A DNA stretch of 62,164 nt, counting the filler. It is 15 parts of 15 records of this genome, joined end to end, with 100 filler letters (N's around TTAATTAATTAA, not from the genome) between each part and the next. Parts side by side here need not be neighbours in the genome. Positions count along the whole stretch, not along the records: positions 50,746 to 56,621 come from SRR9670534_92; 14 more parts are not named here. One strand, 5' to 3'. This document shows, one piece after another, positions 1-62,164 of the stretch. Numbering within the stretch: the first letter of the stretch is position 1; each line of letters begins with the position of its first letter. Under the pieces are notes generated by a model. That model searched no databases and had not been told where the DNA came from. It saw only the letters and a list, made by a program, of their open reading frames with translations. Both the position numbers and the translations under genes were made by a program.

Positions 1-244
1 AAAAAAAGAAAAATTAGCTCCCAAATCTAGCCAACCCGCAACTAGGAGTATACAGTATACAAAGAGAGATACATATGACTGACAAGTGTCTGTAGAAACT
101 ATGAAAATTAGTACCAATATTAATCCAATGAAAAAAAAAATAAGAAAAAAGATACAATAAACAGTCTTTGAAAATTATAATGAAAAGACTCTTACAGAGT
201 ATGTCAGGATTATCAAACAATCAATCAATGATTGAATTGGTCGA

Positions 245-1129
245 TTAGTAGGCCAAAGAAGTTTCTTCCTTGGTTTCCATGAAATCCATGTAACGAGGAT
301 ATTTGTTTAACCAGCTTGAAGGAGATTTCGTGTCACCAAAAGTTTTGGGGACATTCGTCAAGGTTGTGTTCAAATTAGCCAATTGGTGTTGATACCAAAA
401 TGTTGTCAGTTCAAATGGAACGTATTGCTGCTGCTGTTGATGCTGTTGCTGTTGCTGATAAAACTGCTGCTTCTGCTGTTGGAAAAGAACGCTCTTGGAA
501 GGTCCATGTCTACCTTCCTTTCTCAACTTGGTGCTGCCAAATTTGGTCTGAGCGAATTGCTCTGTCGTAAATAAAAGTTGCTGTTCCGTTGCTGCTGTGG
601 CAGGAGCGCTGCATGCTCGACCCAGAGGTGGAGGGGAATGTGTGGGTGAGCATAAATTGTTCATGGATCGAGATTTAAAAGCTGTGGCAACTTCCAAGTC
701 AGTTTCAACGGAACAGGTACTGCCTGACGTTTCAGGGGTAGACAGACTGTTGGTATTTTCTACATTTGTTGCACCTTGGTAAATTGGAAAAGATTTTGCC
801 ATGTCTCCAAATTGACATGTGACTTCTCCAGGGTCAATCCAGATAATTAAATCTTGCTGGGGTAGGGTATCCAGAAGTTCTGCTGGGTCCAGGCTTGCTC
901 TCTTTGCTGCATGTATAATGGTTGGGTCAATCTTGGTATCATTTCTGCTGATTCGAATGCTACGAAAGGCCTGGCCTCTGACTGGACTCTCTGGGTACCA
1001 GTGGCCATCAAATTTGTCCATGATACCGCGTTGAAGTTCTTCAGCAAAATGGTCCAAGCGTCTTCTTGGGAGTTTTCCACTCAGAAAGGTTAACAAAAAT
1101 GATATTCCGGATTGGATTTCTGTTAGCAT
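245..1129 (-). CDS. TOB: Tob/BTG antiproliferative protein (Tob-type), single coding exon
   Basis: N-terminal BTG domain (HWYPESPVRGQAFRSIRI, LIIWIDPGEV) plus the Tob-specific FTTEQFAQTKFGSTKL motif and a Q-rich tail. A likely 5'UTR GT-AG intron lies at 1143-1224. Confidence 0.93.
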   Translation of the reverse strand: MLTEIQSGISFLLTFLSGKLPRRRLDHFAEELQRGIMDKFDGHWYPESPVRGQAFRSIRISRNDTKIDPTIIHAAKRASLDPAELLDTLPQQDLIIWIDPGEVTCQFGDMAKSFPIYQGATNVENTNSLSTPETSGSTCSVETDLEVATAFKSRSMNNLCSPTHSPPPLGRACSAPATAATEQQLLFTTEQFAQTKFGSTKLRKEGRHGPSKSVLFQQQKQQFYQQQQQHQQQQQYVPFELTTFWYQHQLANLNTTLTNVPKTFGDTKSPSSWLNKYPRYMDFMETKEETSLAY

Positions 1130-2240
1130 ATTGGTTTGTTTCCTAAGGTGTACTTACTCTGTAGGTAATTTACATGTAGTAGTATAGTAGTAGGTTAGTT
1201 ACTATGTAGATTGGTGAAGCTTACCTTGTTGCAGAAAGGAAAATAGCATTTATAGTAAGAGATAGGTAAGCTGCAGCAGTTGTCTGGAACAACTAACAAT
1301 TATTAATAATAATGAAAATCTCCTGTAATACGTTTTCTTTTGTATTTGTTTGCCACCTCCATTGCTGACGTAAGCGCCGATGTTGCTGCTGCTGCTGCTA
1401 TTTCAATAGTATGGAAGTCAGCAGATGATTTTGTAATTATAAATCCACCCACCAGCCAGTTGTGGCGCATAAGTAGAGCAGGAATGACGTATGCACAAAT
1501 CCTTTTGTCGTCATCCAAGGGTAAGTACTGCTGCATATGATGGAAATCATCACTTATTAATAAGGAAGTACAGCCATGGATTTGTTTATTATTCAGTATC
1601 TTAGCTAGTAATATCTTTATTGATTGGTTCTTTATTAATAAATCACTAGCTTTTTACCAAAAATAGTGCCTACATCCCCCGCATTTGGGCAAAATACGTA
1701 GATTATGGTACACCCCATAATCAATGATGGCGTTTTATATGTACTAATTAGTAATAACAATCATATCCTCTAACACATCTAATAATATCTGACAAGAGCA
1801 ATATACCAAATGTGCTTGGATATTATTCCATAATTGGAATAAATACATACGTTTCATTGACGCTGTATTTACCGCCTTAGGTAGTGGGTATATTATTCAT
1901 TACCACCTGCACTCCTTGTGCTAGTTAGAACAGATATCCTAACTGATTATTCATCATAAGTTTGGAAAAACTAAAAATGCTTCATTAAAAATGTCTTGAT
2001 AAATTTAAAATGGCATTATTAAATAATTTTTCAAATTTTGAATACCTACTTATAAATTTTATTGTATTTTTAACAGATGTCAGTAACAACAATTCATCAA
2101 AAAAATAAAATTGCATGGTGAATATCATAATCCTGTAATATAAATACGTGGAATTATTTATTAAAGTATAATAATCCAAATATTGACCAGCACAATATTG
2201 TACCAAGAAAATTAACATTTTCAATTACTTGGTGGTCCCT

Positions 2241-2597
2241 TCAAGGTTTAATTATCAATGATGAAAGTAGCTCCTTCAGTTCACCAGATTTGTATAATTT
2301 TTCAGATTCATCTCCTCCACCAATACACCTTCCATTTATGAAAACCCTCGGGACGGAATTAACACCAGTAATTTCGTGCAAATATTTCTGAATATCAGAT
2401 CCGTCATTTCTCTCATTTAATTCAACAACCTTATATTGGGCTTGCACATTGTCAAATACCTCTTTAGCTTTGATGCAGTAAGGACAGTACGTCTTTGAAA
2501 ATATTACCACATTGTTCTTCTGAATGATGGCCTCCACAAAGTTTCTACTTGCCTTAACGGTCGAACATTTGAAAACTCTGCCTAGTCGTGTGCACAT
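2241..2597 (-). CDS. Dithiol glutaredoxin
   Basis: VVIFSKTYCPYC active site, SVPRVFI cis-Pro motif and CIGGGD motif. Confidence 0.93.
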   Translation of the reverse strand: MCTRLGRVFKCSTVKASRNFVEAIIQKNNVVIFSKTYCPYCIKAKEVFDNVQAQYKVVELNERNDGSDIQKYLHEITGVNSVPRVFINGRCIGGGDESEKLYKSGELKELLSSLIIKP

Positions 2598-2872
2598 TTC
2601 TTATTAATTACCACCTTTAATAATTAATGGTGTTTCCCCCATCACGCTAGAAACCTACAAAACAGGTCAATAACAAAGTATCTATCAAGGTCACTACATG
2701 AACATGATCAATAAAACTTAAAAATCAATAATATAAGTTTTAGATTTCCTACGCATAATAGCCAATAAAAACATTTTTGTCACAATATATAAAATCGGCA
2801 ACTGGCTACTTATTAAAATTAATAATAACTAGTGTTGGTCTGATAAAGTTTCGATACAAAACGCTTTCCATT

Positions 2873-2972
2873 NNNNNNNNNNNNNNNNNNNNNNNNNNNN
2901 NNNNNNNNNNNNNNNNTTAATTAATTAANNNNNNNNNNNNNNNNNNNNNNNNNNNNNNNNNNNNNNNNNNNN
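2873..2972. other. Artificial contig-joining spacer, first of 14 (others: 13578-13677, 17465-17564, 20298-20397, 24100-24199, 26585-26684, 30595-30694, 33373-33472, 40307-40406, 44568-44667, 47797-47896, 50646-50745, 56622-56721, 58850-58949)
   Basis: Identical 100-nt N-run/TTAATTAATTAA/N-run with stops in all six frames. Genes are cut off at these points. Confidence 0.98.
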
Positions 2973-3223
2973 ATTATGATCTTATTAAATTTAACCCGCA
3001 ATACAATTCGGATATCTTTTAATTTTCGCATTAATATATATAAGTAGGGTAGCACCTGTTATGTACTGATTTAGTCGTCGTTACACATATTGTAATAGGT
3101 GTCAGTATCATTGTTACTTTAACTTCAATTGAATGTCACTATTATGACTATTTTTCCTCTGTACGACAATCCTTACCAATCCTTGTTTAATGTTTTGTTT
3201 TAGACGAGCATATTCAAGTGGGT

Positions 3224-3487
3224 ATGCCATATACTTTGGTTAGCACGAAAATTCGCGTTGAAGATGGTCCAACGAACGTTGGTGACGAAACATCAGATCC
3301 AGAATTAATGTCATTTTTGAAAGCTGAAAAAAAGCAATTGCTTGGCAACAATTTTTATGAATACGTAACTCAATTGCGTCCAAGAGAGGTGCTTGATTTG
3401 CTGGAATCAAAAGGCTATAAAGTCATAGGTGTTACCGGTGTTGGACAGACGGTGGTATGGACACTCCATAAGCCCGGAATACTTTGA
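3224..3487 (+). CDS. GCHFR: GTP cyclohydrolase I feedback regulatory protein (GFRP), intronless CDS
   Basis: MPYTLVSTKIRVEDGPTNVGDETSDPELM...LGNNFYEY...TGVGQTVVWTLHK aligns end to end with animal GFRP. The ATG is at 3224. Confidence 0.95.
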   Translation: MPYTLVSTKIRVEDGPTNVGDETSDPELMSFLKAEKKQLLGNNFYEYVTQLRPREVLDLLESKGYKVIGVTGVGQTVVWTLHKPGIL

Positions 3488-3663
3488 AGTTTACTTTTAA
3501 TTGCTGTTTTTCGTTTTTAAATTTTATAGGATTTTTGTAGATTCTAACAATAAGTATATAACAAAGATTTTTTTATAACTAGTCCTTATTAACTTTGCAT
3601 TATTGATTAATAGATTGAGATGGCATAATGCAGAAAAGAACAGTAAGAATGAAACCTAAATAA

Positions 3664-6600
3664 ATGGAGATTAGGGAAACAGTAGCCTGTTGGGGATGTG
3701 GTAAGCTGGGACAAAATGGGCATGGAAGTGATTACAGCATGAAGTTCTCCGGAAAATGTGCTTTGCCAGACATACCTGGTAAAATCAACATCATGGCAGC
3801 TGGGTCCAGTCATACTGTTGTTGTCACAGGTACGCTTACCGAATATGTATGTTGGACGTTTCATAGACGTAGTTACTACTAGTATTGGGATATTATTTAA
3901 AATACTGTTCATTTTTGGCATATTCAATAGCGACATCTTATTGCTGCTTGACAATTATTATAAAATATTATTTAAATTGATTGTCATTTGCTGAATCACT
4001 GAAATTTGTTATGGGCCCTAAAACGTTATAAATCCTGCTAAGGTTGTTCATGTTTTTATTACGGTTTACAAGGTAAAAATTTTAAGTTTTGAAACTTTTT
4101 CATAAATTTGATAAAGTTTTGAAATTGTGAATTATAAACGTTAACTATAGATTAATTTTTACATGAATGAAAAATTAATCTATAGTTTTCATAATGATGT
4201 AAAGTTTAAATAAACATTCACAAGAAATTTAAACATTAGCTAAGGGTTTAGTGGTTATGAACAGTTGCCAAAGCTTGCTCTGCAGCTCAGTGCCGTTACA
4301 TTTAATTGGTTGTTTTAAAATAAGCCGTATATTTTTTCCATTATCTCATTAATTGCGGTCTTCGCTGGGATAATAGGTAGGATACCTGATCTTATCGCCA
4401 GAGGTCCAGTGATGCCAACCCTTCCATTACAATATATTATATGGTGTTTTTGTTTTGGGATGACGGTTAATTAGTGGCAACAATGAGGGTAGGTACCTAC
4501 GCAGGTTTTAGTGTTAGGTATCTGCTATATTCAGCAGCATTCAGCAGCCGTTAATTAAGGGATAATTTGCTCACTGATGTTTTGTGGATAGAATAAGTGC
4601 AGAGCAATGCTGTTTGGTGCCAGGCTGCCAATTCTGTCACCATTTCTGGCTTTGGGCCTTGTAACATGAACTATCTTCCCTTTTCCATATGTGCATTGCG
4701 TTATTAATAATAATCGTCAAGCCGCAGTAGGATTTACCATCCCACTGAAAAATAGATCCAAATTTGCCTTATATTTCTATTGTTATTAGGTAGTAAATGG
4801 TGTTCTTTGTTTAGATGTAGGACGGGTGTTTGTTTGGGGAAATGGAACCTGTGGACAGTAAGTGGTTTACAAGTACTAACAAGCAAAAATAGTGTTTTAA
4901 ATATGAAAGTGCATTATTAATAATTGACTTTGACAAATTTGCAAGGTATTTAAATTTTTCACATTGCTTGTTATTGTTAAACAGCGGACTCTTTTACGAA
5001 CATTGGAAAGTTGGGATAAAATTATCGTAAACAGTTAATGCAAGGGTTCTGTAGGAATTAACATTAATAAGTGCCGCTCGGTTAGCATTTTTCTCCATTT
5101 CACATGTATTAGAGAAGCATCCAAGTGGTCATCATAATTTTACATGACAACTCCTTGAGAGAGACCTGACCTGATCAGTTCATCACCAGGGCTTGGCATC
5201 TAATTTGTAGGGAACGAATAATTTGTCCAAGGGATAATAAAGCTAACAGAGAGGGTTAATATGCAGGACTTGATGCCACGTGGGACCTAATCTTAAATTA
5301 CCATGGATGCTGGAATGAAATTGAATTGACTTTGGTAATACGTCTACCATAATTGATGAGGGTGATCAACCCTTTTAGGGTAGAAGGCTTATTTGTGATT
5401 AGGAAGGCAGCCTGCTAGTGTTTCTAGCTGCCCAGTCTATGTACTTACATCAAATTCCACTAAAATACTTCGTTGGTACAGTGTTGTAGCTGTAATTAAT
5501 CGAGACCGACAGGGTTTTGGTAACAGTCCTGGTTGTGATAATTACTTGCTTCTTGGTGGTTGGCCTTTCTTTGTAACACCATACTCTAGTTCATTACACC
5601 ACATTAATAAATAACAGTACAAGTAATAAGTAGCAATCTTGATCATGATCCCAACCTTAGCTGGCAACTTGCTGCTCCTGGGGAGGTTTTAAAAACTACT
5701 CTCAAGGAAATTGATTTTACTACTTACATACCCTTTTTTGCTATGGAAAGAGAGAGGATTAAATAGTCAAAAATAATAAATACATTAGGAAAGGATACAT
5801 AGAACGAACCCACCTTGCTTCCATTTCACATGACCTTACACTTAGGCCTTGGCTCCCTATTCTTGTTTCCGTTCTTTCCAACCTTGCTTGAGAAAATGGC
5901 TTTTTTTCATTGTAGATTGGGTCTGGGAGATTGCCAAAATTACAGTACACCGCAAGAATTAGCAGTACCAACGAGGAACAATGGAGGAATTACATGTGTT
6001 AGCTGTACCTCTAATTGCACAATGATTCTTCTGAGAGATGGTACAATTTTGTGGTTTGGAATGAAATCGTGTGCAGACAGGAAGAGCAGCATCTTCCCGG
6101 GAAAGCCGCATCATGTACAGGTGCGTATTGAGGGACATAGGGCAGTTGGTTGACCTAACCTTTCATTGTCTTTTAATTTTGTTTATTAGGCATCACCCTG
6201 CATTTTGTCTGATCATCTGGGAATACGGTACAAAGTTGAAAAAGTCTCCTGTGGAAATCATCATTGTCTCATGTTGACATCTCAAGGATCAGTCTTTGCC
6301 TTTGGGTAAAATTTAATTAAATACATAAATATCGTATTGGAAAAGGTTTTCGGAATAAGATAACCTATTTATGGTTTTATAAAAATTATGAAATTTTTGC
6401 CTAAATTTAATTTTCATCTTAAGTCAACTTCAACTCCAAAATTTAATTCTCAAATTTAAAGTTATAATCACTAAATTCGTAATAAAAGGTTTTGATTAAT
6501 TTCAAGATTTTAAGTTTTTAAATTTTAATATTTCATTTTAATTTTTTAAATTTTAATTTTTTTAATTTTAAATTTTAATATTTATTTGCACACTTATCCG

Positions 6601-9600
6601 AGACAGCAACGCGACTACAATATAATCAGATTATCTATTCTATGGAAATTCTGAGATCATAGCAGATGTGCCACAATTATGAAAACTATTATTATAATTT
6701 TACATCTTATGTTTAATTTGATTTATCATATTTATCATCTTTATCTAGTTAACAATAATTATCAATGAAGCCCAAATCCAGGTAGGTATCATTGTTATTT
6801 TGTGAGAGTGAGATTGAGTGATTATTCTACAGTATTGTGGTGTTATGTTTTATATTACAACCCTATCCTTTACCCTTTTGCTGCTATTCTTTACTACTGA
6901 TAGTGCAAAGATAATGGCATTTGCATGTCATAAAACATGAACCCTGCCATAATTAGGATGCGCAGATTGTTACCTTTCAGTTTGAACCTGCTCCCCTCTT
7001 CCTGCTGTGATACATTATCAATATTGTTCATTCTATGTTCCAATCTTGCAGAAACAATGAATACGGACAGCTTGGATTTGGAAACAGAGATGATAGTACT
7101 GCACCAAAGGAGGTTGCAATCAGTCATAGTAATGGACTTAAAAGATGTACCATTAATACAATTTCTTGTGGTTCCTACCACAGTATGGCATTGTCAGGTA
7201 TGTAATGATAATACGGGTTGGCTTACAAATTAGGGACATTTTACTACATGATGTAGACAATGGACATCCATATATGTGGGGTCATGGCAAACCATGTGGA
7301 GATGAAAAATATGATTTTCTGAATCCTGTAAGGGTTGGTGATGGGCAACAGCAGCAGCAGAAAGAAAGAGGCGGCGATTTTTGCTCTTTCAAAGAACCTG
7401 TCATTGACATAGCCGGTGGAAATCATCATAGTCTGTTCCTCATTGGTATACCAAATACTTTGTTCTGTTAAATTCTTTAATAATTATTTTTGGTATCTTT
7501 TCAGAGGAATAATTAACCATAGCGTGTAATTAATCATAAGAAATACCATGTGTGTGTGAGATACTAAAGCCCCTGTCACTTAAGAGCGTGACAGAATTGT
7601 TTCGTGTGAGTTAAAAAAAGGGGAGAAAGAAAGACAAAAAAAACGTAAAAGTGAGAATATGATCATCCCATAGGAGTGCTGTCTGTAGTGGTATTTTTGA
7701 ACATATTCAATCAAAGGCCTTATTTAAAAATAGCAGGAACACCTTTCATTGTGCATAATAATGGTGCTATCGTTTGGAAAACGAGGGAGTCAGGGTGGGA
7801 GTTGGTTTCCTTCCGTTTTTAATTCAAGGCAGTTCAGAATGATGTGACTGGGTTGGTTGGTCTCTGCTACTTCGCTAATAAGATTACTTTATTATGACAT
7901 GGTGGTTGTGTGTACTACCACTACTATAAGGAAAAGTTTATTGTTAGTAATAGTGATTTCCATTTGTTTACAATGACATAAGCCAAATGTTAGTAGTTAG
8001 TAGTTAGTAGTGGTTGTGAGTGCTGTACTACGAGGTAGACAAAAAGGAACTTCTGTTCAATTAGAAAGCGAGTAAAGGAGCCATCCAATGGATTTGTTTT
8101 GTGTTTTTGTTCTAAAATGCTAACAGGTGCTCTCTGTCCATGAATGAAGTAGGAGTCATATTGTCAGTTGGAATTTCCGCAACAAAATAAAGCAAATGAT
8201 AACGACTTTTTATTATTAAAATTTTAATTGTATTTAACGGTTAATAAATTTTAACCTTTAAAGTTTGATAAGGTTTACTAAGGTTTTAATTATTCAAATT
8301 TATTAGCATCTTAAATTAATATGCTTTTTGTGTATTGTTTGTGGTTCTTTTATGACAATAAATGGTGACACGTGGTAGGTTTACACCTGTCAGCACGTGG
8401 TAGGTTTTCACCTGTCATTGACATACATAAAGAAGGCGTAATAGGTCATAAATTTATCCTTACATGACCCATGAAACTGCGGTAGCACACGCGCTTGATT
8501 GCATAACACATAACGTAATCCACAAGTAGTGCATTATTGTTAGGGCAATATCCAGACTATTAACTAGCTATAGTACTACTCATTCATTTGTATTTGGTCG
8601 GTTGAGTAGTTAGTTGATGCGATTAACATCTGTGGTCTGATTGATGTGTGTGTCCTTGCTTTTAACTTTTGGCATATGTAACATGTTGAGCAATATTTAC
8701 TTTCGGAGTTTGCTGCTACTGCCCCTACAGGGTCAGTCATCTTTATCATGGGGATGGACTAATGGCAGATGGTTTTGGGCACCAAAGTTGTTGACCTGGC
8801 GGGCAAGATGCTCTTTTCTCGCTCGCTTAACTTGGTCGGTCAGAACTCAGTCTACCAACCTAGTTAGTTAGGGTGCACTACAGTGAGTGACTTGTAGTAA
8901 GATTAGATATAACTTATTACCATTATTATTATGATTAAATAGGATTTAGGCTGACTGGGTTGGGCTAGTTGGGTGCATAGCTGAGAACCCCGCTTTGATT
9001 GCATTAACCACATTCCTGTATAATATGCAAATATGAGCAAAGGAAATAGGAATTCTGTTGCCTGATTAAATGCTTCATTAGCTAGATGTATGGTGTCCAA
9101 ATTCTAATTTATAGTTGGTCCCTTCTTTGTAGTTTCTGGGCAGGTTTGGGCTTTGGGGTATGGTGCAGATGGTCAATTGGGTCTTGGCAGAAGTATCAAG
9201 GTCTTGCCATCTCCCAGGCAGGTTCACATTCCTGATTCAGTGGTACAAATTGGGTGTTCAGAGTCATACAGTTTCGCACTTAGTGGTTAGTGAACACATT
9301 TCATAAATTTTATATAAATAATACACTTATTATTAATAATTAATAACAAATGTTGAAATATTAATAAGTAACATGTTGACATGTTATTTTTTAATGAATA
9401 AGAATAGGTTATTATAACTTCAGATCATGGAAAGCTATACCTTTGGGGCAAAAACAAATATTTGATTGGGGATAGAAGCGTTTATCAACCGGAACTTATG
9501 CCGATGTCCAAGAATATGACTTTGAAGAAAGTCTGTGCTGGTGCTTGGCACATGGTTGCAATTACAGGAAATCCAGGTAATTGTCTAGTACCAGTGGGTA

Positions 9601-11145
9601 AAATTATGAAAAGGTTTTGCTTTCAAAATGATGTGTCCATCCCATATCATTTACACAAATAAGCCCTAATTGCACCTTCATTTTTCTTGCTTACTTTATT
9701 CCAAGCCGTAACTGATACCCCAACCTACCCACAAAGGACTTTGCTTCTGACTTCACCCCACATTTAGCGTACATGCACCTAGGTCTGTAGTCAGGTAGGT
9801 ATCAAGTAATAATTATCCGCTTGATTTTTGCAGTTTTCACGTAATTTGAAGCGTAAATTACTCTTTGTGCTTTTTTATGCCTAATTTACAATTTTAAAAC
9901 AATTTGCATCACAATGACAAGCATACTTTTTTTGTAGTAAAGGTTCCTGAATTAATTATAAACAAGAGCCAACCCGAACAACGCTCAGATCATTTTCAAG
10001 TTAATTGCGGCAACCCAAAAGAGGTAGACATCGTAGTTCAGTAGCTAATAAGACGTTGCAGTTTGCTCTTTCAGCTGTCACTCCATGACATTTTCTAGGT
10101 TTCTTATGTCAAGTCAGAAAGACCCAGCTTGCTGGCCAGAGAACGTACCACACTAGCAGAATTTTATGCACCATCGCCTACACCATGTGATATTAATAAC
10201 TGTAGTCCCAGGTATCCTACGCCTCAAAACCCACTTTATGATGAGTCAGAGCAGCAATTCAAGGATGAGGAACATAAATCAGACACTATTGACAACAATA
10301 AAACCATCATTGACGCTAATAATAGCGGATTTGTGGAAAGACAGGATTCCTTTCCAGCACCCACATCCCTTACTGTTGTAAACAGCGTTGATGGTGGTGA
10401 TAATAATGGCGTTTATATTGACTTATCCCAAATGGATGATAGGAATGAAAGCAACACCACTAGTGATTGCATGACTATTAATAGTAATAGCGATACTACT
10501 ACAGATCAATTGCCAATCTTTTCTCAGGAGAATGATCTTAACAACAAAATGCAAACAAGAATGGTTCTACCACAACATAGCAACAAAACAATGCATAATT
10601 ATGGTAAGAAGGAACACTTTTCCTTGCCACATGTGATAGGTCCTGAGCTTAGTCCTGGTCTTATTAAGCAACGCTCAAATTTTCGCAAAGAAAAATGCCA
10701 AAATGTTTTTAATAAAAATAACAATAGTCGTAACCGAAGAACCAATGCACAGTATTCCATGATAGTGCCAACTTCTTTGACAAAAACGAAATCAGTTTGC
10801 TCAGACGTCCACCCAATTTTGTCAACCAATTGTTCCATCAAAAATGTACAGCTTTTGAAGCGAGATCTGACGACAATGGATGCTTCAGAACTCTATGGCT
10901 CTGAAAGAATTAGGCCAATTATGGGCAGATCTCATACCTTTCATACAACAAGAAATCAACCTTCGCACTCTACTCTCATTCTACCCTTTTCTGAAAGTAT
11001 GAAGCGCACTTTGATTTTTCCTGCTCCAGGAAGGAGCATGGTTCTCAAAAGGCCAAATGGCAGCAACAAAACCTATGGGGCTTCCGCTCCTGTACGCTTT
11101 TTCAAAAGGAATAATAATGCAATAAACTACTACTACCGCTTTTAG
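3664..11145 (+). CDS. RCC1-repeat (beta-propeller) protein with a long disordered C-terminal tail; exons 3664-3829, 4815-4857, 5916-6120, 6190-6305, 7052-7197, 7257-7445, 9133-9285, 9424-9576, 9938-10023, 10099-11145
   Basis: Repeated RCC1 signatures (VACWGCGKLGQNG, MAAGSSHT, VFVWGNGTCGQLG, VSCGNHH, FGNNEYGQLG, IAGGNHHS, VCAGAWH). All GT-AG junctions are phase-consistent. Confidence 0.88.
8369..8417. promoter_or_regulatory. Tandem 24-bp duplicated module CACGTGGTAGGTTT(A/T)CACCTGTCA (two E-boxes plus TGACA)
   Basis: Copies at 8369-8392 and 8394-8417 differ at one base and lie in a long intron. Confidence 0.5.
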
Positions 11146-11399
11146 TAAACACCTTTTGCCCTTTAATAACACCTTTAGCACCTTGTGAACATTATATTCA
11201 TATTAACACATATAATTTGTTACTATTAAATTGCCATAAGATTTATTTTTAATATGATATCATTACTACTGATACAACTGTTGCCCGTTATTTTTGTATT
11301 AATACGGATATCAAGTAGTCGGAATATCTTTTTTACTATGCCTATTTCTTACAATAGCTTTTTATTATATGCACATAAATGTGTTTTCTTCCCATAATT

Positions 11400-13577
11400 T
11401 CTTCCAAAAAAAAACAGTCGAACAATAAAGTTATACATAGTTGGTTAATTCTGTTGTATATTGAATTAGTAATTTTAAAACCTATGGAAGTAAAATCAAA
11501 GTTAAAATTTAGGAAACTTATTAATAGATAAAATTGAAAGAATTTTGAACAAATTGAACATTTTTATCAAAATTATCCAGGTGTCTATTGGTGTGTATGC
11601 CCTAAGTTAGTATTCAGTCATGCTGTGAGGTTTGGGGTAAATGTTTGTGTTAAGGTTAATGCCCTTACGCCTGAGGGTAAAAAAAAGAAGAAATCCACTG
11701 GGTAGAGAGGAGTAGATTAAAACACTTCTATCCCAAAAGTAAGCTGGGAAGCACCTCAATCATAAATAAAGTGCACCTGTCAACGCTGCTAATCCCTTTT
11801 GTCAAGCATATAAAACAGTAATTCGGCATTTCATTGCTATACCTTACCCTTTGCCAAATGTCATGTGAGGTCAACAACCTGAGAACCTTACGATAAGTGG
11901 TTTTCCATTATAGGTTCCATCGTAATTAATTGGCGATAATCACTGACCACTTACAATACAGATGTTTCCTGCTCAAGTTGCAGCAGGATAAAAGTTGATT
12001 ATAAAGCCTAGTCAATCAAATTTACATACACAGAAGAAGATTTTCCTTTTCTTCTTCCCTGGTGTTTTGCTACTGTACTAACAGCAGGAACAACTACTGT
12101 AACAAACTCAAAGAGAATACCTAGGTGGATTCCTCAGTTATGGATGGCTGTTGTTGCCCATTTATAATAAAGGTGAGTGTTGGTAGGTAGATACATAGGC
12201 AATAATTGTAATTATTCAGTAAATATTTTGTAACTTAGCCAAAACAAATAACTTTATATGACTTATTGCTAACATTACTGCTCACTGTGCAATTATTATT
12301 AATAATGTTACTATAGTATATTATTATTAATGAGCAAAGGTATATTAACCTCATGTACATGTCTTGAGAATATAAAAAGGCACTTCAGTGTTCCTCCTTA
12401 ATTCCTTTTCTAGTGGTTATATTTAATAATATACATTTCATGCTATACATATATACCTATGTACTGCTGATTTATGACAAACTTACCGTCCTTCTTGAAC
12501 TCAAGGGAACTTTTAACACGCCCTTTGATTGTAAAGTCAATATAAGAGCCATTTAATCAATTAGTTCAGTTGTAAAGGTAAATTACTTAATTTTGGTTGC
12601 TATTCTCTTCCTGATTAATAATAACGATAATAACATTATCAGTGGGCAAAGCAGCAGCAGTAACAGAAGCAATTTGTCTTTCCTTTTTCTATTGTTGTTG
12701 ATTGAGTCAGTGAGGGAACAAGAAAGATGTGTGTTGTTGTATGCTGCCATAGCCATCAAAAGCTGCTTGGGACTAACAGTGAAAAAGGGTAAACTAATTG
12801 TAATTTGCCCACTAATTTAATAAATTTGTTCTTTATTGTGTGTGCATGACTTTGAAGCCAAATTTAATCTTTTCCAAATGGATGATACGCGTGGGAAAAG
12901 AAGGTAGGTTATGACCAAGGCCTCACCTGGTCAGGCACCCCTGTGGTCTTGAGCACCCCTTTGACGATAATAATCAAATCGTTCCTCCCTCCTTGTACTT
13001 CATATATATCCTTATTTTCCCCTTATCCTTATGTTACTTTGCCTACTAGCTAAGCAGCTTGCCTACTAAATCAACCACATCTGTACAAATTCTTCCTGAC
13101 CCCAAGTGAACTGGTCTTTGTTGTGTAAGATCTTACCTTGCCCCATGACCCCAATTATGTCTGTACAAACAAGGCCACAAAACCCTATTCAATAAAAGTA
13201 AACCACCCCATGATCACCACCCTACTCTTTTTAATGTTCCTTACCCCTCAAGGTTTTTTCAACCATGTCGTTATCTTGTAATTAGATTTGACTGGCGTGA
13301 GAAACTTTTAGCACCAACTGGGCGATACGATGACCACCCATTCTTTTGTAAAAAGGAAGAGGACATTTCCTACTTACCTACCTACTTATTACTTATTAGC
13401 TGGGTAAGTAAGAATTATACAAGGTGCTCTAACTAAGCACTATATGGCTTAGCAGGAGATTTGTATTTGTGTGACCTGTGGCTTGCTTATTATACATTGT
13501 ACATATATGTATTATTATCATTATTATTGCCCCCACTCTTACTTATACATTATTAAAATTAATTTTCTTTATTATTA
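11400..13577. promoter_or_regulatory. Non-coding enhancer-like region with consensus Hox/Pbx, TCF, CSL and Gli sites
   Basis: TGATTTATGA 12468-12477, CCTTTGAT 12522-12529, CGTGGGAA 12890-12897 and GACCACCCA 13332-13340. No convincing ORF, and GC content is visibly higher than in ordinary introns. Confidence 0.45.
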
Positions 13578-13712
13578 NNNNNNNNNNNNNNNNNNNNNNN
13601 NNNNNNNNNNNNNNNNNNNNNTTAATTAATTAANNNNNNNNNNNNNNNNNNNNNNNNNNNNNNNNNNNNNNNNNNNNATGATTGTGCTTGCACTGTATTA
13701 TTAATGACAAAC

Positions 13713-16700
13713 CTGTATGATCAGTATTAGAGGTGGTTGCACTGCTAACATTTGGTGAAAGAAAACCAGGATTGTTGTTTGACAAAGCCAATGTGTTAGG
13801 ACATTTCCTATTTCCACTTGACGTACTTGGATTTCTAACCAAAGATGATCCTGACTGACCAACAGATCTTGGTTGGCTAGTACCAGGGCTATTATTATCA
13901 ATGCCAATTAAATCTTTTTCTTTAAATTTAACTGATTGGGTGTAAATGACCAAGTCCGACAATTCTTGTGCAACATCGGTTTTACCGTAGTACTTCTGTT
14001 GCTGGTTCTGAAGAATTTGCTGTTGTTGGTGTGGAAGATTCTTGTCCTGTGCTGATGTTCCTGGACTGCTGGATACAGGCTCAGTAATCAAAGTGGATTC
14101 ATCACCTCCACCACTATCAGTAGCAGAAGTTTGAGATTTAGTTCTATTTATAGCAGATTTTCGGAAGTCTTCCATAGCCTCTGCCTTTTGAAACTCCGTT
14201 ACTGGATCAATATGAGTACTTGGACTACAAAGTTCAACAACGTACGACTTGGAGTGACCAATATCTTCATCATATTCATCAGATAAGTCATCTTCATCAT
14301 CGTAATCGTCAAATTGCTCCAAGTTTCTGCTATTAGATATCTTTTTGGTGGACCTTTTTGAAGTGATAGCAGTGCTACTGGTTGTTCCAATATGTGGTTC
14401 AATTGGACAAAATTTTTTGTTCTTTATTAATATTCTGTACTTAAGTTGATTTGGTGATGGTAATTGAGAGTCGTCGTTTAAATCATCATCTTCTATATAG
14501 TCCCTGATTAATTTTTCTCCAAATACGGACTGAAACAAGCATATTAAATAATTCAGAACTACATTAGAATATAACAGCACTAACATATTTACCAAGAGCA
14601 TTTCTGCAATTTTGACTTGCTGATAAAGTGAGCACCTATTTTCTATGGATAGGATGACAGGAAATGGAGATGCCACAAATGCGTACCTGTCAATGGTCTC
14701 CAATACATCCTTCAGGGGAACTTTGGTAACGAGTGTGTATCCATGGTAAATGAGAGGAAGTCCATCGTCGCCATCCCAGCAATCAAGTTCCACACATCTA
14801 CAACCAGTCAGCAGTACTTCTCTATAAATATCAACTGAAGATTCGCCTTTCAATTGGTGTGCTGTCAAATACGTATTGTGAGAACTGGCAATATAGTAAT
14901 GAGAAAGGGCATAGTCCATTTCACTGGAATCGTAAATTTGATGTTCGTTAAGAAATGCAAAATTGTCTTTATCCATAAAATATTTAGCAAAGCCTTCAAA
15001 TGATAAACATAATTTGTCCCTCAACTTCGGATCTGGTTCGTGTATCTAAAAGTACAATGAAATATTTTTGCTAATTAACAATTATTAATTACGTAAAAGG
15101 AATTTATATATTATTATATAATAATAATTGCAATTATTACCAAAATAAAATCACCAATCTGTTTGTCACTGAGGTTCTCCAATTGATGTTGATGAATAAA
15201 TCTTTTAAACTCATCAAATGTAACAACCTTTGCGTTAGAAGCCTCCATACCAGCACAATTACCAATAATACTAGATACAGCAATGACATCACAAATTCGT
15301 TTGGTCTCATTATCAGTTGATTGACACCATAAGTCTTCATCGTTATTTCTTGTCAACAAACCTATAAGTTTAAAATTTAATAACATGTACTTTTTAATAA
15401 CTTAAATACCATATGGAGAAGAGATTTCTGAAGAAATTTCACCAAGAACAGGTGGTTGATAATTTCCAATGGAAGATGCAGGCACTGAAAATGTGTTGAA
15501 GATCTCTTTTATATCTCTCCTGTTTCTAACCATAAAAGACTTAAACAAATCAACAAAGTCTGTGAACTGCATAAATATGGCTGGATCTAGCTTATTACAA
15601 AGACTTCCTTTACTACTGGCTTTGGAACCCTTACGAGCAAGCCTTGTAAATGATAGAGCTTTTCTAAAAACATTTTTTGGATAATCTTCTGTTAAAATGT
15701 TGGGATCAGATCTTCTTTGCTTTGGCAAGGTGTCTGAGGTTACAGATTGAGCCTAAAAGAAAAATATCTAATAGTTCCAGTGAAACTGAATCTAACACAT
15801 AAACTGACCACTAGAGCAGTTACTGACGGTCTAGACCTAGGCCTAACAAAACCACCAAAACTTATCTGCCTTATCAGTCCAGATTTACTGCTACTCCGCC
15901 TACTGTTGGTGGGCGTGACTTTCTCAGCAGCTTGTGCATCATTCATGTATAACAGGCTAGGTGCCCATTGTCTGCCGCCAAATAACTACAAATGTTTCAT
16001 TTAGCATGACATGTTATAATACCAAGAAAAAGAACAGAAATTACGGTGACAGCTTCTGTTGCTGTAGGGCCATGACATTTTTCATCATCGAAAAATGCCT
16101 GCAAATAGACTTCTTTCAGCCATTCAAATCTTCTATCAATGGCTTCTTTATAGCGAATGGTAGCAGCGTGCAATTTTTCCAAAGCATCGCACCAAATTTC
16201 AGCAGTTTGAATTGGTATTAGAAAGTACAAACGCTTGTTTTCATGCAAAGTAGCACCATAGCTAAGAATCACCATATGCATTTTAGGCTGATCCGATTGA
16301 ACATAAAATTTACTGATAAGTTTGGTTTGATCAAAATCCTTTACAATTGTGATATCCTTTACTGTTTCCATATCAATATAACCCTCATCAATGGTTACGT
16401 AATCAGTTTTTAGAGCGTATTTTCCATAAAGACCTATTTGGCTAATTTTTTTGCTGTTCATCAAAATAGAATTTGCATTGGCACCACTATCTGGACTATT
16501 ACCATCCTTCCATGGTGGTCTTCTCCAACTTATTAGAGTGTTAGTTTGTTCTACTTTAAATAAAACCAAAGCACTTCTTCCAGTTTGGGGATCCCAATTA
16601 ATAGCTGTACAACCATGCTGAATGATTTGCTTGGTCCAAGAATTAATTTGCGTTAATTCAAGATTTAACTTTGACAAGCAAGAAAATGGCGTATTAGGAA

Positions 16701-16818
16701 AGTTTGGCATGCTGCCTGTAGTTACCAAGAGTGGTTGTGAAAAGTCAGTAGTAATAAGTGTAATCTGTTCGGTTGAATCAAACAAGTAAACAGATTCATT
16801 TTGTGCAAACTTCAGCAT
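13713..16818 (-). CDS. PLCE1: Phospholipase C epsilon, partial (PH, EF-hand, X domain, start of Y domain); exons about 16818/16843-16045, 15985-15809, 15752-15410, 15361-15141, 15045-14593, 14529-13713
   Basis: X domain MDYALSHYYIASSHNTYLTAHQLKGESSV and GCRCVELDCWDG. Y-domain start ELSDLVIYTQSVKF. PLC-epsilon-type PH region (HGCTAINWDPQTGRS, GYIDM) and IHEPDPKLR. The 3' end is cut by the contig end. Confidence 0.9.
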
Positions 16819-17564
16819 GTTAATCGTACTTTGTCTTGTTATCCTAGCAGAAAATTTACATTTCATATTATATCAGTATTATTATTGCCAATAATTTATT
16901 GTTACTGTTATTACAGCACAGAACTTACAATTAGAATTCGTAGGTAAAGGTGAAATGTACCATTCGCAGTGTTATGGTTAAAATATGGTAGAAAATATTC
17001 CTACTTTTCAGTAGGAATAACAATTTAAAATTCTCAATTATGGCGATATCTCTTAGCACTGATATTAAAAATTTGGAGATGAATGCCATGAAGTTACTTT
17101 TTCTATGTACTTCCATAGTAACCCTGTCGTGCGGGCTAGGGTAACAAACTTCCCAATCTCCCTAATATCAGTGTTAATTGGGAAGTAAATAGAAGTTACT
17201 TTTTTATTGTTGCACACAATGTTTGGTCTAGGATTGCTGACTGTTGGGAAATATGATCCTCTATTATATTGTTTATTTTCACCCGCAAAAGATGTCGCCA
17301 CATTGGTGACTAACAGTACGTATAGTAACTATACTATAGTTTATTATTAATATCATATGCAAAAAAAAACCATGAAATTTGCTTGTGTGGTTGCAGAGCT
17401 AAGTTAATTTACAATAGCTCCACCCAAAGCTAGTGCGAGTAGCGGTAACAACTATTTTTAGCTCNNNNNNNNNNNNNNNNNNNNNNNNNNNNNNNNNNNN
17501 NNNNNNNNTTAATTAATTAANNNNNNNNNNNNNNNNNNNNNNNNNNNNNNNNNNNNNNNNNNNN

Positions 17565-20297
17565 TCTTCAGAAGCAGATACAATCATGTTAGATATATCA
17601 CCAGCTAAATATTGTAGCTTTAAGTCATGGTACTTTACAGGGTTCAAGAATAAAGGATTTCCTCTTTTTAAGCCAATGTCATGTTCACCAAATTTGTCCA
17701 AATATGGAGCGGGAGTTATGCAACCTCTTCCATTTCCATCAATCAGATAAATTTGACAAGAATCAATTCTGCAAAGAAAGATTTCATTATTTCGTTTGTT
17801 TAAAAGGAAGAAAAAACGCTACTGAACTGGCCTTATTGCTGACTTAAACGCAATGTTTCGAACAATAAGGCCTTCTTCAGGTTAGCTATAGTAACGCCCA
17901 CACTGTGGGCCCCAAAGGCCTAGGGACATGGGTATTTGCCTTAATTTAATTTATTAAAAATTAGTAGGCGACACCTACATTTCAATGGTTTATCAATTAA
18001 AAAATAGATGCCGGCAACCTATTTCTAAGTGCGACATCTAGAGTGTTTTAAGATTTTTCACAGCCTGTGGGAGCTACTGGTTGTGAACACATACCTAAGA
18101 AAAATACCAATTCCAATTCCACAGAACTCCAGATGGTGTCTGCAAGGGCCAACCTTAGTTTTATTGTCAGATAAGGTTTTTCGACAGCAATGGCCAGTTA
18201 AACACATTAACCGTCCGCAAAACAAACATAAGGCTACCTGCTTGTTTGGAGAACTTACAACTTGTTGAACATTTTCACATTCATAATGGAATTGACAAGC
18301 CAAAAGCTCAACATAATTAGTTGGCAGACTAATCAAAAAATTCTCCACAAAATCTGAAGATACTTTGTGACCTTTGCGAAAGTAATGCATGGAGTTATGT
18401 AGAGATCCAACAAAAGCCATGTGCTTCGAAAGTCTAAATATTAAACGTGCACATTAAGTTTTGAAAAGTTAAAAATTCAGTTTTAAAGTTTAATAACAAT
18501 AAAAATTTAAAAGTTGCAAGCAACTCCAAAATCGACTACTAATAATTTAAAGAAAGGATAATACTAAGATAATACTAAGATTTAGCTGAATTTGCCAAAT
18601 CCAAATTCAATTTGGGCATTTAAAATTCTTACTTTTCCAAAGCATCAGAAACTGCAGGCATTCTGGAAGTATCCAAGATGTCGTCAAATTTGCTTGAGAT
18701 TGATAGAAACATACAGATATTTGCAAATTCGTCTTCTAAAAATTTGCTTAGATTTCAATAAATTAAGGTACTATTATTACTCATAACTCACCTCTCAATA
18801 GGCTATTGTTAATAATGATTGAAAATGGCATTTCAGTCAAGCTATGGTAAAGTAATGCAACACATCTTAGAAATTGCAAGCAGTGGTTTTTTAGATATAC
18901 ATTTAAACCAGTATTTCCGTCTTTTGCCATAAAATTGAAATTTGAACTTACAAAAATGCTAAAAATTAACTTTATACAACCTAAGTTAAGCATTGCTAAT
19001 AGTGGCATTATAACAAATAGGTAGCGCCACCTATTTCTTATTGTAACAAGTGAGTATCATATATGGAGGGCAGAACTACATGGAAGTAAGCAGATTTCTA
19101 TAGTAAGTTGTTATACTATAAAATCTGGACTGGTACATAGCAGCTATTAGAGATCAGATGTGGCGTCATCTGTTAAAGAAAGCTCTTTGCTAAAATGCAT
19201 GAAGACTTACTTTGCATTCTTTAAGTAATGTTGAATTTTCTCACGAAAAAAATCTTTTTCCCATTTAGTAACAATACTAACTTTAGACCAATCAGTTAAC
19301 AGCAACAACTGCAAGAGGAAGATCTTGTACATATACTGCACCAAATTGTCCAATGACTGCTTGTTAATAAATGCTATATGTAGTGAAGGCAACGAAAAGG
19401 CCAAAGAAGCAAATGCATGGAAAACGTCAAATCCACCCAAAGAAATCACTTCTTGAGGTGTATTTTCGCAATTTAAAATAGCCATCAAGATTCCCAAGCA
19501 ATTTTTACGAATTATTGTTCTGTCATAGTTGGCAGTGAAAACAAAAGCAGCTCTGACAAAATATTTCATGAATTCAAGAACTCTGCTATTTGCTTCAGCT
19601 ATAGGTAAATTTTTCAAAGTCAAGACATTTTCTAGAATCTGAATTGAGTAAGCACAACTCTGCCAAATGGTACTGACCAATTTGTTGTCAGTATCATTTG
19701 GGTCAACATTTAGACCCAAAGAATAGATAGAAGTACCAAAATCATTCATGCGATCGTTAATGCTTTGTGAAAATCTAACAAATCTAAAAAATGGTATTAT
19801 AAATTAAGTTTGGCATATTTGACATACTCTGAATAATAAACATTTTGAAACTGTGTTTGAAAATTTCTGGCATCAACATTGCCTGCCATAAAATTGCTCG
19901 CAGATACCAAAGAAGATGGTTTGATAAATTTATCTATATGTTCCGTAATCAAACAACTTTCCCCCCATACTTTGGGGATAGATGAACAAATTTCAGTGTT
20001 AAATTGTTCATCCAAACTAGAAAGAGCCTCAACTTGTCCTACAAGAGTAAGTAGTAAAAATAAAAAAAAATAACTTACTTCTACTACACTTACCTGTAGG
20101 GCTTAATTTGTCTTCTGATGTTTCAGTTTTCATAGGTTCGTCAGAAATTTGTGAAATTAGACTATTCTGAACTGCCATGGATAGGCCATATATCCAATCA
20201 TTTAATGGTAGTTGATAAGATGGTTCTTGTCTAATAAGAACTTTGTATTTATTATTATTAATAATATTAACACTGAACAACAAAATTTTAGCAATCT
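17565..20297 (-). CDS. N-recognin E3 ubiquitin ligase UBR1/UBR2, C-terminal part (partial at both ends, multi-exon)
   Basis: LISLPTNY, ALCLFCGRLMC...CC, GPCRHHLEFCGIGIGIFLR and APYLDKFGEHDIGLKRGNPLFL are UBR1/2 C-terminal hallmarks. Introns include 17769-18094, 18434-18632, 18736-18791 and 18959-19210. Confidence 0.9.
17811..17897 (-). ncRNA. Candidate structured intronic RNA of unknown class
   Basis: Terminal stem CGTTA/TAGCG, CTGAA/TTCAG stem, 12-bp stem GGCCTTATTGTT/AGCAATAAGGCC, B-box-like GTTCGAAAC and a T6 3' end. Confidence 0.3.
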
Positions 20298-20983
20298 NNN
20301 NNNNNNNNNNNNNNNNNNNNNNNNNNNNNNNNNNNNNNNNNTTAATTAATTAANNNNNNNNNNNNNNNNNNNNNNNNNNNNNNNNNNNNNNNNNNNNAAT
20401 ACATTTCTTATCAATATAATTTTTTTAGAAAATTAGAACACACTACTTGTTGATTTTGTTGAATCTTGTACTGTTATAAAAATAAACAGATATATTCTGG
20501 ATGTGATGATATAGCCTATATATAGCTAAATCTTTGTATTTCTATATCATGAATAATTAGTATTAGATAAGGCAATGCATTACCTTATATAATGAATACT
20601 ATAGTATTCATAGTTATAATTATTCAACATTTTATTAAACATAATTATAATATGATAATTGAAATAATATCTAATATGAACATTCATTATTATTAATTTT
20701 TATACTGATTCTCTTTGCAAAAGTCAATGCCATATGCCAATTTCGCGTATATTCATACACATGTTTATTTTCATAGTCTTCAATATTTATTATTGTCATC
20801 CATTTCATTCCTACCATCCAATTCATTTTCACCAATGTTCTTATTGGTCTAATTATTATAATTATTATACTATAGTGTTAACTATTATGTAATATTATTA
20901 TTAAGAATTAATACCATATTCACATATTGTCACAAACATATATTTTATATCTATAGGTTCATTATTATTGAATAATAGCAACC

Positions 20984-23970
20984 TCAAAACTATCTGCTCC
21001 ACAGCAACTGTTTGATCCAGAAACTCTTCTTTTTCTAGCAACTTTACGCTTTCTGCATGAACAAATCAGTACAAATATTATAGCTATACTCAAGGCAATG
21101 AAAGCTATAATGATGCCAAACAAGATGTAAATCCAATAGGGGAGAGACTCTAATAAATTTCATTAATTTTAAGTAGATTTTTTGACAAATTTTGAAAACT
21201 TTCCAATTAGAGTACAATAATATTACAGTATTACTATCTTATTTTACTGATAAAAAGCATATCATTGCAATTTTTAATTGCAGATTTGCCCTGAGTTGAT
21301 ACACAAATTAGCATTTAGTTATTTTAACTTATTCATGGAAAGTTAATTTACCCTAATTATGCAATATTATTTTATTCATGCCTAATTACAATGTAACATG
21401 TCCTCAAGAGCACTACTAATATTAGATCGAACTGAATTGTCACCAAATGCATAGAAATCACCTTGATTAGGCTCAGTAGTTGGCCAGTAGTGTCTTAGCC
21501 CGGCTCCAGGCGGCCTACTTGGAATACAAGGATCGCGTTCTGACATCACTGGATATAATAAATTCTACAACTTGAATTGAATAGAGAACTACCTACAAAT
21601 TTTTTACTTATTATGAATACAAAATATTTCATCTATCGAGCGATTGTAAACTAGCATCAAGATTTTATAGCTTTTGAATCAGTCAAGTTAATTGCCAAAT
21701 TGCCAAATGTATTGTAATGTATTGTATCTCTCAGAATCAATGTTTGAGGAAGTTCCCTATTCATAAAAAGAACTATAGCTGCAATTACTTATAGTGTTTA
21801 GTTACCTAAAATTACATGTATCATTATTAATCCAAGACGCATCCCATCGCTTAAAACCATGTTACATGAAAGCTAGTAACAACAATTCCCAATATATGTA
21901 ACATAATAAGTAATAATTACAAGTAAAAAATGGCAAAGATTATTCTGAAAAAAAAATAATACACATAATTATTATTAATAACGCAATTACCATGTAATTT
22001 AAATCTACCTTCGAAACTTAAAGCTTTTATTATTAATAAAACATATCAAATAAAAAAATATTATAATTCAATAGGAAGCAGCATAATTGTGGTAACAGAT
22101 ACATTAGAACAAAAAGGACAATTTCTCTATTCATTTTCTACCAGTCGTTGTGTGAATAAAAAATTTCCTAAAACAAGAAAGTGATATACCTTCAATAAAA
22201 GGAACAACATTTATAGATATACTTTACTTACCTAACAAATAAAAATAACAGAATAATTGGCTGAAATGGATAATAACAGATGTCAAACAAAAGGATTTTT
22301 CTTATTACAGAGTATGGCTTATCCTAAATTAAACATTGATGCTTTATGATGTAATGATTACGTCAAGCAATAGCAAATATATACAAGCATGTACATTTGC
22401 AACTACAAATTTACCTATACAAAACTGAAGTAGTTACTGTAATACTATATACTTTTCAAGAACGTTAATTTTGATAAAACTTACAACATTAGCGAATTGA
22501 ATTTTTGACTTTCCCAGTCTAAGACCACATTTCTTCCATTCTTCACAGGTTTTCAACGAAGTTTTGTCGGTCGTCATAATGCCCATAAGAGAAGAATTGG
22601 AAAAATCTAGCGGATGAAAGGTATGGATGGCAACTATTTTACTGCTGATGCTCGTCATTTCATTGCACAAGTTTTGAAGATTTAAGAAATTTGTCGTTGC
22701 ATAAACTGCTGATCTGAAATTCATAGTTGAATCATATGACATGTAGCATACGGTAGGTATCATATGTTTTACATAGTAGATCTGTATAACGTACATCGTA
22801 CATCGGTATAACGTATGTCGTACATAGTAAGTATGTATGAATGTATTAAGTAGTACATGGTATGTACGACATATAATGCACATTTTACAGATCTACTATG
22901 TACATCGTACATAGTAGATCTGCATAACGTACAATGTACGACGCACATTGTACGACGTACATTGTACATAATACATTTATACAACCTATGCTATGTATGC
23001 TATGTATGTTACAGTATGTATAATCAAATCAGTTACGCATTTACCTTGAATGTTCGGTGTCTAATTTAGAAAATACTTCAGCCGATCGCCTATAATTAAG
23101 ACTACAATCAATTAAAAAATGATAATTGCTTTTCTGGTAATCAAACAGAGGTTCGGGAACATATGTGATCAAATCCACGAATTCCTTTACAGACTTTTGT
23201 TCCGCTGTACCATTTTTCTAAAAAAGATGCCACTACTAGTACTTTAGATGTACTACCTATCTTTAGATGTAAATAGATGTACTACCTATCTTTAGTCTAG
23301 TAGTAGTCTACTACTAGACTAAAGATAGGTAGTACAATGTAGTACTAAGTACATACATAAGTACCTAGTACGGCTAAGCCAGTACATTTGTACGTTACAA
23401 TGAGCAATAGTGCGTGTAGCGACATTTGATCCACAGAGATAGGAAAGTCTTTCAGTCTTTCCTATCTCTGTGCATTTGATCGGTGTATGAAAAATTGCAA
23501 ATACGGAAATTGTTTTATTAAAACGTTCATTATTAATAAGAACAGTATTGATTCAATAATGCCTACTAAAAGTTTCAATAAAACAATTAAAAGTTGACAT
23601 TATCAATTCTAATACTAAAGTACCTACCTGTGTTTTTTCACTAAAATTAATGAATTCTTTAAAATTTGTCAGTAACATTTTAAGTTCTTTCTCGGGCTTT
23701 GCTTCAGCATTTCGGCTACGTACAAGTTGCTGTAAATCTTTAACCAATTTATTGTAATTGGGTTCGTAGTCCTTTTCTCTGAAATAAAGCATTGTAATAG
23801 GGATTCTTTTAGCAACAGCTGCCTACAAAATCAGCATGTGTTGTATTCTTCAGTGTTATTATTTATTAATAATAATAACGTAGGTACATGTATCTACACT
23901 TTTTCAGTACCTTTGCTATTCCATTTGCAATAGAATTTAGACCTACAATTGTCATCCTCGGAGATTTCAT
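20984..23970 (-). CDS. Uncharacterised multi-exon single-pass membrane protein, possibly with a degenerate vWA-like ectodomain (partial; model incompletely resolved)
   Basis: Phase-consistent exons at about 23822-23628, 23217-23045 (YHFLIDCSLN) and 22713 onward (RSAVYATT). TM segment WIYILFGIIIAFIALSIAIIFVLIC followed by RKRK at about 21040-21140. Confidence 0.5.
23278..23336. repeat. Perfect 29-bp inverted repeat with a 1-nt spacer
   Basis: TGTACTACCTATCTTTAGTCTAGTAGTAG-T-CTACTACTAGACTAAAGATAGGTAGTACA. A 22-bp direct repeat (23245-23266 and 23274-23295) overlaps the left arm. Confidence 0.95.
23432..23472. mobile_element. 41-bp mini-MITE with 16-bp TIRs and a 9-bp target-site duplication
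   Basis: CACAGAGATAGGAAAG-9nt-CTTTCCTATCTCTGTG, flanked on both sides by CATTTGATC (23423-23431 and 23473-23481). Confidence 0.8.
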
Positions 23971-24799
23971 GTCATTCGGAACAAGCTGCAATAAATAAGT
24001 CTAATTATATCACGTTACGTAATTCACATAGTAGTACTATGATAGTACTGTAGTACGGTAAAAGTACATAATGAATGAATGAAATTTTATTATTAGGTAN
24101 NNNNNNNNNNNNNNNNNNNNNNNNNNNNNNNNNNNNNNNNNNNTTAATTAATTAANNNNNNNNNNNNNNNNNNNNNNNNNNNNNNNNNNNNNNNNNNNNT
24201 AGAGATATGGAACAATAAAAGTCTTACCTCTATAAAAAACTAACTATATACCATAATTTCTTACAAAGTAGTTATAGCAAATAATATTAATAGTAGAAGC
24301 AAACTTAATTTCTAGATAAAAATAAAAATTTTAGCTTTTTTAACATAATTTTTTAAAATTCTTAAATATAATCAATAATATAGTTAACATTTAACAATAA
24401 TATCTTGCAAATTTAAAAAAGTATTTATTTTTCTCATATTTTTGTTACTAGCTAGCACTAAGCTAAAGTAAAAAATATTTAAATATACTAAATAAGTATA
24501 ATATTAACTAGTTCATATACAGTAAGAGTTTTTAAATATATAATTTATTAATATTGCAAAGTTAGTAAAATAATTTATATTTATTATTTGTTATTGGTAA
24601 AAGTATAATGTAATAAAGAATATTAAAATATTACATAATTCTAAATTTTGTAAATATTAGTATAGTTAAAATTTCAAATGTAAACAACAAATTTCTTTAA
24701 TAATTAATATTAAAAAACTTTTAAGCAAGCAAAATATTCTTAAACTTAACTTTTGACATATGCTTAAAATAACTTATATAATTAAATTTCTAGCTATTA

Positions 24800-25800
24800 A
24801 AATCCAATAATTAGATGATCTATATGTATTTGTTATATATAAAACAGCAATTTATAGAGTAGTCTTTATTAAGTACCATTTTGTTAAGTTTCAGATATTT
24901 GTTACATAATGTAAATTATACAAATTTTGGGTATAGGTTTAATCTTTAGCTTTGCTTTTTTCAAGCAAATAAGTAACTTTATTCTTTTAGCTAAATTTAA
25001 AGAGCATTTATTATTGAAATAAAATATCTTTTCATTATATTTTTAATAAATTGGAATCATAAAATCATAGATACTGATTTCATTCAGATTTAAGTTGTAA
25101 ATTGTATCAAGCAGACAGTTTAGTATAAATATTTGACAAAAGATTTCTTATGCCTTATTGTAATTTCTGTAATTTATTAACTGTTCTATTACCTCTAAAA
25201 TCATATTACTATTTTTCAAATTTATTTTTTTGCTTCTTCATTAATAGGCTTTTGAACAAATGTATGTGCAACTGCCAAAAGTACAAAGTATGATACTATA
25301 TAGTAGTATAACAGCACAGTACTTTACAATACAGTATATAGTATATATTATTAAATACTAAGTTAGATATAGTATGCTCTAGTAAAAACAGAAGTAGTTT
25401 TTTGTAAACCTTTGAGATGTGGTGCAATACTGTAATTGGACAATAGTTCTCTACATTTTGTGCATATTCTAGTTTACATATAGGTATTACCAATCCTATC
25501 TTCCAAATGCACAGAAAATACTGTTGTTTTAGATTGCAATAAAAATAAATTGTATAATTACTAATAATACTTGCTTATAACATTTTAGTAGCTTGATAGA
25601 TAAGCCATCATGCCCATTTGCAAAGTTGCTATTGATTTCACTGATACTAAATACTATGTCTGCATATTTTGAGTAATTGAAACTTATTAAAGACTTATCT
25701 TTAGACACAAATTGTAGTAAAGGACTAATTGAAATTAAGGGACTAAAGATGGCTAGAAAACATTTATTAACATTTGCCTTTTCTTTATCACAAAAAGCAT
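24800..25800 (-). mobile_element. Decayed non-LTR retrotransposon (LINE) reverse-transcriptase remnant; boundaries approximate
   Basis: ANGHDGLSIKLLK resembles APGPDGI..LLK, and WKIGLVIPICK...ENYCPITVLHHISKVYKKLL resembles WK.A.V.PI.K...NYRPISLL...SKVFEKL. Stops and frameshifts are present. Confidence 0.8.
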
Positions 25801-26684
25801 GGAAAAATATAATTTATTTTTCTAAAGAATTTAAGTGTTTGTAAACAGCAAAAAAAAATCAAAGCAAGTAATTGTCACTATTTTTGTGCCCAACATTTAA
25901 TATTGTTAGCTAGAATATTACCTGCTTATGCCTTTAAATTATTATTATTTTTATCTTTTCTTTTTAGATTATCAATTTTTTTAATCAAATGGGACCCTTT
26001 AGGTCTAATCTAGTTAGGTATGATTAACCTTCTCTAGATAGTATATTTTGATTCAGAGAATACAAGATCATTATCTATAAATTCATATAACTGTAAGATT
26101 AATATATCTGCATCTTTATGATCAAATTTTAAGACATTGGCTTTGTTACAACTTTCACTCAAGATAGCTTGCATTTGTTATAAAATATTGATATAATTTT
26201 CATCTAAATGTAGCTACTAAGCCATAGATTTTGATAAGCTTTTTTTGATAACTTTCTTTTAAATATAGCTACTTTATAAGAAATTATAGTATCTGAAAAT
26301 CTAAATGATTTTGAAAATATAGTAAAAAGAATAAAATATTTTTTTTATTTTAAAAAATGTATTTCTAAATTTAAATAGTTAGATGTTTAAAAAGATTATT
26401 GTTAAAAAATATACAAAGCTTATATAAATTTATGTTAATAAGTTATTAAATATGTAGTGATGTAGCTAGCAAATGCAAGTGTAAGTGCATGCCAATTTCT
26501 ATGAGAAAAATTGTATTTGCAGTACTTTTAGAGAGATGCTTACAGAATCCCTTGTTACTGTTCTTCATCCATTTAGTAAGAACTNNNNNNNNNNNNNNNN
26601 NNNNNNNNNNNNNNNNNNNNNNNNNNNNTTAATTAATTAANNNNNNNNNNNNNNNNNNNNNNNNNNNNNNNNNNNNNNNNNNNN

Positions 26685-27604
26685 TCATCATCATCATCAT
26701 CATCATTAACAGTAGTAATGACATCATCATTGTTTGGATCTTTTCCTTTGGTAGATCCAGGTTTATGAGTAGAAGTACCAGAAGCATCAGGACTGATCAC
26801 CACCACCGTAGTGGTCTGGGGCAATGTTTCATTAGAAGCCAATGGAATACATTTACTACTTTCATTTCCGTCTTGGCTCTTACAATTTGCATCACATTTG
26901 CAAATTTGTTTGCCCTTTACAATTGTGCAGGTACCACAACCACAATCCAAAGTGCACGGTGCCTTTGTCTTTGATGTAGTTTTACCTGATTTCATAGTTG
27001 AGCTTGTAAATGTCGCCTTGGAGGTAGATACTGTCTTTTTGCGATTTGTTGTTGATTTTGTAGTTTTTGAAGGTGTAGGCTTTGGCTTTGATTTGGTAGT
27101 TGTAGCAGTTTTCTGCTTCGCAGTAGTAGTAGCTTTCCGCTTTGTAGTAGTAGTAGTGGTTTTCTGCTTTGCTGTAGTTGGAGAACTAGTTTTAGTGGTT
27201 TTTGACTTTGTAGTTGATTTTTTGGTTGTAGTTGTTGTTTTTGGCTTCGTTGTTGTACTTTTGGTAGTTGTTGATTTTTTACTCAATTTTGAAGTAGTTG
27301 ATTTTGTGCTAGTTGAGTTAGCTGTTGCTGATCGTTTATTAATTGTTTTAACACATTTGCTTTTCTTATCTTCAAATATCTCGTTTTTGTAACCAAATTT
27401 GCAAAGGCAAATCTCCCTTGAATTTTTTATTACACAATTTCCATAGCCACAGAATAGCATTTCATTCCCTAGAACTCTGTAACATTTGTTTCTTAGTCCA
27501 TTTATATACATTCTTAATACAAAAGGTACATTGGAATTGCCAAATTCTATTATTATTAACCATAAAATCATAAGAAGTAGAAGACCTTGTTTAATTTTTG
27601 TCAT
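26685..27604 (-). CDS. Signal peptide + EGF-like + KR site + Thr/Lys-rich mucin stalk + second EGF-like domain (3' partial)
   Basis: Hydrophobic N-terminus, six-Cys EGF spacing, INKR dibasic site, T/K-rich tract and a second Cys-rich module. Paralog of 28197-29303. Confidence 0.8.
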
Positions 27605-28196
27605 ATTATTAACATTAAGTGATAAACATAGCGTTTTTCCAAAACTGAAACTTTTATATTTTCGAAAATTGAATTGTCATCTTTTATTTCAATGTAAAAA
27701 GTACTGCGTAATAATTAGCAATTACTATAGATATTTATGTGACAGTATTTAATTACAAAATAATATACAATAGGGATACTATATACAATAATAATATATT
27801 ATAGTAACTATAAGTACTTTTATATACAAGTAGAATTACTATAGGAGTTATACTTCAAATAACGATAACTATTGATATTATAGATTATAGCTATTATAAA
27901 TATAATTGTTCAAATTTGGCCATACTACACTATATCATAAATATATCTGTTCTATAATAGCTACTATAGATATAATTGTTCAAATTTGGCGCTACTACAC
28001 TATATCATAAAGTATCCACAAACACTTACTAAATAATGTCTGCTATTACTAAATAGCAAATTTTACGAATATCTGATGAGGAATTTCTTGTACATAGTTA
28101 CGATATAGTTATAATATACAACAACAGTGAGTTTAATTTAAAGTAGTAATATCGACGCTGTAACAAATAAGAAACATCTTCACTCAAATGAAAAAT

Positions 28197-29303
28197 TTAT
28201 TTGTGCTTTTTAATTTTACCAGGTCTTTCATGCTTTTTCAGACCATCTGGTCCTCTTGGTCCTCCACGTATTTCTGGTTTTTTGGGAATTCTATGCGATT
28301 TCACTTTTGCAGGGCCTTTTCCATCTTTTTTATCGTCCCGGTCTGGGAGCACTGCCTCTGTTTTCACTTCAAGATAATAGGGGGTCTTGTATGATTCTAA
28401 TGTACTATAAGTATCAAATGATATATCTCTTGGTGGCTTCTGTTTTTTATGAGATCCACGTTTTGATTTCCTTGACTTCTTTAGTTTGGCCCTTTTTCTT
28501 CGATCAGACTTTGCCTTTTTCTTTTTTTGTTTTCTCTTTATCAGAACAACAGCAACAGCCACTGCCACAATTATAAGAACCAGAACTACACCTGCTGCTC
28601 CCAAGGCAATTGGCAATGTCAAGGACTTTCTCGAGCTCTTTTTGTGTTCAATCGTACTGTTTCCTTCAGGCCCTCCAGGAGTATTTATGTTGATGTTGAT
28701 ATCATCGGACACGGTTGTTAAGTTAACTTCTGGTGTCGATTTGGAGGTAGGTGCTGGCTTTTGGCGAGTTGTTGTTGGTTTTTTAGTTTTCGATGGTTTT
28801 GGCTTTGATTTGGTAGTTTTCTGCTCTTTTGTAGTTTTCCGCTTTGTTGTAGTTGGAATACTACTTTTAGTGGTTTTTGACATTGTAGTTGACTTTGTTG
28901 TTCTTGTTGCTTTTGTAGTGTTTGAAGTTGCATTTGTAGCTTCTGATGTAGTGTTAGTTTTTGTTGTATTGGTGGCTGTAAGATTTGTAGTAGTTGACGT
29001 ACTATTAAATAAAGTAGTTGAATTAGATGATGCTGCTCTTTTATTAATTGCTTTAACACATTTCCTTTCAAATATCTGATTTTTGTTACCAACTTTGCAA
29101 AAGCAAATCTCCCTTGAATTTTCAATTACATAACTCCGGTAACCACAGAAGAGCATACCATGCCCAAGAGTCCTGTTATATTTGTTTCCTAATAATTGAA
29201 TATATGTTTCAAGTTCAAAGGGAAAGCTTGAATAACCAACTTTTATTATTATTAACCACAACATGATGAGAAAGAATAACAGACGTTGTTGAAATTTTGT
29301 CAT
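28197..29303 (-). CDS. Type I membrane mucin-like protein with a degenerate EGF-like domain and a basic cytoplasmic tail
   Basis: Signal peptide, four-Cys EGF remnant, INKR, T-rich stalk with many NxT/S sites, TM helix LPIALGAAGVVLVLIIVAVAVAVVLI and a K/R-rich tail. Intronless. Confidence 0.85.
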   Translation of the reverse strand: MTKFQQRLLFFLIMLWLIIIKVGYSSFPFELETYIQLLGNKYNRTLGHGMLFCGYRSYVIENSREICFCKVGNKNQIFERKCVKAINKRAASSNSTTLFNSTSTTTNLTATNTTKTNTTSEATNATSNTTKATRTTKSTTMSKTTKSSIPTTTKRKTTKEQKTTKSKPKPSKTKKPTTTRQKPAPTSKSTPEVNLTTVSDDINININTPGGPEGNSTIEHKKSSRKSLTLPIALGAAGVVLVLIIVAVAVAVVLIKRKQKKKKAKSDRRKRAKLKKSRKSKRGSHKKQKPPRDISFDTYSTLESYKTPYYLEVKTEAVLPDRDDKKDGKGPAKVKSHRIPKKPEIRGGPRGPDGLKKHERPGKIKKHK

Positions 29304-29391
29304 GTCAATAAAAAATGCTAAAAATAGCGTTTTCTCAAATTTAATTTTAATTTTTAACTTTTTTAAATCTAGAAAATTTAATTTTAATTTG

Positions 29392-29600
29392 CTATTTCAT
29401 AGTCAAAAAGGCTTTATTAAATTACAGTAATAAATAGTAATTACTAAAAGTAATTTACTATAAGAACTATTATAAAAATCCCATATTAGTTAGGCAATCA
29501 TGACTATTTCATAGTCAAAAATGCTTTAAGTTACAATAATAAATACTAATTACTATAAATAAGAACTATAATAAAAATCCTATATTAGTTAGACAATCAT
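29392..29600. repeat. About 110-bp tandem duplication upstream of the mucin-like gene
   Basis: CTATTTCATAGTCAAAAA...TAATTACTA...TAAGAACTAT...AAAAATCC.ATATTAGTTAG.CAATCAT occurs twice (about 29392-29500 and 29503-29600). Confidence 0.8.
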
Positions 29601-29699
29601 AATTAGTAATTTCAAATTATGATAATTACCATAAATAACATTAGACAACATTATTAACGTGATGCAATACAATGTCTAAACATTTACATATCTCTTGAA

Positions 29700-29885
29700 T
29701 TCGTAACTTTTATTATTAACTATTAAAGTATGAGAAAAAAGACCTTGTTTTGCCGTAATAATACAATTGTCAAAAGTAGCGTTTTTTCAAAATAGCAATC
29801 TTAGTAGTTTGGAAATTGAACTTTAATCTCCTACTTCATTGTATAGAAAGCTTCAAAGTATAGTATACCAATTAGTAATTACAAG
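29700..29885 (-). pseudogene. Degenerate 5' fragment (upstream region and signal peptide) of a third EGF-mucin paralog
   Basis: Colinear similarity to 27545-27730 and 29235-29445 (TATTATTAAC, AGACCTTGTTT, TAGCGTTTT, GAAAATTGAA, TAGTAATTAC) without an intact ATG or ORF. Confidence 0.55.
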
Positions 29886-30694
29886 GAGTATGTATACACA
29901 GTTATTGCGACAATAAAACAGTATCTACATAAAGTATAATATATAATGTCGATATTATATACAATAAATAATCACTATTAATTACTATAATTACTGTTAT
30001 GTACAATCAAAGTTAATAATTATTAATCACAATAGGAACTATACTACAATTAACAATACCTACTATAAATAGAATTAGATAATATAAACTTACATTGTTA
30101 GTGCTTTTATAAGAAAGAGTAAAAGACTTTATCGAAATCTTTTACAGAACTAATACAGTTGTGAAAAGTAACGTAATTTTTCATTGTAAAAAACGCTTCA
30201 AGTTCAATTGGTAATTACTATAATTCAAATGACAATAATTAGTATTGTATAAATAGAATTAGATAATGCTAACGTGTTTCAATTCCAACCTTAAGCAAAA
30301 AAAAATCTGAACAACAATAAACTTTATTTACAAGTTAAGTTTTACAAGTATTGTTTTAAACTTTATTTACAATATTATTTTAACACACAATACACATCTT
30401 AATAACTTTATAGTACGAGCTTTTATGTTCGACATCTTCATAACACATCATCTTATTTACATGACTATCACAAGTTCTAAATACATTGTATTTAATACAA
30501 AGAAAAAAAAATTAGTTTTAAGCAATTATAAATTATGTCATACTCATTACTTTTAAGTTTCATAATCATGACTATCCTTATCCAGGATCTCTGGNNNNNN
30601 NNNNNNNNNNNNNNNNNNNNNNNNNNNNNNNNNNNNNNTTAATTAATTAANNNNNNNNNNNNNNNNNNNNNNNNNNNNNNNNNNNNNNNNNNNN

Positions 30695-30975
30695 TCAACC
30701 TCATCTTGCTTAAGTGGACCATAAGACATCTGCCAAAATACTTCACTGGCAACACTCAAAATGCCTTTATGACCATATAGAACAGCATTTTGATGTGGAA
30801 AGTGAAACTTCACATCACCAGTCTCTTCAGATTTGAGAAGCAGTAGTCGACATCTATCTTTTAGATTATCAGCAGTTACTGAAGGTTCAGTAGAATTTGA
30901 ACAGACTTCACTTGATTGTGTATCTTGTCGCATTCTTTTTGGAGAACGTTCACCATTTTCACGGTCTTCAGCCAT
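30695..30975 (-). CDS. BTB/POZ-domain protein, 5' part
   Basis: TGDVKFHF...LYGHKGILSVASEVFWQMSYGPLKQ is a typical BTB N-terminus. Cut by the contig end. Confidence 0.85.
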
Positions 30976-31249
30976 TATTTTTTAGTGGCATAAAATATTT
31001 TATCAACCTATAAACAAACAGAAATATTTAGTAAATAATATCAACATACAATTATTATCTATAGACAACTTAGCCAAAAGCACAAAAACAATAAATGCAA
31101 TAAAAACAAGAACTATAGTAAATAATATTGCCAGAGGTGCAAATTGTGTGCTAGACATAAGTTGTGTGTATGTTTATGACCTAATGGTGTGACACCACAT
31201 TTAATTAACAGATGTCATACTTGTTGTGTGAGCAAATACAAAATAAAAA

Positions 31250-32549
31250 AGGACATCTGTGAGTCACCCCAAAAGCCTTTAGGCTAAAGGGTTTCTATAG
31301 TGTGAATCAACACTGTGTGATGTTGTATGATGTGAGAATTTGTTAGTTTTCTTCAGGAGGTGTTGTGCTAGCAAATTTTACACAATTTGCTTCCCTGAGT
31401 ATTGCTGCCACGTACAAATCCTAGCTAATATTACATCAATGAATGCAAATAACTTCAAATGTAGCAAGAATAATAATGTGGTACAAGTACTAAATGTTAA
31501 ATACTGTAATTTATCTTCAAACTAACTTTTACATTTCACATTTATAACAAAAGTAGTCTTCAAAATGGACTCTTCAACTAACAACTTTACCTTATCCTTC
31601 AATTCTTCCTTCTGCATGTGAATATAATAACATTATTATTGTATATGTCATTGAACAATGTCATTAGAATGTACCAATAAAGCTTATAGGCTTATAGCAA
31701 ATGAAGTATGGTATATAATATAAGGAACATTACCATTACTAAACATCAGCAACAAATACTAACTTTTTCAAACTGCAGACCTTACATGATGCGTTCATAT
31801 TGAATGCATGTGCACAAAGAACAAATAGTTATTGAATTTCCAAAAATCTTGACAAATTCTACATAGACCTTTGGCTCAATAATACAAAAAAAAATGAACT
31901 CATTTCATAAATTTTAAGTTAAATTTTTAAAAATTTAAAAATTTTTAACCCCTTACCTTTATAATTCGATGTTAATTGGCGACACCTATATTATTAACAG
32001 ATTCTTAAAATTAATCAACAAATACCAGTCACTCGTATTTCTCTATGAGATTTCTTTGCTAACTTTTGGGACAGGGGTGGGGACAAACATTTATGTTGCC
32101 ATCTATGTAGGACCCAAAACTGAAATTTATTGATTACTTTTATAATTGGGAATTCTCAATAACAATAATAATATCATACCTCAACAATGTTGAGTCAACA
32201 TGCCCTCAAAAACACCAGATTTAACACCAAATACTTTCACTTAATCTTCCTTAATAATAATGCCAAAATATGTCACCTGCACTGCTCAGAATGGCTTTGT
32301 GACCATAAAGAACAGCATTTTCATGAGGAAAATGAAATTTCACATCAGCTGTTTCTTCAGAACAGACAATTAATAATTCACATCTTGCTTTCACATTATT
32401 GGCCATTAATAATGAGGATGCCAGACTGTAGTTGCTAGTTCTACTCGTAGACTATGAGTTGTAGTGGAACCTGAACAATCTTCATCTGATTGAGGGTCTT
32501 CTCATCTTTTGTTTGGTGAACATTCTCCAATTTCGCGTTCTTCAACCAT
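31250..32549 (-). pseudogene. Frameshifted paralog of the adjacent BTB gene (3' limit approximate)
   Basis: MVEEREIGECSPNKR* matches MAEDRENGERSPKR, and TADVKFHFPHENAVLYGHKAILS occurs in another frame at about 32270-32355. Stops and frameshifts are present. Confidence 0.75.
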
Positions 32550-33288
32550 TTTATTTATAGAATATATTTCTATAGAAAGTGTCAACCTATGAGCAAACAA
32601 AATAAATCTACAGTAATTTGGTTACCAAATTTTCCTAACAGCAAATACATTGTTGAAAGATAACATATTTCACACTTATACAGAATATACAGAACAATTT
32701 TCCATTGCAAAATGCAGAATGATACAGTACAGTCCGTTACAGATTGTCTGTACATTAGTAGTACTAATTTAGTACACATTATTAGCGACTGTATTGCATG
32801 TATATATCATCAATGGGAATTTGCATACCAACGGTATGATACCGTAGAGTTAGCCTAACTCAGTTAGGTAATTCAGCCAAGACCAAAATATGAATACATA
32901 GAACGTTTTGCTTATTATTGTATAATAATATGTACAATTCTTGTATAAATTCTTATTATTACTATTATTAGTACATGTAACATGATTATTTGGAAGCTTA
33001 ATTTTGGGTCAACCGCGTCTTTACGGTACCACGTATAAAGTAGCAATTGTATTAGTCATGTACCTAAGTACCTAAGTAACAATTGTACCTACTTAGGCAC
33101 ATACCTAACCTATGTACCTAAGTACTGTACTTGAAGTACATATCTGCTATGTATCTAATACTATCTATGTATAGTTGAACGACTGTATCGAGTCGATAGA
33201 ACCTACCCATATCATATCGGGCATCGTACAAATAATATATGGAACTGTGTATAATATTAGGCCTAAACTGTAAATATAACGTATAGTA

Positions 33289-33372
33289 TACCGCATTTAT
33301 TCGATAATACGCCTCCCTCGAATAAACGTCAATTTGGAAAGGATAGATTTGTAATACACGCCTCCCTCGATT
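33289..33372. mobile_element. End of a DNA transposon/MITE (TA|CCG start, AATAAACGCCTCCCTCG subterminal repeats)
   Basis: The CGCCTCCCTCGA motif occurs twice here and recurs at 56540-56621. Both copies sit at contig ends. Confidence 0.65.
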
Positions 33373-33831
33373 NNNNNNNNNNNNNNNNNNNNNNNNNNNN
33401 NNNNNNNNNNNNNNNNTTAATTAATTAANNNNNNNNNNNNNNNNNNNNNNNNNNNNNNNNNNNNNNNNNNNNGGTTATTGGGACTTGGACGCTAACATTA
33501 ATCTTACAAAATTATCAAAAAATATTATTAACACAAGATCATAAATATTCTTATTATTGTACAATACTTAAATAGTAAAGTTTTAATAACTAACCAAATA
33601 ATGTGTTTATTAAAATTTATAGTCTGTCTTCTTTGCAATACTTGCTATCGACCGAAAAGGTTTTGTGGACTGAAAAGTTAGTCTTGAATTTTTAAGTAGA
33701 ATAGCATATGTATATACATTTTTAATTGGAATGCATAATGACTGGATAAATGATTTATCATAAATCTACCACATTACAAAAGTTATCTTTTATTTATAAA
33801 AATTAATAATAACTATTATGCCATAAATTAG

Positions 33832-33956
33832 GAATTGATGAAGCCCACCCACAGCCCTACAGGAATTTCCAACATGAAGCCAATAGAACTCCTATTGAAT
33901 CTACAAAACCATTGAATAAGAAAATGTCAAAATTTTCCTGTTGTGGAAAAAGCTAA
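33832..33956 (+). other. Terminal exon of a third Rab-like paralog (possibly frameshifted)
   Basis: Encodes MKPIE...KKMSKFSCCGKS*, matching the tails of the two downstream paralogs (MKPIETRTRKKKRFPMLMSCCGKY). Confidence 0.65.
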
Positions 33957-34749
33957 CTTATAATTGTCTTTGCAAATGGTGTGATACAAACTATAATAAT
34001 AATTATTGGTATTAATAATAACAAATTGAGCTAAAATTATGTTTATTAAATTTTATTGGATATTATTATTATTAAAAGTAGAATAGTAACTTATAAATAT
34101 AAGTGGATTAATATTTTGAAAATAAACATAAGTTTTATTCAGTTTGCAATTTCTGTTACAACATACATGAAAAGTTGTCGTTATGCCATGTATAACTATC
34201 AAATTGCATTTCCGGAAGTTAACTTTACGTCATAAATTGAATGATTCAATGAGAGTTTGAGCATACATTCCAGCACATTTTCTCAAAAATTTTTCTTTAC
34301 ATGAACAATGCAGAACTTAAATGTTTGACTATTTGTTCTTCCCTTATCATAATGATTATGAATTAATAAAGGTAAATTTAATTTGAGTATATAATAGAGA
34401 TACTATGGCAATCAAACTTTTACATCTTAAATCTACATTTAATATAACTGCTTTAAACTATTAAACATTTTTAAAAACTCAAATTTGAAAAAAATTTTCT
34501 TGAGTATGCTTTTACAATGACTTTCATCTGTAACAGTTAGGTTGTTATTATTAATAATAATAATGTTGCACAAGTGGCCAAAACACAAAATGCAGGAAAT
34601 GAAACATTTTCATACTGTATGATTCATCAATACTCATTATTGATAATAATCATATTAAGTGTTATGAAAATACTTTGCACAGTACTTCTAACTTCATTAT
34701 TTTTAGAGTAAGGTGTCATTGTTGCCTGTACTTACTATTAATAATAATA

Positions 34750-36849
34750 ATGACACACTGTCAGCCTATCATAGTTACCCCCAAAATGTCTAAGAAACCT
34801 ATATTTCCAGAAGTGGTGAAAGTTGAATCAGTTCCAATTGTCCCAAGTGTTCCAAGTGTTCAAAGCTGTAGTAGCATATACAAAAGTATTTATTAATAAA
34901 GTTTTAGCTTTCAAAGTTTTTGTTATTATTTTATTGTTATAATATATGTATTATAAGGTTTATTAATCAGTAATATGTGTAGCTTGAAAATTGGTGTACA
35001 CTCCAAAATTTGGAGTGTAGGTCACACCAAATTAATTTAAAATTCAAGTTGAAATGTATTTTTCAAAAATTGAGATTTACATTTAAAGTTCAAATTTATA
35101 GTTTAAATTTTAATATTTAAATTTAAAGTTTAAATTTTAAAGTTTATGTATATATTTAAAGTTAAAGTTTTAAACTGCGGCTAAAATTATTTTAGTCAGA
35201 TATTGTGTTTATTAATTAATAACTGATGTTATCATAGTTTCCATTTTTATGTCAATTATTACTACTAAGCTTTCAATTTTTCATAAATACTTTTATAATT
35301 TCTTTACAGTAATAGTATGTGGAGAACCAGGAGTTGGTAAAACTGCACTTGTTCAAAGGTTGATAAAAGATACATTTCGCAGCATTTCAGCCCCAGATCT
35401 TAGGGATGGAGTTGGATTTGAAATCACAGAAATGTCAATTTATTTTTAATAATGTTGTTTTACAAATATTTCAGAAAGATTTTAAACTTTTAAAACCTGT
35501 TAAAAGTGTGAACTTCAAACCTTTATCAAAAATTGAACTTCTATAAAATTACAAGTTAAAAAGACTGTCTATAATCAATTAGCTATAAAGTAGCTATTAT
35601 TATAGAATTCGAGAAGTTGATGGCAGAAACATCATGGCAGAAATATGGGATATGATTGGTACTGAATACCTTGAAAAAGATTTAATCAAGAAATTTTACC
35701 AAAAGGCTGATGGGGCCATCTATTGCTTTGACCTATCCAACTCATCATCTGTAATGAGTTGTGTTAAATGGATTGAAGAAGTAAAGAAGTTAGTTGATCC
35801 CAATTTAGTAATCATGTTGGTTGGAACAAAAGCTGACATCCTTCAAATGGATGATGATATTCATCAATATAAACACATTAAAGAGATGCTACCAGCAAAA
35901 ACTAAGTCAAATATAGGTATTTTGCCCGCAGCAATATATTAATAAGATACCAATTATAAATTTATTTTTTTATATTTTAATATACCATAATATACAATGT
36001 TATTAATATATTATTTACTAAATGTATACATAGTATGTATATATTATTTATATATATATATATTAAATTTTAATATATACTGTTAGTATGCAAAAATATG
36101 GTGCACTAGATGATAACTGTTATTAATAACTTATTATTATCAAGTCAGAACTAATGGATGAAAGTTCATATTAATAAAAATAATAAGCACTTATATGAAA
36201 TTTAGTTCGATTTGTACATAATGGTGTCCTAAGACTTTATATAAGAACATCAGCCAAGGAATCAATAAACGTTGAGGAGACATTTATGGAAATGATCAGG
36301 CGTAAACTTTTTATACTTTGCATTATAATGTATACATAGTATATATTGTATACATAGTATATTGTAATATATTGTGTTATGTGATATGATGTAATATTAA
36401 TAGCAATATCATATTGAATGATGATCATACTGAATTAGCAAATTTTTAACTGTATACAAAGTTGTAGTATATTGTGCTATTGTTGTAAAATACATTGTAC
36501 TATAAATACTTCATTGCAGTAATAATGCTTACAATTAGTATGGAGTACTACTACATAGTATATTGTACTTTTGGAATACAATGTATTCAATACATGTATA
36601 ACAGTGCAGTAGTTTTTCAATGTTTATTATTTGTAATTCCGGCCTATCATTCATAATAATTTCGCTAATATTGATAAATATTATTATTAATAATGTACTC
36701 TAGTATTGAATAGATCTAATCAAATGTATCATTATAAAAACTATTCCTTAGAAATCTATCAAGTTAGAAGTAAAAAGAAACTTATAGAAACTAGACAAAA
36801 GAAAAGGAAAAGACTTGGGTTGCTCAGAAGTTGTTGTGGATTGAACTAA
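34750..36849 (+). CDS. Atypical Rab-like small GTPase A; exons 34750-34885, 35310-35433, 35606-35916, 36206-36301, 36752-36849
   Basis: YKIIVCGEPGVGKT, WDMIGTE, VGTKAD, RTSAK and a C-terminal basic patch with CCGLN. Junction phases are consistent. Confidence 0.88.
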
Positions 36850-37492
36850 AAAATTACATCTATATTTCTATACTATAATGAAAACTATTTTTAAACAATA
36901 ACTAGACATGTTAAATTCAGAATTTAAAATTCAATGTCATTGCCAAAGATATTTATTAGTAGTAGCACATTATATTTAATACATATAATTTAATAATAAC
37001 AATTATAGTAGCAGCTATTTCAAGTGTTAGTACAGTGGCATTATAATGACACTCTATATAGTTGTAAATGAATGTAATTACACTGTCATTGTTACAAATT
37101 TTACTAATTTTAGTTAAGTGCTGATAGTTATGCTAATCTACAATGAATCATTATTCATATATGAATACTATAGTATCTGCATCCTGGTTACATTTCTTAA
37201 TAAAAATGTTTACTAAAATAAGTTTTAGTTAGATGGGGGCAGATTCAGTGACTAGATAAATTGTTATATAGAGTGTCCACTTACAGTGAATCATTTTATC
37301 CTTCTTATCATATGTCATAATTACTATTACTAATAATAACTACTAATATCATATTTGGTATTACTATATATTTCAGGATATGAAACATAATCATTTAATA
37401 AGTTGTTATGAAAATATTTATAAAAGGATGCAAAAGTTTAAATTCTAAAAACTTTGCCAAAACAATACCTTTGTTATTACTATAAAAGCATC

Positions 37493-39743
37493 ATGGCTGA
37501 AATAGAAACTTTATGTGCTGATATGGTCCAGGTTAAACCTATTGACCAAGGCTCCAATTATATGTACAAAAGTATGGAAACTTATAGTAAATTCAAAATA
37601 ACTGTATTATATTCAAAATAATTTAACTTTAAAAAACTTAACCTTAAAAAGTGTTAAAAAGTTTAACCTTAACATTAATTCAATTATTTAACATTTTAAA
37701 TTTTAATTCAAATTTTAAAGTTATTTCAATTATTTAACATTTTAAATTTAGAACTTAAAATTATTTCAGATACTTAACTTTTTAAATTTTAAAATTATTT
37801 CAATTATTTAACTTTAATAAGAATTAATTATTATTATGTAATATACTATTTTTCAGTAATAATATGTGGCGACGCTAAGGTTGGCAAATCTGCACTTGTT
37901 GAAAGAATAGCAGAAAATAAGTTTTCTTATGTTTATGGACCTTATCTCAGAAATGCCGTTGGATTTGAAATGAAAGAAATGTAAATCTTTATTAATGTAT
38001 TATTGAAATTAAAGTTAAAAAAAACAAACTTTATAGAACAAGAGAAATAGATGGCAAGGAAATCATAGCTGAGATGTGGGATGTGATTGGGGCTGAATAT
38101 CTTGATGGAGAGTTTGTTCATAAGGTCAGTCGTTATGAAATCTCATTCATGAACTTTATTTTTACCAAAGCAGTGGGTGCTATGTATTGCTTTGACTTGT
38201 CAGACTTATCAACTCTAAAAGGTTTTGCTAAATGGATTGAAGAAGTTACAAAGGTAGCAAATCCAAATTTAGTTATCATGTTGGTTGGAACAAAATGTGA
38301 CAAAGTTATGACAGATAATTTTCATCAAAGGGAACGTATATCCAATATGTTTGATGTTATAACACAGATTAAATCAAAAATGGGTAATTTTTAGATGTTA
38401 AATATGAAAGGTTATTAGTTCAAAAAATATTATATATTTGATGAAATATGAAATATTCAGAATATTAATTATAGGTAATGTAATTATACCATTTTACAAA
38501 ATTAAACTACATAAGACAGTTTATAATAATATATAAATTGTAATATTATAAGTACATCAATAATTATATTTCATAATATAGACACTATATAAAATATGTA
38601 AATAAATATTATTATTAAATATACTATATAATATAGTATAAATAATGCTAAAAATCTTATTATATATGGTAAATTTCAAAACCTTCATGTCTTTCAATGA
38701 AAATTACAATTTCAATTTAAGCAAATAAATTTAGTTCAATATTGTCAGTTATAATAATGTTATAATAAATATGACATTAAATCACTAAAGTTTAGATCAA
38801 TTTGAGGATAGTGGTATTCAAATACTTTATATGGAGACATCAGCTAAGGAACCAAAAAATGTTGAAGAAGCATTCATGAAACTAATTGAATGTAAGTTCA
38901 TCAACTGGCATTATTTGTTCTTAATATTATTATTATTAAAATATGATAATGGTTATACATTAATAGTAACACTATAAGTTCTATGTAGCCTTATAATATA
39001 TAGACTATATAGTACAAAGTAGTATATTGTAATATATGTAGTGCACTCTAGTATTACTAGTACAGTTAAAGTAGTACAGTACATGTAGCTATACCTATAA
39101 TGTAGAATCTATAATATTTATAATATATATAATATCTATAATCTATAATATTTATTAATATCTATAATAATATATAATATCTAAATACTGAATATCTATA
39201 ATAATCAATAATATCTTTAATAGCAATAATACAATATATAATAAATGTAACATAATAGTTTAGTATATAAATTTTATATTATAATATAACATAAAGTTAA
39301 TATATTATATTATAAATTATTGCAAAGTGTTATGAAAGTATTGCAATATATGTAACTTAATATTCATATTGCATCTTACAAAGGCAGGACATTTCTTAGT
39401 AATCTATGAAGCACAAAAGCCAAAAATAACTGAGGAGGTATTAAATGTCACATCTGAGTCAGTCTCATGTGAGTCAGCAGTTGTTTCAGAAACTCAAGAT
39501 GAAGTCAATGAAATCATTGAAATGAAACAAAATGTAACTCAGGAGCTATTATTAAATGACTTATGTGAGTCAATCTCATCATGTGAGTTAATCTCAACAT
39601 GTGAGTCAGTCTCAGCTGAGTCAGCAGTTGTTTCAGAAACACAAAGTAACGTCAATGAAATCATTGAAATGAAACCTATTGAGACTCGAACAAGAAAAAA
39701 GAAAAGATTTCCAATGCTTATGAGTTGTTGTGGAAAGTACTAA
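37493..39743 (+). CDS. Atypical Rab-like small GTPase B; exons 37493-37571, 37857-37980, 38037-38383, 38796-38891, 39400-39743
   Basis: YKIIICGDAKVGKS, WDVIGAE, VGTKCD, ETSAK and C-terminal CCGKY. Intron positions match paralog A. Confidence 0.88.
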
Positions 39744-40406
39744 ATAATCCAAATCTACCTATAGGTATACCTACTAATAAACAGCACCATGGTAACAAAT
39801 AATTAATTAATGTGTGTGTAATCATAATTATTAAATGAAAATCACTATTATCTGTTTTATTAATATTAAATTATATAGCAAATATGTAGCATGTATAGCA
39901 AATCTGTTTGAGTCATTTGCACTGTATCATTTTATTATTATAATTAATAAAAAGATATTAATTATTATCAATAATATCAAAGATTACCTGATGTATGATC
40001 TTTTGTTTTTAATAAAACTTTTTTCAAATACAAAGTATGCATATACATAAAACATGGGAAACGTTGAAACTTCAAACGATGTAATTTTTTATTTTGTGGT
40101 AAATATACAAAACTATATAATATATTTTACAGCTGTTCTACTTATGAAAGGAAATTGTTTGTACATATCTACATATTTTTGTACATAGAAGTACATGTGA
40201 AATATAATATTACTAGTGTTATATAACATATTATATAGTAATTTAGTATACTATATAATATAGCTATAGCTATTATCCCTCGGAGTACAATTGATTTTTA
40301 TCCACANNNNNNNNNNNNNNNNNNNNNNNNNNNNNNNNNNNNNNNNNNNNTTAATTAATTAANNNNNNNNNNNNNNNNNNNNNNNNNNNNNNNNNNNNNN
40401 NNNNNN

Positions 40407-43400
40407 TAATAAATGTTGTTATTACCACAAAAATGTGAATGATTAAAATTAATAATCTCTAGGGTAATTACCCTTGTAAAATTTCTGAGCAAATTTTCTG
40501 CTTGCTCCAACCTGTTGTCTCTTATTAAGTACTTGCAGCATTTGCAGTTTATGGAGCGATCAGCAGTATCAAGAGATTGAGCATCAACCAAGCAATCAGC
40601 TGCCAAGTTTAGAGTGCCAAGATGCTAAAATAAAGAGAGTATTATTGGGTTATTTAAAATATTAATAATCATAAATTATTATTAATATTCATTAATAATA
40701 AAGTATTATTAATATTCATAAATTATTAATATTTGAATAATAAAGTAGACATTTTAATAATTTCAATTATTTTTCATCATTTTTATCTAGAGCTCTGATA
40801 TTTTGTGAAAAGATATGATATACTTTTAGCACTTTGGCTTTAACCATACAGGCTTCTATAAAGGTAGGCGTATGTTCTATGGCTTTGTCAATGAAACCTA
40901 AGGCTTTTTCAAATTGACCAAGTTTATCATAATGTTGAGCCATAAAGTAATACAACCACAATTCCGTGGAAGGACATTCATTTTCACTTTCTACAATGCT
41001 CTCAATAAAATGGTTGCTGCTAATAAAATAACTAAAACAATACCATTTTCACCAAATTTTTTATGTTCTGGTAACCATTTGTGAAACGTCTCCAAAACTT
41101 CAGTAATAGTTTTGACCTTATCGGGTTCTTCATAAACCGGTTTCAGAATGCTAAACAATGGTGGAACACATCTTCTAAAACCATCTTTAAGGAAAGCAAT
41201 AAGCGCATGTTCAAAATCTTCGGCTAAAATGTTCGTGAATTAAACATTTTACTAAAATTTACGATTTACTATTCGAATATAACAAACATTTGGTTTCAGT
41301 CAAAGTCATCATCTTCAATGCATTCGAATATGGAGACTTTCGCCTTAAGTCATCACAAAGATCGATCTTGTCGGTATCATACAACTTCTGCGAAAGCTCC
41401 ATAACCTTCTTCACATACAGGATGTTATCAGGGTTTCTCTCATGAAGTCTTTCATAGACAACAAGAGATTCTTCTAGATCGTTTAACTGTATGAGCAGCT
41501 CAGCTAAATAAAATTAAAATGGTATGTGTTCTTAATTAATTAACTACATATTAGATACTAACCAATAATTTCATCCCTGGACATAACATCATGTATTGTT
41601 GAAGAATGTTCCTGTATATGCTGTAGAGCTTGTTCATAATGATTTGCTTCCCTCATAACCATATTTTCGTACAGTAACAATTCACTAAATTCAACGTCAA
41701 AATCTTTTACTTCCTGGGTATTACGAAACTCTCGCAAAACATCCAAAGCATTATCCAAGCTTCCGTTCAAGTGCAATGACATTGCATAGCCAATCCAAGA
41801 CGCTCTTTGTGCTGGGCGAAGTTCGAACAGTCGGTAGCGAGTTTCCTAACATAATCAATACGTAAACTGTGATATGGAAGATATGCATGCACGTAAAACG
41901 TAAACTTACAACAAAACCCTCAATATCACGCATTTGAACTTGTAAAAGAGACAAATCTCTCAAGATTTGAATATTTTCAGGGTCTCTTCTCAAAGCGTTT
42001 CTATAAGCTTTGATGGCTTCATCATACTTTCGATCAGATCTTTGTAATAAGCCGTAAACATGCCAGCAAACGTGACTCTGTAAGTCATTCTTTAAACCTT
42101 TTTTAACCAACTCGTACGCTTCCTCTTTTTTGCCAAGAGCATTCATAATGAGCCCTTTCATTGCAATAGTTTCTACACATATAATAGATGATACATTTGT
42201 CATAAGTTCAAAGTAAATTCAATATAGAATATTATATTCAATATACAATATGTATATATTATAATACTTACTGCAGTAGCATGCATAGTGCAATATCTAC
42301 TAATAATACATATTACTGATATGTAAGTAGCGGCATTTACCTTCCAAAACTTACCAATGCTACTATGTATCTACCGGTATTTTATCTTTTTAAAATTTGA
42401 AATTCAAATACGTATGAACAATATATGTATGTACCTACAAATCATTCCCCGTTTGGCGTCTAATACATACACCATATACTTACTATAGTATACAATAAAA
42501 TAAATTCTACGTAACAATATAATTATTATTAATAATACCTAAATGGTTCATTATTATCAATAATGTACGATCTTTTACCATCTTAAACAATACATATGCC
42601 ATTAGTTAGAAACAAAATTAATCTTACATATCGAAAAACTACCTACCACAATATAAAATTAAAACCGAAACCGACTATGGTACAGCAATACTGTACAATC
42701 AAAATTTGTGGGCCCTTCAAATATGTACATATCATATGTAATACATATTATGATGTATAATACTAACATAATATACATAGTATACTATAGATATATATAT
42801 ATATATTACATACTACTGTTTGTTAATAAATACATTGCAGGTACAATGGATTATTATTATTACTGTGGCTACAAAAAATGTCAGAAATACAAAATATTGG
42901 TTACATCTTGTACACACAACGAATAAAATGTTTGTAGGCAAGTAGGTATGATAAAAAACGCAGAAACGTATACGTGGGTAGATGTTGCTATTATCACTAT
43001 TGTCGATGATAAAAGATTCGTTCAACTGAAAAACTTATCATAAACTTATCATAAGCTTGAAGCCAGCAAATAGGTATACATATATGAAAATATGTATAAC
43101 CATTAACTTCCATAAAATAGGTACATTGTATCTATAAGTAATAACATGATTCCATGATGAGGATATACCAAATTAATAAATATAGGGGACAATAATACAA
43201 TACATACCTCCATGCTCATTGTACTTCGGGTTACTCAAAATCTGTTTACAGCATTTTAGTCCGGTTTTGTATTGCTTAGTTTCATAGCATTTCTAAAGTA
43301 AAATTTCATAGCTTTTTCTAAAGTTCTAGAAATCCTAAATTTCATAGCATTTCCAAAGTAAAGTACATATCCAATAAAATTTATCATTCATTTGTTACGT

Positions 43401-43621
43401 ACTGTGATCTGTATAACGGTGAAAGAATTTATTAAACATTACACCATAATAAGGCTTACACCTTATGATTTAAAAATTATAAAGCAGTAGGTACGTTTCA
43501 CTGGCAGTACACTCATAAGTCACTCATAGTAGTTTACTCACTGTAGTTTACTCATGCTTACCAAAATCTTCTTGAAAAGCTGGTTTTCTTTAGACGGCAA
43601 GGGATTTCTTTGCTGAGACAT
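40407..43621 (-). CDS. NAA15: N-alpha-acetyltransferase 15/16 (NatA auxiliary subunit), 5' part; first exons 43621-43562, 43292-43208, 42172-41910
   Basis: [67 protein letters not shown] and AQSLDTADR. Confidence 0.95.
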
Positions 43622-44667
43622 TACCAATCCTTATACCAATCTTATACCTTGATAAAATCGACAAACACAGGTGACAGCAGCTACAATTTAGATTATTTAA
43701 ATTATTGAATACCTAGGTAAATTATCTAAGTTGTCTAAGTAACTTAGGTGCCTACCTAATAACTAACGTAAATAAGTACTGAACAATTATCAGTATGTAG
43801 GTATACAGCCTGTACATGTAGGCATACTGTATAAATACACATTATTAACACAGTACAGCACCTGGTACAGTACAGGTACCACTACATATATACGTACACG
43901 TACACGTACAGGTACCAGTATACACGTATAGATACCACTGGTATAAAGTATACGTACAGAATGTATGATATGTAAATATAACATAAGTACCTAACTTACC
44001 TTAGGTACGTTATAGTATAGTATTATTACTTATAAGTACAGTATAATTCTTTAAAAAATAATTCCTTTTAAATTTTAAATTTAATTTTAAAAAATTAACT
44101 ATATATTAATATTTAAATATTTATATGTAAATAAAAACATTTATAGTATTGCAGTATAGAAAACTATTTATAGTATTGTAGCATAGTATAACTAGTTTAT
44201 AGTATTACTATTTATATATAATTATTATAAATAATTTACTATTTATATATACATAACTATTATAAGTCATTACTATAAATAATTTATAAATTAATTATTA
44301 TATATATTTTACTAATTAATATTTATTTTTAAAACATAAATTTGTTATTTACATACATTTGTATTAATTATGTAAAATAAAAAAAGTACAAATTAATAAA
44401 AAATAAAATGAATATAATAGTAAAAACTAAACAAGAATCTTAATATTAAAGAATATAGGGCCAGTACTTACTACCATAAAGGCAATTGTAGGCATTATCT
44501 AGAGCTTGCAACTACCTATTGAAGCTGTAGCTAATGTTGTTTTTTTTCATGAAAAAGTGCAGCTAATNNNNNNNNNNNNNNNNNNNNNNNNNNNNNNNNN
44601 NNNNNNNNNNNTTAATTAATTAANNNNNNNNNNNNNNNNNNNNNNNNNNNNNNNNNNNNNNNNNNNN

Positions 44668-47461
44668 TATTAATAATAATAGTATATTATTATAATAATA
44701 GCAACAATAGATACATTTGGTATTTCTGTCATGAAAAATCCGTCTTCAGTACGCTCTTCGAGTAGTCTTCTTTTTCTTTCCTGTTCTTCTTCAATTGCGG
44801 CTTCAGCAGCTCTAGCTTTCAATTCAGCTACTTTGTTAATGATGGGTCTTCTATGATCATGAGGATCACGAAGTGCCATACTTTGGCCTGTTGCATAATA
44901 CTCCTTAAGAGCAGACAAAGGTGCTTCAAGCATTAGTTGAACAGGCTTTTTTGGAACTGGTGGGATTACATCTTTAATCTAAATTGACGAGTTTAAATTG
45001 CTGATAATAATAAAGGTGGAGCTAATAAAACAAATGATAGCTATTTTTAGTTAGGAATAATTATTCCTAACGTTACATTGTTGCTGTTGAATTAGAGCTG
45101 ATATAATAATTCAATATTTTAAAAATTGCAATTTACAAAGGCTAAATTAAATAGAATATATCGAATCGATATTATCGATTGAATATTCATTATAACGATG
45201 TTATAACGATCGATATTTTATGTTCAAACGCACATGTATTGTACAAAAATTACCTTTCTTCCTGCTTTTCTATTGGAAAGCATCATATTTACATTAGGTT
45301 TTCTTAAATTTTCCTTTCTTCTGATGATATTTATGCCAAGATTTCTTGTTAAGTATTTTGCTAACAATTTTGGATTTCCTGAGTGTTTTGTCACAAGGGG
45401 ATTATTGTGAATAATAACTTCTTGTACAACAGGAAAGCTACCTAAAGCCAATAGTCCTTCTTGAAGTGATATCTAAATCCATAAATGAAGATACAACAGG
45501 GCAAGTTGGTTTAATTAATAATAAATAACCTGGTTACCTGATTATGTGCTAAATTTATATGAACTAACGAAGGAAATGGTACAGTGACATCAGTAACATC
45601 CAATAAAGATTTATCAAATGTATGTGTAAAATTAATCTTTAAATCTTCAGAAGCAACAAGTTCATCAGCCTCTCTTGATATGGTATCTACTTCTTGTTCC
45701 AAATCTTCAACATTAAAAGATTCCATCACCTGTTCTTCCTCAGTTTCACTTCCTTTATTAATCTGGGCATTGTCATCATTATCATTACTATTATCAATTA
45801 TATTATCATTTGGAGCAGTATCAGTATCTTGATTTTGATCAGAGGGAACATCTTTTTGCGGAATTTCCTTAGTTTCCGAACTTTTGCTGCTATTTTTGGC
45901 ATTTCGATGTGGAGTACTCTTTCCAGAGAGAACTAGATCCGGATCACGGACAAGTCTTCCATTCATGAAAACAAGAAATGGGACTTCAGTTAAGGAATTG
46001 TTTTCAAGCGTCAAGATTTTTAATCTACATTTATCGAAATTGGTAAACAAGATTCATCATATCTCAAAATATGCTAATTAATAAGTTTATTAATAACTTA
46101 TTGAATACATACTGCGGCAACTTTCCAAGGGGTTCAAAAATAATACTTGAAGATTCAAAATTGTTGTCATCAGCTACAAAGACCTCCAAACTGGGATATC
46201 TAGGTAATGAACCCCATTGATCAGCCATCTCTAATGGAAGACTCTTTAGTTGATTTCCAGTGACATACAACACCTTCAATGTTGGAATTAAACCAAGTGC
46301 CAAGATATCATCTTGTGATAAATTATTGTAAGATAAATCGAGTACCTAAACATGACCAAAATACAATGTCTCAATACAATATTACATCATAAGGAAATAC
46401 CCTTAAATGTGGAAAATCTCCAAAATTTACTCTGACATTATGAATTCCATTTAGGGGCAGTTCCAACTCTCTCAGAGCAGGAAAATAACGAAAATTTTCT
46501 AAAGGAAAAGTAGTCTTATTATATGTACTATATTTTACTTATTTATTTATTTATTGCAAAGATTCTAGCTTTATAGTCATTAACAGAAGCAATCAGACTA
46601 TAAAACTACGACTCAAGTTATTAATTATTAATAATAAAGCTTTATTAGGAAAAGCATACCAACTGTAAGTAAATTTTCACCAGCATTGATATAAGCAAGA
46701 TTTTCAAAATACGGAAAATCATCTTCCCTAGCCTGCAATTTAAAAGTATGATGAATTATTATTTGAACATTTCAATATCAATAAAGTAACACATTATAAT
46801 TTTTTGTTAATAAGCAATGACATATTATTATTAAAAAAAACAGTGTATTTATTAATAATTACTATATTAATAATCACAATAATAAACAAACAATGTAATT
46901 ATAATAAGTCATCAATTATCATAAAAATTTCAACAAATCATGAAAAATCAGCCCTTACATCTGAAAAACCCTGGTCTACTATTCGAACAGATGAAAGGTG
47001 ACTTGGGTCGTCTGCTTTTGTTATTTTCATCTACAATTTAGTACAGTTATTATGGCTTTATTAAAAAATAAAAACTTACCAAGGCAAAACCATCCAAAAT
47101 CTTTTCTTCATCAATAAAAGGTTCTTTTATATGAGTCTTTTCTTCTGCATAAGGGTATGACTTAGGTATGGTTGTTGCAGGTTTTTCAGCAGTCAAAATG
47201 GCTTTGAATCGCCGTCTTTGCTCTTTTCTTCGTTCAATTACCCAAGCGCCACCACCTAATGCAAAGAATTATTTAAATAAAAATGTTATTATCTACTGAT
47301 TGGATACCTTCGTTTGTCTGTACTTGGGGATATCTTACAGGAAAAGCATTACTAACAAAATGATCTCCATTTCCTATATCATATCTGATGCCTGGAATAA
47401 TCTCTCTAGTGGTGGTCATATTTACACAAAGTTTGCATGCAAGAGTTATAGCCACCGCCAT
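44668..47461 (-). CDS. XRRA1: XRRA1-like leucine-rich repeat protein (3' partial, multi-exon)
   Basis: NAFPVR, GGAWVIERRKEQRRRFKAIL, LDGFAL, YINAGENLL, FPALRELELPLNGI, LDLSYNNLSQDDILALG, IHNNPL and FFMTE. The start could instead be the ATG at about 47419. Confidence 0.8.
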
Positions 47462-47896
47462 GACAGTCTATGCATGTGTTGTCATGGCTACATGGCTCTA
47501 TAAAACATTCTTATTTCAGCCTTTAGAAAACTTCCAAAAATGATAACTTTTAATAAAATATCTACAATTTTTATTAATACTTTTAGTAAAATATATTCAT
47601 AATTCTAGATATAAATTCAGTTACAGATCAAGACACATTATTGTGCGTTAAAACCGGTTAAAACATGGCCATGATGTAAAATGAAAAAATAAAGGATCAT
47701 TGTGAGGAAACATTTGCTCGACTGAATCCATTTGGTTCTTAATTAATAATAATATTGCCAACAATGGTAATCATTCATTAACACCTTCATCGGTGANNNN
47801 NNNNNNNNNNNNNNNNNNNNNNNNNNNNNNNNNNNNNNNNTTAATTAATTAANNNNNNNNNNNNNNNNNNNNNNNNNNNNNNNNNNNNNNNNNNNN

Positions 47897-47941
47897 AAGA
47901 GTTTCAAAGATTCAAAAAAAATTTTTGTTTGGAACACCCTA
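47897..47941. mobile_element. Probable DNA-transposon terminus (...GGAACACCCTA); related TAGGGTGTC end at 58805-58849
   Basis: A TAGGGTGT terminal motif next to A/T tracts at two contig ends. Confidence 0.4.
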
Positions 47942-48099
47942 ATATGTATTTATATAAATAAAACATATTATATAAAGTACTTATATACAACATATATGCA
48001 TACCTTTAATACATATTATACATATGTACATTATTAATATTATTAAACTTATTAAGTTGTTTTTTTCTACCTGCTTGTATATAATCACATTGTTGTTTT

Positions 48100-50645
48100 A
48101 GCTAATCAATATTTTATCACAATTATCCTGGTAACCTTGGCCTTTCCTTTAATAGAGAGTCATAAGTCTTATGACATAAGACTTATAATTATTAATGATA
48201 AGTAAGTCAATGCAAGAAAGAATATATTATTATTATGTAGTATTGTTATTCACTTGTTATTATTTATTTTTTTTCTGTTGCATTCTCTTCTTATTACTTA
48301 TGTGATGAAAGTTATATTATTAACATTTTCCTTAATCTGACTGTCTTGAGCAAACAAATATAATTTGAAAATTGTAAGTTTGTAGTTTTAAAATTATTAT
48401 TATAGCATATTTTCTTAAACATTCTAAAATATTACAAGTTGTAATTTACATTTTATTTTAAAAACAGTATGTTTAAATATGTTTTTTTTATTAAGATAGC
48501 TAACATATTTATTATTATTTTGCTTATTCAACCATAACAACAAGTTACTAGTAAGGTAATAGTTGCTTTTAAGGAAAATATTTTTGATGAAAAACTCCTT
48601 ATCCATTATAAAATGCAACATGGCTATACTTGGATTATCATAAGCAAACTTAAGAAAAAATGTAACAGAAAGTTATCAAAAACACCTAATTTTAAATTGA
48701 TGGAATGTTCAGAATGCACAGACAAGAAGTGTTTTGAAAAAGATGCTTCAATTGCATGCAATCACACAAACTCAATTGGATAAAGATGAACACATGACAT
48801 ATTTACTTTCATAATGGCTTAATGATTTCACTGTGACATTTAGTATAGAAATAATCACAGTAGAAAATCAAATGAGAGTTCCAAAGAATTTATTACAAGC
48901 AGCAATCTTATAATAACAGATATAATGTATGATTTTATTTCTTTATTGATTTTTATAGAGTTAATATGTACTGTTAGCTATATAATGCATTATTTGAAGT
49001 AACATAACTTTTATTTAACATTGAATAAAGAAGATATAAAATAATATATTTAGAAAAATAGTATTTATAATAAACCTTAATTTTTTATTTAAGAATTAAT
49101 AACCTGTTTATATAATGGGACTTAACATAATGCATTGCAAAACTTCTCTAGTGTTTCATCATAATGACTCTCTTCAACAGTTTTTGCAATCTTCAAAGAA
49201 TATTCAGAACAACATAATGTATGCTAGATAACCAATTTCATCTTAATGGTGATAACCAGTTAATAGATGAGCTTTTGAACAATCAAATAGATAGTACCAA
49301 TACTTCATGTTTTGAAAACAGTTCTGAAGTTCAGAAATAGCAATTTGAGCATAAGATTAGCATAAATTTGAGCAAAAAGCTGAGCAACAATTGAGGCAAA
49401 AAGCTAAGCAGCAATTAGAACAAAAAGATAAGCAACAATTGCAGCAGCAGAAGAACATTACAAGCATTCAATGGAAATTGCTCAAATATGTCCAGCCTGA
49501 CCAATATAAACATCAATAAGCAGTTTTCAATTTAGATTATCAATAAATAGTTTTCAATGGGGATACAATATCTACAATCATACCATATTGTCCATATTCT
49601 CAACAAAAGAATCAGAAAAATAGCCTCTTAGCTATAATGATGAGACAGTTATATATGAAAATAATTGCATATATATTTCAGAGGGTTAAATTGTCTCTTT
49701 GTTTATTAATGTTAAGCAATAAAAGAAATTGTAGTAATCATATATGTATGTTTCTCACTTTTAACAATTACATATATAGCATAATATAATACATAATTAT
49801 GCATGTATTAATGAATGTGAGTATATTTTATGTAAATAACATGCATGTAAAAATAGATGTCACTTGGTGCATAAGTCTGACTCATAAGCTGCATACATCA
49901 TATGTGACATGATAATCTTATGATTTTATTATTATTATAAAAGTCATAATTAGTAAGTATGCCTAAATTATTATTGTTACAATAAGGTAACATAACAACA
50001 GCCACCTACTATTCCAATGTCTGCTCCATTTGCTGCACTAGAGAATGGACTAACACTATAGATCAAAATGTCAAGGTAGGCACTGAAATTAGGCAGACAA
50101 TGAAAGCTGAACTTCTTGAGATATATAATACCTCATGCAAATGTACATAACTTGTTCATCTGCACTTTCAGTTACCATGATTATACTGTCATAGATGTAG
50201 TGCAGACTAAAAATGCTACTGAAGAAAAATATTATACTAAGTGAATATTTGTCATAATACAAAGGTTTTACATTATAATTAGTTATTATTAGCTACTTTA
50301 AATTATAATAGTAATCTTTGTTAAATGAAACTTATCATTTTCCATCAAAAATGTCATTACCAAAAGCCACAAATGTTTTCATTGCTAAATCATCAGGTAA
50401 TACTGGTAAAAAACTGATATTGGCTATAGCAGAAAATTTTGAAAATAAGAAATTTTTTAATAAGATAATAAAAGTTAAAAATAAAAGCAAAATAGTGCAA
50501 ATAAAACTGACTTACTCTTGCAGATTATCATCAATTGTAGTTCCAGGACAATTTGATGATGCAGAAGAAAATAAGAATACTTTAATTAATAATAATATAT
50601 TTTTAATAATTTTTTATTTATTAATATAACTTATTAAAATTTTTA
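48100..50645. mobile_element. Heavily decayed, CpG-free repeat-like or pseudogenic sequence
   Basis: Broken reading frames with a CxxC remnant (about 48700) and 24-bp GAGCAAAAAGCTGAGCAACAATT-like tandem units (about 49345-49445). No CpG found on manual reading. Confidence 0.35.
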
Positions 50646-51176
50646 NNNNNNNNNNNNNNNNNNNNNNNNNNNNNNNNNNNNNNNNNNNNTTAATTAATTA
50701 ANNNNNNNNNNNNNNNNNNNNNNNNNNNNNNNNNNNNNNNNNNNNATTTATCTATTTATTTATTTATTTATTTATAACATAACATTGAATATAAAGCTTC
50801 ATTTATAGTACATTGTAACAAATAAGGCGTTGTATTAAATGTTATAGGAATGTTTTTACTTTAATTTGTAGATATGATTATAATTAATAATAGTGGTAAT
50901 ATAAACAATTGTACATAGATGGTTAATAAGAATTACTACTTATAAAATTTGTAAACTATAAAAATAGTAGAAATATCAACTTGCTTTCAACTTGTTTGTA
51001 ACTTAAAGTAAACAGTTTGAATTTAAAACATACGGATAGATAATAATTTCTAAAATGGATATGAACATACATAATATTTAATAATGTTCAAAAACTTAAA
51101 CATTAGAATAAAATTTTTAAAATGTTATGCCATGTATGGTTGTAATTTATGTAACAATACATAATTCATATTAACT

Positions 51177-51605
51177 CACATCACAAACAAATTTTAACAT
51201 TATGCAGTCCTGGTGCTTTCTGTATAAGCTTTGAAACAACTTTTGCCATGCTGGATAGCTGATCATTTCATCAAGCCAATCTGGTGCTGTTGGTAATTGG
51301 GCAAACAGCTGATCAGCTTTAATTGGATCAAAGGTGTTTTCTATCATTGAACTTAAGTGATCTTCTACAGTAGAGGTTATAGATTCTTCATCCTCACCCA
51401 TAATTTTCAAACATTTTATCATCACATTACATAATTGTCCTACAGCTTTGTAATTACTGGACAGCAATTGGACAACAGGTTCTGGAGAGCCACTAGCTTG
51501 AAAGTATTTTCTTAGCAATCCATATATGGTTGGCTCCATAATACAATCAGTCTTTGAAAACTCTTCCAAACACCATTTTTTAACATCTGAACCACTTTCA
51601 GCCAT
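51177..51605 (-). CDS. NELFCD: Negative elongation factor C/D (TH1-like), first coding exon (3' partial)
   Basis: CLEEFSKTDCIMEP, YFQASGSPEPVVQLLSSNYKAV, FDPIKADQLF and PDWLDEMISYPAWQKLF. GTGAGT donor at about 51176. Confidence 0.92.
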
Positions 51606-51713
51606 CTTGCCAACCTAAACTTTAAATCTTTAGTAATTTTCTGAAAAGTAGAAAAAACTCATCCTCAACAAAGCTTAATAAAAACTAATTCGTCCGTTAA
51701 GTAACAAAAAAAA

Positions 51714-54700
51714 CTAAAGCAGAGAGATGCTGGAAGAAGCACCATCGCGATTGTGAATTTTTGAATACATATCTCTGGCTTCGTTCAAAGCACACCATTC
51801 GTACCAAACATGATCTGCCTTAACCAACCTCCAAAAACAGATGTTGATAGTATCACCACCTTTTAGTGACATTGCTTCCTACAGCAGTAATTATATTTAT
51901 GGAGAAATATTAAGAACAATAAAAGCATACCTCAAAAGGAAAAAAGATGGGAAACCAGCTAATCATGTTAGGATTTAAAGTTTCATGCTCTTTCGGAATA
52001 GTACCTAAAATGGAGGTTCTCCTAAATATTTTCAAAATTTGTTTCAAGATCAACAATAATATGAAGACCTACTGATGATAACATCAGCATATAAGGTGGC
52101 TCGGAAAAAACCAGCTACTCCATGCAATACACAATCCTGGGAAATTTTGAAAGAAATCTTACCAAAACGTTCATTCGCCCTTGGATTACCGATTTCTGAA
52201 AGTGAACATTACCGCTATGGAATTCCATTTAATTAAATATTTAAATATATTATAATTTTCGTTTTGAAAACCAACCTGAATTGGGATGCGAAAATGTAAA
52301 TAACTTAGCTGGTTCAGCAATAGTATAAGCATTCTGAACATTAACAACATAACCTTGTTGAAAATTAGCCTAAAGGTTGATAAAATAGGTAAGTGAATCC
52401 CTCGTTAATTAACACATATTATTAAATAATTATCACCTTTCCGCCATGTTCATTTTTCCTATGCTTTACATCCGCAATCAATTTATGAGATTGAATTGGA
52501 GCAATAAAGGATGAGTAGGATTGAGGAATATATATAGCGTCACCTGCAAATAAAATGAAAAATAAAATCTCTATTTGATTTGAGGATGAACAAACTCTTC
52601 ATAAACTTTTCAGATCCATCCACACATTCAGGCGAAAGTTCGTTATCACCAAATGATCCAAGTAATTCGGAAACCATGATATCACCCTTTTCTTCAGTTA
52701 ACCAATTTCTTGTATCACTGAAAACAATTTCAACATCAACTCCCCAAACTTCCTCTTTCAGAGCATACAGGCTAAAACAAGTACTTATTTATCCTAGAAA
52801 ACGTTTCATTTGCTTCCTTACGTCATTATAACGTCAGGGTTCTTTTCAATCGCAAAAACCTTAACTCGAGCAAAAACTTCTTCAGCTGCTTCTAGCGCCA
52901 ACGTCACTAGTGGCCCTCTACCAGCACCAACAACCATAATTCTTCTATGGTAGTAAATTAATCAATTAATTAATTTGCTGTTTGAAATTGAAACCTATAG
53001 CTGAACTAATTAATCTTACAAGATAATTGGTTCACTGCTTCCCTGAGAGTTTAATTCGTCGTGGCGTCTATCCCTCATGTCTTTCAAACTTAACAACAAA
53101 GCCTAAAATTATAATTAATTACAAAAAATAGCCTTAAATTTAGGAGTTCAATTGCTATCGATGACCTCTCTATAGCGATTATACTTTTCGGGGCATTTTT
53201 CAAATACTTCATATGTTGAAATGTCCAAATTATCTCCCAAAGGTTGTAATGGAACTTGTAACAGGTCTTCCCAGCCATCGGAATGCTGTTCAAACTCATT
53301 CATTGGTTCCATTTGCTTAAAAAGGGATTATTAAAATATTCGACATAGTGTTTTTATTGAATCTCGTACTGAATGTAAATGTCGTAAATATTCATGAAAA
53401 TGTGCCAGTTCTTTGTCGGTAAAGCGCTCGTCTTTTTCATCTGGAGAAATGATTACATGCAAATTGGGTATTTGCTAAAAAACGTCAATGTATGTGCAAT
53501 GTTCAATAACTAAATATTTCTTATACAGACACACTCTAAAAAGATGTTGCAGAAAAGACTGATGATCCTTTCGTAACACCGGAAATTTTCTGGCATTGCA
53601 CAGGTAAACCCGGCTATTCATCCAAAGACCAATGACTGGTTCACCAATCCATCTTTGCAGTGCCAACTTCTCTTCAGGCAACTTTTTTGGTAAGTCAAGA
53701 AGAAGAAGAATTCTTGGCAAATATGAGCATAACGAACGGAATTTATTCCACCAATGCCATGATACATCAAATGGGTTTTCAACCTTCTCTGCAATCATTA
53801 ATAATACATTGAAAATCGTGTGATACTAGCATCTTTATTAATAATAATCATATGGTATTTCAAGTTGACATTTTCAACATTTATTATCTACATTACAAAT
53901 TTGCAACTTGTAAATTACAAGTACTATTGTATTGTTGCATTGTAGTTATTGTAGGATCTGTAAATTACAATGCAACATTACAGACTGTAACCAGCAATAA
54001 CTTGATATTTATTATAAAATACAATAGCAACACATTTGAAAACATTGTACATGCGACATCTATTAAACATTTACATGAAATAAACGTCCTACTATAGTAA
54101 CTGACCTTCAGAATGATTACTGGCCTTCATAGGAATTCGCATTAGTATCTAAGTAATATTATTGCAAATATAAAAAAAAAGATTAAAAAAAAATTAGTAC
54201 ATACCATGTAATTAGTATTGTGAGATTTGAAAGAGCTCATTATGCGTGCCAGGTTTTCACAATTTAAAGATGTTAAATTGATGATAACCCCACGCATGTT
54301 CATACTAGCTGCCATGTGCAATTCTTGCAGGAGTGCCTAGATGTAACGTTTTATTATTAATAATTGGCAACATACAAAAGTTATCTTCAGAAAACACTAT
54401 AGGTACTGACTTTTTCTGAACTAGCTGCTAATTCAGGATCCGTTGCATCAACATTAATCCAGTGTGATGTAATACCAACTACATTCGCAGCATGTGTGCC
54501 AGAAAAATTTAACAACTCATTAGTATTGGTAAAATGTGGTAAAGACCTTTCCCAAATATCTTGGCTAGAAGGACCCGGAACTTCACTTCTAACCAACGGA
54601 ATTGCAACAAAATGAAATCTTTCACTATCCAAAGCATACTCAATGTTCTCGGGCAATGTATATTTCGAAAAGACACCATTACTGCAATCCAAGCCAATGT

Positions 54701-54743
54701 TAACATTAAAAGGTCTCGCACCAAAATCACCCTGTTCATTCAT
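51714..54743 (-). CDS. PRMT5: Protein arginine N-methyltransferase 5, complete multi-exon gene
   Basis: [67 protein letters not shown] and IHNRDG. The GT-AG introns traced are phase-consistent. Confidence 0.96.
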
Positions 54744-55008
54744 CTTCAAAAACTCGTCTTATAACCTATAACCTACAGAAATGACAAATTACAACACAAA
54801 ATTTAAAAAAGTTGAAAGTTAGCCTAGTCAAAAAACAAATAAATTTCACACGTATTAATTTTAATCATTGTCAAAAAATGGTCATTACAATATAAATACA
54901 TAATTAATAATTAGGTGTAATATAATTGTTATTATTAACAAAAAATCAACGAAATAACAAAACGAAATCTCAAACTTATTATTAGCATGTCATATAAACA
55001 AGAAATAG

Positions 55009-56233
55009 CTACGTAGCTAGCCAAGGGTTAGCGGCGATGACCTCCGGATCTTGTTCATTGTAATTATAAAGCAATTCTTCACCTATTTCAATATTTCTCT
55101 TAGCAAAAATGATTAACCTTGGGGATCCATCAACTTCACAAACCTTTGTTATACAATTAGGTTTTTTCCTAGAATGATTGAGTAATCGTCCATAGTATTT
55201 ACTTTCCGCAGTTGCATCAATACTAAAAGATATTAAGGTGATTTAAATTTTAAAACAAGATTATCAATTACCAATGGTTCTCATCTTTAAATTTAAAATA
55301 GTAAATATAAGAAGGGTAAGAAGTGAGATTCTGTCTTTTTTGTTCTGCCAAATATTCCTTCTCCCTTTCTTTGCCTACATTCCTAAGAAGTAAATCACCA
55401 ACATATTCCACGACGAAATCCCCTTTTTTGAATGGTCTGGTGGCAATTATACCTCTGCCCTTTTCATCAAAATCCTTTACTTCAAGACCAGATTGTTCAT
55501 AATTTCGAATCTTCACGTCTAATTCCTCAGCCCTTTCTTTCTAAATTATGTATATCCAGAATCAAGCAATCAAACACGTTACCATGAAACATTTTCATTG
55601 AAAAGCGACTTAATTTAAACAAATAGGTACACATAAAAGTAGATTACTATTATGTACCTTTAATGTTTCTGCTGTTTTACGGTTGCTACGACGAACTGGA
55701 AAAAATTCAGTAATACTTTTCTGTGAATTGCTTAAAGAATTGATGGTGTTCTTTTTCTTCCGTTTTGTAGACTTTTTCTCTTTTAGTTGCATATTCTTTA
55801 GAGAACCTCGACGACCAGATGAACCAGATTGTTTTTTATTGTCAATGAAGTGAATGACTTTCCATTTTTCCCCATGCTTCGCATCTTCGTCATTATTAGT
55901 AGAATTAGCATTTGTACTGCTATCAATAATTACGGAGGCATCTGTATTAGATGCGTTGCTAACGGCTTTTCTTGCTAACGGCTCTTCTATTACAATGCCA
56001 TCATCAATAACATTTAATTTATTTCCTAAATGGCTATTGTATGTATACATACATTACCATAGTACAATAATAATAACACATGCTATATTATATGTACGTA
56101 AAGTACATGTGCATATACAACAATAAAATTGACGCAGTATTGAAGCAGTATACTATAGTACACAGGGTATGTACAGATTATATACTTACCCTATGTATTC
56201 GATACATTGTATCAATTTGATACACACATACAT
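55009..56233 (-). CDS. KMT5A: Histone H4K20 monomethyltransferase SET8/PR-Set7 (5' exon tentative)
   Basis: PIP-degron QKSITEFFPVRRS, KGRGIIATRPFKKGDFVVEYVG, YIYYF, IDATAESKYYGRLLNHS, ELLYNY and NPWL*. The ATG at 56233 is inferred from a phase-2 intron. Confidence 0.9.
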
Positions 56234-56539
56234 ATTTGAGGCTTAATTAATCTTATCCATAATGTGTAATAACGAAGTGCATAATTACCCTCAGAAATTG
56301 AAATAATAATGTCACATATGTCACATAATAATGATATTCATATGTATCGCATACAAATTCGAATTTCTACATCAATGGAAACAGATGTACTGAGGTATGT
56401 CATATCGGTAGCATTCGGTAATAATTTGGTACATGGTATGTATAATACTATAAATTTTATGTATAGTACTGTACGTACATGTACGTACTATATATTATAC
56501 CTACGTACGTACTATTGTGCGTACTGTGTATTACATACG

Positions 56540-56621
56540 TACCGTACTCCAATAAACGCCTCCCTTTATGGGGTTTTTCAACACTAATTGAGAAATAAGC
56601 GCCTCCCTCGAATAAACGCCT
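56540..56621. mobile_element. Second copy of the TA|CCGTA...AATAAACGCCTCCC element end
   Basis: The AATAAACGCCT motif occurs three times and is shared with 33289-33372. Located at a contig end. Confidence 0.65.
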
Positions 56622-56771
56622 NNNNNNNNNNNNNNNNNNNNNNNNNNNNNNNNNNNNNNNNNNNNTTAATTAATTAANNNNNNNNNNNNNNNNNNNNNNN
56701 NNNNNNNNNNNNNNNNNNNNNTGCAATACTATACTATAGTAATGTATTGTAATTGTGGTTTGAAAACATAG

Positions 56772-57983
56772 ATTTGCAAGAAGCTTTTAATACATATGAT
56801 AAAAATGGTGATGGCTTGATTGACCGTAAAGAACTTGGAGACATACTTCGATCAATGGGTCAGAATCCAAAAGAAGAAGAAGTTGAGCAACTTCTATTTG
56901 AACATGATGCAAATGGTACCTATATTCCAGGCCTATTGTTTAAACAATTATTATTGTTATAATTATTATTGTTGTTGTTGCTATATATAGTATATAATAC
57001 TTTATTATAATAATAAAGTGCGCCAATTGGTTGGTCTTCTGATCTGTAGGTAGTGGTAAGTTGGAATTTCCAGAATTTGTCACAGTTGTTGTAAGAAAAT
57101 TCAGGGAAATGGATACAGCACAACAAGAAGAGGATGTTAAAATGGCTATTAGAGTGTTTAACCCAGATAATAGGGATTTTATAGATGCAGAAGAAATCAA
57201 ATATGTTTTGGAACAAATTATGCATGATTCTACATCTTCTGATAATAGCAATATTAATGCGGAAGAAATAAGAGATCTTTTAAAATTTTTGGATATTAAT
57301 AGAAATGGCCAATTGGAAATTGAAGGCAATTAATTGATAATAATAATTAATAGTAAAAAATATTAACGTTTAAAAATCTTAATAAATATAACCTTTAAAA
57401 TGTTATTTTTCAAAATGTATATGATAAATATATTAGTATACTATATAATGAAAAACTATATACTGAAAAATATAGCTATTGAATATTTAATTTTAATAAT
57501 ACTAATTTAATTTTATTAATAAAAATCTTTACTATTGATCCATTTTCTCAATTTTTTATTAAACATGTGTAACAATATGCATATATCTAACAATAAAAAT
57601 TTTTATTTTAAACAACAACAAAATATTATCAATATTATGAATATTTGCAAATATTTTTATAAAAAGTATATTGAAAATAGAAAATAAGTGAAAAGTTTAG
57701 TGTTGTAATTATTAATGCATGTTTAAATGATTAAACAATTATTATTAAATATTAAAATTGAAATAGAAAATTAATAAAAAAAACTCATTCTTAAGAATTA
57801 TAATTATAAGTTTAATATATTATTAACTTTTTTTTGTTTGTTATTTGTTTAAGTTGAATATTATTATGAGAGATTTATTTTTATTAAAATGTCATTTTTA
57901 TGACATTTTTTAGTACCTACATATTTTTAGAAATCAGCAAGCTGTTGGAGTATAAAGATGAGAGTAACCTCACCTTCAAGTAG
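56772..57983 (+). CDS. Calmodulin-like four-EF-hand protein (5' partial); exons about 56772-56914, 57050-57325, 57931-57983
   Basis: EF loops DKNGDGLIDRKE, DANGSGKLEFPE, degenerate NPDNRDFIDAEE and DINRNGQLEIEE, plus the LRSMGQNP linker. Confidence 0.88.
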
Positions 57984-59399
57984 TTAGCATAAATTGGAGT
58001 CTGTGATAAGATTGTATTTTTATGAATCAAACAAAGAGTGCTGAAATTTGATATTTTGCTGTTATCATTAGTAACAATTTCTGTATTAAATAATATTGGA
58101 TGCCATTGTTGATATAAAATATTTACTGATCTTTCATGGTCAATATGTAGGTCTATGTCATGTGCTAATAATGAAGAACTCAGTAATACTGATCAGTATA
58201 TTATTTAAAATTCATACTCTTATAACTTAGTTTTGTCAATACTCTACTTGTAGTAATGTAAAGTATTGGTCTGTTTGATATTTACTTGAACTTGATGTAC
58301 TATAGTACAAAAGCTTTTTTGTTTCATAGTATCCCATGTACATGACCAGTGGTCACTAGAATTATACTGGTATATTTGTATATTTGTGTAGAACTTTTAT
58401 AATATATTATTATAACAATAATGTTTATGTTTTTATTATCATAATAATGATAATAATCATTCTTGATATTAACTTTTTGCAGTATAAGTTTATGAAAATT
58501 TTTTATTACTAGTAATAGTTTAACAACTTGTTGTTGTTATTGACAAATCTATTGAATAAAATATCATGATTATAATAACACGTTATTATTAATAATAATA
58601 TTAATAATGTAATAATTATGAAAGGATATATGTTATAATAAAAGAAATTTAATTTATTGAATAACATAAGTTATATTATATAACAAAATAAGCATTCACA
58701 AATTAATACTATTTTAATAATACTAATAGGTATAGTATATACTAATGAATATTAATATATTTATTAAAGGCTCCATTATAGATGTTTACTACTCTGTGGG
58801 CTTATAGGGTGTCTCCGAGTCAAAAATAAACTTTTTTTGAAAATATATCNNNNNNNNNNNNNNNNNNNNNNNNNNNNNNNNNNNNNNNNNNNNTTAATTA
58901 ATTAANNNNNNNNNNNNNNNNNNNNNNNNNNNNNNNNNNNNNNNNNNNNTATTATTAATAATAATAATTATTAATTAATAGCAATTAAAATAAAAAGGCA
59001 CTTATTATAAAGAAAACTTCTGAAGCAGTCATGCACATTACCAAGGCTCTCTATACAATGTATAGTATAAATACTTGTTTCAGAGACCCTTGGCATAACA
59101 CATGCTCTATCAAACGTTTTCCTTATGATTTTTTATCACAATTTTTAATTGATTCTTTTATTTAATATTAGAATGCTTAACTTCTACACTGGAATACCTT
59201 AATTAGGTACATATAAATCACAAGAATTGTTGAGTAGTGATAATAGTTGAATCACTTCTCAGAGCGTGATCTGGTTATTTCCTCATTTGGGATACCTTTA
59301 ATATTATTATTATTTAATTAAGCCATAGCTATGCCCCTTTTCTAATTGGTTCTCTTGCTGGGCAGGTAATACCTGCCGTCTGAGAAAAAAAAACAAATT

Positions 59400-60437
59400 A
59401 TGAACACTACCATTATTTCAAATTTTTCAACTACCAATGTGGAAGAAACCCAATCACCACCAAATGCCATCAAAATCTTATTAGTCAGTGTAATTTTGGG
59501 CATAATTTTGAACCCCCTGATTTTATGCACCATTTTTTCAAGAAAAAATCTTCGTCAAAAACCTGTAGCTGTGTTCCAGGTAAGTTTGGCATTCACAGAT
59601 TTGGTGGCAAATATTTTTTGGGGTTTGAAGGTATACCTGGGCATAGCCTATCCCATCCAAATGGCTGAAATTTCTATCAAATACCATATTTGCAAATATG
59701 TTCAAGCCCTTGGATTCACAGCTGGCACTTGTTCTGCACACTGTGTTTTGATGAGCACTATCCATCGATTTGTTGCAGTTTCATTTCCAAGCAAGCTTGA
59801 TGTATACTTCACCATGAAGAGAACAATAGCTTTGGTAGCCATTGTCTTCTCTTGTATTTTTGTTATGTGTTTTGGAATATTTACTCAAATTGTATACATA
59901 AGTCCAGAAGCTCCTTGTGGACGCTTGGATAAACCTTATTTAGCCCAAATGTTAGCTTCGTTATTATCTTATATTCCTATACCAAGTATTATAATCTTCA
60001 CTGGTATTACTATTTTTAAATTTATTGCCCAAAGTAAGAGGGTAAATAGAGGGGCAAATACCCAAAGTCAACGCAGACAAAATAGACTAACTGTTATGAT
60101 GTTAGCAATAGCTATTGCTTTTATTGTTCTCAATTTCCCATTGGTTTTGATAAGAGGTGTTGTTTTTCCATTGGCAATGGCCTCTGGCGATTCAGAGCAA
60201 ATTGCTAATGCTAACATCAGCTTAAATGTTGGATATCTGTTCTTCTTTTTCAATTTTGCTGTTAATTTTTTAGTCTATTTAAGTACTAATAAGAACTTTA
60301 GAGATGAGTTTTTAATGATGCTTAGGGTACGATCAGTCTTTGGTAATGTTGTTGGTGTCACTAGTGTTGGTGCCAACAGCTACAACTCGAATCGTGGGAC
60401 TCAGCAAAATAGAACAACAAATTCTGCTATCAAATGA
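59400..60437 (+). CDS. Intronless class A (rhodopsin-like) GPCR, paralog 1
   Basis: Seven hydrophobic helices; TM1 GxxxN, TM2 LAFTD, TM3 C...HRF, TM6 LNFP and TM7 NFLVY followed by NKNFR. Confidence 0.92.
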   Translation: MNTTIISNFSTTNVEETQSPPNAIKILLVSVILGIILNPLILCTIFSRKNLRQKPVAVFQVSLAFTDLVANIFWGLKVYLGIAYPIQMAEISIKYHICKYVQALGFTAGTCSAHCVLMSTIHRFVAVSFPSKLDVYFTMKRTIALVAIVFSCIFVMCFGIFTQIVYISPEAPCGRLDKPYLAQMLASLLSYIPIPSIIIFTGITIFKFIAQSKRVNRGANTQSQRRQNRLTVMMLAIAIAFIVLNFPLVLIRGVVFPLAMASGDSEQIANANISLNVGYLFFFFNFAVNFLVYLSTNKNFRDEFLMMLRVRSVFGNVVGVTSVGANSYNSNRGTQQNRTTNSAIK

Positions 60438-60945
60438 ACATTGGTAGCATGAGTTACGTGATTTGCATGTAATTCGAATGAATGCTTTGACAAGTTGTAT
60501 TTATTAATAGATTATTATTAAAGCATGTATTTATTAATAATAATAAGCATTGTGTTAATTATTATTAAATGAAATTTAATATAAAAATATTATGTAATGA
60601 TATATGTCTTAATGTTATTATTGATAATGTATGTTTTGTATGTTTTCTAAATAAATAAAAATGTGTGCAAGTAAATAAGTGTCAAGTTAGTAAATAAGTA
60701 TCAAGTTATGAGTTATAGGCCAAGTTTGACAAACTTTCTCATTAATTAATAATAATGATTGTTTTCAGTAGCATATTAGATATGGCATATTTAGCTTCTT
60801 CATTTGAAAATATCCATTTTACAATAATCGTTATTATTAATGCATATCATTAATAGCATATTTCTGCCCAATGGATGTATTTATTATTAGTCAGAAGGAA
60901 ATATGTTCTAATTGGATATTTTTTACTTAACCTACGTGAGAAGTG

Positions 60946-61965
60946 ATGAATACAACAATTAGTTTTAATTTTTCCAACACTACCTTAGTCATACAATCAT
61001 CATCATCAAATGCTACCAAAATCTTACTGGTTAGTGTAATGTTGGGGATTGTTTTGAACACCTTGGTATTATGCACCATTTTTTCTAGAAGAAATCTTCG
61101 CCAAAAACCAGTGGCTGTCTTTCAAGTTAGCTTGGCATTTGCAGATTTGGTGGTAAATATCTTTTTTGGCTTAACAACTTACCTAGTTTTAACTTATCCC
61201 ATTGAGATGGCTGAAATCTTTCTGAAATACCATATCTGCAACCATGTTCAAGCTCTTGGATTTACTGCAGGAGCTTGTTATGCAAATTGTATTTTGATGA
61301 GTACCATTCACAGATTCATTGCAGTATCTTTTCCAAGTAAGCTTGATGTTTATTTTACCATCAAAAGAACTGCAGCTATGGTAGCTATTGTATTTTCTTG
61401 TATTTTTGTTCTATGTTTTGGATTGTTTTCTCAAATGGAGTATGTAAGTCAAACAATTCCTTGTGGACGCTTAGATAAACCTTATGTAGCTACCATGTTG
61501 TCTGCGTTGTTGTCATATATTCCTGTACCAAGTGTTATAATCTTCACTGGTGTTACCATTTATAAATTTATTTCTCAAAATAAAAGGGCAAAAAGAGCTG
61601 GAAATCTGCAGAATCAACGCAGACAAAATAGGTTGACTGTTATGATGCTAACAATAGCCATTGTCTTTATTGTTCTAAACTTACCAATGGCTTTAATAAG
61701 AGCAATTTGGTTCCCAGTTGCAATGGCTTCTGGAGATCCAGATAAAATAGCTGATGCTACTATTGGTGTAAATGTGGGATATCTTTTCTTTTTTTTCAAT
61801 TTTGCTGTCAATTTTATAGTATATTTGATTACTAACAAGAACTTTAGGGAAGAGTTTTTGATCATGATAAGAATAAGATCTGTATTTGGTAATGCTGTTG
61901 GTACCACCAGTAGCTCGAATCGTGGTACTCAACAAGATAGAATAGCAAATTCTGCTAACAGATGA
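60946..61965 (+). CDS. Intronless class A GPCR, tandem paralog 2
   Basis: Colinear and highly similar to 59400-60437, with the same motifs (LAFAD, HRF, LNLP, NFIVY). Confidence 0.92.
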   Translation: MNTTISFNFSNTTLVIQSSSSNATKILLVSVMLGIVLNTLVLCTIFSRRNLRQKPVAVFQVSLAFADLVVNIFFGLTTYLVLTYPIEMAEIFLKYHICNHVQALGFTAGACYANCILMSTIHRFIAVSFPSKLDVYFTIKRTAAMVAIVFSCIFVLCFGLFSQMEYVSQTIPCGRLDKPYVATMLSALLSYIPVPSVIIFTGVTIYKFISQNKRAKRAGNLQNQRRQNRLTVMMLTIAIVFIVLNLPMALIRAIWFPVAMASGDPDKIADATIGVNVGYLFFFFNFAVNFIVYLITNKNFREEFLIMIRIRSVFGNAVGTTSSSNRGTQQDRIANSANR

Positions 61966-62164
61966 ACTTTGATCATCAGCTATGAATCATAGCCTATGAT
62001 AGCATGAGTCACGTGAGTCACATGAATTGGGTGGCATTTTGATGTAAATGAATGATAATTATCATTACATTATTCATACTGTATTTATTACAACACATGT
62101 TGATATAATATATGCTATATAATAATATTATGTAATAAGTTTTGTGTTATTGTTATAATAATAT

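Follow-up and report, generated by a model that had tools for sequence, protein, structure and literature searches.

A tight SET8–PRMT5–NELF-C/D gene cluster as a candidate spliced-leader operon in an animal genome

Three co-oriented genes for chromatin and transcription proteins, KMT5A/SET8, PRMT5 and NELF-C/D (NELFCD), lie on one contig from the assembly of a compact animal genome with only 265 and 108 nt between each stop codon and the next ATG, and make up a candidate operon of a well-known kind. The original prediction took the trio to be a polycistronic unit resolved by spliced-leader (SL) trans-splicing. We give this reading slightly less than even weight: the geometry is in keeping with an operon, and a number of features lean toward one.

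Results

Gene content and layout

The window, that is, the whole stretch of DNA that we analysed (62,164 nt), consists of 15 contigs joined artificially via 14 N44-TTAATTAATTAA-N44 linkers. One contig carries, on its minus strand, a complete KMT5A/SET8, a complete 14-exon PRMT5 and exon 1 of NELF-C/D, as identified from the sequence, Pfam matches and gene models. The features are as follows.

50746..56621, contig with the trio, 5,876 bp, flanked at either end by the artificial N44-TTAATTAATTAA-N44 linkers
55009..56050, minus strand, KMT5A/SET8 coding sequence, exons 56050-55658, 55540-55272 and 55222-55009, 291 aa, open in frame
56233-56190, minus strand, extra 44-nt exon of an alternative SET8 start, followed by a 156-nt intron and giving 300 aa, model open in frame
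55011-55009, minus strand, SET8 stop codon TAG, from the sequence
51714..54743, minus strand, PRMT5 coding sequence, 14 exons, 653 aa, ATG at 54743, model open in frame
51716-51714, minus strand, PRMT5 stop codon TAG, from the sequence
51177..51605, minus strand, NELF-C/D (TH1) exon 1, 143 aa, ATG at 51605, followed by the donor GTGAGT
50746..51176, minus strand, initial 431 nt of NELFCD intron 1, up to where the contig stops, with the remaining gene outside the window

The Pfam SET domain was matched on two SET8 exons, and the top PDB matches are KMT5A, the H4K20 monomethylase. Against PDB, the last exon reaches 7e-17 for KMT5A, with KMT2A as the next family (1.1e-9), and all 14 matches of the middle exon at E<=1e-5 are KMT5A; the C-terminal SET domain is nearer to KMT5A than to other SET families. 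Before the SET domain, the stretch ITEFFPVRRSNRK aligns to LTDFYPVRRSSRK of human KMT5A, with a whole-exon E-value of only 0.32; this stretch may be a PIP-box-like degron. The strongest donor on the contig (AGG/GTAAGTA, score 9.6) lies at the possible SET8 5′ exon.

PRMT5, a type II arginine methyltransferase, has 13 GT-AG introns that span 50-80 nt, along with one of 317 nt. Its exons match Pfam PRMT5_TIM (3.9e-24), PRMT5 (1.2e-20 and 5.5e-12) and PRMT5_C (6.8e-10), in the order TIM barrel, Rossmann methyltransferase domain and C-terminal beta-barrel, and the 653-aa model carries VVGAGRGP plus a second 15-residue stretch, both presumably catalytic motifs. NELFCD exon 1 matches Pfam TH1 at 1.6e-42 over positions 30-168 of 579 and NELF-C/D in PDB at 2.7e-37; tblastn with six NELF-C/D homologues revealed no further NELFCD exon in the 62-kb window.

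Stop and ATG positions, Pfam matches on exons and the gene models bear out the predicted arrangement of three co-directional genes with gaps of 265 and 108 nt. An operon calls for at least two co-oriented genes at short distance, and here both stop-to-ATG gaps lie on one strand. The animal was also predicted to retain NELF and XRRA1; NELFCD is indeed present, as exon 1, but the XRRA1-like gene sits on a different contig. To our knowledge, C. elegans is without NELF, which the animal studied here keeps. The best NELF-C/D identity among everything searched was 44-47%, a value that points to an animal with no close annotated relative; a search of representative proteins gave 418 matches, the top one at 44% identity, a search for longer homologous proteins found none, and the ESM Atlas returned sub-threshold, unrelated matches only.

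Splice and poly(A) signals in the two gaps

The gaps contain the following features.

54744..55008, minus strand, gap 1, SET8 stop to PRMT5 ATG, 265 nt, 49% T
54860..54865, minus strand, ATTAAA, 143 nt past the SET8 stop, with no other canonical poly(A) hexamer in the gap
54824-54818, minus strand, GGCTAAC, from the sequence
54773..54792, minus strand, acceptor-like gtaatttgtcatttctgtAG, AG ending at 54773, 29 nt upstream of the PRMT5 ATG
51606..51713, minus strand, gap 2, PRMT5 stop to NELFCD ATG, 108 nt, 45% T
51641..51660, minus strand, acceptor-like gagttttttctacttttcAG, AG ending at 51641, 35 nt upstream of the NELFCD ATG
51615..51634, minus strand, acceptor-like aaagtttAG/GTT, AG ending at 51615, 9 nt upstream of the NELFCD ATG, PWM score 2.8, 83rd percentile

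Splice sites were scored with a position weight matrix (PWM) built from 15 cis introns, for which the leave-one-out medians of true acceptors and donors were 3.8 and 3.4, respectively. The acceptor-like AGs predicted to end at 54773, 54766, 51641 and 51615 are all present. Those at 54773 (PWM 7.1, 97.4th percentile of 6,154 AGs) and 51641 (PWM 6.2, 96.0th percentile of all AGs) favor an operon; the AG at 54766 is weaker (0.3), and the NELFCD reading frame opens at an in-frame stop, the TAG of the 51615 acceptor. When 2,497 random ATGs were scored for the best acceptor within 80 nt, the PRMT5 acceptor was equalled at 10.7% and the NELFCD acceptor at 15.5% of them (12.6% and 17.7%, respectively, in a null matched for T content). 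Each candidate acceptor, taken singly, is therefore within chance (p 0.11-0.18). Collectively, eight start codons in the window show an excess of acceptor-like sites 13-77 nt upstream (Mann–Whitney p 0.005; T-matched Fisher p 0.010, or p 0.018 when restricted to the six genes that lie outside the trio). This enrichment is owed mainly to GFRP and GPCR1, and 5′ UTR introns would account for it equally well.

The claim that neither gap holds a convincing donor stands for gap 2, where the GTs upstream of the acceptors all score 1.6 or less, in favor of an operon, but fails for gap 1. There, the GTs at 54975 (4.1) and 54851 (3.8) exceed the true-donor leave-one-out median of 3.4 (n=15); they score like true donors because the real donors of this gene set are very degenerate. 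Splicing from 54851 to 54773 would give a typical 78-nt cis intron, which counts against an operon.

Poly(A) hexamers differ between the gaps. A hexamer scan agreed with the prediction that the 108-nt gap is free of AATAAA, and gap 2 contains no ATTAAA either; its variants ACTAAA (51634) and TTTAAA (51626), each with one mismatch, lie downstream of the acceptor at 51641. The next canonical hexamer past PRMT5, at 51323, is within the NELFCD coding exon, a feature in favor of an operon; unlike PRMT5, the GRX, GPCR1 and SET8 genes have a canonical hexamer 78-143 nt past the stop. Gap 1 has no AATAAA, and its ATTAAA (54865) precedes the acceptor at 54773 by 92 nt, again in favor of an operon. The 124 nt preceding the PRMT5 ATG are ATG-free, and gap 2, by reading of frame and length in the sequence, includes a 10-codon upstream ORF that starts at 51662.

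Other proposed signals fared less well. The gaps are U-rich as predicted (49% and 45% T against a background of 35%), but the 3′ flanks of BTG, GRX, GFRP, GPCR1 and GPCR2 are similar, with T fractions of 0.34-0.50, and we therefore dropped U-richness as an operon signal. The branch-like GGCTAAC exists, but it is not enriched (2 in the window against 3.3 expected), and as branch-point support it was rejected as being at chance. The candidate acceptors have YTRAY motifs at 46-56 nt, compared with mostly 9-45 nt in true introns. Neither gap showed unusual RNA structure (z +0.39 and +0.40).

Neighborhood and search for SL RNA

The trio gaps are much smaller than the other same-strand spacings in the window (508 nt from GPCR1 to GPCR2 and ~1.1 kb from GRX to BTG), and opposite-strand neighbors account for 0 of the 6 recognizable gene pairs; both observations count for an operon. 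So does a third tight same-strand junction, on another contig, where 176 nt separate GFRP from an RCC1-like gene. An acceptor precedes the ATG by 30 nt there, and no canonical poly(A) hexamer lies upstream of that acceptor. Candidate acceptor sites on this contig are at 3633, before the RCC1-like gene, and 20 nt ahead of the GFRP ATG at 3224. Neither this junction nor gap 2 has a canonical hexamer before the acceptor, so the operon reading leaves 3′-end formation of the upstream cistron unaccounted for in both cases, a point against it.

PRMT5 or SET8 stood beside NELF-C/D relatives at none of 77 metagenome loci (tblastn with both models, E<=1e-5), a weak null since most of the loci are under 3 kb. 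Rfam at the gathering threshold gave no match within the 62-kb window, and hence no SL RNA match, and a tRNA scan of the window gave none. A scan of the same 62 kb with the donor and Sm-site patterns of the SLIDR paper found them at chance (175 versus 173 and 81 versus 64; strict pattern 0 versus 3.3). Two contig ends carry a GC-rich repeat, CGCCTCCCTCGA, which we considered as a possible SL gene array and dropped, as it lacks a convincing donor/Sm-site layout. Among titles and the opening lines of abstracts, we found no SL operon cluster of such genes with PRMT5.

Discussion

From the layout of the trio, we suggest that the three genes may be co-transcribed, that the acceptor-like sites may be used and that this animal may have a spliced leader. 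A single transcription unit with a promoter upstream of SET8, predicted to lie upstream of 56233, would yield three mRNAs, and 3′-end cleavage of each upstream cistron would be coupled to SL trans-splicing, with the acceptor 9-35 nt ahead of the following ATG. At junction 1 the arrangement would be nematode-like: from ATTAAA at 54865, cleavage might follow ~20 nt on, near 54840, and then a U-rich spacer of ~65-70 nt would lead to the acceptor at 54773. Junction 2 would be of a short type that lacks a canonical poly(A) hexamer and uses the acceptor at 51641 or 51615, 72 or 98 nt past the stop. Nothing in the sequence itself tells trans-splicing apart from 5′ UTR introns spliced in cis or from close-packed promoters.

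The trio could instead be three independent, tightly packed units, with PRMT5 and NELFCD starting in the gap or in the 3′ part of the upstream gene; we regard this as quite possible, if somewhat short of an even prospect. The acceptors would then be idle, or would join short 5′ UTR exons in cis, as with the 78-nt intron from 54851 to 54773. Compact animal genomes without trans-splicing do have overlapping or abutting transcription units. At gap 1 the evidence suits such an arrangement: its GTs (3.8-4.1) surpass the true-donor median, AT-rich TATA-like stretches can be read in it, and the ATG-free 124 nt would permit a short unspliced PRMT5 5′ UTR. The chance-level strength of the single acceptors points the same way, as does the possible cis-spliced SET8 5′ exon with its 9.6 donor, which means that 5′-proximal cis introns may exist here. 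Gap 2 is harder to accommodate, because its 108 nt would have to fit the PRMT5 3′ UTR and poly(A) signal together with the NELFCD promoter and 5′ UTR; it offers no canonical hexamer and only poor donor candidates (1.6 or below), and a start upstream of 51662 would burden the NELFCD mRNA with the 10-codon upstream ORF. Moreover, three junctions of at most 265 nt with no opposite-strand neighbors in 62 kb look non-random.

Insects have dicistronic mRNAs without trans-splicing, and an SL-free polycistronic or read-through transcript, with the downstream frames translated by re-initiation or internal entry or else poorly expressed, would also fit the tight spacing and the missing poly(A) hexamer after the PRMT5 stop. 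We nevertheless consider it very improbable. The upstream ORFs, at 291 and 653 codons, are so long that re-initiation is implausible, gap 2 contains an upstream ATG, and neither gap holds a structured element. That the spacing is an assembly artifact, or NELFCD a decaying fragment, is more improbable still: the assembly is very fragmented (contigs of 2-10 kb) and NELFCD is represented by exon 1 only, but each of the 14 PRMT5 exons and the 3 SET8 exons keeps the frame across GT-AG introns, NELFCD exon 1 has an open reading frame, with its TH1 match of 1.6e-42 and a GTGAGT donor at its end, and the junctions are in unique sequence well within the contig.

If the trio is an SL-resolved operon, it would resemble the SL2-type operons of nematodes (C. 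elegans, Trichinella spiralis) in that co-oriented, unrelated housekeeping genes are combined and that junction 1 has a hexamer, a U-rich spacer of ~90 nt and an acceptor near the next ATG. It differs in that junction 2 is without a canonical hexamer and shorter than usual, and in that nematode operons come with SL1/SL2 RNA, a Ur element and spliced mRNA, whereas the trio is known from DNA alone. According to PMC7668243, published intercistronic distances run from the poly(A) site to the trans-splice site, not from stop to ATG, and span 50-200 bp in C. elegans (median 129) and 74-213 bp in T. spiralis; the 92 nt from ATTAAA to the acceptor at junction 1 falls inside both ranges. With the tunicate operons (Ciona intestinalis, Oikopleura dioica), the trio would share very short spacing and the use of one ATG-proximal acceptor to mark both a 3′ end and a 5′ end; it is junction 2 that resembles this type, with 72-98 nt from stop to acceptor and no separate spacer signal. 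The original prediction had gaps of about 100 nt as typical of nematodes and tunicates alike, which is partly off, as tunicate distances are far shorter: PMC7986045 gives a median of 1 bp for Ciona and ~31-33 bp for Oikopleura, both measured from poly(A) site to acceptor, whereas the gaps here are from stop to ATG. In the chaetognath Paraspadella gotoi, operons are defined operationally as genes <250 bp apart; PMC12460157 reports that 1,470 of the 2,151 distance-only candidates were SL-validated, a proportion that counts for an operon here, and that the operons are enriched for broadly expressed genes. The leaders and SL genes of that species came from RNA, in contrast to the DNA-only trio (PMC12460157).

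We tentatively suggest, as a broader and rather less probable proposition, that this animal has a genome-wide SL-resolved regime of tight co-oriented genes in which two junction types coexist. If so, the window would hold two instances in its 62 kb, the trio and the GFRP/RCC1-like pair; junctions with a hexamer ~90 nt before the acceptor would occur alongside junctions lacking a canonical hexamer, and an operon system would be present in a lineage for which none has been described. In practical terms, the trio is a flag for trans-splicing-aware gene annotation of the assembly. Should a leader be confirmed, the scattered animal lineages known for SL trans-splicing would gain one more that bears operons. 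The NELF-dependent pausing machinery would then be kept inside an operon, which would bear on the coexistence of promoter-proximal pausing and polycistronic transcription.

Results

Three genes, SET8 (KMT5A), PRMT5 and NELFCD (NELF-C/D), lie head-to-tail on the minus strand of a single real contig of 5,876 bp (window 50746-56621). The PRMT5 gene model was built by hand and then checked by script.

56050-55658, 55540-55272 and 55222-55009, minus strand: SET8, three exons, 291 aa
56190-56233 (ATG 56233), minus strand: extra 5′ exon of SET8 model B, 44 nt, possible coding exon
ATG 54743 to TAG 51716-51714, minus strand: PRMT5, 14 exons, 653 aa
51605-51177, minus strand: NELF-C/D exon 1, 143 aa, PDB NELF-C/D match 2.7e-37

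Pfam searches with single exons identified a SET domain in each of two exons (3.6e-13 and 2.6e-6), PRMT5_TIM (3.9e-24), PRMT5 (1.2e-20 and 5.5e-12) and PRMT5_C (6.8e-10), and TH1 on the NELFCD exon (1.6e-42). In a comparison with PDB sequences, the final SET8 exon matched KMT5A at 7e-17, with the next family at only 1e-9; for the middle exon, all 14 matches at E<=1e-5 were KMT5A chains, and the SET8 stretch ITEFFPVRRSNRK can be aligned to human LTDFYPVRRSSRK. All 13 PRMT5 introns are GT-AG, twelve of them 50-80 nt long and one 317 nt. In model B, the alternative SET8 gene model, a 156-nt intron leads from the extra exon to the AG at 56034 and the reading frame remains open for 300 aa; this exon bears the strongest donor on the contig (AGG/GTAAGTA, score 9.6). 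SET8 and PRMT5 are thus complete and look functional, and NELFCD is known from its first exon alone, since the contig ends 431 nt into its intron 1; tblastn with six homologues as queries found no further NELFCD exon on any of the contigs.

The 62,164-base window is a concatenation, not one locus, in which 14 identical artificial linkers join 15 short contigs, and genes on either side of a linker are not true neighbours.

2873-2972 and 13 more sites, for example 50646-50745 and 56622-56721: linker, N44-TTAATTAATTAA-N44

Because of these linkers, the genes on other contigs are unlinked to the trio. They include the gene that the original prediction called XRRA1 and placed in the same animal: it is a leucine-rich repeat (LRR) gene (contig 44668-47796) whose Pfam matches are to LRR only, with no physical linkage to the trio. 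A GC-rich motif, CGCCTCCCTCGA(ATAAACG), occurs at two contig ends (33310-33372 and 56552-56621, plus strand) in three copies, two of which are spaced 49 nt apart, against none expected. The motif probably represents a family of repeats at which the assembly breaks. Elsewhere, contig 7 (27051-29272) contains repeated low-complexity ORFs, and a frame that is open for 456 codons and encodes a PI-PLC-X domain (5.9e-54) reaches the contig edge at 13678-15045 (minus strand).

We then considered the two gaps. That between the SET8 stop and the PRMT5 ATG (gap 1) is exactly 265 nt (55008-54744) and that between the PRMT5 stop and the NELFCD ATG (gap 2) exactly 108 nt (51713-51606), as predicted; acceptor-like AGs do end at 54773, 54766, 51641 and 51615, and AATAAA is absent from gap 2, as it is from gap 1. 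Gap 1 has a single ATTAAA (54865), and gap 2 only ACTAAA (51634) and TTTAAA (51626), each of which has one mismatch. The first canonical poly(A) hexamer past the PRMT5 stop is an ATTAAA at 51323, within the NELFCD coding exon, whereas in GRX, GPCR1 and SET8 such a hexamer follows the stop by 78-143 nt. That PRMT5 has none before the NELFCD ATG leans towards a possible operon. Cleavage typically occurs ~16-24 nt past the poly(A) signal. With 92 nt between the ATTAAA at 54865 and the downstream acceptor at 54773, the spacer in gap 1 would be ~65-70 nt. Poly(A)-to-trans-splice spacing is 50-200 bp (median 129 bp) in C. elegans and 74-213 bp in T. spiralis, in the section of PMC7668243 on this distance; the predicted spacer would fall inside the C. 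elegans range, which again leans towards an operon. The gaps are indeed U-rich (T content 0.49 and 0.45), but no more so than other 3′ flanks, the first 108 nt past the stop having a T content of 0.34-0.50 in five other genes (BTG, GRX, GFRP, GPCR1 and GPCR2). They fold no better than their shuffles (z +0.39 and +0.40).

Splice signals were scored with position weight matrices trained on the cis introns of PRMT5 and SET8, 15 in all, whose true acceptors had leave-one-out scores of -3.3 to 8.5 (median 3.8). Ranked against every AG in the window (n = 6,154), the acceptors at 54773 (7.1) and 51641 (6.2) fell at the 97.4th and 96.0th percentiles; those at 51615 (2.8) and 54766 (0.3) were weaker. 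The sequence is AT-rich, and an equal or better acceptor within 80 nt upstream was found for 10.7% (PRMT5 score) and 15.5% (NELFCD score) of 2,497 random ATGs, and for 12.6% and 17.7% in a T-content-matched null. Each acceptor taken alone is therefore unremarkable. Donors in the PRMT5/SET8 set (51714-56050, minus strand) show a degenerate pattern close to GTNNGT, in which positions +3 and +4 vary (leave-one-out median 3.4), and introns there are mostly 49-80 nt. The reported lack of a convincing donor applies to gap 2, where no GT ahead of an acceptor exceeds 1.6, but not to gap 1, where 54975 (4.1) and 54851 (3.8) resemble real donors; pairing 54851 with 54773 would form a typical 78-nt intron. 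The branch-like GGCTAAC (54824-54818) carries no weight, with two occurrences in the window against 3.3 expected. YTRAY was rejected as a branch signal, lying 46-56 nt from the candidate acceptors versus mostly 9-45 nt in true introns.

Across eight well-defined start codons (BTG, GRX, GFRP, two GPCRs, SET8, PRMT5 and NELFCD), the best upstream acceptor scores were raised (Mann-Whitney p 0.005; T-matched Fisher p 0.010, falling short of that at 0.018 when restricted to the six genes besides PRMT5 and NELFCD). The shift leans towards an operon in that it points to frequent 5′-proximal splicing, trans or cis alike, but 5′ UTR introns would account for it equally well.

3204-3223, plus strand: GFRP acceptor-like site (...tgttttgttttAG), score 11.4, best of the set, 20 nt before ATG 3224
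3224-3879, plus strand: third tight junction, GFRP to an RCC1-repeat gene; stop ends 3487, ATG 3664, gap 176 nt

Just 0.4-0.6% of null positions reached the GFRP score. The RCC1-like gene has an acceptor-like CAG (G at 3633; score 5.9, 95th percentile) 30 nt before its ATG, and the sole AATAAA at this junction (3659-3664) overlaps that ATG. A third same-strand tight junction, on another contig, leans towards a candidate operon, as does the uniform co-orientation of neighbours on every contig with at least two recognised genes (GRX/BTG, GFRP/RCC1-like, two Ras-like genes, the trio and two GPCRs): none of the six pairs, a small sample that includes two tandem duplicates and in which gene recognition is incomplete, has opposite-strand neighbours. 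The duplicates are the Ras-like genes (35589-38391, plus strand) and the rhodopsin-type GPCR genes (59370-61962, plus strand), the latter 79% identical over 300 nt and 508 nt apart.

The gene content, which includes BTG, rhodopsin-type GPCRs, KMT5A and NELF, identifies the host as an animal, with no close annotated relative in the databases searched. A word-indexed search of longer proteins gave no match and the Atlas no usable one; an exhaustive protein search found 418 relatives (best 44% identity). Relatives of NELF-C/D were encoded at 77 metagenome loci (best 47% identity), most of them short and distant, and none had PRMT5 or SET8 alongside. Rfam and an Sm-site pattern scan detected no candidate SL RNA within the 62-kb window.

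Discussion

The coordinates are exact and the observation is real; the fine motifs add little to the candidate operon. The parts of PMC7986045 dealing with operon architecture give intercistronic distances of about 100 bp for C. elegans, a median of 1 bp for Ciona, about 31-33 bp for Oikopleura and 517 bp for T. muris, at odds with the idea that ~100-nt gaps typify tunicate operons. By these published distances, junction 1 (SET8-PRMT5) looks like the nematode type and junction 2 (PRMT5-NELFCD) like the short type. The same parts list rotifers, copepods, amphipods, ctenophores and hexactinellid sponges as having SL trans-splicing, with operons unreported at that date. Chaetognath operons, in the relevant portion of PMC12460157, were called at <250 bp, with leader support for 1,470 of 2,151 candidates.

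We give an SL-resolved operon, at least at the PRMT5-NELFCD junction, a little under an even chance. Under model B, the first gene would have a strong conventional 5′ donor-acceptor pair and PRMT5 and NELFCD none as strong, which leans the same way. Independent, closely packed units, which may have 5′ UTR exons spliced in cis, are a serious contender, if clearly short of even: the donor-like sites of gap 1 would fit them, and the missing PRMT5 poly(A) hexamer would not. Leaderless polycistrons or an artefact take up the small remainder. If the SL-resolved operon is real, it would be one more case of an already known operon type.
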